Of a stretch of DNA of 64,000 nucleotides, positions 1 through 64,000 are shown in pieces. The stretch spans positions 53,414-117,413 of the forward strand of contig NW_005434624.1 in assembly GCF_000315625.1 (NCBI RefSeq), read 5' to 3'. Made by a program: the position numbers and the translations under genes. The first letter of the stretch is position 1; each line of letters opens with the position of its first letter. The notes under the pieces were generated by a model. The model was not told the origin of the DNA, did not search any database, and saw nothing but the letters and a program-made list of their open reading frames with translations. The stretch comes from Guillardia theta CCMP2712. Taxonomy: Eukaryota > Protista > Cryptophyta.

Positions 1-2450
1 TCGACCACCGAAGGAAGCATCTCAGAACTCTCCGCTCTTCCCTCCTCCGCCACCATCCTTCCATTCTTCTCCTTCCCACCCGTCGCCGTCTAGAATGAGC
101 ACTCCACATAGCGACGGCTCTCTTGGCCAGACTTTTTCGTCGCTTCAGGGCCTGCAGCATGAGCGTCTTGCGCGACCTCAGAGACGAGAACGAGTGAGAC
201 CAGGCGGTCAGGACAGACTTGGAGAGGCGAAGCCTTCGAGCGACGTCAAACCTCCTGGTGAGAACCTTGTGCTCCTTTCTCGCCAGACAACATGCGTGCA
301 AGGCATGAAACGACGTCTTGTACCTCCTGTTTCTCGAGTTGACTTGCAAGCGAGCAGCAGCCTGATGGGTATCCGCTAGGAGCCTCCATTCCTCCACCAC
401 CTTCGTCATTCTCTGCCTGCTTGTTCGCCTCCACACCTGCTGCATCACGAGCAGCAAGAAGGCTACGGATGCACTACGACTGCATGCCAGCGATCGCCAA
501 GCAAAGAAGGAGCTGACGAGTCGCGTTCGCTCCCAGCGCGTAGAGATCCTCACTTGCCTGACCGTGAGTGACGAGTGAGCTGCCCCGCGCTTCTTCCACC
601 TCTCCATCGCAGCTCTGCTCCTCTCCCTCTTCCTTCGATCGTAAGATCGAGCAACAAGTCGAGCTAGCACTCCTGCTTGACGAGCGCGTAGCATCAAGGC
701 ATGAAGCACTCGTCGCATCTCAATCATCAGCCGCATGGCGTGGACGTAGGTGAGAGACGCCTGTCTCGCTAGAGCAGGATCTTTGTACCAAGCAGGAGGA
801 GCTCCAAACATCAAACCCCCTAGGAGCAATGCAGCGAATGTCTCAGACTTGCGCGGCAAATCTGCCCAACAGAAAGGTGGGACAGCAGTAGCGCGACAAG
901 CGAGAAAGACTTGAAGACGGAGAAAGCTGGAGGGGGAGGAGAGCGAAGGACTTGCTGGTAGACTTGAAGCTTCCACAAGAGCATGACAGTGTTCAAGCGA
1001 TGCCTCGCCTGCTTCCGCTTTGCCTCCTCCACAGCACGATCTGTCAAAATCTTTTCGGACATCAGATGGCAAATGCGATGAAGCAACCATCGACGAAACC
1101 AAAACAACAAGCAAGTGAGGCCAAGGCTCTTGGACAGTCGCGCAGACAACTGGGACCTTCGATGAACTTGTTTCCAGTCTCTTAGGGTTTGGTCGCAGAG
1201 GACGAGGCAGTGTCGCTGAGCGATGCGTCTTTCAAGTATCTTGAGCCGTCGTGAGCAGCACGAGTAGCGCCAACAAGAGAAGCATCTCCTCTTCTGCAAC
1301 GAGTCTCTGATCCTCTCCTCCTCCCGTTCCTTAACTCGCTTCTTCCAACCTCTCATCGTCTTTGCTTGCAGGGCGACATGGCTTGCTAGGCTGCTCTGCC
1401 GATGCTTCTTCTCGCAGAATCGATTCCACGCGCACCAAGCGTGAGCAAGAGACAAACGCGACAGACGCTCGCAGAGCCTCTGCGTGGCCTCTCGTCGGCT
1501 CTGACGGAGCTTGACAGAGATTATCTTGTCCTTCCACTGAAACATCGCCCTGCTGGCGTACAGCGAGGGCAAGACTAGCTCAGCTTTGTGGAGAGCTGAC
1601 ACCACGGGGTAGCGATGAGCTCCGACGTACCCGTTGAAAGCTTCTGCTTCCACCATCTTGATGAGGTTGTGCTGAATATGCAAGGACGTCTGAGGAGGAG
1701 GAAGAACGCGATGCTGCAAGCTCAGAGTGCGGAAGTTCTGGAGGAGAAGCCACTGCGAGCTGAGAAGGTTTCGGATGGATGAATGCTCTGCAATAGCTCG
1801 CCTTAGACGCTGGAGCGACTGATCTGCCTTGTGAAGCACCAGGAGCGTTAGCCTGCCGTCCTTGCTCAGGATCGCTTCCCTCCATGACCTCCAAGTCTCC
1901 TTAGTCCTCGCGTATCGGCGTGCTGAGTGAAAGATCCCCAAGTTCACCAGCAGCACCCACCACCGCCAGACCCGCTTGAGCCCTTGAGCTCCCAGTCTCG
2001 TGCCTTCCCTCTTGTAACATGATCCTTCACTGACTCCTCGATGCTCCTGGATGGCTGAGCACCATGCGGCAAGCACAGCATATGCAGTCTTACGCGAGGC
2101 AAACCACTTGAGACGACTTATCTCTGTCTCGATGAGGACCGTTGAATCCCATCGCTGCTGCCCCTGCACAAGGAAAGACATGACGAAGGCCCGGTCTAGA
2201 CTAAGTTTTCAAGCCGTGAATGCTTCAAGTCCGCAGCAGCATAAGACAAAGTTCTTGCTCCCTACCTCTCGTTCCCGCCCCCCCTGCCCGCAGGCTCCAC
2301 TATCATTGTCCGAGTCTCCCACGCGCTTGTCCCACAAGCGCGTGGGAGACGGGGTGAGGTGTCTCTCCCATGTCTCTCCCACGCGCCGCTCTCAGGCTGG
2401 GCCCATGCTCGGCGCTCAGTCAGGCTTCCAGTCCCATCAAGCTGTGCCAA
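1..2450 (-). CDS. Sfi1-like repeat (centrin-binding) protein, multi-exon; 3' end probably at or beyond the window start
   Basis: ORF 820..2181 has periodic Trp-centred basic helical repeats (AWCAWNRF, MRGWKKRV, CFSCWRYS, LRDWKQVH, WFRRWLLH, VMLLWKLQ), typical of Sfi1 repeats. Further minus-strand exons lie at 246..434 and 2262..2450. Boundaries are approximate. Confidence 0.5.
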
Positions 2451-3057
2451 ACTCTGTCATCTTCCGAACATCACAAAAAAAAAAAAAAATTCGCCGTGTG
2501 ATGCGCGGGGATGCGGTCCCGAGGCTCCCGGAGTCCGGGGCCGGGGAATCCGACGGACTCGATCGGCCCGGTGACCGCTCGGACCGTCGGGCGCCCGGGC
2601 CCGGGGCCCGCGGCGGCCGGGACTGGCGGGCTCTCCCGAATGCCGCGGCTACTGCTAGGGCCTGATTGCCAAGTTGTCCGGGTTTATCATGGGTCCGATC
2701 GGACTGAGGCTTTCGCCGGGTCACGGCCCGGGCCACGGCCCGGCCCGTTGTCGGACTATTCAATTGCCGGGCGGGCTGAGTCCGTCACTATGTCACCGTA
2801 GGCTCGATGGCGTATCACGGTTCAACGGTCAAGGGCAGTTGGTTTCAAGTAAAGCCAGTGACTTGTTGAACCGGCCGCCGGCCGCACAGACTCACCGTCC
2901 CGTGCTGTCAGTGACTCTTTGAATAAGTTTGGGGGACAGCAGCCTAACGGTTCACGGTTCAACGGTTGGCAGGATGGGGCCGGGCTTCAACGGCGACTAG
3001 GCCCTCGGAGTTGGCAAAGGTAAGTTAACTTTAAGTAAACTTGAACTTCGGAACTGG

Positions 3058-3071
3058 TTTAGGGTTTAGGG
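3058..3071 (+). repeat. Short interstitial telomere-like repeat (TTTAGGG)x2
   Basis: ggtttagggtttagggtt inside a GC-rich intergenic block. Confidence 0.4.
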
Positions 3072-4305
3072 TTCTGAAACTACGTAAGTGGCCCGGCGGC
3101 GTCGGCCGGCCGGCCGGCCGGCCCGGGCACTGACGGGCACCCGACTGAGTGTCCCAGTCCGGGTTTAGTCGGCCGGGAAAGTTTCTTTAGGTCGCCGCTG
3201 GGCTGCTCCGACTGTCCCAAGGCAACTCACCCCTTCGTCCTTCTCGAGGGAAATGAGGTGGGTGGTGGGTTGGAAAAAGGGGGGTAGGGGTGGTAGCGAA
3301 ATGCAGGCAAGGCTCAAAGAGCGGGACAGGAAGCCGGTCAAGCACGCGAAGGGGTTGGGGGTAAAAGAAGGGGTGGTATCAGTCAGAAAGGGGGTAGGGG
3401 TATGAACAACTGGCGGGGGTGGGGTGCAGATGTGGCAAAGGACACAGGGGATATGAGGGGTGGGTAGAAGATTCTAGGAATGTGGGGTAGGTGATGAGAA
3501 GGTTCGAAGGGGGCGATGAGGGGTAGGGGTGGGGTAGATGGTATTTCATATCGGCGGAGACCCAAAGCAGAGAAAATGATGGAGACAGAAAGCACGAGAG
3601 AAGACGAAGAGAGCGAGGGGGAGACTGTGAGAGGAAGTGAAGCGATCAATGAGTCAGAGGGAAAGACTGAAGCAATGAGGTGAAGAGAGGAGAACAGTGA
3701 GATGATCAGGTCAAAAGATTAGGAGGATGTGGATGAACAATAGGCAGAGTGAGGATGGAGATCTTGGGAGTTGGAGGAAGGTATGGGAAAAGATAGCAAG
3801 CAGCATGGTATCTGTGGAATTAGGTGTAAGATGAATGACGGGAACGAGAGCACAGCAAGAGGTGAACATCGAAGAGAGAGAGGAAAATGGGTAGATTCTT
3901 TTGAAGAGCACAACAGTGAGTGCGTCAGGATGTAGTGTGGGAGTGAACTACTTCAGATACCAGGTATGATGCAAAAGAGTGTTGTTTCAACCAAAACCAA
4001 GTGTGCGAACTGCTGAGATAAGAGATCAGAGAGTTGTAGAGGACAAAATTTTCTAGAAACTCACGTGGTGGGAGCGCAAAAAAAGTAGGGCGAGAGTCGT
4101 GAAGAACGATAACCAGGGTGTAGATTGGCAGGAGAAGGAGTAAAACAGCTTAGAATGTGTCTTTTTGTTGTCCGATGAAAATTTAGGTGTCAGTAAGGAG
4201 AGCAGATGACTGAAAACCATTCATGGGGAGCACATTCTAATGTATTATGCAATAGTGATTGTTGCGATGCGGAGCGAGTGATGGTTTCGGTCGCAGATAC
4301 CTTGA

Positions 4306-5802
4306 ATGATGCATGAAAGTTGCCACAAACGACAGGTGAGGGCGACGAGAGCTGGTGTGAAGCTGTCATGTGCTGACATGTCCAGGAGCAGGTTACAGAA
4401 GAAGAAGTCTACAGCAGGAGAGCACATTGCACCAAGGGTCTCGGACACAAGATGAGCTTCCAACGCCCACGAGAGTGGACGTCAGTCCCGGAGTACAACG
4501 ATATCATCGATCGGCTTTTTTCTGTGTGGGACAACTCGCCTTCTGCTCAGGAAGACTGGAAATCTGTGAGTAGAATCAAGTTTGATTCGGCTCCCTGGAT
4601 ACCTTGACGCTCTTCTTTCCCTCATCCCCTTGATACCTCGACGCTCTTCTTTCCCTCCCGTTGCACTTCTGACTGGTCATAGGTGAGAGGAGGAGAATCA
4701 CATGTGGTGGACATTCAGCCTGATCTGCATGGGCCGGTCAAGATGGCGAGAGGTCAAGGCTTTATCCGCGCTACCCCGCAAGAAGTCTTCCAGGTCCTCC
4801 TTCACGTGGAGCGACGGCCGGATTGGGATGATCTTTGTGACTACGGGAGCCAAGTAAGAGAAGGCGGAGTAGGGAGGGATGGAAGAAGCTTGGGAGGGAG
4901 GGATGGCAGAAGCTTGGGAGGGAGGGATGGCAGAAGCTTGGGAGGGAGGGACGGGAGAAGCTTGGGAGGGAGGGAGGGATGGCAGAAGCATGGGTCAACT
5001 CACTGAAGCTTGGGTCAACTCACTCACTCTTGCTCAGGTTCGCCAGCTTGGGGACAACGCGGACATTGTTTATCTGTCTTATCAAGGAAAGTTGGGAGTG
5101 TGCGCGAGAGACCTCTGCCTCCTCAGGTGCGGGAGAGGATGCGCAGAAGGGGATGGGGGGATGGGGGGATGGGGTGGGTGGTGAAGGAGTTGGGGAGTTG
5201 GGGAGTGGGCTTGGAGAGAAGTTGCGGTGACTCCACTGGCAGAGGTTGGCTTCAGAACCCTGACGGCAGCGCGATCCTAGTTGCCCATTCGATAGAGTGC
5301 GGGGATGTTCCGAAAGTAGCGGGGAAGGTGAGAGCTGGGCAAGAGAACGAGGATGGGATGGGAGACGAGGAGCAGGGAGTGGGAGAGGGGACATGGGTGT
5401 TGAAGGAAGGGAACACAACTGACTGTGAGCAGGTGAGAGCAGAGTGTCACGACTGCGCGTACATGATCACGCCGATGGAGGACGGATGTTTGTTCTCGTA
5501 TGCCATTCAGCTGGACATGAAGGGATACGTTCCTCTCTTCTTCTCGTGAGTCCCAACATATGTTGGTGTGCCAGTCTGACAGCCGAGCAGGAATCTCATT
5601 CAAACTCAACACCCTCTTATCATCTCCATGCTCAGAAAAAACCTCGAGGTGAGCTTGCTGTCTATCTTGCCCTGGCTCTTGCTTCATCCTCTTCCTTTGT
5701 TTCCTTGGCACTCACATTCAGCTTCAAGGGCGATGGATCGAGGAGCAACCAACTGAACTCTTGAATGTAAATAAAGCAACTGATCTTCGTTGTCGCTTGT
5801 AG
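4306..5802 (+). CDS. START-domain lipid-binding protein, multi-exon
   Basis: Spliced exons read ...MARGQGFIRATPQEVFQVLLHVERRPDWDDLC...VRQLGDNADIVYLSY...ARDLCLLR...SIECGDVPKVAGKVRA...YMITP...YAIQLDMKGYVP, which are classic START motifs (RxxWD, RD, VRA, D.KG.P). Introns are GT-AG. Start codon is uncertain. Confidence 0.85.
4872..4995 (+). repeat. Intronic 24-bp minisatellite (GGAGGGAGGGATGGCAGAAGCTTG)x~5
   Basis: Direct tandem copies visible in the START gene intron. Confidence 0.85.
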
Positions 5803-6034
5803 ATCCCGTCAATTGTATTGGTCTCACATGTCCCCGATTCACATGACAGCTGCCTTGCGATCCGGGTTGGCAAGCGATCAGCATACAAGTAGCAAGAGCT
5901 CTTCTCCCTGAGCATCTCGTGCAGTTTTGCGTATGTAGGACGTCACTGATACAGTCACATCATGTTCCTGAAACTTGACCGCACCCTTGCAGTTCTAGAA
6001 CTGTGTAACAGACAGGCAGGCACAGGAGACGGGA

Positions 6035-6945
6035 TCACTTGCACGTGCCTTCAGTTGAAGAACATCCTAGTTTCTGTCGTACCAGCGATGGACGGACAAC
6101 GTATGCAAGGAGCGCTCTTTCCTCGCTGGCTCGTCCTATCAGGACATCCGTCGGCAGGTCTGCTGGCGCCTGCAGCAACTTGGTTGCTCCATGCGGCGTG
6201 ACAAGATAAGCATGAGAGCCCCAGTCGCTTTTCTTCACGGCCTCTACACACCCCGACAAGAAGAAGGCGGCTGGTCTTTGGATCCACTTCATCTCCTTCC
6301 CGTACACTTCACGTCGCACGTCTTCAAGGCCAGAACTTCCTGCTACATCGGACACGCCCAGCAGCATCAGGTCCCATGGTAGGCAACCAGAGACAGCCGA
6401 GTCGTTGCGGCACATGTCTCTTCCTGAATGGCATTCTCGCACGCTGCCGGACCACCAGGAAGAGAGCACGCGTCCTTCTCTCTCCGTGAACTCAGCATCG
6501 TCCTCCAGCACCAGACAGACCCCTTGCTCATCTCTGCAGCTTCGCCAGATCATCCGAGCCCCCGCCAAGTTGGCGAGTCGACCCCAAGCAGGTCGCCCTC
6601 GACCTCGGAAGAGCTCCTCTCCCAGCTCTCGCTTGATTTCCTGCGGGCTGTCAGCGAGGGACAGCTTCCGGATCTTCACCTCCTCTTGTGAGTAATGGAG
6701 CCCCTTGGTCTTGACAGCGATGGCCGCAGGAAGGAAGCAGAGCTGTTGCAACGTACGGAGGCGGCGCGCTTGAAATGCCTCGAAGCGTTGAGGGGCGTGA
6801 GGATGAAGACGATGGAGAAAGGCAGAGCTGAAAGAGAAGTCGAATGCTGATCAGCAGGCAGACATATTCGACCTGCCGGCTGTTGGTCGTCTGCCAATAC
6901 CAAGAGGCTCGTAATTATGAACACAAGCAGAATCATCTGGAACAA
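6035..6945 (-). CDS. Glycosyltransferase family 25-like protein with N-terminal signal/anchor
   Basis: Hydrophobic N-terminus (MILLVFIITSLLVLA) plus GT25 motifs LVLEDDAEF, WDLMLLG, GSHAYLVTPHGATKLL and LPTDVL. Two ORFs are joined by a ~47-nt GT-AG intron near 6710-6756. Confidence 0.75.
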
Positions 6946-7001
6946 TCAGAACAAGAAAAAGAATGGTGGCGATTGGGAAAATGAAGAAGATTAAAGGAAA
7001 T

Positions 7002-7427
7002 GAGAGGAGAGGAGACGAGATGAGATGAGATGAGATGAGATGAGATGAGAGGAGAGGAGACGAGACGAGATGAGATGAGATGAGATGAGATGAGAGGAGA
7101 GGAGAGGAGAGGAGAGGAGACGAGAGGAGACGAGATCAGATGAGACGAGATGAGATGAGAGGAGAGGAGAGGAGATGAGATGAGATGAGATGAGAGGAGA
7201 GGAGATGAGATGAGATGAGATGAGATGAGATGAGAGGAGAGGAGAGGAGATGAGATGAGATGAGATGAGAGGAGATGAGATGAGATGAGATGAGACGAGA
7301 TGAGAGGAGATGAGATGAGATGAGATGAGAGGAGAGGAGATGAGATGAGATGAGAGGAGATGAGATGAGATGAGAGGAGAGGAGATGAGACGAGATGAGA
7401 CGAGATGAGACGAGATGAGTTGAGATA
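7002..7427 (+). repeat. Pentanucleotide microsatellite (GAGAT/GAGAG/GAGAC)n
   Basis: About 425 bp of uninterrupted GAGA[T/G/C] units. Confidence 0.95.
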
Positions 7428-7474
7428 GCGGGAGATTTATTCCTGTTTATTGACTGATTTAGGTCACCCGGGGC

Positions 7475-7514
7475 TAGGGGTAGGGGGTAGGGGGTAGGGG
7501 GTAGGGGGTAGGGG
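7475..7514 (+). repeat. (GGGGTA)n hexamer tract, G-quadruplex capable
   Basis: About six tandem GGGGTA units upstream of the parvulin gene. Confidence 0.85.
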
Positions 7515-7959
7515 ACGGGTGAAAGGTTGTGAGGTGTCCGAAACCATACGACGATGACGATGAAGAAGATGATGATGGTGATGATGGCGATGGCAGGTGA
7601 TGGGAGGAGGAGGAGGAGGAGAGGAAGAGAACTATGGTGTGAAGATTGACATGAAGAAGAGGCAAAGGATGACAGGATGAATGAGAGGATGAGGGGGCTA
7701 TCAGAAAGGAAGACACGTCAGGGAGATTCTGGGAGGCGGGAGGGGTGAAGGGAGGGGAAGAATGAGGAAGGGAAACGCGAGTATGGTAGGGAAGGTCAAG
7801 AACGCATGTAGGTCATAAGAATGCGATAAACATGCACGACCTTCAAGATAGGTGACATTCTACTTCGCCTTGGAGCGATATGAAACCATTGAGAGGATTC
7901 GGCTTACAGATAGACGAGAGACGACTTTGAACTTGACGACTTTGATTTCATATAGTGTG

Positions 7960-8474
7960 ATGCTCTACATTGGAATCTTTCAATGTTCTTTCCTCCTGAA
8001 GTATTTGTCAGTCATCTGCCACACTGCCAACGCCATCTCCGCGACCGCCAACCACATCTTGGTCAAGGAGGAGGCCAAATGCCTGGAGCTGAAGAAGAGC
8101 ATCGAGTCGGCTTCGGACGTTCTCAGCAAGGTATCCTTGCTCGCTTGGTCCTCTTCAACTGAACGTCTGTTTGCCTTCAGTTCCAAGAAGTCGCCAAGGA
8201 GCACAGGTGCGCACTATCAAAGTGCAAGCAACCCTCTCACTCCTTGCAGTACCTGCCCTTCTGGCAAGAACGGAGGGTCGCTGGGTGAGTTTGGGCCGGG
8301 TCAGATGGTCAAGGAGTTTAATGATGTTGTTTTCACCACCGGCAAGGTGAGGATCGTCAAGGCCATGCTGGTCGGTGACGGACATGGCAGGTCGGCAAAG
8401 TTGAAGGCCCCGTGCAGACTCAGTTTGGTTATCACTTGATCTTGATCACGAAACGAGGCAACGAAGCCATGTAA
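7960..8474 (+). CDS. ppiC: Parvulin-type (PpiC-like) peptidyl-prolyl cis-trans isomerase
   Basis: After removing introns 8131-8180, 8207-8249 and 8347-8390: ATANHILVKEEAKCLELK...[37 protein letters not shown]...GPVQTQFGYHLILI, matching the rotamase signature. Start is uncertain. Confidence 0.92.
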
Positions 8475-8540
8475 CTTGTCTTATCTTCATCTCCTTTTTC
8501 TTCTCGTAAGGCTTGCTGGAGGTCCTGATAGTAAAAGACT

Positions 8541-11131
8541 CTATTTTACTTGGGCATGAGCTTGCCTCTCCTGTTTGTGTCGCAGACATTCACTAGCTGC
8601 TCGGTAAGATTGGGACGGAGAGCCCTGCACGTCGCGTCAGCTTCTTCTCGTCACCTTGCGCCAAGCTCTTTACCTTCCACTGCGACAGCATGCCTTCCGC
8701 TCCCTCCAAGTCGTTCTGCTTGATCTGACCAACGGTTGTCACAAGCACTCCCTCCCTCCCTCCCTCCCTCCCTCCCTCCCTCCCTCCCTCCCTCTCTTTC
8801 ACTCTGCCTCTCCCTCTCTGATCCCTACCAGGATCAGCGCCATGCTTGCCAGCGTATCTGCGTCAGGTACAACACCGTCCTCCTTCATAGCCTTGAATAC
8901 TTGGTCCGCAGTCGCAAACTGCGAATGCAGCATGGCCATCTCGAGGAGGGCGTTGTTAAGGTAAACTAGGCGTTGCATCAAGAGGGGCTCGTAGAGGTTC
9001 TTGCGGTACTTCTCCAAGAAGAGAGGGTAGAAGGTAGAGAACATCTGCACAGAATCAGAGAAAAAGTCTCTCACCCACCTCCCTCTCGCCGCCCCCACCT
9101 CCCTGCCTCCCTCTCTCCTCCCTGCCTTCCCGCCCCCCCACCATCAGTGTGTGGTTGAAGTCCCTCCGCCCTGCTGAGAGCATCCAGGTCGCGATGGAGC
9201 AGGGCGTCCGCAAGGCCTGCGAGTCTCGTCACGATATAACAAGCGCTGCGTCCTCACTCGCCTCAATGTCTTGAAGCACGCTACACGGGTTTGACAGCAT
9301 GAACGTTTCGGCGGCTTTCAGGCGAAAGGCGTTGATGGAGGCCTTGCGGATGGCGTCAAAGGAGGGGAGGAGGAGTTGTCGATCCATCTCCGAGACCTGA
9401 CGGCCACGTCACTCCTGCCTTTGCCCTCTTGTCCCTCACAAAGAGAAGCGCGTGTTGCGCGTTCCCTGCGCTCATGAGGGAGATGAAGTAGACTTCCCGA
9501 CAGGAGTGCGAGGGCTTGAACCCGTAGGCTCCATACTGCTCCCACATGGCCGTGATCTGTTGCTACCCCGTCAGGCTGGTTGACCGCACGGAGCGACGGA
9601 CAGACATGTAATTTTTTGACGCTGGTGGCGAGCGAGATGAGAAGTTGCTTGAAAAAAGTCTCGTGCATCTGGTGCACCTCCAACCGTCACTCCCAGGCAG
9701 CAACACCAACACCCAGACCTCTTCTGCCTCCCCTTCGCCCTGCCCCTCCACCGAGGGAGGGCTTGACTCCGTCTTGGTCCCGGCTATCACGGAGAGGTAG
9801 ATCTCCCAGACCGGCAGGATCGCGCGAGCATAGCCTGCCGAGATGGCTGTAGCGAGGATGAGCTCCAAGACATCCCGGCGCATAAAGTAGTCGCGGTGAG
9901 GAGTGACGAGTATGACCTTGACGATGAGGTAGAGATAATTCACTGTCAGCTGCTCCACCAGCCCATGTCAACCAGCCGTGACAAGAGGAGATGTGAGGCA
10001 CCTTGGAGTTGAGAATCTTTAGCTTCAACGACGTGCAGTCAAGACCATGCTTTGCCTTGAAGGCATACAGCTCCATGAGCATGTCAAACCTTGGCGAGCG
10101 TCACAACGAGACACCCACGACAATCACTTGGCTCGTCCTCACCTCGAATTGGGGATTGTATTCTCAAGCATTTCGGCAACTTCTGCAGGCAGGGTATTGT
10201 GCTTCTCCATCACCGCCTGATACTGGAGCAGCGGCTCGAGCCGACCGGACTGGGACATTCCTCACTTACAGCAGGCAAGGGATCCACCTACCTTGACGGC
10301 GCAATTGATGAGGGTCTTGAAAGGCAGCCCATCCATGAGCACGTCTCTCTCATGGTAAAGTATGTACTCCAGCCAGAGCCGAGCTGAGTCGAACATCTTC
10401 ATCGCCACCATCATGTTCATCGCCGTGTTGTAGTCCGACTCGATCAGCGGACTCTGGTGAAGGAAGCACTCGCGGCGGAGAATCTCCGACAGAGTCTCTA
10501 TCTGTGCAGGTTTGAAGGATTTGAGCTTGGCCTGACATGCTCACATCATCGCTGGCAAGAAGCGACAAGGAAGAGGCTGACCAGGATGGTGTCTCGTATT
10601 GAGTCAAGGATCACCTCTTGTTGGAAGAGCTGCTGCGCTTCATGCACCGAATCGAGGGATTCAGCTTTGATCGTCACGTCCAACACGTGCCCCTGCCTGC
10701 CTCTCACCCGTCACATGCACTGCCCAGACTACCATGCTTAGCACACCAATCATTGCCGTTGTCCTCTTGCACTTGCTGGAAGACGATCCTGCAGCGAGAC
10801 TAAGAGCATGGAGTACAGGTCAGCACAGCCTTACAAAGCCCCTGTTCTCGCGGTGATCCTCTTCAACCGCCATCCCTTACGCCCACAGAATCTCCCGAGT
10901 GCCTGCACAGTCACGCGGAAGGAGGACTCAGAAGCTTCTCTCTCCTTCGCACGAACTTTGCTGCGCCTTGGCAGCGAATAGGTGGACGGCAAGGAATGCT
11001 GAAGTGAAGCAGAGGCGGTCAAGGGCAGAGGGAAGCAGCCTGTCCAACAGTCACCAAGAAACGGCAATTACATGCGGCGACTCACCTGCTCCACGCAGCA
11101 TCCATGGCAGAACTCTCCTCGCACAGTTCAT
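8541..11131 (-). CDS. Pentatricopeptide-repeat (PPR)-like protein, multi-exon, possibly organelle-targeted
   Basis: PPR-like motifs YLNNALLEMAMLHSQFATADQVFKAMKEDGVVPDADTLASM and WEQYGAYGFKPSHSCREVYFISL. Many short GT-AG introns. Arg/Ser-rich N-terminus (MNCARRVLPWMLRG). Ends are approximate. Confidence 0.6.
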
Positions 11132-11571
11132 GATGGCTCAATACATACACGTGCCTAGCAAGCGATGAGCCATGAAAGAGCAGCAAGAGAGAACGAGAAA
11201 GTCTCTAAGGACGAAAGAAAAGATTCAACTGGATGAGGCCTACATCACTTGATCCAAAATGCACGAGCCAGTGATGCAGGACGAGGTGGATGAGGGTCAG
11301 TGAGCGAATACAACGAGAGGCAGCACGATGATTATGTCGAATGACAGTGAACATATGAAACAAATCATTTCATATCTTCTCATCATCTGCCATGGGCTAC
11401 GCTTCGTTTTGTTCCTTGGCCCCGCTCTGGTTTCTCTCTCAACCTCGGCCCCCACACCGAAAGTCTTCTACCAAGCTGTGGACCGCTTGCCACTCCCCTC
11501 AGCAACCATAGTATTCTTCGCCTTAATCTCGCCTTCACACTATGAATCCTTTCCCCTTCCTCAATAATTAC

Positions 11572-12078
11572 ATAATCAGCATCAACATATCCATCATCAC
11601 CTCAATCAGCAGGAGCAGGAGCAGGAGCAGGAGCACCACTATCACTACCACCACCACCACCGTCAGCATCAGCATCAGCATCAGCACCAGCACTTGTGCC
11701 AGCATCAGCATCAGTATCAGCACCAGCATCAGCACCAGCATCATCATCAGCATCGTCGTCGTCGTCGTCCTCATCATCATCATCTTCTTCTTCTTCATCA
11801 TCATCTTCTTCGTCGTCACCACCATCTTCATTTTCACCACCACCATCCTTCCCCCCCCCCCCCTCATCTTCCTCTTCCTCCTCCTCCTCCCCATCATCAT
11901 CCTCCTCCTCCCCATCCTCCTCATCATCATCATCCTCCTCCTCCCCATCCTCCTCCTCCTCCTCCTCCTCATCATCATCCCCATCCTCCTCATCATCATC
12001 CTCATCATCATCATCATCATCCCCATCCTCCTCATCATCATCCTCATCATCATCATCATCATCATCATCCTCCTCATC
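11572..12078. repeat. Compound trinucleotide/hexanucleotide low-complexity tract (CAT, CAC, CCT, CAGCAT)
   Basis: Visible microsatellite; gives spurious ORFs in several frames. Confidence 0.9.
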
Positions 12079-12697
12079 GAGGTGTCTTCGCTACTTCGTG
12101 GCATTGCGGCTTATTGTCAGCGGCATGCGAGTTCTCTCTAGCACACAAATCTAGAATCCGAGTGGTCTAGAACAGAATCTAGAACAGAATCTAGAACAGA
12201 ATTGAGTGACTCGGTGTCACATGTCCGAGCCCGGCCCGGAACTTGAGCCTCAGTTCACTTCCGACTCAGAGCGGCCCCGATGGGCCCGGTGGCAGTTATC
12301 GAAGGTAACGGATAGCGGGTAGGCCCTCTCATTGAGGTGCAGTTGTACACAACTGAGGTGGAGGACGAGGAGAGCCGCTTGAAGGAGGAGGAGGAAGAGG
12401 AGCCGCTGAGCCTTGGAGGAGGAGGAGCCTTGAAGGAGGAGGAGCCTTGCCCAGTGCCACCGAGGAGGAGGTGGCGCAGGAGGAAGAGGAGCCTGGGAGG
12501 AGGAGGTGGAGCAGGGCGGAGAGAATAATCGCTTAAAGAAGCAAGCTTGTAGGGAGGAGATGATGTCGGGAGAGATTTCGGAGACAGATTGGCAGAGACG
12601 ATTCACGAGAGGGAGGAGGAGCCGTCAAGACTAGGCAGACCCGGCCTCCGCTGCTCTTGGGCTGCTTGTTCGTATCCTTGGCTCCCAGGCCTCTGCC

Positions 12698-15154
12698 ATG
12701 AGTCGCAGAACAAGCTTGCCCTCGTCGCAATGGAATGCAGATTACATCAAGCAGGGGAACAAGTTCTGCCCCGTGCCTGAGTGGCAGGTCGTGGAGAGTT
12801 TGATGAAGATGCTTGAGGCTCCGGTTGCTCGCAATCGCAAGGACGTGCAGGATGGTCTGATGACGGAGAGGGACGCTGAGAGCGCCAAGGAGCTCGCCAA
12901 GGTGACTTCCAAGATCGGAATCCTCTCCATGCTCCCCCTCTACTCCCGCGTGCAGCTCTGCAAGACCATGAACTTGTCCAAGTACCGGAGTGACGCCAGC
13001 CCTCTCTTCACGCAGCACGAGTACAGCTCGCTCTACTTCATCTGCCTCGTCGGCTCCATCGAATGTACCTCAGCTGTTCTCGCCATGTCTGCCGCCGGCC
13101 TCACGCTCCTGGCAGGCGTTGGACTCATCCATCAGGGCACCGAGCATGAGACGCGCTGGAGCAGGAGGGTGGCGGCTGGCAAAGATCTCTGGGCAGAGCT
13201 TGGTGATGCTGCGAGGAGACGTTTAGCTGCATGACTAGCGTGCAGGGCTGGGAGGAGATCATGGCTGCGTCTGCTCGGGCTATCCTCAGCCCATACGCAC
13301 AGGCTCGGTCCCCGCGACCACTGAGATCGCCAAGAGGTGAAGGAGTGGGAGAAGAGCATGCGGAGGTGATGCTGACTTGCATGGGAGGATGATGAAGCGC
13401 GTGTCCGGGTTCTGCTTCGTCCTCTCCATCTCCATGTCAGAGCTTCTTCGACAAATCAACGTCGACCCCTTCTACCTCAAGGCGATCCAGCTGGGCCTGC
13501 AGGAGGTGGCAGGCTGCTCGTCGCTCTTGGCGTCACTGACTGCTCGTAGATGGACGTGTTTGCTCACTGGGATGAACGAGACCTCCAGGTGACGCAGCTC
13601 GAGAGCTGCCGGTCAGACTCTGACGCGGGCGTGGCAGACGCTCTCCTTTCAGTTCCGTCGGCAGAAATTTCAGAGGGAGGAGGTGATAGTCTGCCGAGGC
13701 TCCAAGTCTCGCAGGTTCTACGTGGTCATCCGGGGCAAGGTGGAGCTCTCCTGGCCGCGAGCTGAGGCCCTCACGTACGGTCGCTTCCACCTGGAGCAGG
13801 CGATCAAGCAGGTCGTGTCTTCGGGGTCGCCTGACTCCTGCTTCGGCGAGGAGTCCATCTTGTCCGCTGCCTCCTCAGGTTGCGAGTACGACGCTAGGGT
13901 GATCACCAACTACGGATGCGAGCTGCTGTGGGCGGAGGCGAGTGAAGTGAAGGAGCTGCTTGCGGGGGAGACGCTTCTGAACCTCGCTGTCTTGTACAAG
14001 GCTAGGAAAGAGTCGCTCTCCTCGGGCCAGGCCACCGTCATGGCGGAGATGACGTGTGCTGCTGCGAGCGAGGAGTCAAAGAGTCCTGTGAGAGGGCGGG
14101 AGAAGAAGGGCTACTTCCTAAAGTTCGACCCCAAACCAGTGGACCCGGAGACCCCTGAACGAGGGCTGAGCCGATCCCTCGCTGACTTCTCCTCCCCCTC
14201 TGATACAGTGAGAGACCTCAAGCCACGCAGCCACGGGCTCTCTCTGACGCAGCGACAGTCAGGTGCCAAGTCGACAGGAGAAGAGATGCTGAGATCGAGC
14301 ACCAAGCGGATACTCTTCACGAGTTTTGCGAGTGAGGAAGGGGAGGACGAGAGTGCTGGAAGGGGCGAAGGCGGAGACTCACTTCCAGCTCTCATCGACC
14401 TGGACCGGATCTACCGCAACAGAGAAACAAACATGCACATGCCCATCGAAGTCAAGGAGTCGAGGCTGACGCTCTACTACGCGTTGAACAAGAAGTTTGT
14501 CAGTCAGATGCTGCGAACTCTAGAGAAGAAGCGGAACATCGAGCGAGACTACAACCGCAAGGTCCTTGCACCCTCCGCTCCCAGGTGACGGCCAAAACAT
14601 CGAGCGAGACTACAACCGCAAGGTCCTTGCACCCTCCGCTCCCAGGTGACGGCCAGACGGTGAAGGCTGGTCGGGGTGCCAGGGCAGGGGCAGGGGCAGA
14701 GGCAGGGACAGCAGTCTATCTCTGGGTTCGTGAGCAGCGGCCGATGAGAAGGACTGGAGGACGTGAGGATGTGAAGCTTGAAATGTCAGCAGCACCAGAG
14801 CGAGAGGTTCTGACACATGCTGAGGGCACTGAACCTAGCAGGGGCAGTGGCATTGGCAGGGGCAGTGGCAGGGGCAGGGGCAGGGGCAGGGGCAGGGGCA
14901 GGGGCAGGGGCAGTGGCAGTGGCAGTGGCAGGGGCAGTGGCAGGGGCAGTGGCAGGGGCAGGGGCATGATAAATCACAGAAACAACAAGGCAAGAAGATC
15001 GATCATGTGCGAGTTGAGCACATGCCAGACCTCGGAGGTCAGTCAAAGAGACAGGGAGATCGGGATGTCTCGGTACTCGCAGCTCGAGCTGATGGCAGTA
15101 GAGGAGGGTGGGGGACGTGAAGATGTTGATCAACAAGTTTATTGTACTGAATGA
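12698..15154 (+). CDS. Cyclic-nucleotide-binding domain protein (two cNMP-like domains), multi-exon
   Basis: LFTQHEYSSLYFICLVGSIEC and VIVCRGSKSRRFYVVIRGKVEL...CFGEESILS...YDARVITNYGCELLW match the cNMP fold pattern. 3' exons beyond 14588 are uncertain. Confidence 0.7.
14837..14965 (+). repeat. (GGCAGG/GGCAGT)n hexamer repeat
   Basis: About 20 tandem units. Confidence 0.9.
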
Positions 15155-15209
15155 ATACTCATAGTTGCAAACATTTTCGATGCTCCCAGGCGTTTCTCAG
15201 CCCTGGAGT

Positions 15210-18200
15210 TTATGAGGCGTCGCCTGGCAAGGTGACTTCCTCGGGTGCTGGCGTGAACGTGTCTCCCTGGTACTGTTGGGCCTCACTTGTGGCCGGCACA
15301 GTGGCAGGCGCAGGAGCTGAGTCGCTCATGATCGGCGTGCGGCATGTCGGGCAGCGCTTCCACGTGGGCTTGACCGGAGCCTTGCAGTTGACGCACTCGG
15401 CAGAGAAACCCATCACATCCTGCTGCGACATGCTCGACACGAACGCCTGCGCTGGCGCCGACTCCACCGTCTCCCCGGGCCTTTGAATCTTCGCTTTACA
15501 TCCTGGACACCTGGGCCAGCTTAGCTTGACGGGAGCTGAACACTGATGGCAAATGCCGCCGAAGCCTTGCTGCTCCACCAGAGTCTGAGCAGACACAGCC
15601 GACACAGAATCAACTCCAGCTGCAGCCTCGCTGATCTCCGGGTGATCGTATCCGAGAGTGGCGACCAGGTCGCGGCCCTCGGGTCGAGGAGCCTGCGCGA
15701 TGTCCGTGCGACAGTTGGGACAGCGCGGCCAAGTTGACTTGACTGGGTTGTTGCAAGCCGAGCAGTTGATCCAACTCTCCGGGAGCGCAACAGCGGAGGT
15801 GTCGAACGTGCTCGCTTGAGGAATGACGCTCGATCGCAGGGCAGAGCTGTCGTAAACGGGTTCGGAAGGCGCCTCTGCTTCGACGTCTGCCTTCTTCTTG
15901 CCTGCCTGAGCCTGCTGGAGGCGAGCGTAGTAAGCGAGCACCAGCATACCGATGAAGAAGATCGGAACTATGATGGCAGCTGCAATCACTCCCGCCTTGC
16001 TGCCGGACCCGAGCTTCGAGGGAACCACAACAATGTTCGGATCTTTGGTGAACATTGCTGCGTACGTCGAGAAGTGCTGCAAGGTGGCCGAGGCCCTTCC
16101 TGTAGCGTCAGGTCCGCTGCCGTCGACCACAACCCATCGCTCAAGGTCGCGATCGAACGTGAACACTTTGAGCACTTCATCTGCCTGGGCCTGCTGGCTC
16201 ACGCTCAGGCCCAGCACAGCTCCCTTGACGCTGATGCCATCCGGCTGCAGATCTACGACATCTCCTGCGAAGCGAACAACATCGGCGACTTGCATGGCAG
16301 GAGGGAGATCCTTGCTGTCGTACAGATCTCCCGAGACCGTTGTTGGTCCGCTAAGAGCGAAGGGAGGTAAGTAGAGGCTCGCGCCACTTGAAAGAGAGAA
16401 GGTGTAAGAGATGCTGATGTCGCTGATGTAGAATTCGAAGCTGTCCAAGGGTGTCAAAACAGTCGAGCAGTCAAGCCCAAAGTAATATCGATTGCACATA
16501 CAGTATCCTGCCTCCGCTTGGCAGCTTCCATGACCAAGGCATGTGTACTGGGCTGAGCAATAACGGCTGCACTTGGCTCCTTCCTTGGGGTTGTAAAAGT
16601 TTGCAACGCACGTACACACACTGGGTGTAGAGTTGCTGTTCTTGCAAACGAAGTTCGATTCGATAGTACAAGAACTGCTACAGCCATCTCCGCTCTTCGT
16701 GTTTCCGTCGTCACATCCCTCCACGGGGATGTAAATTCCGTCACCACAGTTGCTGACGCACTTGTTGTTGACTTTCACATACCCATATGCACAATCACAC
16801 CTGTATGACCCTTCGGTGTTGACGCAGACTTCGGATACTCTATTGCAAGTGTCGGACTGATTCTTGCACTCATCAATGTCTCTACAATACCCTGATTCAG
16901 AGGCAGAGGCGTTGTACAGCTCGTAACCAGGTGGGCACGTTGGCCAGTCAAGACACATCGAGTTCCCTGTCGTGTTCTTGTACTTGCCATATGGGCATGG
17001 CAAGCAATCGGCTCCGGAGGGGTAGGTGCCTGGTCCACAGGATGATCCACAGACCGCCGATCCCGCCACCGAACTTGTTCCGTTGGGACAAGGAGTACAT
17101 ACGGAGTCCCAACTGCCACGATCAGGCTTGAATGTTCCTGCCGCGCATGGGCTGCAAATGCCTACTCCGTCCACGGTGTTGGAGACGCAGCCAGAACGGT
17201 ACTGTCCAGGTGCGCATGGAGCACAGCAAATTGAGTATGTTCCGGATCCGGGGTCCCTCCAGCAATCAGCACCAGGCTCCACTTGACAGGATGCGGAGCA
17301 GCCGTCCAAGGACACAAGGTTGCCATCGTCGCACGTCTCGTTTTGGCTAATCTTCTTGTCTCCGCAGTCCGCAAGCGCAGGGTCTAACGCTGCGAAAAAC
17401 TCGGTGAGGTGATTACAACGGCAGGTCACAGACGTGTCCGATCTGTCAAAGACTATGCATCCCTGAAACCTGAATTGTTTGGTTGTGGGATCCAAGAAAG
17501 CGCATGACAACTTGTTTTTCCACCCAGCAACACCAAGAGCTGTGACGAGTTGAGGGTCTACAGGGATGACAACTGTGAAAGGAGAAGTAAGGTCCGATAC
17601 TGTTGCTTGAGTGCTTGAGTCTTGAGTAGCAAGCATAAGCGCGACCGAGGATTGGGACAACAAGTCGATGCTAGACACTTTGTTCAAGTTCGAGCGAACT
17701 CCTTGAAACATGATGATCTTGTAGACATTGCTAGGCAAAGGGGAGAGAGATTGAGGGACCGTGAAATACCCAGTACCGGCAGCAGCAACTTGCAACGAAG
17801 TAGCAACTAGAGGAAAATTTGCCTTGGTTGTGGTCAAGTTGTGCAAGGAATTTCCAGTGAAGGTGTATAGTTCTCCTGCTGCAATCACTTTTGCATATCC
17901 TTCGGCTATCGGGAACGTGCTCGCGTGCCTGTCGATGAGAAACTGAATGAGTTGCGACTCGGAGAGCACTACAGGCTCAGAAGAATAAGGGCAGACCGAG
18001 AGGGCGCCTGAAATCGATCCCATGAAGATCGCAAAGTTTTGATTCATTGTGGTGCTGAAGGAATCTCTACTCATATCCGTTGAAGATGCAGCCTTTGCCA
18101 CTGAGACCGCACCATTGAACGTCGTATTTGAGATCAGACAAGGTGTTGGGATAGCACTAGCTCCAGCTTGAATGGTCTCTTCAGCATAGTCTTTTGTCAG

Positions 18201-21200
18201 GGCCGCATATGTAACAGCATACGAGAGGTTGAGAATGAGATCTTGTCGGTACTTGGCCTCATCCGTTGCCTGCAGTGTTGTACCAGCGATGGTGTTCCCG
18301 AGGTTTGACACAAGTTGGTTCACCGTGGACGCGCTCTTGAGCTGGTAAGCATCATTCAAAGCGGTCATTCCGTTCCCTATGTCATCTTGCACCGCAAGCA
18401 ATCGACGACGACCAGCGCTGCTCGATATAGTGATCATAGTGGATCCAGCATCGGCTGCGGCACCAAGAGAATCCAGAACCTGCGCAATCGTCAACGAGAA
18501 AATATGAAAAGCATGAAGTAGTACCTTGGCTGTGACAACGACTTGTCCTCGTGGTAATACCATATCCAGGTAGTTGATTGGTGACGGGCTGAAATCAAGC
18601 TTCTTCGCATTGATGGTGACGCCAAACATGAAGCTCAAGGGAAGATCGGCGTCAATCCAGTTAGAGCAAGTAGTTCTGAAGTAGTCCTTGTAGGCGATTC
18701 CAGTCGTCTCGCATGTCGTTGACGTTGATACTTTACATGTCTGGCACGTTCCTGAGCTTGGCGGACGATTGACCAGCAGGTTGATGGAAGATGAGCCAAC
18801 TCGACCTTGATTGTCCGTTACTCTGAGCGTGAACTGATATTCGACCCCAGCAGTGAGGATTGGCGAGCTTGACAGGTCCAAACGCAGCACAAAGTTGATT
18901 TTATTGCTTCCGAGGGGAACAAGATTTTGAGACAAGGTGGTGAAGGAAATTCCGTTATTCGCGGTCCAGGAGTACTGACTGATCTGACTAGCAGGCACGT
19001 CGATGACACCTCCGAGGTTGATTCTTGCGTCGGGGTTGATTTTACTCAACCCCAACTTTGCATCAAAAGGCATGTCTCTCGTTTGAATGCCAACAGAAGG
19101 AATTCTTGTAGAGACCATATACACGTTGACGCTGGATGAGGCAGGAATTTTGCCTGTTTTAGATACAGTGACAGTGAAAATGAAGTAGTTGGACCCTGTC
19201 GAGGTCAGTGTGTCTGCAGCAATCGTTAAGATTCGCGCTGTTTCAAGTGTGACTGCATTGCCATCTTTGGTCAGGCAAGGAAGTTGGGTTCCAGAGACCG
19301 TCTGCAGAACACAAGTCCATGCAAATTTCAGGAGGGCATCGGTCTTGCGCTCACTGAGGCGCAGATCAGGATCGTACGAACCGGAAGCATCCAGATTCAA
19401 CTGCGATAGAGTTGAAATCGTGATGGTAGTTCCTGATGCGATCTTTGAAAACAGAGGTGTGGCTTTGACGTTGATGTCTACACTCGCCGAAACTCTTTTA
19501 GAGATATCTCCATCCATCGACATAGTCAGCGAGACCTTATACTTTCCAGGCGCCTGCGTGCCTGGTTTGAGGTACATCTGCGATTTATCTGACACTTGAG
19601 TGCTAGTTGTGGTGTCCGACAAAACCCACGCGAAGCTAAGGGCACTCTTGGAAGTTTGACAGAGAGAGAACTTGGCTTCTCCTCGCAAGAGGATCGGGTC
19701 GTTCACAGAGTATGACGTACTCCCCTCTATCAAAACTGTTGGGATAGGTGAAGCTTGTTTCGTAAGAGTGAAAAACTTCGTATCAGATTGAACTCCAAGA
19801 AAGTCTGTGGCTTGAACTGAAATTTTATACTGAAAGTTCGTCTCCAGTAGCGCAGGAGTCCCAGCAGGCATCGAAATTTGGTTTGAAGTCAAGAACAGCA
19901 AGATTGAGTTGAGACTGTCGCTGTTGCTGCTGCTCCAGGTGTACTTGAGAGGTCGAGGGGAGGCGATGGAGAAGACAATTCTCAATGCTGAGCATGAGTC
20001 AATGACAGCTGGTCCTGTCAGAATTCCTGGACCAGGAACAAGCTGAACTTTGGGTGGTTCTATCCGGAGAGGTTGTGTCAGAGGGACAGAAAACGAGGAA
20101 ATAAGATTCTCCGACTTCAAGAAATTGTTCTTCAAATTCATAAAGTCGCCAGGCACGATCGTTGCACTTTTACCAAGCTTGATAATCAAACGTTTGGTTG
20201 TCTGCCAGACACACGTGTAACCAGATCCAAGCCCTGTGACATCTAGGAATGAACAGTCAGCTGAAAGAGACTTGCCATTGGTCTGCTGGTCGAATTCCAC
20301 TTCGATAGCATCTCCCGCCGATTGAAAGCGCGCGCTCAAGAGAAGAGGAGCGAAGTAGATGTCATAGGATCCTGTGTAGAAGAGCGACGGGGAGCTCAAG
20401 TATGAGACCTTGATTGGGACGCTTGCCTTCCCTTCGATCACTGATAGTTCCGATCTAGTGAAGGTTGGAAGGGAGGCAACAATAACGTCCAATTGCGTGT
20501 AGCTTGCACTGGTGTACCAAGAGACCGAGCGAGGTTCCTTCGCTCCAAACTCGACCTTCAAATTGCTCAGCATATCTGTATTTGCAGGATTCACCCCAGG
20601 CAGGTACATGTACACAGATCCAACTGCTGGGCCTTGGCAGGTCACAGAGGCTAACGCCCCAGCTTGGGGAGTTCGGCAATATACTATGAGTTGCTGATCG
20701 TAAACGAGGACTGAGAAATCAAGTGTGGAGAAAGCAGATACTACAATGTTTCCGGATAGAGTTCCTGTCTTATCGAAAGGCTTCGGTTGTATCTGAAAGA
20801 CATATGACGACGATGAGGAGAAGACATTAAAAATGTCACTGCCGGAAAAATATGTTCCTTGTATTGACATCTGGAAACTTTGATCTATCACAGCATTTTC
20901 AAGTGTGACAGTCAAAATTCCACCGCCGCGGAGTGGCAAGGTACAATCTGTGTCAGATGATCGGATGGGTTCTGATCCGTCGCTACACAAACCTCCAGAA
21001 ATACAAATTTTGCCTGGTACACATGTGGGACAGTAATCCATGGCAACAAGTGCAGCAGACGGTTGGTAATATTCAAACACCAAGCCACTGATCGCCCTTC
21101 TTTGTTCCCTCACGTAGACTTGATCTGCTGTGAACCCCGCTGGTACCTCTCCTCGACCACGAAAGGTAACGGTCAACGAGACGGACCCTGCGCTGTGGGG

Positions 21201-24200
21201 GGGAACAGACGATGAAATGTAGAGTCCATCCGACCATCTCACAGCATCCAAAACCGCGCACTTCACGTTGTCACAGACCGTACTTCCGAATTGAACTTGC
21301 ACTTCACTGATGTCTTGAATGGCTGGCGCCTTGGAGATCCATATGCCCACGGCGTTCTGCTGGTCGGATAGACAGATGGAACAAGCTCCTACGGTGCCAC
21401 CCACAGTAGCCGAAGAGGGAACAACATTGACAAACGTTGGAGGATCGTAGATCTCGAAAGACAAAGTTTCATAGCTTGTCTCCCCCAAGTTGTTTGCTGA
21501 CAAGATCTTGACCTACGCAAATTAGAATCAGTACTACATCTACGTGAAGAAGTCAAACTCACCTGAACATAGCCAACCTTGAGGCCAAGAGGAACGACTG
21601 CAGTCACGTTCGAGATTGTACCAGCTTCGTTGTCAGCTATCTTGGTGACGACGGCGTTTATTCCTGAGAAAGTAACCGTGACAGTTGTTGGCTGTAAGAA
21701 AAGATCCCAGAACACCGTGAAAACGACAGAACCCCCGCCGAGCTGGCTTGAATCCACTGGAGTAGGGTGAGCAGGAGTACGGACAACAAGGAAATCGAAT
21801 GGCATGGGGTCCATGAATGAATCTATGATATACACTGAAGCATTCAGCAACCTTGAAGGTTGGCCAAAGAGTCGCAAGTTGCCAACATTAAACGTAATCA
21901 CGTCCATGCCCGAACTAGCTGAAGTGGTATGACTGATGGCAGTGACCACTGACTCTCCGAACTGCCCCTGAATTCTCGCAAGACTGTAATCTTTTGTTTG
22001 ATCCTTGGGGAAGTAACGGATGTAGACGTTGACGGTGATGACGTCAACAACGTTCCCTACCGAGGGCGACACCAGATCGACTTTGGGCGCATTGAGGTCT
22101 ATAAGCTTCACTGCGAATGAAGCACATTTAGCTGTCGGTCCAGATCCTGCACAAACCCTGAAAGTTGTTGAAAGGGCTGATTCTGAGGTAGGCAGTGTCA
22201 AAGAAAACTGTACGTTCGACAAAGGACAACTGGGATCCGCAGAGTCTGTGCTCAAGACGGTTGCCCCTTGCGGTTGTACTGATGTCGTACTAGAGACAGT
22301 AGGAGCTAAGGTTCCAAGATAGCAGATTGCAGCTTGAAACGAGGTTGTAGTTCCTTTCCTCATCTCCAAGGGATAGATTGACCTTGCAACAGGTTCTGGG
22401 TAGACAGACAGAGTGAAAGGAAACCTTCCAGCCCTGGTGGTAGGAAAGAGACTGTAGCCAACCGATATATTGTAATTTCCCGCTTGTGGTACCGCAGATA
22501 CTTGAAATGTGCAGAGAGTGGAGGTTGCGTCGGACTTGATAATCGATGTGGCGGTTATCAGTGAGTTTGCTACACCATCAATTGATAAGTACAACTTGCT
22601 AAGTGCGTCTTGACTGGTCAAAGGAGCAGGAACGACAGGAATGTTGCCAATTTCAACCTTGAACGACAAGCTCTGCTCGTTGGTGAAGGCTTGCTTCGGG
22701 CTGGCAAACAAGATGAGAGCAGGCCCGCTGGAAAAAACCAATAAAGTCAAAAAATCAGAAACGAAACATCAGCCATACCTCAAAGGAGTCTTGTACAAGA
22801 ATGAAAAGGAAGTGGACTTCGTCAGTCTGCCATAAGCAAAGGAGAGCTGAACATCGGTAGAAGTGGCTCCCATGGGCGCCTGAGGCATCGTGAAGTTCAT
22901 CTCAACATTCGAATTCAAGCCATCACTGGTCAGGTACTTGAACCCAACGATCTTGGCGTAAGAAGGAAACGATGCTGACCCAACCATAATTGTGACATCT
23001 TGCTGTGACAGAGCAGGAAATCCAAATAGAATCGCACGCACACTCGTGCCGCCACTCGTGAGCCCTGTAGTAGGCTCGACAACGGACAGGAATGGTGTGG
23101 GAACTTGAGATCGATCCAGACAGAATTGAAGGTTGCAAGTAGCAGAGTCCGCTAGTGCTTGGATTTTGAGCAAGTCAGGGAACTTGGAACCGCAAGCTTC
23201 ATCGTAGTCGCAAGGGGCCTGGAATTCGAAATCAAAATCAACAATCTTCACCGAGTTTTGGTAGACACTGGCCACAATGCTCCAGAAGATTGAAACAGCT
23301 GGAACTGTGACAGAGATTTTGGCCAAGGCGATTGAACTAGCAGAGGTTATGTCAGCACCGTCTGCTGACCAAATGTCGGTATTTTGCACTTGCACTACAG
23401 TTCCACCAAAGTTGACAGTGACTGGAAGGTTGTAATTGAATGGTTTGAAATTGCTGATTGTGAGAATAATGTTGGAACCACCCGTGTTGAGCGAAGTCGA
23501 TTTCGAAATTGAAACCAGTCTAGGAACCGTACAGTCAATCACTCGGAACGCAGCAGTTGCGGTCAAAGAGCCACTCGTGACAACAATATTGTCACTGGAA
23601 ATAACCTTAATAGCCTCGGTGATTGTCACTTGTAGAATTGTTAACAATGTTGTGTTATCATACTTCGTGACAACAAAGGGAAGGTTCTTTGTGTAGAACA
23701 CACTGCTGACTGCATTCGGGTCAAGATTCTTCACGTAGACATATTGGACAACATTAGTGCAGGTCGTGCAAGCACAAATCTCAGTGGGAGTTGGAGTTAC
23801 AATCTGCAATGCAACGGGATTGACAGCAAGTACGCTGAAACCAACTGCCCCGGCAGTTCCAAGTCGTCTTGGATACATCGTGCCTGAAACATTTCCAGCA
23901 GAAGGCAAGGGAGGCACAACGAATGACACAATGGTCTCACTACAGACACTTGAGACCAAAGAAATATTTTGGGCTGGTGTGGATCCGAGATATACCAAAA
24001 TCTCTGAAGAGACTGTCACAACAGGAAAGTTCGATATAACGATGTTGATTGTTTGTCCGCCCGTCGTCTGCACTTGAGTGCTTGAAATAGATTTCAGGAA
24101 GACTGAAGCTGTCAAGTAGTTGAACAAAAACTCGACATACTTGCGAGGGAATTGGAATGGTGTCAATTTGACATAATAAACTCCTTGAGAAACTGCAGGT

Positions 24201-27200
24201 GACAAGTATTGCAAGTCAGTCTGCGATGAATACGAAGAAACCAACTGCACATTGTCACTCAGGACAAAAATGGAGTCGCCGATGTTGATGAGAACGTCCT
24301 GCTTCTGATTCAAGACTGGAAAGAGAGAAATCTGCACGGTCACGACGAAACCTCCGCAAATCGTCCCCGAAGTTGGCAGTGCCTTCAAAATTGAAGGAAG
24401 CAACTCGTCATAGTATGTCACGGTGTACGATGCCGTCAGACCGGAAGGAAAAGTGATTTCGCCAGTAGCAGTGTCATATTGATTGGAGCTAGGAATCAAC
24501 AGTCTCACAGTGGCCTGTCCGGTATTGAAGTCTCCTGAAAAGTCCAGGACAGGCACTTCTACACCCATCAGAGTAGCAGAAACTGAGCTGAAGGTCTGGA
24601 AGATTTGTTCAATCGTCACAGTGACCGGAGTTGTTGAGTATTTCTTGACGAATGCACCGGATAGATCGCCAACAACCGACGAGACACGCGGGGCGGAAGC
24701 GTCGATGTACTGGAACCCGTTGGATCCTGATGCAAGAGCGTACCTGTTTGGAAAGTCCCTGTGTGCAAGAAACACTGTCGCATATCCAGCAACAATTTCT
24801 GGCACGCAACAAGGGGTACGAAGCCTGATCTTATAACCTTGGATCAGAGACTTGTCAAGAGTTGGATTCACTTGCGAATACGAGATCAGCTGGCACGAGA
24901 GCTCAGTGATAGTCGCGATAATGTCACTCAGTCCATTCTCAATTGCAGCAAACTGATTAATTGTCACTTCGATTTCTGTTTCCGTATTTGTAAATCCTTG
25001 AGCTGGTTTCAGAGATGTGATGTCTGGATTCGGAGCCTTGACGTAGGAAAAGGAAGAAGGGAACTCAATTACATCCCCAGTTATGTTAATCTTCAGGGTT
25101 GGCTTAACAGTAGAAGGATCCAGTACTGTTGGAATGCGAAGCTTGATTTGACCTGTATACTTATTTGCAGTACTCGACTGAGTGAATGTCGCAGAAGTGG
25201 CTGTTGTCATTGTATTGCCGAAATAGATCAAAAAAACACTTGCAGACTGAGATGTGATCGAGCTTGGCAAGTTCTGTACAGTTACTTTCATTGAAACTTT
25301 GCCATCTGTAAAGTATGACGTGGGATCAAACGATGAAATGTACATTTTATCATTTGGTAAGATTTGTACAGTGAAGGTAACAGACTTCACAGCCAAAAGA
25401 GTGCCATCATTCTTGTATGAGATTACAAATGAAACGTCAAACGACTGGTTGTAGGGGATTGTTGGAGCTGTTAACAGGATATCGAAGTCAGTAAGTTTGG
25501 TCGTCGATTGGAGCACCTGCTGGATTGTTGCTGTCAGTCCAGGAACATCCATGGAGGAAACCGTCTTCACGATATCAAAATCGTTTGCTGTGAGCCCTGC
25601 CGTGCCAACATTCGAGAGAGACACCATAACTACTTTCGTATCTTGAGTGGTTGCAAAGACAACCTGCGGCGGATCAACGAAATTGAGGGTGGTCCTTAAA
25701 GTGTTTGTGACGGAAAAGCTTGCTGAGCCAACCTGTGACTCCCTTCCAATAGCATATACTGAGATGGTAACTTGGGTCGGACTTGTTGCCGAGACATCAG
25801 GCGTCAAGAATGAAACGATTGTAGTTTCAAAACTGGAAGAGACTGTCAGCTGCGATGAACTCAATACAACGCTCCCAAAGGAAACTTTCAAGTCACTTGC
25901 ACCCGAAATTCTCCTGAAGTTTGTCAAGAGGCATGTCACTGGAACATTTCCTGTGTCTTTCCCTTGAGAGGGTTGAACCGTCATGACTGGATCACCTGTT
26001 GGAATTGCGACATACTGAATGTTAAAACTGATCGCATCGGCCAGACGGACTATGCTCAATGAAACAACGGCAGAACCCGGAGCAAACGGTGGAGCTTGAA
26101 AGGTGACAGTGGAAAGCTGCAGGTTGCTATCATAAGATATGCTGTATGTCTGGACTATCGTTGAAGTCGAGGTAGCAGAGGATGAGGATTGAATTTGAAT
26201 AGTCAAGTCAGATTTAACGACAGTCGCGTCACCGAAGTTGAGGATAGTGACAGTGATGGAATCTAAACCGTCAGTGTACACGTTTTCTGTTGTCTGACTC
26301 TGAATAGCAGGAGGATTTGGATCAACAACAGTGAATGCAAATGAAGCAACCAATGATGGAAGAACGATGTTCGAAATATTGATCGTTCGCAACCCAGGCA
26401 GGATGTTTGGCACCGTCAAAGACTGTTGAAATATGTCAGTGATCATCAGCAACTTTACAGCTTATGTACCATCTTTGTTGAAGTGGAATCACTTTTCAGC
26501 AGAGTCAAGTCTGACGTTGGCAGTTGTTGAGCGCTCATTGTCACATTCAGCTCTGTGACCGAGTACACCAATTGAAAGTTCTTGAGAGTAACTTGAACTT
26601 TGGTATATGGCAGACCTCTTACCGGGATGAAATCAGCTTGCACGTCACCTGTAGGATCAGGAAGATATTGTAATGTTTTGTACAAGTTGTAGGAAGGTTG
26701 TCCCAGGTTGATTGTGACGTCAAATAACCCTGTTGTCGTTGCTGAGCGACTTCGGAAGAAGAGAATCGCACTTCCCATCTGGAGTTGGGAAAGTTGCGCA
26801 ATAGTACTGTTGAAACAATGTCACTCCTTCTTGCTCTACACAGTAAAAATCAAATTGTACCTGTTGATTACTGTGACGTCTTCTTGACTTGCTCCGCTAA
26901 GAAAGTTGGAAATAAAATCGGTTCCTAAGAATTGTTCTTGCAGATTTGGGACTAGCCAATCTGAGTACTTCAAGAAACTGACTTTGTTGTCGTCAACTTT
27001 CGTGTTGCCTATATTGACTGTAATGGAAATGCTGCCCTCAGGGATCGTGAATCCACATACTATCATTGCACCCCCTTGCAAGCGACTCACAGTCGGACTC
27101 ATACTGATGAGAAATGGCTTTGCATAATCAACGAAATTCAACTTCAAGGTGCTGGTGACCGATGATTGCTGATTCTGGTAAATGCTGTTGAAAGCTGTCA

Positions 27201-30200
27201 CAGTAATGCTGTACGATCCGGCATCCAAGGTAGTAGGAGTGGAAATTTGAATTTCCACTTGACAGCTGAAGAGGTCTGTGCACTCCGTATACGAAATTAC
27301 TGTTGCAAGCTCTTGGCCGACAGTGACCTGAAAGCTTCCAGTCTGGGTGGGAAGATTTGATACGCGAAACTTGACGATCGTCGACTTGGTGATGTCGATG
27401 CCAATGCTCGCTGCTGTCTGATTTAGAACTTGAATGAAATTATCGGGAAGTTGCAGCTGAGGAACACTGGACAGTCAAAGTCAGGGAAACAACCAATCTC
27501 TATCAGAAGAAGATTTACCTCAAGTAGCGGAAACCGTTAGCTAACTCCAATGTTGATGGTACGCTTCCAGTCTGGTAGTTGATAACCAGTTTGACAACGA
27601 CATACCCAGCAGAGCTTGACGAAGGAGTATTGCCTGCGACTGTCAATTTGTCTGAGTTTTGTGAGAATGAAACCGCAAGGCATTCCACGTTGTTCAAGTA
27701 CATCTGGACCGAGCTGACAGTTTCCAGCAATCCAATGGCAAGCACCGAAATAGCTGTACCTCCGCTGCTCAACCCGTACCCGGGAACCACGCTGGCGATG
27801 TACTGTTTTCTGAAGTTGAAGATCGGATCTGTCGTCAAAGGAAGCCGAGAACCCTGCAGGTAGAAACTGATTATAGCGACTCCTTGAGTAGCCAACAAAG
27901 GTGTTCTTGCTGTAATCCTTAGAGTACCCTCGACGTCAGGAGTGATATCGGTTACCGTACCCATACTAGAATTGAAATACACCTGGATTCATGTCATCTC
28001 AAAACGTTTACGATTGACCGATACCTGCAATGTACTTGAAGTTGCTTGGAAGAAGTTCAGCAGACCTGCCTTGTATCGAGTTTCACCATCACGAGGCTCC
28101 AAAATCGTAAAAGTGATCGTATTAATCTTGTCATTTGAACCTGAGACGGGGTACGAGTACTGTACACTGGCAGCCTGTTTCATCAAATGTCAGCTTCAGC
28201 CGCATAAGAATATGTAATCTTTCCTGATACTGAAAAAAGGAGAGTGAGAAGGAAACGATTTTGGTTGGTGAGCCATAGTTTGACCTGATCTCCGCAATTG
28301 CTTGACCCTGTTGATACATGGGATAGTATCTGTTCGAAGCGATGGGAAATAGGGGAGGATCAAAAATAAATTGTGTCGTAATATCAACAGCTTCTGGGTC
28401 ACTCAGAAATGCAGTTGATGTTCTTACAGTCCTTGATGATACAAAGAGCTGAGAAATTACGGACCTTGACCCAAGAGTGACATTTATGGGAAGATAGGTT
28501 GTGGAGGGTGCGAGTGGCAAGTTCTCAACCGTTATTGCAATGTTGTTTTGTACGTTTCCATCGATCCAGACATAACTCTGACCATCCCACTGAGCAACAC
28601 GCAGGGGAAACTTTTGATCAGCAGGGTATGAGATATACGCTCTTAGTTTCCACGCCTTCCTCACGAAACTTTTCAAATCCATAAATCCAATTCCAGCAGA
28701 ATTTTGAGCTTGAACAAGAATGTAATACACTGTTCCCTCAAGCAGCGTGTTCAGCTCTGGGATCTTGTATGTGCATAAACCATTGCAGTCAGGTGATTTA
28801 GAAAATTGCTGGACTGTGCATGTGCTGCCAGAATTTACCTCCGGACAAGTCGAAAGTTTGATACTGTAATCAAGCAAAATGTTTTCGAACACACCTAGCC
28901 CATATCCATAGTCTGATGGAGCATTCCAGCTAATCAAAAACCCATCGCTTGCAGCTGTTACACTCATGTCTCTCACAGGCCCTGGTTTGCTCATGGCTCT
29001 TACACTCGCAAATTCACTGAAGGGTCCTTCATCGATGTCATTGATCGCCAATAGTCTTCCCCTGACACTCTGACCTGCCATGATTGGCTCTGGAAGGGTG
29101 CCTAAAAGCTTATCGGCCCTCGAGTTGCATTCACAGATATGTGCAGCATTCCATATAACGATGGGGAAGATGTCTCCATCTGTGCAATTAACCCAACCTG
29201 GTGCTATGTATGGGACTGACCATTGCCCATCCGCACCGTAGCGCACTACTCCCTCACAGTAGCAGATTTGACCTTGATTGGCACATTTCGTGAACGTTCC
29301 CCCAACAGCAGTGTTGAAATCGTACGACACAATGCTCTCTGCAGTCGTGATATTGTTTCCATAGTACACCGACGGGTTTGCAAAAATTTGCAACAAATAT
29401 GCTTTTAAACTCTTTTGCGACGTAGTATCTCCTGTATCACTTGGCCGACTCCAGGTCATTCGCACAGTAAGACTGTTTCTGTTCGAGATGGCTGGAGTAG
29501 GAGGCTGTCCTGGTGGACCAGTGAATCGAGTTGCATTGACTCGCGGAGAAGAACCCTTTCCTGCCAAGTTGATTGCCCAAACACTGACTCTGTAAATTGT
29601 ACCTTTGACCAAACTCCCTTGGAACACGAAACCCTTTGTTCTCGCGGAGATGTTCTTGTGATATAAAGATTGTGTACAAGACATTAAATTGTAATCTATG
29701 CTTCCGCTCTGTTGCACAACAACGCCCGAGCAGCTTCCCTCTATCAGAACTTCATACTGTACAACATAGTTCCTCGACCCGCTGATTGCCCATTGTTGAG
29801 CTTGTTCAGAATCTTGCCATGCAATGCCCATACTTCGCGAAGGTAAAGATTGCAACGACACATATTCAGGTGGACCCGGTACGACTGGTGATTCTGCGTT
29901 TCCGATAATGCCGCATTCTTCAAGGCTGCATTGCTCTTTCTGACAGATCTCTCGGTTCAATTTCAAATAGCTTGGTTTTGTACAGCCTGAACTTGTCAGG
30001 CAAGTGTAGTAATTTCGAAGGCAAAAACCTGCACACACAAATGAATTTGTGCCCTGGTTTTGCAAAACTATGCCCTGAGACACAGCTTCTGCTCGGATAC
30101 CCTCGCATTCTGCGTACTGAGCAGAACATATCTCAGACTTGCGTTGGCAGAAATACTCATTATCTTGAAGTCCGCACGACGCTGCGTCACAACCTTCGTA

Positions 30201-32923
30201 GGCACAAAGCTGGGCATAAGACTGCATGCTACTCGTGTCGGCACATCCTCCAGTCTCCACGCATTCAACGTATGATTTGGAGCAAGCACAATTCACTTTG
30301 AGATAACACATGCCCGTTGCCTCATTATAAATGCACCCTGGCAAGCCTCCAGCCCACGGATTATTGCAAACATCTCTACCTCGCTGTCCCATGTCCAGTT
30401 TTGTCAAATAATGGCTGTAACAGACATCGTTGGAGAAGTCTATCGTGCTTTCAAGACAGGATCGCAATTTGCCGACACACTTGAACCCAGTTTGATTGCA
30501 ACTTGTGTAGGTAGATGGTAATCCACATTCAAGTGCGGTGCAACCAAAATCAGCACACAATTGAGCATGCTTCTGAATCCATGTTGCATCGCTTACACAA
30601 CCCGCAGTGTTCAAACATTCATATTGATTCTTGGCACAATCGCATTTGTTTGCTCCTGAGAATTCGCATTGGATGTACTGGTTGTTGCATTGCGCCGCTA
30701 AGTAACTGCATTTCCTTCCACATACACCACATTCATCGGGGGTGCAACCATTAGTCATGCAAATATCAGACATCTCCTGCAAAAAGCTGTTGGAGAATTC
30801 ACAACCATAGTGATCAAGACATTGAATCAATTCACTAGTGCAGGTACAATCTCCTTTCATTCTGCGGCATTCCAAATATTTTTGACCACATGTGAGCTTT
30901 ACCAGTGAACTACAAAAGACATTCTTCACACCCGGCAAAAACCCGCAGTCACTGTCAGGACAACCATCCAAAACGCAATGTTCGTAGAGGAAGGTACGAT
31001 CAGAATCCTGTAAACAAGTACTATCTTCCAAACAAGAAGAGTATGCACGAGAGCACTCACAACGGTTATGGTCATAGGCAGTATAACCAATCGGTGTATC
31101 ATAAAGGAACGTATCACGCCGCAATCTGAGAACGACAGTCCTAGATTCCGAAGTGCAGCTTTCAAATGAGATGAATGGAAAGTATTCGAGAGCATCGTTT
31201 AGGGTAATGCTGGGTCCCCTTCCGGAAACTGGATCTGAAATAGCGGAGCTAGAAATCCATTGGTTCTCCGTCCCAAACCAAACCTTACCATTGGAACCGT
31301 CGATAGCTACCCTGATAGTCACGGTATTTGCACCAGTATTGGCGAAATTAGAATACTGGGCTGATGAAACTTGATTGATATTTGCTAGTCTCTTAATGAA
31401 TCCAACCTGGGCACACGGCGGCACGAGGACTTCAAAATATATTCTACCCTGCCAGATTGGCTTCAAAATTGTCACTGAGGAATACAGAGACGGGTTGATT
31501 GGGATATTGCTTGCAGCAAGTTGATTACCTGGACTTGAAGTGGCCAATTCTACTGTGATATTGCCATAAACATTCTCCGAGCAATGGTAAAAATCCGATG
31601 CACAACGCATTGAGGTAGTGTTGCAGGACGCGGTGTTAAGGCCGCACTCCTCTGCGGTACAACCTTCCAGCACACACATGCTTTCGGCGGTATAACCTGA
31701 AGCTGACGATGCAACTTTCACGTTACAATTTGCATCTGTCATACATTGCAAAAACGATTTTGTGCATGTGCATGATCCTTGAGATTCTAACATGCATGTA
31801 GAGAAAGTTTGTGCACACACAATCGCTGTCGTATTGCAGTCGACCGTGCTGAGACCACACTGCACAGCCGTGCAACCACTTGATCGACACACTTCGCGAT
31901 GAGCTGACAAATCAGCTGCAGAATTTGCGCACCCCCAGCTCTGCATGCACTGATAGTATTCTCGAGCTCCAGCACACGTGTTGGAGTTTGGTGCACAATA
32001 CATGCGATCAATATCTAAAATATACAACAAACAATTATTGCAGAGCGCCGAGTTGGAGGAGGCGTAATCAAATTTTGTAGGCGGACGCAAAGGATTATTG
32101 AGACATTCAGTCGTGGATAAGTCACACATTCCCTCCACTTTGGCCAACAGGTGTATGCATATCTGGCTGTTCACGCTGTACATAAATGCTGTGCATCCCT
32201 GGATTTTGTCACACTCCGCCGCACACTGTTCCGGGGTAGGAAAAACATAAAACTTTGAAGCAGCATTTGTGAAACTCCCGTAGAACGTAAAACCAGGTTG
32301 ATACCAGTATCCATTTCCCTGCATCAGTGTAAGAATGCAGCACCATCTAAACAGATAAAAAAGATATTGCGTACAGTCTTAGAGTTGTTCACGCATGTCT
32401 GAGTCCGACTTGTGTATGTAGGAATGTATCCTTGTTGAGTCTCGATCTGATTAGTCCACCTGTGAGAATCAAAATGAGACTCAGAAATGTGTGGAGGGGC
32501 GAGAGGATCAACAGCTGGAAACTACCTTTGGGCACATTGCTTTGCAGCATCGATGCAGGTCAGTGTAGAGTATCGGCACGATGTGCAGGAGTCGTATGCT
32601 TGGATGTAGCAACAACCAAAAAGACCTCCGAAGAAAGGGTCTTCACACTGTAATTGGCCGTAGTTGCCTTTTTGTCTGTAGTTCTTGTCGCAGCTGTCGA
32701 TGTACGAGATAGAGGAGCTTGCATTGCTAACATTGCTGCTTTTGTTCTGACCATAGTCTACACACCATCCGAGAATAGGTTTGATGACAATATCGTTCGT
32801 CCGGATTTCGTACGAAGATTTATCCTCCGCCACATCGGAGAGTTGCTGTGCACCTTTGGATGCGTAACCTTGGCACAAGTAGCATGCCAAAACAGCAAAC
32901 AGAATGAGATGGCGAAATTCCAT
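15210..32923 (-). CDS. Giant (~5,730 aa) single-pass polycystin-1/adhesion-like receptor: SP, Cys-rich repeats, PAN, SPRY-like, FN3, IPT/TIG repeats, REJ, GAIN/GPS, Myxococcus-type Cys repeats, TNFR/EGF, ZU5-like, TM, 3 zinc ribbons
   Basis: Consecutive minus-strand ORFs are joined in frame by 10 short introns (32460-32525, 32319-32374, 28175-28223, 27983-28024, 27467-27518, 26807-26860, 26423-26469, 22728-22778, 21513-21562, 18480-18524), giving 17,202 nt. Motifs: signal peptide MEFRHLILFAVLACYLCQGYA; REJ-like LDASGSYDPD, FAWTC, VNRPPSSGTC, CSNWIDADLPLSF; GPS CAFLD...GC...CRCNHLTEF; EGF-Ca DIDECK; TM AGVIAAAIIVPIFFIGMLVLAYY. Confidence 0.85.
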
Positions 32924-34798
32924 CTTCAACGATATAGTTTGACTCCTCGAGCACCTACTGCTTGCACCGTCACGGATCACGAACGGGTTGAGAGCATGAC
33001 AACACTTCGAGCCGGTAGGTACTTCTCAGAGATGCAACTAGAAGATGCGAGCAGGGACAGAGTTGTCGAAGCAGCTCAAGCACATCAACCCACAAGAAGT
33101 AGAATCCTGATCTCCACCCTCTCCCTCAGTTCCTCTCTCTCTCTCGCCGCCATTGTCGCCTCCATATCCCTCTGCCGCCTTCGGCTGTCGACCGTGACCC
33201 TCTGCGCGGCGTCCTCGAGAACTCACCCAAATGTTTCACACTCCATTCAAATTTGGAGATACCCCTATACCCCTAATTTCAATGTTCTTATTACCCGTAC
33301 AAAAAAATATTTTCCGAAAACAATTTATAATTACGGATCAATTTGGGGCCCAGTTCTCATGCAGGCCATCTTGCCCTACGTTGACCCTCGGGTACCCTCA
33401 AAAGTGACATAACCCTACCCTATCTTGAATCTATCCACCCCTTATTTTCTCTTACATACTACCCCTCTCCGTCCATCCTCCACCCACCCCGGACGGCTCT
33501 TTTCAACCTTCGCTCTCCGAACAGTTATCCAACGTTCCTCACAACCACCCACCCGTGGGTTGATCTGATATTTATTTTCCCTACCCCTCACCAAGAGCAA
33601 ATTATCCTTACTACCCCCGTCTTCTTCTCAATCTTTTCAATCCACCCCTTCGATTCATACGAAAAATTCCCATTCTACCGGGTCATGGAGGCTACTTCAT
33701 CACCCCTACCGTGAGATTTCCCGGATTGGCCACCCCTACCTTGGTAGTTAAATTTTTGTACCCCCACCTCTATTTCCTCGCTGTCTTGTCAAACTCGTGT
33801 GATAACGGATAGTTTTTACTTGTTACCACCCACCCCCCCTCTCCTCAGGCTCGTTGGATAAGGAGTCCGCACTCACTGAGTCACTGAGCCCACCTCGCCT
33901 GCTCCACCCTCCTTCCCTTGCCCCCGTCGTTAGGCTCAGTTACCGGGGTAGGGGTCATGGTGAGGCTTCAGGCTTCAAGGTGACTACAGCGCCGGGGTCC
34001 GACCCCTTCCGATTCACATGATTTCAGTCAATTCAGCCTCACAGAGTCACCGTCAAGCCTTTCCAAACCCGACCGTCACGCCCAGTCGGAACTTCAAGGC
34101 TGCGACGGTCGGCCCGCTGAACGGTCTTGCCTGCGGCAGTTGACTCCTGACCAGTGGCGCTGAGACGGTTGAACCGTTTCTCAGCGCCACTGATTACGGT
34201 ACGGTACGGCAGTACCGACCGCCGTCGGTAATCATGATCAGCGCGCCGCGGCCTGCCTCAGTTGACAGTGAACCGGGCGGGCCGACTCTGTCAGTACGGT
34301 CGGCGGCGGCACCGCGGGCCAGGGGCCGCCCGACTCAGCCTGGCACTGTGGTCGGGCTCGCCGCCTCCGCCCCGGGGACTCGCCGGATCAGTGACTCCCA
34401 GTCCGGCTCACAATGACACTGAGTGACTGAAGTTTATTATTGAAGGCGGCTTGCAGTGCCGCGGCGGTGCCGGCCACTCAGACTGTCACGCCGATGATTG
34501 AACGGTTGAGGCTCGCACTGATCGCCGCCGACCGGGTGACCGGGTCAAAACTTGTTGTATTCGGATACCCTGAGCTGCCGCAGTGCAAGCCCAGTGGATC
34601 GGACCGCGCGACTGATGGCCGGGCGGCCCGGGGACTCGGACCGGGCTGACCAGGGTCCGATCACCGGGCCCGGCCCGCCGGGGTGCCGGACTCGACTCCA
34701 CCGGGCCAGGCCCGGCCGGCGGACCGGGCCGCCGGGCCTGCCCGGCCGGCGGACTCAGTGGACCGTACTACGGTAGCACTGCCAGTTGGAGTAACTTA

Positions 34799-35180
34799 GG
34801 CCCGTTTCCCGCCGGCTCCCAGATTCTAGATTCCAGATTTTTTCATACAAATATAAGTCAATTTCTTTTTTTCTCCTCCAAATGTTTTGGAGAACTCAAC
34901 TATAAGTCATTTTAATTTGAGAATGAAACGATGCGGTTGACTTTCCCAGATTTTGCTTTTCGAATGGGTAGGCACTATATGGAAATATACTATTAGCTCA
35001 ATCGAGAAAAATTGTTAGAATGTAGGGAGGGTACGCTTGGAGCATCAAATATGAACAGGCAGTGGACCCCACCCCCTGTCAGTATACATTGAAAGCACCG
35101 GTGAATATTTCGGGGTAAATTTCAAATCACTTTCAATAAAGTCAAAAATCTGGAATCTGGGAGCCGGCGGGAAACGGCCC
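34799..35180. mobile_element. Tourist-like (PIF/Harbinger) MITE, 382 bp
   Basis: Terminal inverted repeats GGCCCGTTTCCCGCCGGCTCCCAGATT...CCAGATTTTT and AAAAATCTGGAATCTGGGAGCCGGCGGGAAACGGCCC. TTA direct repeats lie on both flanks (34796-34798, 35181-35183). The interior is AT-rich and non-coding. Confidence 0.8.
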
Positions 35181-35762
35181 TTAGTAAACTGCCAGTATGA
35201 CAGGGACTGTAGGTTAGCAGGATGGCTTGGAGCTCGTTGCTGCGAATCATCAGTGCATCTGCAGTGCATGATCTTTCGTAATGATACCTGCCTGCGCGGA
35301 GACTCGTCGGAGGAGAAGAGGAGAGGGTACGGTATAGGAAGAAGTGCATGTAGCAGGGTGGAAGGTAAGGGCCAGGCTCAGATAAAGAGGATTTAGACCA
35401 GTGGCGACGTGCATATAAAGGCAAAATAAGGAGCTGCAGAACGTAACCAAATTTCGCTCAGACAGGACAAAAGCAGTGAGAAGATGGTAAGAGTCTTGAT
35501 CTGAAAAGATATTTGCTGAGACGAGGGAATAGACAAGATTAAAGCTAAGCAGCGTTGAGGCATTTGATTTGAGCGCGTAAGGAGGCGTCGAAGACAATAA
35601 GAGAAACAAGAAGGCTAGTGTTCATGGAACGTGCTCAAAGAAAAACGACGTAGTTTGAGCAGAGGATCATGAATGTAGAGCTGCTTCACCCTTGCCTTGG
35701 GCAACCGTGTGTTTCTGTGCTGACCGTTACTTGCAAGTGAATCCAGGATCACAGGTATCCCC

Positions 35763-36642
35763 ATGAGCACGACGCCTGCAACCAAACGCGAAGTAGCGGA
35801 GAGCAGTTTTGACCTTTTACATCATGCCATCGTCGACAAAATCTCCAGGTAATCCTGCAGAAAGTGTATCATGAACATTGATGGTTCGCGATCAGCTCAA
35901 ACAGAAATCATCCAGAGAAAGACCTGGAGATGATTGGCTACACCGTGGGCCAAAAGCTGGTTGAACGCTATGTGAAGGAGAAGTGTGTCGCCCACAAGCT
36001 TGAACTTGGCTGATCGCCTTCGATAGGCCAATTCTTGAAAATGACCTGGCTGTTATTACCTTCCTTTGCAAGGATTTTTGGACGGAAGTATACGGGAAAC
36101 AGGTTCTTCTACCTTGAAAGGATACCTTCGAGGGCAAAAGGCATGTTGTGAATCACCTGACAAGGATGTGGCAGATGGACAAATTGAGAACAAATCACAA
36201 AGGAGTTTTCGAGCTCCAGGTGCCTATTGCATCACCACCTCTCACTTTGTGAATGTGGACGAGTCTTAGGATCACAGATTCCGCGCGCTCCTGCGTGTAT
36301 CAGCGGTGAGCGTCTGTTCACCTGACCAGGACAAGGGCGTTCATGCTGATGTGATTTGTTACACGATGTAGGGAAGTCAAGTCAACTTGAGCGAGGCAGC
36401 GAAGAAGTGAATGAGAATGGTTGTGACATGAAGGGGATGATTGTCTTGGTTGCTGCAGGTACCTCATTCTGCCCTGTGGAATGATTCGAGGTTCTCTGTC
36501 CGCCTTGGGGCTTGAGGCTACAGGTAAGCAGTGATATCTCCTAGGGAGAACTTTGTTTTGATGAGGGGAGACAGTTAAAGCAGAGTCGTCGTCGCTTCCA
36601 GGTGTAATTTTTGTTGTACATGTGCATGAGTCTTCAAGGTAA
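35763..36642 (+). CDS. TRAPPC6: TRAPP complex subunit 6 (Trs33/TRAPPC6), multi-exon
   Basis: Spliced: REVAESSFDLLH...LEMIGYTVGQKLVER...VITFLCKDFWTEVYGKQMDKLRTNHKGVFELQDHRFR...YLILPCGMIRGSLSALG, the Bet3/Trs33 family signature. Confidence 0.9.
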
Positions 36643-37056
36643 GATGTTCCCTTTCCATCATTCATCTGCCACACGAGAGTTTATTTCCTTTCTAAAATGG
36701 ATGTGAAAGGAGGGCGAAGTGATGGGATCAAATCTGGATTATTTTTTCTTGGCTGTCACAGTGCTACATCTTGACAAGTGTTGTCACGCAAGAAGATGAA
36801 AGTTACAAAATCACAGTTTAAAAAATCTAACACAATGGAGAATTCGTCTGCGTTTACAACAAGAGAAGCTGGTTCGCTCACTGGTATCGAACGAACCTCA
36901 TTCTCAGTGTTGCTCTGGTCCTCATATCATTCTTGATGCCTCAAACATAGCACTGGTCTTCTTCCGCTATCCAACTCACATCTGTTGTAGTCAGTCACTC
37001 TCCCCGTTCGCACATCAGCACAGCTCCCTCACCCTAAATATCCACCTGCACCTGGT

Positions 37057-37610
37057 TCATGATTGTATGGGAATCGAAGCAGTGAACAGGATCGTGATCA
37101 GGGTAACCAGCAGCACGCCAGAAAGCGCCTGGGGCACATCCATCACTCTACAGCATGTCATCACATCAGACATTGCACCAGCGGCCCGTAAGGCTCGTCG
37201 ACATACGCAGCATATGCTCCGGGCTCAATGGAACGAATGTTTCTCCTCCTCCAGAAGAACGTGTACACTGCAAGCGATCAACCAGCAAATTCGTCAAGAC
37301 TCCGCTTAACCCCAGAATCAGAGATGCATCTTACTTGCATAGAGAGAGAAGACAATCGAGCAGAGCACGAGAACAGTAGAAACTACAAGCATGGACGATC
37401 GATGCGCTCCCGGGGCATCTCGTCCACTGACAGCTGAGATCAAGGATGACACCGACCCCAGGGTAACACCCCTGCCACTCCCTGTCAAGACGAGCCCGAC
37501 ACCCTCCCATCCCATCAAACTTACATGTGCAGCCAGTGAATGTAATTTCGCTCGTTCGCAAAGAAGTCCTTGTGCAGTCGCATGGCGGGCGGCAGGGAAC
37601 TGTCCGACAT
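37057..37610 (-). CDS. VTC1: VTC1-like (DUF202) vacuolar transporter chaperone subunit, 4 exons
   Basis: Spliced: MSDSSLPPAMRLHKDFFANERNYIHWLHMGVTLGS...VLVLCSIVFSLYAMYTFFWRRRNIR...LSGVLLVTLITILF, matching the FFANERTFLxWL and YALxTYxWR motifs with three TM segments. Not captured as one ORF in the track. Confidence 0.8.
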
Positions 37611-38997
37611 CTGCCGAGCAAGCTCACCCACGACTCACCCACGACCTTGATCGAGTTTGAATGGGAGCAGCAAGAAAAGGAGACGAGAGAAGGTCACCGA
37701 ATGTAGACAGACACTTGTAGCATTGCAACGATGCTAATTCAATGAAATCCTTTCTCAACTCTGCACTACTCTGGTCTGCAACCCTCACATTCACATGCGC
37801 CTGTCTGCAATGTTCTGTCTGTCTCTCTTGCTTGAGAGCAAAGGTGAGTAATAGTGTACGGCATGTCAAGACGATGCTCATCCGATTTGGCCGCACCCTC
37901 TTTGGTTTCCGAACGCGCGTTTGTCTGCTCTTTCTAATGTCATCCAGCCCCAACCTATTCGACAATCCTCTCCTCCTCCTCACCTGTCTCCCTCCGAACC
38001 CGCCCGCCCCCTACGCCCCCTTGCCTCATGTCTCTCCCCTCGTCTTTATCCTGCATTCTCTAGCATTTCAGGTCGCCTGCTGCCTCTCCTCGTCTCTTGC
38101 TCCTCCGCATTCCCTCCCTTTCCCTCCCATTCTGCCATCTTGCTCTGCCTCGATAGCATAGGGGACTCAAAGGGGTGGGGGTTGCAAGTGAACGGGTAGT
38201 ATCTATAGCCAAAGGGGTACAATCATCAGAAATTTTGGGGGTGGGGTATCAAATCCCCTGCTAGATAGTAGGGGGTGTACTGCCATATAAATTTCGACTC
38301 TATTGTAATATTATACTGTAAATTTCAATTTGAAAGACACATATCGAAAAGAATTTGAGGGTGGACTTGCACAACGCCCGCTCGTGTAAGCCATTTATTG
38401 GTTAAATGTCTAATCAAAATAAGACATAAAATGTTAAAATAACATATTAACAGACTAAAGCAACACTACGCCCCTTGGATGGCGCGGCGCCGCCCGGCAC
38501 CGTAACTGGAGTTAAAAAGTTCGACGGATTTCTGCCTTTTCTCTTTGAAGTTTGACAATGATCTGCCGGGCGGCCGGCGGCGCCGGGCGGCACTGAGCCG
38601 GCCCCTCGGTCACCTCACGGTTGCGCTCAGCTTGTATAGGCTTGCGGATCGCTCGGCAAACAAGGGAACGGCCGGGCCGCGGGCTGCGGCTGGACGCCGG
38701 GCCCTGAGCCGCCGGCAGTGGGCCGCCGCCGCGCCGCGGGCGACCGTCGGACGGTCACGCGGGCCGCCCCGTGATGGTTTGAGTAAAACTTCCGGGAGCT
38801 CACTGAGACTCTGAGAGGCGGAACCTCACGGAGTCCCGAGTCGCCGGGCCTTCGGCGGCGAGCTGGAGTCAGTTCCGGCGGGCCATGAGCCTGTGAGTCT
38901 AGGCTGAGCGCCGGTCAACGGTGCAAGTGCCCAGAGAGTTTATTTAGTCAAGTGTAGCTTGGGTGGTAGCTTGGCGATCGATTCTTTCATCCCCCGC

Positions 38998-40825
38998 CTA
39001 CACGATGCAAGTCAACGACCGTGGACGAGAGTTGCTGACAAACGTCACTGACCATGGATCCATGAAGGGCCGTCGCTCTCTCGCCATGAATGAAGCTAGA
39101 AATTCCTCCTTCTCTCTCGTCATCTTGCCCTTGAAGTAAGCTCGCCAGCCGACGTGCCTCGAGCACCCCTCTCCCCTCTTCTCCTGCACCATGCTTGCCG
39201 TCGGTGTGACGACGCACAATCTTTCACTCCCATCCACGTCCTTCTCGATCCACATCGGAGCCTCGAACTTCTCCTTGAGGATATTTACGCACGTCTGAGG
39301 ACAGGCCTACATCACAAGCAGCTGCAGCTTTCAGTAGTCACCTTAAACTGCTCGATGTTGAGCGTGCTCTTGTCCCCGGAGCTCGTTTCTGTTCTTCTCG
39401 ATGCCAACTTGAACGCCATGGCGGCTGCTGACTTGCTGAGCCTCTCAGCCTGCTGATCCTGATGGCTCAGCACTGCCAGCGTCCCCAGCCCTCCGAGCTT
39501 CTTCTGCACCTGCTCGTCCTGCGACAGCCAGAACTCTTCAGGGGGCAGGAGGCCACCAGTGTTTCTGAGGAGCGCAAAGAAGGAGACTAGGCTCATGCCC
39601 TCATGGGATGAGTTCAACCTGTTGGGCTCCGCGAAGTGTCTGCCTTCCGCAAAATACTTGAAATGGTCTTGGAGGGGGAATCGGAGCACGTAGGTAGCTC
39701 CCATGCTCAACCTCTCGCGGTTTCCAGCTTCGTCCACTTGAAACTTCCGGTGCGGGAGCGACGCAGGGAGCGGGTTGAGCATGTCGTGGCTGCGGTGGGA
39801 GGGCTCTTGGGGGACAACATGGAAGATCCGCTCCTCGGCCCCACCTGGTTTGAACGAGAGCTTCGTCACACCCTTGACGACCTGATGCCCGAGCAGGGAG
39901 GGGGGAGCGCTCTCCGGTCGTCTGAGGAAGTGATGCAGGTCCTCGTGCTGCATGCTGTTCGGCCTCATCAGACAGCGGATACACAGGAGGCATGAGACTT
40001 GCCTCCTCGCCTTCTCGTCGCTATCGACGGAGCTCTCGCTCGTCTCAGGTGACTTGGCAGCGTCTGCTTAGCAGCTCAACAAGATGCGGTGAAGGAGGAG
40101 GATGATTCAGAACAGAGAAGAAAAGAGGAGACACCTTTCTTGTGCTGCCCTGATGACAGGCGACTCCTAGAGCATCTGACATGCTGGTCACTCCTCGCTC
40201 AGGGACGCAGGTTAGCTCACAGTTTGAGCTTGCGCGAGGCCGTGTATGAGGTCGATTTAGACAGGAAAGGAATGTAGTCGGACGATGCTTCAGGACCAAG
40301 GGGGTACCCCTCTGCCGATCGACAACGTCGGAAGAGATCAACGACAGAGCCAGGTCGCTTCCTAGCGTTCTCAATGTCTCGCTTGACCTCCAAGATCTTC
40401 TGCTCAATCATCTCAAGCTCGCTACGTGGAGGCGCGAGCTTCAACACAATCAGGGCATGTCAGGTCAGCACACAACCACCTTGTCTTTGTCCAGCATTAG
40501 GGCCTCGCTAGGATCCCACGACACTTCCTCCGCATCCTTTTGCATCGACCAAGGTTCACCGTTGAGGATCTTGAGTTGGCGTTGAAGCCGGTGCAACGTC
40601 TGCCTCAGCCTGTTGCATGTTTCAGCACCTCGCGATGTCAGGGGTGAAAACCCTCTCGTTCATCGAGTTTTCGTCACTGCCTTGCTCTCTGTCACTTGCT
40701 TGCTCTCTCCATCTCGTTTCCGTCTCCTCTCTCAAGCTCAGACTTTCGCTCGCTCGCTCGCTCCCTCGCTCCCTCTCGCTTCACCTCTCTATGTTTGTTG
40801 CCGGCGGACGATATTTCATCGCCAT
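38998..40825 (-). CDS. Hypothetical protein with a C-terminal p25-alpha/TPPP-like (EF-hand-like) region, multi-exon
   Basis: HFKYFAEG...MSLVSFFALLRNTG...LSKSAAAMAFKLAS...LNIEQFKTCVNILKEK resembles the p25-alpha pattern. Exons are joined by short GT-AG introns. Confidence 0.45.
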
Positions 40826-41410
40826 GTCTTGTGACTATCAAGTACCCCACTCCTTCTACGAGGTCACTTCATTCACCCCACCCCCCTTTTCAGGTTTTTA
40901 CTACCCCGTAATTATATATAGAGAACGAGCAACTTCACTACCCCACCCTAAGAGGTTCGATCAAACGGCTGTCAAGCCAGTAAAATGAAACTGGAAGATG
41001 CGACGGAGGGGAAGGAGATGGAGTGCGAGAGGAAGCGGATGGGGAACAGGGAGGGAGCGAAGGAGGAGGAGAAGGAGACTCAGAGGAGGAGCAAGTGGGC
41101 AGATTAGCAATGGATGGGATGGCGCTAGGCCATTCAGATAGCAACAAAAAGTCATGGAGGGTTGACGAGAACTAGTAGCTACAAGAGCGGAAATGGAAGA
41201 AGACTGGAAGAGGTATCAGAGGACGAGAACTGTTGAACTAGATGGTACGGATATTGAGGAATGCAAACCCAACTGATCATGTGCGTGAAAGATCCTCTTC
41301 TGGTTATCAAATCTCTTGCATTCAGTGTGAAATGTGATCCTAAACCGACCTGAATCGTTCGCAGCAAACCACCGACATGACAGCTGTGTGATTGTAGCGA
41401 AGTCTCCAGC

Positions 41411-42015
41411 ATGCTGGAAGGGAGCAAAGAGAGTGGAGAAGAGCTGTTGGAGGACGAGGGCCTGCATGATTGGAGGAGCTTCTCGGACTCCCAGGGGTTT
41501 GACATCCTCAGAGTCGATAGTAGTGCTCATGGTGAGGAGGTCGAGGAGGTCGAGGAATGGAAGCAGCAGCAGCAGCATCATCATCATCATCATCATCATC
41601 AGCAGCAGCAAGAGCAGGAGGCAAGCGCTGTGGTTCGAAGACCACAAGAGCGACCGAGGAAGCATCTCCGGCAAGTGCGAATGCAGCAAGTCTCCTTGTC
41701 TCCTCGCGGAGTTCAGCACATCCGGCGGGGCAACGTGCATGCGCGAGGACGAGGAAGGCTGGGAACGAAGGCTGGTCAAAGGTCAGCGAGGACAGCAGGG
41801 CTTGAAGAGGTAGAGCGTCGCTTCGGAGCTGACGATCGACGGTCCCTCCCTCCCCCTACCTTGCTGTTGGTGATGTAGCAGTGTCAGATGCTCGAGGAGA
41901 GAGGTCGAGATTGTCGACCTGCTCGGCTCTTGCCTGAGCTCCTGCTTGACTCCTGCTGGACCTGCAGCGCTGCCAACCATCAGGTCAGACACGAGAGGGA
42001 GGGGAAGGGAAGGGC

Positions 42016-42076
<61 letters not shown>

Positions 42077-42242
42077 GTGGAGGTGTGATGCCGATATGAC
42101 ACTGATGATGACGCTGATGATGGAGATGATGATCATGATGATGGGAGATGATGATGATGATGATGGAGATGATGATGATGATGGAAATGATGATGATGGA
42201 AATGATGATGATGCCAATGATGATGATGGAAATGATGATGAC

Positions 42243-42298
<56 letters not shown>

Positions 42299-42955
42299 GG
42301 AGGAGGAGGAGGTGGAGGAGGAGGAGGAGGAGGTGGTGGTGGTGGTGGTGGTGGTGGAGGAGGAGGTGGTGGAGAATTGGGCATGCAGAGCATTAGAAGT
42401 TTTACGGCAAGGGAGAGAGTTGTTGACGGGTTGGGGGAGGTAGCGGGAGTGAAGAGGAGAATCGAGACAGTGATGTTGGATAAGCCCCAGGCTTGGTGTC
42501 ATTCTCTCGAGCAAGAGCACAAGTCTGCACAAGATGGGGAAGGGTACTCCTCGCATGGAGGCGCGTCAGTCAGACAGGAACGTGCCTCCTCTTGATTGGG
42601 TCTGACCTCCTGCTCATTGCTGTGCCACTTGCTGACCAGGATGGCGGCAAAGGTGCGCAGCAGCTGCCTGAACGCCATCTATGAGTTTGAGAGGGAAGGA
42701 GGAGGAGGGTTGCGGAGCGGGAGGTACGTCACGAAGCAGGTTGAGGAGCAGATGCGAGCCATCACGCGGAGGAAGACGCCTCCCCCAGGCGTGAAGGACA
42801 AGGTAGAGGTGGAGGGGACCGAGGAGGAGACGATGACGCTAAAGCAGCGGCTGAGCGCGATGACGGGGGTACCATGGGAGCTGATGAAGATGAAGAACAC
42901 CAGCAGCAGCAAGGCAGGACGCGAGGGAAGGCAATTTTCATCAGAAAATTTATGA
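41411..42955 (+). CDS. Hypothetical protein, multi-exon (boundaries uncertain)
   Basis: Coding-like ORFs 41411..41878 and 42596..42955 with splice-like junctions; no recognisable domain. Confidence 0.35.
42017..42372 (+). repeat. (GAT)n/(GGA)n/(GGT)n microsatellite
   Basis: Long trinucleotide runs, probably intronic. Confidence 0.9.
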
Positions 42956-43073
42956 AATGAAGATACGAGGAGAGGTGGGCTAGGGTGAAACATCTACGTC
43001 CGAGGAGGCAGTCCATGCGGACAAGCACTCTTACTTGCTAGGTCATGTCAATAGCTTACACGAGACGTCAAGC

Positions 43074-45378
43074 TCAGATCATGCTCTTCGCCTGCTCCAC
43101 GATCAATTGCTCCTCCTCCTCCTCCTCCTCCTCCTCTCACCTTCGCTAGGATGGAGTCCGCATCATATCCCTGGTGGTACGCATGCTCCCACAATCCACC
43201 GCAGCCCTGTCAGTCAAGTCACTAACATCTTCCAACGAGGGGACCAAGGTAGGGGGAGGGAGAGGCAGCGTTGGGGGAGGTACGAGAGGCAAGAGAGGTC
43301 GAGCACGGGAGGAGGGAGAAGAGGGAGGGAGGAGGGAAACGTCACCTCGCGAGTGGAGCCGATGTAGCCGTACTTGGGCGAGAGGCCTCGCTCGAGCAAC
43401 CAGGTGCCGAAGCGAACGCCAAGGCCAGTCTTGCGGTTGAGAGGCTCGACGACGAGGACGAAGCCGGTCTTTCCGATGAGCTGCATGCACTCGTCGTCCA
43501 CCACGTTGAGCGTGCACTTGTTGATCAGACCCACGTCCACTCCCTCCGCCCTCAGACGCTCCACCGCGTCCAAGCTGCGGTACAGCGAGTCACCGTACGA
43601 CACGATGTATCCCTTGGTTCCCTTGCGGATCACGTCATCCTTGCCGGGCACGAACGTGTAGCCCTCTCCAAACATCTCCTTGCCCTGCTCGTCCTGGATC
43701 GCCGGCAGCTTGGAGCGAGTGGTGAAGATGCAGCGGATGCCATGATCCCAGAACACAGCCGGAACCACCTTGAGCAGCTGGTGGTAGTCAGCTGGGAAGT
43801 AGAGCCTGGTGGTCTCGTGCTCGTCGAGCCCGTTGTCCGCAAAGAAGTTGTTGAGGCCGTAGTGGCAGGAGTTGTCCGCCATGTCGTCGACGCCGCTGTG
43901 CGAGAAGTGGCAGAGGACGTTGGAGTGGTTGAGCCTCGCCATGGTCATCTCCGACACGCACATCTCGAGGAAGGCAGCGAACGTCGAGAAGATCGCCTGC
44001 TTGCTCTTGTCCATGCCGAACCCGGCGGCGGCCTGGAAGTTTCCGCGCTCCATGATGCCCGACTGGACGAAAATGTCGGGGAACTGCTGGTGGATCACCT
44101 TGAGCCCCGTCGAGCCCTCCAGGTCCGAGTCGATGCACATCACTTTCTGCTTCCTCTCCTCTGGCGACATCGCCGCAAGGATCTTGCACACCTGAGCCCT
44201 TTCGTCACTACCTCCGCTCCTCCTCCTCCTCCTCCTCCTCCTCCTCTCACCGCATTTCCAAACTCCGCGCGGTTGGCCCCTACGGACGATCCCTGAGTTC
44301 CCATGTAGGTCCCGGCCCTGGGGTCCTTCTCGGCCTTGGTGGCAGGGCCCTGGAGCCACTGGACCGCCTCCTTGTAGCCCTTCTTCTCGAGGTACGTGAT
44401 GGCCTTGGCGACGGCGATGGCGTCATGCCCGTGGCAGGTTCCCTCCACTCCCTCCACGCCAGGGCACATCTTGCGCTTGGCCACGACGGCGACGGGCCCA
44501 TCCTTGAGTACCGCAGCTCTCATCGCCTTGTACAGCGCGTCCAGGTCCTCCCCGTCACAGACAGCGCAGGTCATGCCATGGCCCTCCAGCGTCTTCTCCA
44601 CGTTGTAGCCCTTGAGGTAGTCCTGCGGATGTCCGGCGATCGTCACGTTGTTGTCGTCGACGATGAGCTGCCGGTCTAGTCAGTCTCGTCTCCGCACCCC
44701 CGGGGCCTCACCTTGACGTTGATGTCCCTTGCTGCCGCCAACCTCGCTGCCTCAGCGTCGTTGCCCTCCTGCTGCGCTCCGTCCGACGCCAGGCACCACA
44801 CGATCTTGTCGGGGTTCGCCATGCCAACTCCGTTGACCATGGGCCACATCTGCCCAAGCCTTCCCGAGCTGAACTTGACGCCGGGGGTGCAGTGAAGCTC
44901 TGGATGGCCGGGGAGACCCGCGTGACCGACGCGGTACTTCTTGAGGTGAGCAAAGGTGACATGCCCGTCGAGCGCTGAGAGCAGATACTGCGTGGCGACG
45001 CGATGACCGGCCTCATCGAAGTAGATGGGGACGAACTTGTCCGGCCTGTTGGGAATAACTGACGTGTCAGAACTTCACCGGGATCTGGAAGGATGCGGGA
45101 GGGAGGGAAGGATGCCAGAGGTCGGGTGCGGCGACTTGCCTGGCATTGAAGAAGGACCGCAGGAGCATAACTTCGGGCATGGTGTCAAACGCTCCTCCCG
45201 TGTGGCCTCCGTACCCTGAAGCGGACCCGCAGGCAGTGAAGAAGATGACAGCGTCGCGGCAGAGCTCGATGTTGGCGAGGATGTCAGCCTTGATATCTGC
45301 TGGGATGCTCTCGTGCTGCCAAGGGTCGAGCTTGACCTCCTTGAACTTGCTCATGTCAATTTCGAAGCCTTCAGTCAT
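43074..45378 (-). CDS. Transketolase-like thiamine-diphosphate enzyme (atypical class), 6 exons
   Basis: GGHTGG, DEAGHR, LPGHPE, SSGRLG, ThDP motif SDGAQQEG...DDNN, GIMER, FSTFAAF and HSGVDDMADNSCH, followed by a C-terminal transketolase domain. Includes a GC-AG intron at 45046-45139. Confidence 0.88.
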
Positions 45379-47105
45379 CTTGTCGGTTCTGGACCAGCTC
45401 TCACTCAGCAACTTCCTCTCTCCCCACAACCTTGAGGTACCTTGCGATGGGGGGGGGATCAACAAGATGTCTCTAGTAGGCAAGAGGTCTCGGAGCCTGC
45501 AGACATCATGAGAATCGGCAAATTGGTCTCAGAAGCACTTCAAGACAAGGAGGTTGAGACTGGTACACACTACGCCTCCTTCACCTCCCATCCATACTTG
45601 CTTACATCATCCTTCATCCTCTCACCGGGCACTACCAGGTCAACGAGCTTCCTTGTCATCCTCCTTCCATTAATCTCCATTCAGTCGCCTCCTCATCACT
45701 CTCCTTCGAGATCACGCTCCTCCCTGCCTCCCAACTGACTCGACTACGTATGTAAACCGCAATCGTATCCCCCTTGTTGTATGCTCCTGTCCCAACCAAC
45801 TGCCATCCTGTCTCAGATCTAACAGTGTATCTAGACACGTTCTACCTTTCCAAACACCCGTGAGATCAATCCTCACCGTGCCTTAATCATGAACACATCG
45901 AGAATATGAAAGGAGATGGTAGTCCACGATTCTCTTCAGACTCTCTCCAGGACCTTCTCAGGTTATCCATGGCTGTTATCTCCATCCTAATGCTCATCTA
46001 CAATCACTTTCGTCTTTCTCTTCTTTGCATTTCCTACTCTGACTTTATCTATCAATCCACTCAATCTCTCCCGCACACGCCTTCCACATTCCCAATGTCT
46101 TTTGATTCTTCGTTCCACGTCTCTGATGTCTTCTCTTCTGATTCTCTTGGAAGGCGAATCTCAACTGCAATCCTCCGCTATATTCTACCTTCCCTCTCCC
46201 TCTCCCTCTCCCTCTCCTCCTCCTCCTCCTCCTCCTCCTCCTCCTCTTCCACTCTCATCGCATTTCTCTTTTTTGCATCATCGCACTGCACTCGTGCGAC
46301 CCCTACGGGTGCCAACCCTACCCCTTGTGTTCACATACCCACACTGTTGACATCAGACCCCCCCACATTTATGTCCATTATGATTTCCATAGGAAATGGC
46401 TCATTTTGTACGCTGCAAAGGACCGGTGTATTTCCATATGTCAGGGATATACCCCTGAAATCATAAGATGACCCCTGTGTTCATACACCCCTACCCCGTT
46501 CTACATGTCTCTCTTTTCATAGGAGGCCGAGAGAAGAGGTGTTAGCAAGCTAGGGTAGGGGTATTAAAGTACCGGTACTTATACATAAATATTGACCACA
46601 GAATACCGGGTACACCAAATTTTCAGGGGGTACCATGCCCCGAGTGGTAGCAAGGGAAATGACCCTGTGGAGGCGTATAGGGCCCAGGGATGGTAGGGGT
46701 TGGAAAGATGGAAAAAGAAGGGTAGGGGGTAGGAAGTAAAGGGGCATGGAGTACCACGGGTGGTGTATATCTGACATGAAAAGGGGGTGGGTGTACACAG
46801 TCAGGAATGATTTGTTTGTAGGTGTGAGTACCTGCAAGAAGTACGTTATAGTCAAAGGGTAGGGTAAAAGGTAGTTCATGGACGGGTAGGGGCGACCCAG
46901 AAACACGTGTAAGTGGGGTGGGTTCCAATTTTCTGAGGGTAGGGTTATTTTCATGGGGTGGGTCTCCGGAAATAGAGACATGAGGGTAGTCACTCGGAGA
47001 CTCCCGAGCCGGCCCGGGCCCGGAGCCGTCAACTTAGTTAAGTAAAAGGTTTAGTTACTCCACAAAAGTTTTCACTCCTTGCAAACTTGAGATTGGAATT
47101 GGTAT

Positions 47106-47183
47106 GGAGGAGGAGGAGGAGGAGGAGGAGGAGGAGGAGGAGGAGGAGGAGGAGGAGGAGGAGGAGGAGGAGGAGGAGGAGGA
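47106..47183 (+). repeat. (GGA)n microsatellite
   Basis: About 26 perfect GGA units. Confidence 0.95.
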
Positions 47184-47283
47184 TACAAACTGAGGGGAAG
47201 GAGAACCTCTTCATGCACAGAGGGTTCGTCTCTTACGTCGCAACCGCAGGTTTAATGACTTAGCGCAACGTGGTAGACCGACC

Positions 47284-49958
47284 ATGAGCGCAAGGACAAC
47301 GCTCTGTGCCTTCTGCACCCTCCTGTTTGTGGTCATACACTACTACCCTGTCCTGTGCAGTCATGGTAAAAGCTTCATGGACACTGCTAATGTCTGACTT
47401 GGCGTTGTAGAGGGTCAAGAACCATACGTGCATATCATCCGACCTCGTATGCCTGCCTGCCTCCCCCTGCCTGCCTGCCTGCCTGCCCTGCCTCCCTCCC
47501 TGCCTCCCTCCCTTTCCCTTCCCGTCTCTCTTTCTCTATCTCCATCTCCCTCTTCCCCTTCGTTTCTCGTCACCCCCCTTCTTCTCCATCTCTTCATCTG
47601 CCTCTTTCCTCGTCTCTTTCCTTCTACCTCCATCCTCCTTCCCTTCTGCCGACCCCTGAGGTCTGTTGGCAGAGGGCGACATCTGCATGCTCGAGGAGGA
47701 CGGGGGCCTCCTCGTGGAGATTCAAATCTTCAGGTGGTATGAAGGCAGACTGCGGGTCCGAGTCAACGGAACGTCCTTGGCGGATATGACAGAAGGACAC
47801 CTGCATGGTGAGGAGGGGAGGAGGGGAGGGGAGGAGGGGAGGGGAGGAGGAGGAGGAGGAGGAGAGGGGAGAGCAAGGGAGAAGAAGAGAAGGGGAGGGA
47901 GAGAGTACGGGACAAGAAGAGAAGGGGAGGAGGGGAGGAGGAGAGGAGCTGAAGTCTCCGGGATCAGGAGGTGACGAGGAGGGGATGGAACTGAGGTGGA
48001 CCATGTACGGACTTCGAGCTCCCGACTACTATGTGACCAGCGTTGAATTCTTCGACCTCGATGGTCAAGTCGTGGCTGGCGCGCGGAGGATCTCGATGGT
48101 GGGACCCTTCACGAATCCTTTCCTCGACCCTCCCGAGGTAACGCTCCTCTCCTCTCCTCTCCTCTCCTCTCCTCTCCTCTCCTCTCCTCTCCTCTCCTCT
48201 CCTCTCCTTTTCTCTCCTTTTCTCTCCTCTCCTCTCCTCTCCTTTTCTCTCCTCTCGCACCTTGCACTCCTCTCCTCTCCTCCCCCCATCTCTTACCTCA
48301 TGGCTCGGCCCGTGTTTCTAACTCAGCATCCAAAACCTTATTACGTTGCGTACTCTGATCCTAGTCAGTCTCTGCCTGCTCCTTCCTATATGTTGACTCC
48401 GCCTGTTTCTTTTCCTCCTCCTCCTTCATGCTGACTGTGGATAGCCGGTAATCGTTCAACCCGTGGCGCAAGAACACGCCGAGTATGTCCCTTCTTTCCT
48501 CTCCTCCTCTTCCTCCCCCCCTCGCTCCTTCCTCCTCCCCTCCCTTCTTCCTCTGTGCCTGGCTTTCCGCACAGCTCGATATCGTGTTCTTCTCATATTG
48601 CCTGCTAGCTACCCAACAAGAACTTCTGAACTCGCAACTGTCATCGCCGAGACGAAGGTTTTCCTGCCCTGCCAACTAGTTCTTACTTCCTCCTCCCTCG
48701 CCTCATCCCCCGTGCTTCAAGGGCCAATGCTTCACCCTTCTCTTTCGCATTCTCCCTCCACTCCCTCCATCCTAACTCGTCAGCCACTGTCTCCCCTCCC
48801 TCCTACCTCTCTTGAACCTCTCGCTGTCTCGTCGCTGCTATTGTGTTGCCGCCATCCTCTCACATGGCTTGAAGGATCTGCATGATGTTCGACCAGGACA
48901 AGCGTTTGTGATCCTGATGGGATCGGGGTAAAGCCGATCCCCTCTCTCCTCCCCTCTCCTCCCCTCTCCTCTCCTCTTCTCCCCTCTCCTCTTCTCCCCN
49001 NNNNNNNNNNNNNNNNNNNNNNNNNNNNNNNNNNNNNNNNNNNNNNNNNNNNNNNNNNNNNNNNNNNNNNNNNNNNNNNNNNNNNNNNNNNNNNNNNNNC
49101 TCCTCTCTCTCCACTTCTCCTTTCCTCTCCTCTCCTTTCCTCTCCCTCTCCTTTTCCTCTCCCTCTCCTTTTCCTCTCCCTCTCCCTTCTCCTCTCCCTC
49201 TCCCTTCTCCTCTCCCTCTTCTTCCTCTCTGTCGTCCGCTGAGACTCATCCGTCGCTTCAAGTCTTTCTTCCAAGAGGATTACATCAACGCCTATCTCTA
49301 CTGGCTGGTCAGCTACCAAGAACTCGCCCCCTTCCTCCCTCCCGCCCTCCCGCCTATGTTTCCCCCTGCCTCCCCCTCCTGCCTCCTTTCCTTCTGCACC
49401 CCTCCTGCCTGCCTCCTGCCTCCTGCCTCCTGCCTGTCCCCCTTCTCCCTACTGCTCGTTTTACTCCCCGTCTTCAGGGATTCTTCATGGTCAAACTACC
49501 GCGCAAGTACTGCAACCATCTTGACATCAACTCGATCTCCAGGTCAGCTACCTTCGCCCATCCTGCTCATGCCCTCTATTCTTTCCTTGACTTTCCTCCC
49601 CTCCCCTCTCCCTTCTTTTCTTTCCTCTCGTCTCGCTGATCTGTTCCGATCTTCTCTGCTCTGCCCTGCCTTGCCCCCTCTTCCCTCCACTCCTCCTCCT
49701 CCTCCTCCTCCTCCTCCTCCTCCTCACGTGTTCTGTCAGGCACATGGAGTATCACCAAGAGCACGAGAAGTACAAGTGACAAGTCTCATTCCTCCCTTCA
49801 TTCTCTCTCAGTCCGCACAAGTTGCAACTCGTTCCTCGCAATCAGATTCCCGTCCGCGTCTTCGATCCTGGCCTTCACCAACCTGTACCCATCTCAACCA
49901 CCAGCACCCATCTCAACCACCAACACAAACACCAGCTCTCTCACCAGCTCTCCTCTGA
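47284..49958 (+). CDS. Hypothetical secreted/membrane-anchored protein, possibly a glycosyltransferase; multi-exon, interrupted by a gap
   Basis: Signal-like MSARTTLCAFCTLLFVVIHYYPVLC. Exons include GDICMLEEDGGLLVEIQIF, FQEDYINAY and KLPRKYCN, weakly GT-A-like. Introns are full of CT/GA repeats. Confidence 0.4.
49000..49099. other. Assembly gap (100 N)
   Basis: N run flanked by CT-rich repeats. Confidence 1.
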
Positions 49959-50063
49959 CAAAACCCCCTTGATCTCCGTCTTCGTCCTCCCCTCCTTGCT
50001 TGTGCTCGTACACTCCTCGTATGCCACGTTGACCTCGAACTCGTCCTTGTCTGCACGCAATCG

Positions 50064-50882
50064 TCATCGAAGATCCTCCGCTGCTACATCACTACCTCCC
50101 TCCCTCCTCACAAACACAACATCGCTGCCAGGAGAGTAGACAAGCTCTGAGCGCGGTTCCAGCCCCTCTATCATCTTCACACTCTCCTCCGTCGACATCT
50201 CCCTTGCCATCTCCTGCACGTCCTTGATGTCATAGTGCTTCGCAACGAACCTCCTCCCTTCCTCCTCCTCCTCTATCACAGCTATCCGAATCCTGTACAC
50301 CCATCCTCGCCCTCTGTCCGTCTGCTCCTTCACGAAGAAGCATGCTTTCCCAAGTGCAGGGAGGGAAACCCGTGCATGTAGCTTGATGGATCGCAGGGTA
50401 CCCTGCCTCCCTACTTCCTCCCCTTCGAACTCTCCTGCATAGAGCCGCAAGAAATCGTCGCTGCTCGCCTGCATCGTCCTCTCCTGCACCATCACCAGCA
50501 TCCTCTGCACTCTTCGTCGGACCTCCTGCCAGCTTCTTGCAAGGCCTTTCAAGCTGCTCCCGATGAAAAACGAGCCCGATTGATGGCATGTCCCGCCATC
50601 GTATCCTCGTCTTGCCACGTTTGCGGCGATCGCTCCTCCTCCTTTCTTCACCCGTTCCTCTTCAGCATGCCCGTATGGTCTACGATAGTTTGTGACGTGG
50701 GTTGCGGGGGTGAGAGATGCCGTGGGGATGGACGCAGAAACAGAGTTCCTCGTCGTCCTCGTCCGCATTGTCATTGTGAAGATCGCTGGACTCGTCGTCA
50801 CCTGCCATGCCGCCGCCTCCATCGCCATCGCCATCGCCATCGCCATCGCCATCACTGTCATCGCCATGTTCATTGCGAGCAC
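50064..50882 (-). CDS. Hypothetical protein
   Basis: 272-aa ORF with a coding-like 3' half (FLRLYAGEFEG...GWVYRIRIAVIE); probably contains introns. Confidence 0.35.
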   Translation of the reverse strand: MLAMNMAMTVMAMAMAMAMAMEAAAWQVTTSPAIFTMTMRTRTTRNSVSASIPTASLTPATHVTNYRRPYGHAEEERVKKGGGAIAANVARRGYDGGTCHQSGSFFIGSSLKGLARSWQEVRRRVQRMLVMVQERTMQASSDDFLRLYAGEFEGEEVGRQGTLRSIKLHARVSLPALGKACFFVKEQTDRGRGWVYRIRIAVIEEEEEGRRFVAKHYDIKDVQEMAREMSTEESVKMIEGLEPRSELVYSPGSDVVFVRREGGSDVAAEDLR

Positions 50883-51153
50883 AGCACTCTGAGGCGAAGG
50901 GCGAGCTGAGGTGTGATCCGAGGCGGGCCAGGCGAGATATCCCTAGAGCTGGTCGAGCTTGAAAACGTTTTCACGACTTGTTAGCGAATCAGAGGCTCGG
51001 AGGGTGGAACATCGTGATGAGCCTGAAGTGTCTTCCTCCTCTCGGCCTCTTCTCCTTCCTTACAGTGTGTTTGATGGGATCACAGGATTGACGGGAAGGA
51101 GACACACAGATCAAGAGATGTTTTCGTAGAGGTTCACAGGGTTTTCATTAGAT

Positions 51154-51370
51154 TCACAGGACCAGTAGCGCGAGGTCATGCATGCCTGCGATCAGCTCGC
51201 TGGTCACGTCCCCGTTGGTGGGGAACCTCTCGTGCTTTGTGTGGAGGAGATGGAAGCCCCGCTCAAGGAAGAGGAAGGCGAAGAAGACGTTCAGGAGGGG
51301 ATGCAGCTGGCTTGTGAGGAAGCAAGCAGCTTCGAAAGAGATTTCTCTGCCTGCCGCCCCCAAGATAATG

Positions 51371-51406
<36 letters not shown>

Positions 51407-54400
51407 CCCTGGGACCTCTCCTTGAGCTTTTCGGCATGGAGCTTCTTGAGCCTTCCACAGGCTCCATGAACTCCGCAGCCATTGCCGAGGTTCTCGAGGA
51501 GCAGGATGACCTGGGGAGAGCGATCCAGCTGCTGCTGCCCCTGTAGACGAGACGAGAACTGAGACGAGAAGCCTTCCTCCACCCTCTTGACTGCCTCTTC
51601 CACCACCAGCAGGTTGAATGAGTCTCCACCTCCTTCCCTGGCCCGCACTGACCCATGCACTGCATCGAAGGAGGCGGCGAGGGCTTCCAGCACTTGCTGC
51701 CCTGTGAGGACGACGACGAACAAGGAGGAGGAGGAGGAGGAGGTCAGGAAGGAGGGAGAGAGCCGTCTGGTCGTGATCTCACACCAAGGGAACATGTTGT
51801 CTTGAGCGTCCGCCAGAGTGAGATTGACGTCCATCCCTAGGAAGAGAGCTCCTGCCTCTACCTTGTGCTGCTCCAGCATCTCCTTCATCCTCTCGCACAT
51901 GCTCACAGCCACATACCGCCGTGTAGCGCACTGCACTCCCCTGTCTGCCTCTGCTCCTGTCTCTTTCCTCTCCTCTTCCCCCAGACCTTCTCGCATCATT
52001 GACCTCCAAATCCTCTGATTGTCCTCTCGCAGATCGGCTGCCTTGAGCGAGTCCTTCGTCGCCATGCTGTTGCAGGCAGCAGAAGATAGGTCAGCGAGCA
52101 GCTCCTGCTGCTGATGCCTGCCCTTGCATGCCCGATACCCCCCCATGAGCGCCTCCTCACTTCCGAAGCGACGAAGCACACGAGTTGTCATCTCGGGCGA
52201 GACTTGGTTCACTTGCAGCCTCTTGGCAAGCTGCTCCTCACTTGCTCTCCGCGACCTTGAGCTCCACTGCTGCTGAAGGTGCGACAGCCTTTGGCCTCTT
52301 CCAAGTCCTCCACTCCTATGCCATTTCCAGGTGTACACCTTGCTCAGAGCTGCGAGGAGCATGGCGGAGTCGATGGCGTTGAAGGTCTGAGCGAGCACCA
52401 CGGAATTCTTGTCGTAGTTTCGACAGACGACGCCGCACAAGAACCGCAGCAAGTCCTCCCTCCTCCAGATCACGTCCCTCCTCCTCCTCTCCTCCTCCTC
52501 CCTCCCCGGAAGCACCCGTGGCTTCGATCGATCCGCGGCATCCAGCTCTCCTTCAAGAAGAAAGCAGCTGAACGGGCAGCCTGCAACCCTCATGACCCTC
52601 TCCTGCCTGAAGTGAGGACCCTCCTCCTTCTCTGCTGATCGGCTCACAATATCGTCCACCGTCTTCCTCTCGATGACAATCTGGCAGCTCTTCCCTCCCA
52701 CATCTGGCCATTTCTGCTTCTCCTGTCCCCGCTCCTCCTCGTCCTCGTCCTCGACTTCCTCTTCGTCGGCCTTTCTCATCTCCCCTCGCTCCTGATCGTC
52801 ATGCCGTGAAACCAGAGCGAAATCCCCAACGGTCAGAGTCACTTCCTCGCTTTCCACATTCGCATGCTTCAACACCATGTCGTGGATGCTGCGGAAGAAG
52901 GAGCGGTAAGTTGCGTTCTGCTTTCTCTCGCGTCGATCCACCAACAGCAGCAGATTCGAATCCGGGAGGGAGGACACCAGCCCGCCAGAGTGTGCGGGGA
53001 AAGCAGACGAGGAGGCGGCACTTTCAGAATCAGCAGAAGCACCAGGGAGGGCGGAAAAGGATGAGGGAGGGGAGGAGGGGGAGGAGGTAGTTGCGGCGAC
53101 ACAGGCTGAGGTGAGGGAGAACGAATTTTCCTGCTGCTCCTCTGTGAGGTCGACGAAGCTTTCAGAGTCACTGATGGACACGTGGGTCGCGTCCCCCGCG
53201 CTCTTCTCTGATGCTCGGAAGGAAACTTCTTCAGTGAGATCGATCACGTCCTCCATTGCTGCACTGCATCCTGCCCCCGCTGCCGCGCTGACCTCATGCT
53301 GAGCAAGAACAGTTGCTGTACCCTCCTCTTGTTCTGTGCCTGCTCCAAACTTCAACCTCTTAGCTGCTGGCTCACGAGGAGAAGCTCTTGGAGAAGGAGA
53401 GAGTTCTGCAACAATCACGTCATCCTCATCGGAGACGCAATCATGGATGCTCAACGGTCTCTTGCGGCTCGTACAAATCGCACTGGCGCCCTTTTCGCTC
53501 CTACCCATCAGGGACTGCGAATGTCTCTGTTCACTAGCACAACTTCCCCTCGTAGCACTTGCTGCTGTAGTGTTATCTCTCAACTTTGAGGAGGAGGGAA
53601 GGTCGAATCTCTTCAGGCGAGCTCGGATCATTTCATCCTTCTGCACCCCGGAACTTGGACTCCCTATATCCCTCATCCTCCCTGAGTCAAAATTTTCCTC
53701 CTCACCCCTGAACACATGAGGAGATATCAATGAGAGGCTTGTTCGAAAGATATCTTCAGCTTCGAACGAGTCTTCCGAGACAACTTTGTCTGCATCATGG
53801 AAGCTATCAACGATACCCAGGTGCGACGTAGGAGCACTCTGCCACAAGCACTTACAACTCTTTGAGCGCCATCGCAAGTTTCTCTCACCTTCTTCTTGCT
53901 GGAGGAATGCACAGCTTTCGCCTGCTTCCCCCGTGCCCTCTTGCCCTCGTCCGCCACAAAGTTTCCGTCACGATCTGCGAAGCCGTTGCGAGGCTCAATG
54001 AGTGCATATTGGTCGAAAATCTTGGGATGGAACATCTCTGTGAAGATGTAGAAGCAAACTCTGGCTCCCAGCCTCGTCAGCGCGTATGACTTCCCTCCGT
54101 TGCCAATCCCAACAAACTCCTTCACCATCTTCTTCTTCACAAGATCGTCCTTGGCCTTCCATGCGCCATGGGCCCTCGACCTCCAGTCGTACTCCATGGG
54201 GTTGTCGGTATGCTTCTGAGCTCTTCGCTGCACCACTATCGTTGGCTGAGGATTCTCCTCAGGTCCCTCGTACTCCAACCAAAGAGCCGCGAGGATGGCG
54301 TAGGCCGAGTCTCGGTATCGTCGTCGTCGCACCACGGAATCCTCGGAGATATCGGTCTCTGTGCAGTCTCGATGCTCCCGCAGGACTACCTCCTCATCTC

Positions 54401-54647
54401 CCTTGACTATCCTCGTGAGCACTTGCACGACAGTTGGAGCAAGTTTGGGAGGGAGGCCTACAACCACACCTGCATTCTGCCCTCCTTTCTGCACACATAT
54501 CCTTTTCCTCGATCCCTCCAAAAGGTTCACCGCATCCCTCCAACAGTTCTGATTCCTGTGATTCATACGGACAGCATACCTGTATCTTGCCTGAGCAGCT
54601 TCAATCAGTTGCTCGTGCCAGTCTTCTTTGTTGCTCTGCCTCGACAT
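51154..54647 (-). CDS. MUS81: MUS81-like structure-specific endonuclease (winged helix, ERCC4, HhH) with an extra C-terminal ERCC4/EME1-like domain
   Basis: Winged helix SAYAILAAL...AQ...GAWKAKDDLVKK...YALTRLG; ERCC4 LLVDRRE...LTVGDF...IVIERKTVDDIVS...FRQERVM...FLLEG; HhH LAKRLQVNQVSPEMTTRVLRRFGSEEALMGGY. One 50-nt intron (53839-53888) joins the two ORFs. Confidence 0.8.
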
Positions 54648-55218
54648 CGCCAAGCGCGACGACCGCCTTGTGAAAATTGAACTGCTAAAACAAATGTCAA
54701 CTCTGAACGTTATGAAGTTCCCTTCCAAATTATTCGTTGCAAAACGATTGTGCAAGCAAGACTCGTCAATGCTGTTCTTGTTCGATACAACCTTCCCCAT
54801 CTCTTCTCTTTCACTTCTTTCCTCCTCTCCCTCTTCTCCTGCCCCCCACTTTCTTCCCGCCTTTGCCCATTCTACGGAAGTCTGATTTCCACGAACTACC
54901 TACCCATTATATTTATACTCCCACCCCACCATCGGGTCAACTGGCGATTAGTTAAGTGCCTATAACCCCCTTCACGCCTCATTTTTGTGGGGAAATGAGG
55001 GTACTTGAGGGGTACCCACCCCTCCAGAAAAATAGATTGTTGTTGACCCGACCCCCACCACCTTCTCTCCCTTCACCCTCCTTCTAAGGTTATGAGCCTC
55101 ACAACGGTGCCTCTGGCCGGGGCGGGCCCAATGTAATGAAGGGCCGGTGACCGGGTGCGGCCCGGGCCACGTCACTGAGAATGGGCATGTTGGGGATGTG
55201 GACCGGATCCTGATCAAC

Positions 55219-56226
55219 ATGGCGAAGGCTTTGTTGCTAGCGCTCGCAATGGGGATGATGGCTGAGAATGTGGGAGGCTTCGCCTTGAGCGCTTCATGGG
55301 TATGCCACACAGAGCTTGTTGCTCCAGGTGGACTGACTGCTTGCTTCCTCTCAACCCATTCGCTCTCTACTTATCTTGCCTTGCCCCTCGCCTTCGTGCC
55401 TCCCTTGTTTACAGGTAAAACCGCGGGCCGCGCACCGAGTGAAATGCCCGTCATCCACAGCAGTCTCCCTGCGCAATCCAAGGCCCATGAGAGCTTGCAG
55501 CGGACTGAAGATGACGGGCGTTGACCCGAACGACGCAAGAATCAAGAAGTTCTCTCAGATCCTGACCTCCATCGGGATGTATCCTGAGGACTCAGTCGCC
55601 ATGTTCGATTACGACAGCAGCGAAGCCTCCATCCTTTTGGGCTATGCTGTTGTGACGGGCGAATGTAAGCCAATCGTGATGACGAGATGGGACATGGATG
55701 GATTGGAAACAACCGTGGAAGGGTACCAGGAGGCGTACAGCGACAACAGGTTAGAGTAGCGAAGTGTTGGTATGGGATGATCCAGTGTGTGAGAGTGGAT
55801 ACGGCAGATGTGTAGGTATCATCATACCGGACGAAGACCGCCTCAAGGAGCTCATGGATGCCGGTCAAGGCCTGGAGTCCCGCTGCGGGTTCGATCCTAG
55901 CAGTCCTGTCGGCCCTCGCTTCGCACTGGTAAGTGTCTGCTGCAGTTTCAATGGCATCCTACCGTTGGAGATGCCTGCTCATTGCACGTCACTGACCGGC
56001 CTGTGTCTATCAGGTGCTGAACTCAGACAAGACGGGAAAGGAGCTCCAGGATTACCTGGGTTGCTCAGGGCGGGAGACAGATCCTGTGACAGGTTTCTCC
56101 TTCCAGGTATGAGAATTTCTTTGTTCGTCTCCCGCGCTCCGAGTGCTGAAAGACAGACTCCAGGTTGGACTCCCTGTCGACTGCATTACCTACAAGGAGC
56201 TGTGCGAGAGGGCAGATGGCATGTAG
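55219..56226 (+). CDS. Hypothetical protein with a bipartite (signal + transit) leader, probably plastid-targeted
   Basis: MAKALLLALAMGMMAENVGG-F followed by an Arg/Ser-rich transit-like segment; four short GT-AG introns give a continuous frame. Confidence 0.6.
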
Positions 56227-56342
56227 ACTCCTTGGGCTGAGGATCCGTGAGTACACCTCGAGTCGAATTGTCAATCTGAGCATCGGCATACCGCCCCGAC
56301 AATCGACAGAATTTTTAATCTAAACACAGGGAGAGGGAAGTT

Positions 56343-57419
56343 CTAGTCCAGCGCCTTCTTGAACGCCTCGCTCCACTCCTGACGGGATGGAGTGAAGACC
56401 CTCCTCTCGCGGTTCTTCATGGCGGGGGGAAGCTGGAGGAAATTGTTCTCGCTGCATCCAACGCCATCCTCGCGGAAGGTCTTGCAGCTGACGAGGCTCA
56501 AGATCTTGTTGGCAGTGTCAGCCCGGGTGAGGCACTGAACCAAACATTGCGCCACCACATCGCGACCCGTGTCAGCGGAGTTCTGATCCCTCCGCTTTAG
56601 GCTGATGCCACGAGCCTCCTCAGCATCAAAGATGCGATCGTTCAGTGCCTGCTCGAAGTCCTTGTTGGTGTCGTAGAAAGGGCCTCCCTTGAGGTTTCCC
56701 ACTCGCAAGATCGTGTAGTCGAAGTTGTAAATCTCTGCACACTCCTTGAGCGTCTGCTCCAGGGCTGCCCACTTGTCAAGTTGTAAGAAGGGGTTGAGCT
56801 TCAGCTTCCAGTCGTTCTCACGCTCGTCCACTCCAATCTTCGAGAGCAAGATGAAGCGCTTGAAAGGAATTCCCAGCGCCAGCACGTTCTTCATGGTCTC
56901 AGGATCGGTGGGTTTCTCAACGCAGAGCACGGCAGCAGAGACGTTGGCTGGGATCTCCTCGAAGTAAACCTCAGCCTCGGGAGGAAAAATCTCCTGTTCC
57001 CCATCTGTCTTGTACAGAACCTTCTCCTCGTAGTTCTTGGAAGTCTGGATGACTGGAGTGTACCTGCCATCCTTGGCCATGTGGCGGACAAGAAGCTGAC
57101 CCAGCCGATCGAGAGCCCCGAAGACAACGACCTTGGTTCCTGTGGGTACGGCTGCCTTGTTCTGCTGCTGCAGCGCGAGCAGCAACATCATCTCCTCGCT
57201 AAGCTCTGCACTTGCTTGGGAAGTCGGAGAATCGTTGAGCTGGGCCCTGAGCTGCAGTGTGCTTGTTCGAGGCGCTCGGAGGTTTGTCCTCGAGGCCAGG
57301 GGCTTCTGCCCAGCCCTGAAAAGACCAATTTGAAACGATTGCGGCGAGAAAGCATGAGATGCACTGAGTGATAAGAGAAGGCACGCCCTGGACACTAAAA
57401 TCACTCCCGGATAGATCAA
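56343..57419 (-). CDS. Plastid-targeted atypical SDR/NAD(P)-binding Rossmann protein (NmrA/Tic62-like)
   Basis: Signal peptide ending SHA-F plus a transit peptide; KVVVFGALDRLGQLLVR, RFILLSKIGV, LEQTLKE, DYTILRVGNL and RDVVAQCLVQ; single intronless ORF. Confidence 0.8.
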   Translation of the reverse strand: MIYPGVILVSRACLLLSLSASHAFSPQSFQIGLFRAGQKPLASRTNLRAPRTSTLQLRAQLNDSPTSQASAELSEEMMLLLALQQQNKAAVPTGTKVVVFGALDRLGQLLVRHMAKDGRYTPVIQTSKNYEEKVLYKTDGEQEIFPPEAEVYFEEIPANVSAAVLCVEKPTDPETMKNVLALGIPFKRFILLSKIGVDERENDWKLKLNPFLQLDKWAALEQTLKECAEIYNFDYTILRVGNLKGGPFYDTNKDFEQALNDRIFDAEEARGISLKRRDQNSADTGRDVVAQCLVQCLTRADTANKILSLVSCKTFREDGVGCSENNFLQLPPAMKNRERRVFTPSRQEWSEAFKKALD

Positions 57420-58034
57420 TCAGCAGTGCACTCGACTCAACGTACCAGGTGGAAAGGGAACTCATCTTCATGGTCTCAAGCTGCCTGCATCCCAAAATGG
57501 TCAACAGAGAGAAGATGGGACTGAGCCATCCAAAAATAGGTGCGCATCGTGCCCAGATGTGTTTTCGTGCCTATCCTTCGTTTCTCCGATCATAAATAAC
57601 TATCTGAGTTATCAAACTTGCTGAACGAGTCATGCTCGTCCTTCAAAACATCCTTCCTTTTCTCTTCTCTTCTCACTTCTCTTCTTGTTTCTTCGCCTCA
57701 CATCCCTTCTGTCCCCTCTTCTGTTTGACATGTATACGCCATTAGAACGCCTTGTACCTACTACCCTACCCCTAGGGAGCTCCTGTGCCCCATCGATGAC
57801 CCCACCCCTATCTACTCCTCATCTATAAAAATGTACCCTACCTAGAGACTCATTACCCACCCCTACCCACTTCAGCACGAAAAGTTACTAGTATTGAGAC
57901 CACCCATGCTTGATCTGAAGCAAGGGGGTAGAGAGGTTGTCGAGAAATAACCTTAATTTAATTATAAAATATTATAAATTATTAAATTAACACTAATTCG
58001 ATCTTGCGAAATGGAAAGAGCAGTTCCCCGATGA

Positions 58035-60060
58035 ATGCCGCACCGCCTCCTCCTCCTTCTCCTCCTCCTCCCTGCTCTCCTCTGCTCCGACTACCTTCCT
58101 CCTCCTTCCAACACTACACTTGATGGTTCCCCTTCTCCTCCACCATCCTTCTCCTCCTTCCCATCCTCCTTTGCCTTCTCTACCAAGAGTGCACAAGGGA
58201 GCATACCAGGCCCGCATCATGATGCAGTCGAACGCGAGTCGAGACGGGCAGATGAGCTGGAGCTTCCTCGAGAAGCGTCTCTCATCAACATCATACCAGC
58301 CTTCGAGCCGGGATGGAGGCAGCACGAGGATGCAATCGGCAAGCTCGTAAACATCTCGAAGCAGAGGCTACACAGCAGGAACTTGGGGGTCTTGCGGGAG
58401 GCCCTGTCAGCCATCAGAGCCGGAAGGAGGAAGAGAGCAGCCTCTCAGTTGTCGAGGTATAACTGGGATGACGCAGACTTGCTATGCTTGCGCATGTACT
58501 TCAAGATACTCTCCCGAGTGTTCAAGGAGGGCACCAGGGAAGCGGGGGTGTGTGCCGTGACCGTTTCAAGGCTGACAGCAGGCAACAAGTCGCACCTAGA
58601 TCCTCACAGGACAGACATCAAGAGATGGAAGGAGCAGCAGGTCTTCTTGGATCGCCACGATGCCTCTGGTGAGGAGGCAGTGAGGTCCTACAGCAAACTC
58701 CACCATGATTTCGTAGCTGCCGCCATGGAAGTTGGAAGTCGGGTCGACCGAGCGCACCTTGACGAGTCGCGTTTTCTCGTCTGCCAGCCGACGTTCGGTC
58801 TGGGGAACCGGATGAACGCGATGATGATGTGCATGACGTTGGCGATGATGACGGGGCGAGTGTTGCTCCTGCACTGGAACTGCCTGTCCTGCCATGATGA
58901 GTTGGCATATCCCCTTCAGCCCAGTGATGTCTTGTTGAGAAGCTTCGTGGACTGGAATATCGATCTCCTCCTTCTGCTGTTCGACGATCGAGAGATCTCT
59001 GCGATGAGCAGGGTCGTGGTAGAGCCCGGAGTGAGCGACGGGGCGGTGGGAGGACAGGAGTTGTCGTTGCAGGACATCTTTACTAAGATGAACATCGACG
59101 ACGTTTGGCCCGAGCGGGTGCTGGTGCTCAACGTCTACCGTTTCTACCCCTCCATCTTCGACAACCCCCATGTACTTCCTGTCGCTCTGCCCTCTCACGT
59201 GTGCTGTCCAACTTTTTTGTCCCCGGCCACTTTTATATTTCAACCTCCCTCCAAGCCTTCAGTCACACCTGCTGCGTTTGAAGTCTTCTCCTCCCTGTCT
59301 TTCTGTTCTCACTGACGATCTTCTCCCCCCTGTCTTTCTGTTCTCACTGACGATCTTCTCCTCCCTGTCTTTCTGTTCTCACTGACGATCTTCTCCTCCC
59401 TGTCTTTCTGTTCTCACTGACGATCCTCCAGTACAAGTCTCTCTTTCAACGCCCAGCTGCAGCAGGGGAAGCAGCCCCAACAACTTCGTTCTCTCTCCCT
59501 CCCCCGCCAGCATGGTACGCGCGCATGGGTCTGAGGCTCTTCGGCAGCCCTCCAGCATGGACGAGGAAGACGCTGGAGCAGGCGAGTCGGTTAGTGAGCT
59601 TGCTCGACATGTCAGGAAGAGTCGTCGGGCTTCAGATGCGACGGCATCTCCCTGTCTCCTACGAGGGAGTGCGGAGAGACCGGGAGAGCGCCGAGCAGTT
59701 CGTGACTTGTGCGCTCAGTTTCGCACCCGGCGATGCGAACTTGTGGGTGTTGGTGACAGACAGCGTTGAAGGTTGTGCNNNNNNNNNNNNNNNNNNNNNN
59801 NNNNNNNNNNNNNNNNNNNNNNNNNNNNNNNNNNNNNNNNNNNNNNNNNNNNNNNNNNNNNNNNNNNNNNNNNNNNNNCGATGGGGACGTGGCTCGTGGG
59901 ACGGTCGCTGGGGGCCAGTCTAGCGGTGATGGGAGAAGGGGAATGACGAAATGATTTGAAGTGAAGAGACTTGCTGAAGGTGCTGGAAATGTGGATGATG
60001 TCGCTACTGCCTGACCTCGTCGTCATCACCGAGCAATCCTCCTTCATCCTTCCGGTCTGA
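58035..60060 (+). CDS. Fucosyltransferase-like glycosyltransferase (GT37/GT23/NodZ-type motifs), multi-exon, interrupted by a gap
   Basis: Signal peptide; FLVCQPTFGLGNRM...AMMTGRVLLLHW, VVGLQMRR, WVLVTDS and LEMWMMS...VITEQSSF are GT-B fucosyltransferase motifs. 3' end uncertain. Confidence 0.7.
59284..59423 (+). repeat. Intronic 35-bp tandem repeat x4
   Basis: TCTTCTCCTCCCTGTCTTTCTGTTCTCACTGACGA repeated four times just before an acceptor AG. Confidence 0.9.
59779..59878. other. Assembly gap (100 N)
   Basis: N run. Confidence 1.
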
Positions 60061-60469
60061 CCTGCTGCTGCTGCTGCCGCTGCTGCTGCTGCTGCTGCTG
60101 CTGCCCTCCTTGTCATCCCCTCCTCTCCTTCACTCTTCTAAACTTTGTCATCGTTTCGCTGCTTACGATTCCTACAGGCTTCCGCCTTTTCCCCCAAGCC
60201 AACAGTTGGGTGAGGAGGGGAGGGGAGGGGAGGAGAAGTGTGAGTTGCCCGGCAGATTTTCTCAGTCTTCACTCGCGCCTCGCTGTCGTCTGCTTAAGAC
60301 ATCTGAACCTGACTGCACCGTGAAGGCGGGAAGATACGCTTGCTCCTAGGGGAGAGGAGGAAGAGGAGGAGACAAGAGCTACCAAGAGCTGGGTTTGAGC
60401 AGATGGTGACGTAGAGCAGCTCGGAACAGAAGAGAGGAGGGCGAGTTGGGGAGATTTTAAACATGTTAT

Positions 60470-63400
60470 CTACAAAACAAAGGTTGAAGGTGGTTGAGCT
60501 GGGGCTGGTTGGACCTGCAGGCTTGACGTCAGCAGATGGCCACAAAAGCTCCTCCTCCTCGTTCTCCTCCTCCTCGTTCTCCTCGTTCTCCTCCTCCTCG
60601 TTCTCCTCCTCCTCCTCCTCCTCCTCCTCCTCCTCCTCCTCCTCCTCCTCCTCCTCCTCCTCCTCCTCTACCTGAGCCCCTGGCGTGCTCGGAGCTCCGA
60701 AGAGCTTCTCTGCCACCTCCTCGATGCGTTCTTCGATCTTGGAGAGCCTGCGAGAAAGTGAGGAGAAGAGATGAGGAGAGGATGGAAGGAGATAGGAGGA
60801 GGGGACGGGAGTTTGAGCGGAGAAGACAGGGGGAGGGAGGAGGCGCGGGTGTGAAAGGGGGAAGAAGAGGAGGAGATGATCATTAAGAACCTGGAGGAGG
60901 CCTTGGACATGAGCTCTCGCTGATCGCCGAGCTCGTCCCTGAGGTCTCGCATGGCATTTCTGACCTGGTCCTTGGTCTCGTCGTTCTGTTCCTCCAGCTC
61001 GTCACGCTGGATGCCGACGAAGAGGCCGTTGGGGAAGAAGTCAGGCTTCTCCTTATCGAAGCACTTGGACACGATGGACTGGATCATGTTGTAGTCCTGG
61101 GGGTCGTGGAGGGAGAGCCAGCGGAGGAAGAAGAGGTAGTTCCAGGCGTACTTGCCAGCCTCCCTCTTCTCCCACTCGCCCGGGAAGTCGTCGAACTTGA
61201 ACCGGTCGATGCCGGAGATGAAGCACTTGGACTCGAGGTACTTGCGGATGTCGTCCTTTGCCTGCCGCATCTCGTTGAAGGCGTTGATGATCTGACCTGT
61301 CATCACGGGCTGGAGCAGGAAGGACCAGAAGATGACGAAGGTGATCATGAAGAGCGTCCTCCCCGAGTACCAAATGTCCGCCCATACCGCCATGGACGGG
61401 AAGGCCCAGGCGGCGAACCGGCCGAGGACGGTGCGGATGTCGCCTCCGAAGGAGTGAACGATGAAGGCAGCAACGCACTGGAACGGGCTGTGGCAGCTCT
61501 CGGAGGAGATGATCCCCGACTGCGAGTAGTAGGCGTACCCTAGGAAGCCGTAGACTGCTATGACCATCACCCCGACGGCGAAGGAGCGGATGAGTGCCGG
61601 CCCTCCGACGTAGAGGGCGCGGGTGACCATGCGTCCTCCTGGCTGCCGGAAGTAGTCGAGCATGCAGAACACCTGGAAGAAGGGGGAGGAGATGAGGCCG
61701 AGGACGGAGAAGGAGGTGAGGCCGATGAAATACCAGGCGTTGAGGCACTTGGAGAGGGTTCGGAGGACGAGGATAAGGCCGATTTTCTCCTCCAGGACTA
61801 CGTTTGGGACGGGAGGAAGATGGAGCAGGTACTCCTTGCCTTTCTTCATGTTGGCATCCTCCTCCTCCGTCGACGAGCTCTTCTCCTTCAGCTTCACCTT
61901 CAATTCCTTCTTGTACTCCTCGACCAGGTGGATCCACTCGAGCGGAAAGTCCAGGATGAAGTAGGAGAGGCTGTAGAGGACGGTGAGGAGGAGATGAACG
62001 ACTGTGAGGAAGTAGATGAACGACTTGCCCGCCGGCCAGAACAGCCACTCCTTGTCCGACGCCCACCTGCTCTCCAGCCGCAGCCTGTACTTGAGCGAGT
62101 AGTCGATGGTGCTCATGGCCAGCCCGTAGGTCGATCCGAGGCCCGTGGGGTCGGTGGTGTCCTTGGCGTAGGGGTAGGGGAGGTTCTGGTAGCCTGCGGG
62201 AGGGGTCCCCTTAGAGAAGAAGCGGCCCTGGGCGAAGACTCCGCCTGTGTTGGGGTCAATGGGGATGCCGTAGACGATGAGGAGGAGGACGGTGATGAGG
62301 ATGGAGAGGGAGAGGGTTGACTTCTTGACCCACTTTCTCCTCTTGATCAGGATCCTGACCGTCCTGTACCTCCCCACCGCCTCGAACCACACGAGCTGGC
62401 TGAGCATGGACTTGAGCTGCTGGATGAAGGAGACGTACTTCTCGTGGGTCTCGTTGTTGGGGATGGAGCGGATCAGCTCTGTCATCCTATCCTTGTAGTC
62501 GGAGTTGTGCGCCATGCTCACGATGCTGTCATCTAGCGAGAAGTACACCTTCTCCACCCACGACTTGCCCGTGCTCTCCACCCTTCTCACCAGCTCCACG
62601 TGCGACGTGTGCTCCTTGAGGAACTTGTACAGGCGGGGGTACTCCTGCTTCAGCCCTTGCACGTGCTTGCGCACGTCCCCTGTGTCGTCGAAGTCCTGCA
62701 GGTAGAGCATGATGAAGTAGAGGTAGTACGTCTCCTCCTCCAGTAGCGACTCGATGCCCTCCATGGAGAAGCCCTTGTCCGACAGGCTCAGCACGTTCTT
62801 GTTCCGCTTCTGCTGCGACCTCATCGACTTGATGTGACGTCGGTGGTAGTCCACGAACCCCAGCAGCTTCCCGTTCTCCACGATCTGATCCGCAAACATC
62901 TTGAGGTCGAAGAAGTTGCGAATCTGCCGGGGGACTGACAGGTCCGTCACAACCTCGAAGAAGGAGAGGATACATCGCAGCAGGGTGATCTTCAGGCAGC
63001 AGCGCAGGTCGTTGATAGACAGGAACAGGCCCGCCGAAGCCGACGCCCATCCCCCCAGCGCCAGCCCCTCCGAGGAGGTGTAGCTGCAGAAGGCGAGGAC
63101 GCGGTTGACGCTCGTGAGGAAATTGCTGGAGAGGAGGACGGCCAAGTTCTTCGTGTTGGGCCCCTGGACCGCCTCCGTGATCGTCTCGACGAGCTGGAGG
63201 CAGAGGATGATGAGGCCCTGGGAGTCGTTGGAGGAGAGGGCGGCAGGGAGGAGGGGCTGAACGACCTCGAACAAGTCGAAGCATCGCTTCAAGATGTCGT
63301 ATGACTTTAGCATGCCGGGCTGACTTGACACGAGGTCCTGGATGACCTTGCACTGCCCGTCGCACATGAGCTGGAGGAGGCGGAGGACGAGGACGGCGAG

Positions 63401-64000
63401 GCTGGACTTGCCGTACTCGGACTCAGCCATGTCGCTCTCGTGCGGGGTGTGGGAGCCAGAGTGTTCGTTCTTGTCGAGCCCCTTCATCCTCTTCAGCTTG
63501 TTCGACGCAGAGTTCCTCTTGAGGTACTCCATGGAGCGGATGGTGGAGTCCAGGATCTTGAGGACGCGGCTGAAGAAGAGGTTGGTCTTGTTCTTGGTCA
63601 GGAAGTTCGCCACAGTGCTCTGAACGCGCTGGTTCTTGCCCTGCAGCAGGACCATGAGGAGGCGGACGGCCTCGGTTTGTATCCTCTTGCTCTTGTGGGA
63701 GAAGAGCCTCATGGCGGCGACGGTGCAGCCCATGGCGTCGAACTTGTTCTGCATCCATTTGATGACCTTCTTCTCGGGCCCGTAGATCCTGCGGGGAGAA
63801 GGGTGAGCAGGGGATGAGTCATGGAAGGGCAGGGGATGAGTCATGGAAGGGAGGAGAGAGGAGGAAAGGAGGGGAGGGGAGGGAGGAGGAAAGGAGGGGA
63901 GGGATGGATGTATGGAAGGAGGGAAAAAGAGAGGTGGTGAGGGAGGAGAGAGGGGGAGGGAGGGACGCAGTCGGGATACTCTCAGATATGCGGAAGATCT
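60470..64000 (-). CDS. IP3-receptor/ryanodine-receptor family Ca2+ release channel, C-terminal part (5' end outside the window)
   Basis: RIH-associated domain LVLRLLQLMCDGQ...IQD...YDIL...ETITEAVQGPN; SHVELVR...VEKVYF; multiple TM helices; GQIINAFNEMR...KCFISG...WNYLFFL...DFFP tail. Last exon approximate. Confidence 0.85.

Follow-up and report, generated by a model that had tools for sequence, protein, structure and literature searches.

The coding region examined here lies on the minus strand at positions 15210..32923 of the window (the 64,000 nucleotides of Guillardia theta DNA that were analysed) and matches the Guillardia theta CCMP2712 annotation GUITHDRAFT_140920; all features below are on the same strand. 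It runs from an ATG at 32923 to a stop at 15210-15212, and its stop-free stretches, in order, comprise 2,100, 1,415, 1,230 and 459 amino acids together with three shorter ones. Seven GT-AG introns, each 47-179 nt long, separate the eight exons, with CTGAC/CTGAT-like branch sites upstream of four of the seven acceptors. Exon 1 (32526..32923) encodes the signal peptide and an N-terminal cysteine-containing region, and is followed by the first intron (32347-32525) and by exon 2 (28141..32346), which contains the PAN, cysteine-rich, SPRY-like and fn3 regions. Exons 3 to 7 (27519-27965, 26861-27466, 26470-26806, 22779-26422 and 21563-22727) and exon 8 complete the model, the remaining introns occupying 27966-28140, 27467-27518, 26807-26860, 26423-26469, 22728-22778 and 21513-21562. 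The spliced coding sequence of 17,106 nt has zero internal stops and encodes a type I membrane protein of 5,701 amino acids.

The existing public entry for this gene, hypothetical protein GUITHDRAFT_140920 (5,421 aa), is identical to this model over residues 1-134 and 1535-5701 and shares splice junctions J3-J7, and the two models diverge within the N-terminal 1,500 residues. The segments absent from the public model align no worse to homologs than control segments. The public gene model is improved by about 280 residues, the SPRY-like domain among them. A complete transcript ORF from Teleaulax (6,549 aa) is colinear over G. theta residues 560-5263 and the tail; intron-free metagenome ORFs of 6,170-7,944 aa are also colinear with the G. 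theta protein, and metagenome contig L008 has the same ORF order as the G. theta locus. Because of this colinearity the region is read as one gene, and the ORF lengths and colinear homology are far beyond chance. It could be argued that the frame strings together a number of neighbouring genes, or reads through a decaying pseudogene, given the discordant public model in the N-terminal 1,500 residues and the RNA data: about 6% of one RNA run contributed two reads on the gene, none of which covers a splice joint. However, a 17.1-kb coding sequence without a stop, end-to-end colinearity with a complete transcript ORF from another genus and with environmental ORFs, and conserved catalytic and cysteine residues bring that explanation close to refutation. 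The single spliced frame of about 5,730 aa proposed in the initial annotation therefore stands, at 5,701 aa and with the same start and stop.

A signal peptide was recognized by inspection (32858-32923). Beyond it lie a PAN domain (32148-32258; PAN_1, E 7e-6), cysteine-rich repeats (about 31569-32081 and 29889-31061), a SPRY-like domain (31044-31586) and fn3 domains (about 28686-29900; E 3.4e-9). The SPRY-like domain has no Pfam match and comes from an embedding search, in which 94 of 100 matches fell in SPRY clusters (score 0.94). In the following region, a Ser/Thr-rich array of divergent IPT/TIG-like β-domains of about 2,700 residues (19656..28140; exons 3-7 and the start of exon 8), profile matches are weak: one piece exceeds the TIG cutoff, at 26.9 bits, and four others are sub-threshold at 11-18.6 bits. 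The domain order given in the initial annotation was recovered nearly domain for domain, the SPRY and most of the TIG assignments falling below Pfam thresholds. Fibrocystin (PKHD1), a giant single-pass protein of cilia, likewise has a signal peptide, and its IPT/TIG array is long; it is not known to have REJ, GAIN, ZU5 or zinc-ribbon regions. The G8 and PbH1 modules of fibrocystin had no Pfam match in the G. theta gene, and its TIG matches are weak and partial.

The array is followed by a REJ domain (18360..19643, residues 4225-4652), for which the match to PF02010 (E 1.9e-40, 139 bits) spans profile positions 13-436 of 452. Next is a GAIN domain (17328..18395, residues 4641-4996), which includes a GPS motif (17397-17507; PF01825, 26.6 bits against a cutoff of 22.5, E 8.8e-6) and within it the predicted cleavage triad H4969-L4970|T4971 (17403-17411). 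Four cysteines and the HLT are invariant across nine sequences. The AF2 model of the GAIN domain is of moderate confidence (mean pLDDT 65.8), with a helical subdomain A and a β subdomain B, and its best Foldseek matches are all GAIN domains, including BAI3 at E 5.5e-6, with TM-scores of about 0.4. Between T4971 and the start of the transmembrane helix at residue 5443 there are 472 residues, containing folded domains.

The first part of this interval is a cysteine-rich stalk (16467..17351) of DUF4215, TNFR/ephrin-receptor-like cysteine repeats, EGF_CA, DUF4215 and EGF_2; the EGF_CA, DUF4215 and EGF_2 profiles are matched, and the EGF matches include fibrillin and CD97. The second is an extracellular, juxtamembrane ZU5-like β-sandwich (16026..16448, residues about 5290-5430), with an HF|S motif, H5414-F5415|S5416 (16068-16076), about 27 residues before the membrane. 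Several lines of evidence agree on this assignment, which had also been made in the initial annotation. The ZU5 Pfam profile matches 5 of 16 homologs (best E 2.4e-4), and a profile of the domain finds an ankyrin ZU5 in the PDB (E 0.0026). The AF2 model (pLDDT 86.9) has ankyrin or UNC5b ZU5 domains as its top 13 Foldseek matches, with E values down to 8e-5, followed by GAIN domains and the NLRP1 FIIND; in the Atlas, its matches are bacterial SpvB/Rhs ZU5, PIDD-like and UNC5 domains, with an rmsd to ZU5 clusters of 2.2-2.8 Å over about 135 residues. The motif (H129-F-S131 in the numbering of the model) falls in the turn that joins strand 123-129 to the final strand, 132-138, which is where GAIN, ZU5 and MAIN domains cleave (Brogan & Rudner 2026, bioRxiv 10.64898/2026.05.12.724683; PMC3482391), and HFSxY is present in 10 of the 16 homologs. 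As modelled, the juxtamembrane module is thus a ZU5-superfamily fold with a putative H-x-S/T site before its last strand.

The single transmembrane helix (15921..15989, residues 5443-5465) is the only region besides the signal peptide in which the mean of a Kyte-Doolittle 19-mer is above 2 (2.92). The cytoplasmic tail of 236 aa (15213..15920) has three zinc ribbons (15711-15764, 15498-15551 and 15342-15395) of identical 18-residue spacing; the stop comes directly after it, at a point where the Teleaulax ORF also terminates. The DZR profile is sub-threshold in the G. theta tail (22.4 bits) and over the cutoff in homologs. The nearest Atlas clusters to the ribbons are of DZR/DZANK type (scores 0.82-0.86), which serve as leads only. 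PLAT and PKD_channel have no Pfam match in the gene, none of the genome's eight PLAT matches is at this locus, and 7tm likewise has no Pfam match, the hydrophobicity profile showing one helix only. The initial annotation, then, was borne out in this part of the protein: its REJ and GAIN regions match their profiles or fold, the gap it put at about 470 aa measures 472, three ribbons were found where three were described, and the Pfam search and hydrophobicity profile agree on one transmembrane segment with no channel, 7TM or kinase module.

The succession of REJ and GAIN, the canonical C-x-C-x-H-L-T of the GPS and the giant ectodomain are shared with the PKD1 family. In polycystin-1, however, the GPS is immediately before TM1 (PMC3321182), whereas here it is 472 residues from the membrane. 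PLAT, the 11-TM channel-like core and the C-type lectin domain of that family are absent, and the cysteine-rich stalk, ZU5-like module and zinc-ribbon tail are additional. About 80 PKD_channel loci are found in the G. theta genome, and REJ plus GAIN is the core of the polycystin-1 ectodomain, so that the protein could be imagined as a ligand-binding arm that acts in trans with PKD2-type channels, in place of the covalent 11-TM part of PKD1. This is improbable, since the part of polycystin-1 that contacts PKD2, its TM core, is missing along with PLAT, and there is no PKD_channel gene within the window, the nearest matches on the contig being tens to hundreds of kb away. The resemblance to adhesion GPCRs consists of adhesion modules followed by a GAIN domain of the autoproteolytic type, but there is no 7TM region. 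In adhesion GPCRs the NTF and CTF associate non-covalently and separate under force, as would be expected in the G. theta protein as well. The strand after the GPS enters a DUF4215 repeat ('IDP...CGDG') and not a TM bundle, and a tethered-agonist mechanism therefore cannot apply at the GPS.

The departure from the literature is the position of the GAIN domain, which is separated from the membrane by a cysteine-rich stalk and a second, ZU5-type autoproteolysis-like module. The ZU5 domains of UNC5, PIDD1 and ankyrin and the FIIND of NLRP1/CARD8 have the same β-sandwich fold, and PIDD1 and FIIND self-cleave at the β-turn corresponding to the G. theta HFS (PMC3210808, PMC3482391). The animal ZU5 domains are cytoplasmic, whereas this one is just outside the membrane and is followed by neither UPA nor a death domain. 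The module can also be compared with bacterial surface-protein ZU5 domains (PMC3482391) and with the MAIN domains of bacteria and archaea, such as that of B. subtilis YfkN. In these an HFS site in an extracellular autoproteolytic β-sandwich is found beside the anchor that attaches a large adhesin or enzyme to the cell surface; the ectodomain is released, and shear-driven release is the proposed role (bioRxiv 10.64898/2026.05.12.724683). At the level of published description, position, motif and fold class agree with the G. theta module. The differences are the eukaryotic host, the TM anchor with a zinc-ribbon tail, and the separate bona fide GAIN domain.

The G. theta gene belongs to a large expansion in cryptophytes, where its layout is conserved. 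REJ loci number about 40 or more in the G. theta genome; a distal GPS occurs in at least two further paralogs, and the same ZU5-like/HFS-linker-TM cassette at about 20 loci. HFSxY is found in 13 of 19 further loci of this genome, most of which continue into a Ser/Thr/Pro linker and a single TM helix. Sea-urchin REJ proteins (SpREJ) have 1-11 TM segments, and REJ plus GPS proteins with as few as one were therefore already described (PMC1934368). Taken with these paralogs and the public entry, this makes "new class", the term used in the initial annotation, too strong. The cleavage sites themselves vary: both are intact in G. theta and in homologs P0075 and P0089, only the GPS in Teleaulax, and only the HFS in metagenome homologs P0119, P0121 and P0125. 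The ZU5 histidine is missing from Teleaulax, and the histidine and threonine of the GPS are missing from the three metagenome homologs, so that the family can dispense with either site on its own. At least one site is intact in each of the homologs examined at full or near-full length (about seven sequences). Cleavage does not necessarily follow from an intact HxS/T motif, and there are GAIN and ZU5 domains that stay uncleaved.

Given these features, the protein is, on balance, probably one that serves adhesion or mechanosensing and that shear can release. It would be cleaved at one site or at both, and would be neither a channel subunit nor a GPCR. The ectodomain is an extended rod of adhesion-type regions (PAN, cysteine-rich, SPRY-like, fn3 and TIG-like), with the REJ and GAIN domains after them, and self-cleavage at one or both β-turns would take place in the secretory pathway. 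The fragments would remain joined non-covalently, as in GAIN, animal ZU5 and bacterial MAIN domains, until a pull from substrate, prey, mate or flow caused detachment at the membrane-proximal ZU5-like or the distal GAIN site. The adhesin would then be released, leaving a stub whose zinc-ribbon tail may recruit a conserved cytoplasmic partner. Mechanosensing, ectodomain release and signalling through the tail are inferences, as is the ciliary location put forward in the initial annotation, which likewise tells against "new class".

A purely structural role is doubtful, but has some basis: as an adhesin or surface coat (periplast, flagellar surface or mucilage anchor), the protein would use its TM and tail for anchoring or trafficking and its motifs for maturation or turnover, without signalling. 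The ectodomain, built of adhesion-type modules, makes up 95% of the protein; the same ZU5-like cassette caps about 20 other surface proteins, whose tails are short and unrelated; and the function proposed for bacterial MAIN proteins is release of proteins, not signalling (bioRxiv 10.64898/2026.05.12.724683). Set against this is the tail, in which C-x2-C-x2-P-[VIL]-[KR]-x2-W-x-[RK]-C-P-x-C is common to all 31 ribbon copies from 13 distant homologs, an invariance more readily explained by a specific interaction inside the cell than by a passive anchor. DZR-type ribbons are, to our knowledge, functionally uncharacterised, and we know of no partner for the zinc ribbons. That the protein is a receptor for recognition between gametes or cells, analogous to sea-urchin REJ proteins and confined to a rare stage of the life cycle, is very improbable. 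REJ proteins do function in sperm-egg recognition (PMC1934368, PMC9265791), a REJ/GPS protein of the brown alga Ectocarpus is specific to male gametes (PMC4700764), and expression was near zero in the sampled culture RNA, which at low depth and from one run is weak evidence. However, the C-type lectin domains typical of SpREJ were not found in a Pfam search of the gene, and the data give no sign of a sexual cycle or of stage-specific expression of the gene.

The reading as a releasable adhesion protein or mechanosensor can be extended, though the extension is unlikely as it stands. In cryptophytes, dozens of surface proteins may carry the extracellular, self-cleaving ZU5/MAIN-type HF|S-linker-TM cassette as a general module, gated by force, for release or activation. 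The giant protein would have a true GAIN domain in series with this cassette, and would be a mechanosensor with two breakpoints: when the ectodomain is lost at the ZU5 site, a new N-terminus would be uncovered on the stub, and the conserved triple zinc-ribbon tail would signal, for example after intramembrane cleavage. If true, this would be the eukaryotic equivalent of MAIN in bacteria, and an evolutionary bridge indicating that GAIN-type mechanosensing is older than, and independent of, 7TM or 11-TM coupling.

The adhesion-GPCR and polycystin literature treats GAIN as a juxtamembrane module. In this conserved family an intact GAIN domain is about 470 residues from a lone TM helix, and the juxtamembrane slot is occupied by a homologous ZU5-type module whose cleavage motif is of the same kind. 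The family has two candidate sites of cleavage, natural variants that are without one or the other, and about 20 paralogous cassettes within a single culturable alga, and so offers a test system in which the role of GAIN/ZU5-type modules can be asked about without an attached channel or GPCR. Together with the 2026 MAIN report, it suggests that autoproteolytic β-sandwiches may be ancient, general 'weak links' of surface proteins and not specific to GPCRs.

The giant gene lies on the minus strand of the window (32923 to 15210), within consecutive stop-free stretches of 167, 1,415, 157, 212, 121, 1,230, 459 and 2,100 codons that extend from 33025 to 15213. Every gap between these stretches can be closed by a frame-keeping GT-AG intron, giving seven on the minus strand: 32525→32347 (179 nt), 28140→27966 (175 nt, with the least certain donor among the seven), 27518→27467 (52 nt), 26860→26807 (54 nt), 26469→26423 (47 nt), 22778→22728 (51 nt) and 21562→21513 (50 nt). 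CTGAC/CTGAT-like branch sites are present 10-15 nt 5' of four of the seven acceptors. When spliced from the ATG at 32923, the coding sequence is 17,106 nt long and encodes 5,701 amino acids with no internal stops.

The public entry for this gene is the hypothetical protein GUITHDRAFT_140920 (5,421 aa, Guillardia theta CCMP2712). It is letter-identical to the 5,701-aa model at residues 1-134 and 1535-5701, which confirms the third to seventh junctions and the acceptor of the second. The sole difference is a set of extra predicted introns within the long exon 2 (28141-32346, minus strand), as a result of which four in-frame segments are missing (residues 406-579, 615-656, 851-905 and 1440-1534); these omissions total about 280 aa and take in most of the SPRY-like domain. 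Compared with three homologs, the four omitted segments show identities of 0.19-0.50, against 0.27-0.40 for control segments. Because the omitted segments align to homologs as the control and flanking sequences do, the longer model is probably right and GUITHDRAFT_140920 probably too short, to judge from these alignments. The three sequencing runs covering the stretch (X1-X3) are genomic DNA and are colinear with the introns, and about 6% of one RNA run yielded two reads in total and none of the splice joints. As the RNA reads are uninformative, splicing rests on the sequence signals, the public model and the orthologs.

The initial annotation had read the locus as a single spliced gene, and orthology settles the matter in its favor, because the orthologs are colinear with the model; the RNA reads did not decide it. 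A 'complete' 6,549-aa ORF from the Teleaulax amphioxeia transcriptome (P0095) matches model residues 560-5263 in a single HSP, with further alignment at the N-terminus and in the tail. Three intron-free metagenome ORFs of 6,170-7,944 aa (P0119, P0121 and P0125) are colinear with the model across about 5,000 residues. On a 21.8-kb metagenome contig, ORFs with TIG, REJ, a Cys-rich region and ZU5/TM/DZR are arranged as in the giant gene. Fragments from Hanusia phi match at 90% identity, and others from Rhodomonas salina match as well. The possibility that an 11-TM core is hidden in downstream exons was rejected, since the orthologs end at the same tail. A homolog search using the region from the GPS to the tail was dominated by matches to bacterial DUF4215 and to Cys repeats of animal fibrillins and was uninformative about architecture; the REJ-GAIN search returned only four proteins, owing to its length window.

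The ectodomain begins with a signal peptide, assigned by inspection. Pfam scans of whole exons missed PAN and most of the TIG signals, and both were recovered when the exons were scanned in pieces, with PAN_1 at E 7e-6 and fn3 at E 3.4e-9. SPRY, which had also been proposed, has no Pfam match in whole exons or pieces; in an embedding search, 94 of 100 matches for the SPRY-like domain fall in SPRY clusters (score 0.94), and the assignment is a lead and not proof. For the TIG-like array, one piece scores 26.9 bits and four are sub-threshold across about 2,700 Ser/Thr-rich residues, and an iterative repeat HMM recovered only eight partial units, so any count of the TIG-like domains would be provisional. 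Further Pfam matches include EGF_CA, EGF_2 and two copies of DUF4215.

REJ is detected by Pfam at E 1.9e-40 and GPS at 26.6 bits. AF2 gives the GAIN region seven helices and then a β-domain (pLDDT 65.8); the PDB structures closest to this model, BAI3, BAI2, CELSR1 and latrophilin, are without exception GAIN domains. Nine aligned orthologs and paralogs all share the four GPS cysteines and the H-L-T motif.

The juxtamembrane domain previously described as ZU5-like is well supported as such by several lines of evidence. Pfam ZU5 matches 5 of 16 aligned homologs (best E 2.4e-4), and among PDB sequences the alignment profile retrieves ankyrin ZU5 at E 0.0026. AF2 models the domain with confidence (pLDDT 86.9). 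The top Foldseek matches are the ZU5 domains of ankyrin and UNC5b, with GAIN subdomain B and the NLRP1 FIIND ranking behind them; ESM-Atlas gives, at 2.2-2.8 Å, clusters of three kinds: bacterial SpvB/Rhs-type ZU5, PIDD-like and UNC5. The ZU5-like domain lies outside the cell, and about 27 residues separate its end from the only TM helix (5443-5465), in agreement with the single-pass topology first assigned. In the model, H5414-F-S5416 sits exactly at the turn joining the last two strands, the point at which cleavage takes place in GAIN, ZU5 and MAIN domains (PMC3482391, PMC3210808, bioRxiv 10.64898/2026.05.12.724683), the last being bacterial and archaeal autoproteolytic surface domains.

The cytoplasmic tail comprises 236 residues and contains three zinc ribbons (15342-15764, minus strand), as had been noted; in several homologs DZR scores above the Pfam cutoff. 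All 31 ribbons in 13 homologs follow the 18-residue pattern C-x2-C-x2-P-[VIL]-[KR]-x2-W-x-[RK]-C-P-x-C, with P7, W12 and P16 invariant in every copy. There are two to four ribbons in the full tails read, and one in each of two transcript or contig fragments. The Atlas neighbors of the tail are DZR/DZANK-type clusters with scores below 0.9, and no described domain with exactly this 18-residue signature was identified.

The giant protein has REJ and GAIN in common with polycystin-1 and with the sea-urchin SpREJ proteins, certain of which are down to a single TM segment (PMC1934368). It differs from PKD1 in having no juxtamembrane GPS, no PLAT domain and no 11-TM core, and from adhesion GPCRs in having no 7TM unit. 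According to recent papers, no GAIN domains are known outside adhesion GPCRs and the PKD1-like group (PMC11697300), and the position of the GPS is always immediately before TM1 (PMC3321182). A literature search returned nothing on this gene or its locus tag, on REJ and Guillardia, on cryptophyte REJ proteins, or on cryptophytes and polycystin.

Profile searches of the G. theta assembly (87.1 Mb, 669 contigs) gave about 40 or more REJ loci and eight GPS matches, with about 80 PKD_channel (PKD2-like) matches versus eight for PLAT, none of the latter at the giant-gene locus. Given so few PLAT matches, the genome appears to hold few if any classical PKD1-type genes (REJ, PLAT, 11 TM helices). Expansion is seen in both the REJ giants and the PKD2-like channels. 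The best paralog match of the giant protein is from Guillardia theta CCMP2712. The REJ/GPS paralogs are of two kinds. In the first (loci L001, L003, L004 and L007), the motif is C-x-C-F-H-L-T and a TM helix comes about 30 residues on, with more helices after it in L001, L004 and L007; L003 shows one helix in the frame read. In the second (the giant gene, L002 and L005), the motif is C-A-C-N-H-L-T and the single TM helix comes only 300-570 residues further on; L005 also has a weak ZU5 match and an HFT motif.

No paralog came up when the genome was searched with the tail region (ZU5-like domain, TM and ribbons) as one sequence; the ZU5-like profile detected 20 more loci, at least four of which are directly downstream of REJ loci (contigs C39, C35, C121 and C75). 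The 19 loci fetched (L010-L028) are on contigs C146, C82, C53, C100, C90, C194, C39, C21, C47, C147, C35, C121, C149, C186 and C75; HFS is present in 13 and SFS in three, and in most a Ser/Thr/Pro-rich linker and then one TM helix come after the domain. The ZU5-like–linker–TM arrangement is a recurrent juxtamembrane cassette among G. theta surface proteins. The domain at these further loci mostly ends in HFS[GILSM][FY], and C146 carries three nearly identical copies.

The giant-gene body (window 18001-34000) has 45-48% GC; elsewhere most of the window is at 52-60%, with 49% in the 2-kb bin at 36001-38000. The lower value of the gene body could reflect codon or amino-acid bias of the Ser/Thr-rich repeats, or a different origin. 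The bin at 48001-50000 is extremely strand-asymmetric (GC skew -0.53, AT skew -0.42) and probably consists of low-complexity or repeat sequence. Neighboring ORFs match RIH_assoc, as in IP3R/RyR-type channels (60671-63844, minus), ERCC4 with the EME1/MUS81 C-terminal domain of a nuclease (51157-53877, minus), transketolase domains (43217-44359, minus) and, weakly, a cNMP-binding domain (13683-14585, plus); no link between these four and the giant gene is evident.

Retention of the two candidate sites (window 17403-17411 for the GPS, 16068-16076 for HFS) was compared in the small sample of homologs long enough to contain both. HL(T/S) and HFS are both kept in G. theta and in two further homologs, P0075 and P0089. 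Teleaulax keeps the GPS HLT and is missing the ZU5-site histidine, and P0119, P0121 and P0125 keep HFS and have degenerate GPS triads. Every homolog in the comparison has at least one candidate breakpoint.

The giant protein is real and conserved, with intact motifs and an unusual layout, yet it is built from known modules. We infer the following mechanism. Self-cleavage may occur at the GPS, the ZU5-like site or both, after which the fragments would stay together non-covalently and the ectodomain would come off under force, and the zinc-ribbon tail may dock a conserved partner. An earlier prediction by Zhang et al. placed ZU5 domains of autoproteolytic type in large surface proteins of bacteria (PMC3482391). 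The bacterial MAIN domain is cleaved at HFS, its fragments remain associated, and it adjoins the anchor, with shear release of surface proteins proposed (bioRxiv 10.64898/2026.05.12.724683). Among functional precedents, it comes closest to the membrane-proximal module of the Guillardia protein.

Follow-up and report, generated by a model that had tools for sequence, protein, structure and literature searches.

Can a membrane protein of a unicellular alga carry two self-cleaving domains in series outside the cell, with a protease site upstream of both? Autoproteolysis is well studied in the GAIN domain of adhesion GPCRs and polycystin-1, and in the ZU5 domain of PIDD1 and NLRP1/CARD8; to our knowledge, it has been studied almost only in animals and, for ZU5, only in the cytosol. 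The question is raised by a stretch of 64,000 nucleotides of Guillardia theta CCMP2712 (contig NW_005434624.1, positions 53,414 to 117,413), hereafter the window. An earlier note had proposed that three candidate sites follow each other there: an RRRLL motif, a GPS ending in HL/T and a ZU5-type HF/S (the slash marks the predicted scissile bond). Our analysis indicates with moderate confidence that the locus encodes a giant type-I protein in which a GAIN and a ZU5 module are placed in series; by analogy with known systems, both are predicted to be autoproteolytic, and they would yield up to three chains.

All three motifs are encoded by the minus strand and fall into the last exon of the gene for a giant, single-pass surface protein; this exon (15210-21503) is open for 2097 codons. 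Translation placed AGRRRLLA at 18393-18416 (aa 1030-1037) and CRCNHLTEF at 17397-17423 (aa 1361-1369, HLT being at 17403-17411), close to the approximate positions first given for them (~18395-18420 and ~17395-17420), while HFS was exactly where it had been reported. The other features are listed in Table 1. The first exon is signal-peptide-like, Cys-rich EGF-type domains stand N-terminal of the transmembrane (TM) helix, and a positive cluster follows it. The stretch would be the membrane-proximal portion of a type-I surface protein, with the proposed order signal peptide, Cys-rich/FN3/TIG repeats, REJ, GAIN, EGF/DUF4215 spacer, ZU5, TM and zinc-ribbon tail. By Pfam, the spacer contains DUF4215 repeats, a calcium-binding EGF and EGF-like domains. 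No Pfam match to PLAT was found in the window protein, which has one hydrophobic helix and not an 11-TM/TRP-like C-terminus. RNA support for the gene is very slight (5 reads from a single raw run, in which no splice joint was seen), and the 45-nt intron is a probable one, read from the DNA. A transcript fragment of Hanusia phi is 82% identical. Contigs dating from 2011 run colinearly with the genome; they are possibly DNA.

Table 1. Features of the last exon, in window coordinates.
Feature	Position	Strand	Basis
REJ domain (ORF aa 623-1048)	18360..19637	-	Pfam REJ PF02010, E 2.6e-40, 138.8 bits
Probable in-frame 45-nt GT...CAG intron within the REJ domain	18480..18524	-	DNA reading; insert absent from paralogue
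RRRLL (aa 1032-1036), REJ/GAIN junction, proposed subtilase site, unsupported	18396..18410	-	Sequence reading
GAIN domain (approx. aa 1040-1375)	17379..18386	-	Profile A3 matches to solved adhesion-GPCR GAIN domains; ESM-Atlas neighbours
GPS motif (aa 1333-1369), four Cys; predicted scissile bond L1366/T1367	17397..17507	-	Pfam GPS
Cys-rich spacer, GAIN to ZU5 (aa 1376-1695; 40 Cys)	16419..17378	-	Pfam DUF4215 3.2e-10, EGF_CA 2.3e-8, EGF_2; Cys count
ZU5 domain (aa 1686-1824 as modelled; HMM match aa 1701-1821)	16032..16448	-	Profile and AF2 model
H1810-F1811-S1812, predicted scissile bond F/S	16068..16076	-	AF2 model position; family conservation
Last beta-strand TYAAMFT (aa 1813-1819)	16047..16067	-	DSSP strand 128-134 of model, pLDDT above 90
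Single TM helix (aa 1838-1860), then RLQQAQAGKKK	15924..15992	-	Direct sequence reading
Cytoplasmic tail, three C4 zinc ribbons	15213..15923	-	Pfam DZR 8.9e-9, 3 stretches

A profile of the region that comes after the REJ domain (A3) matched the GAIN domains of ADGRF1 (4.7e-8) and ADGRG6 (1.8e-7, profile positions 117-352 of 353), and the feature neighbours of this region in the ESM Atlas were GPS/GAIN-B clusters. A complete GAIN comprises some 320 residues ahead of the GPS, with a helical subdomain A and a beta subdomain B. The Pfam GPS score was 26.6-30.5 bits, for a cut-off of 22.5. The GPS residues C, G-C and T-C-x-C-x-H-L-T-x-F are invariant across 4 homologues. Relatives of the GAIN region came from a HMMER search; a word-index search with aa 1040-1380, limited by the word index and the length window, returned none at E <= 1e-3. 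Two canonical Trp of the GPS are absent from the window copy, where Leu and Phe are found instead (CAFLD, QFRFQGC); both are kept in the multi-TM, polycystin-like paralogues of G. theta and in the related protein P0091. Neither is the domain immediately N-terminal to the first TM helix, where adhesion GPCRs and PKD1-like proteins have it, as 471 residues separate T1367 from the TM helix; at four other GPS loci of G. theta, a TM helix lies 26-36 residues past the motif. The profile matches support the presence of a real GAIN/GPS domain with an HL/T site.

The segment just outside the TM, previously described as ZU5-like, bore out this description. It includes GASLYLPPFAL (16353-16385) and VVDLQPDG (16236-16259). 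The window copy alone scored 12.1 bits with Pfam ZU5 (PF00791), under the 21-bit cut-off; 7 of 7 copies from its own genome match this model, the best at 2.8e-9, and a profile devoid of G. theta sequences gave 64.8 bits on aa 1701-1821 of the window protein. Searched against the PDB, the family profile found the ZU5 domains of ankyrin, ZO-1 and UNC5B (2.5e-13 to 7e-3). AlphaFold modelling, suggested as a check in the earlier note, returned a ZU5 beta-sandwich (pLDDT 95.1, pTM 0.88) when the alignment was 80 sequences deep; a model from 7 sequences (pLDDT 44.8) was discarded. The HFS, H125-F126-S127 of the model, lies where strand 119-125 turns into strand 128-134 in the last hairpin, the place of the H/S-F-S triplet in self-cleaving ZU5 domains, and the closest Atlas folds were PIDD1 and bacterial SpvB/Rhs ZU5 domains (TM-score 0.83-0.84). 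F is invariant in the 80 sequences and H is conserved in at least 90%; among 198 domains of the family, H-[FL]-[ST] is kept in 164 (83%), as HFS or HFT in 155. The triplet is situated outside, 26 residues from the membrane, on the Cys-rich extracellular side, and a stalk of 13 residues leads from the ZU5 domain to the TM helix, with no UPA or death-fold domain. Profiles, model and conservation support a real ZU5 domain with an HF/S site directly outside the TM.

The two modules had been called unrelated. This view does not hold: the Nup98 autoprotease, ZU5 and subdomain B of GAIN were assigned to a single fold of ancient origin (Zhang et al. 2012, PMC3482391), a conclusion also attributed to Liao et al. 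2014 in PMC9539791 and PMC11697300. When the GAIN and ZU5 profiles were compared with hhalign, a probability of 91.9% and an E value of 7e-7 were obtained, with HLT aligned on HFS. Judged by these profiles, GAIN-B and ZU5 are homologous, and the ectodomain would contain the same autoproteolytic beta-sandwich twice, in copies that diverged long ago. Recent internal duplication was considered as the source of both modules and rejected, the ZU5 profile scoring 65 bits on the ZU5 and 8 on the GPS region. The idea that HF/S autoproteolysis of ZU5 domains is normally intracellular was not upheld either, given that ZU5 autopeptidases are described as common among the cell-surface proteins that bacteria process (PMC3482391; bioRxiv 10.1101/2024.03.27.587046).

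We propose that each domain would present its His-hydrophobic-Ser/Thr triplet at the kink that joins its final pair of strands. If cleavage proceeds as in GAIN, PIDD1, NLRP1/CARD8 and Nup98, an attack of the Ser/Thr hydroxyl on the carbonyl before it (N-to-O acyl shift) would give an ester, and hydrolysis of this ester would cut the chain while the last strand stays docked in the sandwich. The first module would be the GAIN, whose GPS ends in H-L/T1367, and the second, 445 residues later, a bacterial/PIDD-type ZU5 ending in H-F/S1812, 26 residues before the membrane. The mature protein would then consist of up to three non-covalently joined chains, namely an N-terminal adhesion fragment, a middle piece of 445 residues (T1367 to F1811), and a membrane stub with the tail.

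A less probable reading, which still has to be weighed, is that both domains are real and that one or both are cleavage-incompetent, acting only as binding modules or stiff spacers; the mature protein would then have one or two chains. The absence of the two conserved Trp from the window GPS goes in this direction. Many animal ZU5 domains, such as those of ankyrin, UNC5 and ZO-1, never cleave, and such domains were the top PDB matches. Moreover, an intact HL/T is no guarantee of cleavage, as reported for BAI3 in HEK cells (PMC3321182), and the His at -2 is neither strictly required nor diagnostic (PMC9539791). However, the ZU5 domains that do not cleave lack HFS, and the conservation of H-[FL]-[ST] and of F in the family of the window domain is hard to explain without catalysis. 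The HLT is likewise invariant in the GAIN homologues (4 of 4), and the nearest folds in the Atlas belong to ZU5 domains known to cleave themselves, those of PIDD1 and of toxin type.

We then compared the protein, taken as a GAIN-ZU5 receptor, with known systems. As in polycystin-1, sea-urchin REJ and PKDREJ, a large adhesive ectodomain has REJ directly followed by GAIN, and the GPS ends in C-x-C-x-H-L-T-x-F. Those proteins have 11 TM and a PLAT, whereas the window protein has a single TM, Cys-rich repeats and a ZU5 between its GAIN and the membrane, both GPS Trp replaced, and a zinc-ribbon tail. The self-cleaving ZU5 domains of PIDD1 and UNC5CL and the FIIND of NLRP1/CARD8 are cytosolic, and are followed by UPA and death-fold domains for PIDDosome or inflammasome signalling; that of the window is extracellular, and its stalk leads straight to the membrane. 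It is closer to the ZU5 autopeptidases found in polymorphic toxins and surface proteins of bacteria (PMC3482391); these autopeptidases are extracytoplasmic, with a C-terminal HFS/HFT. These include its nearest structural neighbour (SpvB/Rhs cluster, TM-score 0.84) and many of its best sequence matches, among them a proteobacterial MAG protein. The window domain differs from them in being juxtamembrane in a eukaryotic type-I protein, together with REJ and GAIN, and in having no toxin cargo. Functional analogues are the adhesion-GPCR GAIN with its tethered Stachel strand, SEA-domain mucins (SEA being a different fold) and Notch, since the ectodomain would hang on one docked beta-strand, a design that suits mechanical release. 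Unlike in adhesion GPCRs, the strand precedes a single helix and not a 7TM bundle, so that a tethered-agonist mechanism would have no obvious receiver.

The third site fared differently. A third cut, made by an S1P-like or dibasic-specific subtilase at RRRLL or at the Arg cluster between REJ and GAIN, appears quite improbable. In its favour is the rarity of such words in an Arg-poor ectodomain: in 5000 composition-preserving shuffles of the 1837-aa ectodomain, RRR was expected 0.04 times and the exact word RRLL 0.01 times. P0091, too, has an Arg-rich stretch with RRRRL, about as far ahead of its GPS, and some 20 genes of the genome encode S8 subtilases (27 exon-level matches). Nevertheless, RRRLL is absent in 2 of 3 homologues, the G. 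theta paralogue L011 and the metagenomic P0020, and in P0091 the N-terminus may stem from a faulty gene model. The loose S1P consensus R-x-hydrophobic-[LTKF] is no more frequent than chance predicts (4 observed, 4.4 expected). In the genome, no P-domain convertase (kexin/furin-type) was found and no S1P orthologue was identified, specificity not being readable from the S8 matches. RRRLL is a compositional oddity picked post hoc, and most likely not a conserved processing site. The series of three candidates put forward by the earlier note is in this way reduced to the HLT and HFS motifs, which sit in GAIN and ZU5 domains; conservation in homologues, by which it proposed to judge the motifs, holds for these two and fails for RRRLL.

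The same shuffles never reached C.C.HL[ST].F (0 of 5000) and led to an expectation of 0.0034 for HFS.[YFW]; the whole ectodomain has 8 His, and 2 of these belong to an H[LF][ST]. Because of these results, both motifs, GPS and HFS, are far beyond chance, and they stand in recognisable domains. We therefore give virtually no credence to the view that these tripeptides arose by chance in an ORF that is unstructured or misannotated, for which only the very low RNA coverage speaks, and which is refuted by the length of the open frame, several Pfam domains well over threshold, the pLDDT of 95 of the ZU5 model, the shuffles and the Hanusia phi transcript.

A bolder extension, which we regard as unlikely although worth stating, is that in protist single-pass receptors an extracellular ZU5 took over the juxtamembrane docked-strand role of GAIN, and that GAIN and ZU5 act as two serial mechanical fuses. 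A pull on the adhesive ectodomain would first free the N-terminal fragment at HL/T. The middle piece would go next, at HF/S, exposing a STYAAMF stub that could license further processing or signalling via the zinc-ribbon tail. Shedding, its dependence on force and the association of the chains are, like the cleavage itself, inferred.

A single ectodomain of a unicellular alga contains two versions of one ancient fold, with the ZU5 membrane-proximal. If both cut, the protein would be a natural three-chain receptor and a tractable system in which to ask how the ancestral autoproteolytic fold works outside the cell, whether self-cleavage next to the membrane served mechanical release before animals arose, and what becomes of GAIN function when no multi-pass membrane domain is coupled to it. 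Should neither module cut, the genome would still offer a clear case of a eukaryote in which a surface ZU5 of bacterial type has spread to at least 27 loci.

In the literature on extracellular or secreted ZU5, bacterial HFS ZU5 and Guillardia polycystins, we found no description of such an architecture. The two modules are combined at only 2 loci of the G. theta genome, among at least 8 GPS and at least 27 ZU5 loci. The C121 paralogue has the same architecture, with CACNHLTSF followed by VDHFTVF, and the GAIN plus ZU5 arrangement recurs in P0020 and P0091, the former sharing a tail motif with the window protein. The family has 4,928 members. Among 147 representative relatives, 37 have a TM-like segment after the ZU5, at a median of 30 residues; on the bolder extension given above, which we regard as unlikely, self-cleaving single-pass receptors of this kind would be a common and so far undescribed class in protists. 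Ten relatives with a juxtamembrane ZU5 were metagenomic.

The frame at 15210-21503 on the minus strand runs uninterrupted over 2097 codons. Given the short canonical intron upstream of it (see table), the frame constitutes the final exon of a gene that extends to ~32.9 kb, whose upstream frames, to about that point, encode TIG, FN3 and Cys-rich repeats and whose first exon is signal-peptide-like. An earlier note had read three motifs of this frame as serial cleavage sites, namely RRRLL, a GPS HL|T and a ZU5-type HF|S. All three were confirmed when the frame was translated and mapped back to DNA, and from the position of the transmembrane (TM) helix HFS lies 26 residues outside the membrane.

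Features of the last exon and its surroundings (window positions; aa, residues of the 15210-21503 frame)
Feature	Position	Strand	aa	Remarks
Intron	21513-21562	-		canonical, 50 nt, GTGAGT...GCGTAG; connects the exon with upstream frame 21389-22750
REJ		-	623-1048	Pfam E 2.6e-40
45-nt in-frame stretch	18480-18524	-		inside REJ; starts GTACTA, ends GCGCAG
AGRRRLLA	18393-18416	-	1030-1037
GPS		-	1333-1369	Pfam 26.6-30.5 bits, cut-off 22.5
CRCNHLTEF	17397-17423	-	1361-1369	HLT at 17403-17411
DUF4215, EGF_CA, EGF_2		-	1376-1695	40 Cys; Pfam above or near threshold
ATLQHFSTYA	16059-16088	-		HFS exactly 16068-16076
TM helix	15924-15992	-	1838-1860	hydrophobic
Double zinc ribbons	tail	-		Pfam E 8.9e-9

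At 12.1 bits (E 0.24), the Pfam ZU5 match to the pre-TM segment did not yet make the ZU5 call secure. A search of the Guillardia theta CCMP2712 genome (87.1 Mb, 669 contigs) with this segment gave six paralogous copies. Pfam ZU5 was matched by all 7 sequences (best 2.8e-9), and in all 7 the terminal H/S-F-S precedes an aromatic residue. From their alignment, HMMER in an exhaustive search retrieved 4,928 relatives at E <= 1e-3, and a profile built from 74 relatives, every G. theta sequence being left out, scored 64.8 bits (E 3.9e-22) on aa 1701-1821. Against solved ZU5 structures, an 80-sequence family profile matched ankyrins (2.5e-13), ZO-1 (1.8e-8) and also UNC5B. AlphaFold2 reached a pLDDT of 45 with the 7 sequences; the deeper 80-sequence alignment was used for the model (pLDDT 95.1, pTM 0.88). 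With it, Foldseek returned ankyrin and UNC5B ZU5 domains at the top, then GAIN domains and the NLRP1 FIIND, and the nearest ESM Atlas models were a bacterial SpvB/Rhs toxin ZU5 (TM 0.84) and the prototype of self-cleaving ZU5 domains, vertebrate PIDD1 (TM 0.83, rmsd 1.9 A). H1810-F1811-S1812 (model residues 125-127) make up the tight turn that links strand 119-125 to the final strand, 128-134, a geometry also described for the GAIN scissile bond (PMC3321182). The own-genome copies, the leave-out profile, the solved-structure matches and the model bear out a ZU5-type domain outside the TM helix, which, judged by sequence and fold, is real.

Both candidate cleavage motifs turned out to be conserved in homologues. 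In the 80-sequence ZU5 alignment the Phe of the triplet is invariant and the His is kept in at least 90%. Among 198 near-complete ZU5 domains of the best 150 representatives of the family, 124 carry HFS, 31 HFT, 9 HLT or HLS, 9 the CARD8/NLRP1 variant SFS, and 13 none of these. To our knowledge, animal ZU5 domains that do not cleave are without the H-F-S-type triplet; that the family retains it thus speaks for a catalytic and not just a structural role. For the GPS, we aligned the window copy with its C121 paralogue (a second G. theta locus) and two relatives, metagenomic P0020 and P0091 (assembly GCA_041443065.1). G-C, T-C-x-C-x-H-L-T-x-F and the first Cys are invariant, and the GAIN alignment profile matched the solved GAIN domains of ADGRF1 (4.7e-8) and ADGRG6 (1.8e-7 over 236 profile positions). 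The window copy has other residues in place of both canonical GPS tryptophans, which P0091 and the multi-TM paralogues keep.

The two modules had been called unrelated. This is contradicted by hhalign, which aligned the ZU5 and GAIN profiles over 62 columns (probability 91.9%, E 7e-7) with HFS and HLT in the same register, and by Zhang et al., who assigned ZU5, GPS and the Nup98 autoprotease to a single superfamily (PMC3482391); the passages of PMC9539791 and PMC11697300 that quote Liao et al. 2014 give the same grouping. The ZU5 profile also has a weak second match at aa 1306-1373, HFS on HLT, and the kinship is thus reproduced within the protein itself. With 65 bits on the ZU5 versus 8 bits on the GPS region, the divergence is ancient, and a recent internal duplication as origin of the modules is ruled out. 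Only in animals is HF|S autoproteolysis normally an intracellular event, as the note has it: in bacteria, ZU5 autopeptidases are described as widely represented in polymorphic toxins and processed cell-surface proteins (PMC3482391; bioRxiv 10.1101/2024.03.27.587046). Tandem ZU5-like arrays in metagenomic P0010, P0012, P0013, P0042 and P0145 end in C-G-x-T-D-H-[FL]-T-N-F-A-[IV]-L-L, an ending that seems to stand midway between the GPS motif and the HFS tail of the ZU5.

The component families are known and their mutual homology is published; in UniRef a paralogue from G. theta already bears the name 'ZU5 domain-containing protein'. In the literature searched we found no account of a eukaryotic ZU5 that lies outside the cell next to the membrane and keeps its HFS intact, nor of such a ZU5 paired with a GAIN in one ectodomain.

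Among at least 8 GPS and at least 27 ZU5-like loci in the genome, only 2, the window gene and its C121 paralogue, have both modules in one frame. The paralogue repeats the order of the window gene, with REJ, GAIN (CACNHLTSF), Cys-rich, ZU5 (VDHFTVF), mucin-like stalk and TM. Loci L012, L014, L015 and L016 (contigs C58, C37, C1 and C8) have the GPS C.CFHLTDF with both Trp kept, a TM helix 26-36 residues beyond it and more helices after, an arrangement that corresponds to the classical polycystin-like juxtamembrane GAIN. In the window gene, by contrast, the GAIN is displaced from the membrane by 471 residues, and the ZU5 holds the juxtamembrane place that is usual for a GAIN. At L013 (G000:C23:288700-292200), a GPS CACNHLTSF is followed by ~300 residues without ZU5 match, then by a stretch rich in Gly and Ala and by one TM helix only, a third way of setting a GAIN away from the membrane.

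Outside G. theta, P0020 (3660 aa) has REJ, GAIN, ZU5, TM and the zinc-ribbon tail motif as in the window protein, P0091 shares GAIN, DUF4215, ZU5 and TM, and a Hanusia phi transcriptome contains a fragment 82% identical. The zinc-ribbon repeat W-x-x-C-x-x-C-x-x-P-V-K-x-[ST]-W-P-R-C-P (15213-15923, minus strand) is common to the window protein and the P0020 C-terminus, so tail and REJ-GAIN-ZU5 ectodomain are inherited together. A TM-like segment follows the ZU5 in 37 of 147 representative relatives, at a median distance of 30 residues, and 54 of the 147 have an N-terminal hydrophobic segment. In the ZU5-like loci of G. theta we see a surface autopeptidase of bacterial type that has expanded specifically in this lineage. 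A DUF4215 / EGF-like / ZU5 / Ser-Thr-Pro stalk / TM cassette recurs in most of them.

The analysis shows domain identity, fold, and the position and conservation of the motifs; the cuts and the association of the chains are inferred. If the modules behave like GAIN, PIDD1, FIIND and Nup98, each would undergo self-cleavage by an N-to-O acyl shift at a strained turn, at L1366|T1367 in the GAIN and F1811|S1812 in the ZU5, and its last strand would remain docked in its own sandwich. With both cuts the protein would consist of as many as three chains held together non-covalently: a giant adhesive fragment at the N-terminus, a middle piece of 445 residues with the Cys-rich repeats and ZU5 core, and a stub with the TM helix and zinc-ribbon tail. 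Force-dependent or staged shedding may follow.

RRRLL, proposed as a subtilase site, did not hold up. The word is present and compositionally rare, with expected counts of 0.01 for RRLL and 0.04 for RRR; the loose S1P consensus occurs at chance rate (4 versus 4.4 expected), and alignment showed RRRLL to be absent from the C121 paralogue and P0020. Close to this REJ/GAIN junction, P0091 contains a stretch rich in Arg; its N-terminus may be a gene-model artefact. The G. theta genome encodes many S8 subtilases, none identified as an S1P orthologue, and no P-domain convertase was found in it. A processing site at RRRLL is unsupported and very improbable.

One own-genome paralogue is identical to GUITHDRAFT_115185. 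Support for expression is minimal, with 5 reads and no splice joint in a single raw RNA run, and the contigs of 2011 follow the genome colinearly. The 45-nt stretch inside REJ encodes 15 residues, V followed by LLHAFHIFSLTIAQ, that have no counterpart in the C121 paralogue; probably the stretch is a mini-intron that the frame reads through. Just downstream of the gene (~14716-15136) lies a simple-sequence tract with long PLPL, GRGRGS and APAPAT pseudo-ORFs on both strands.
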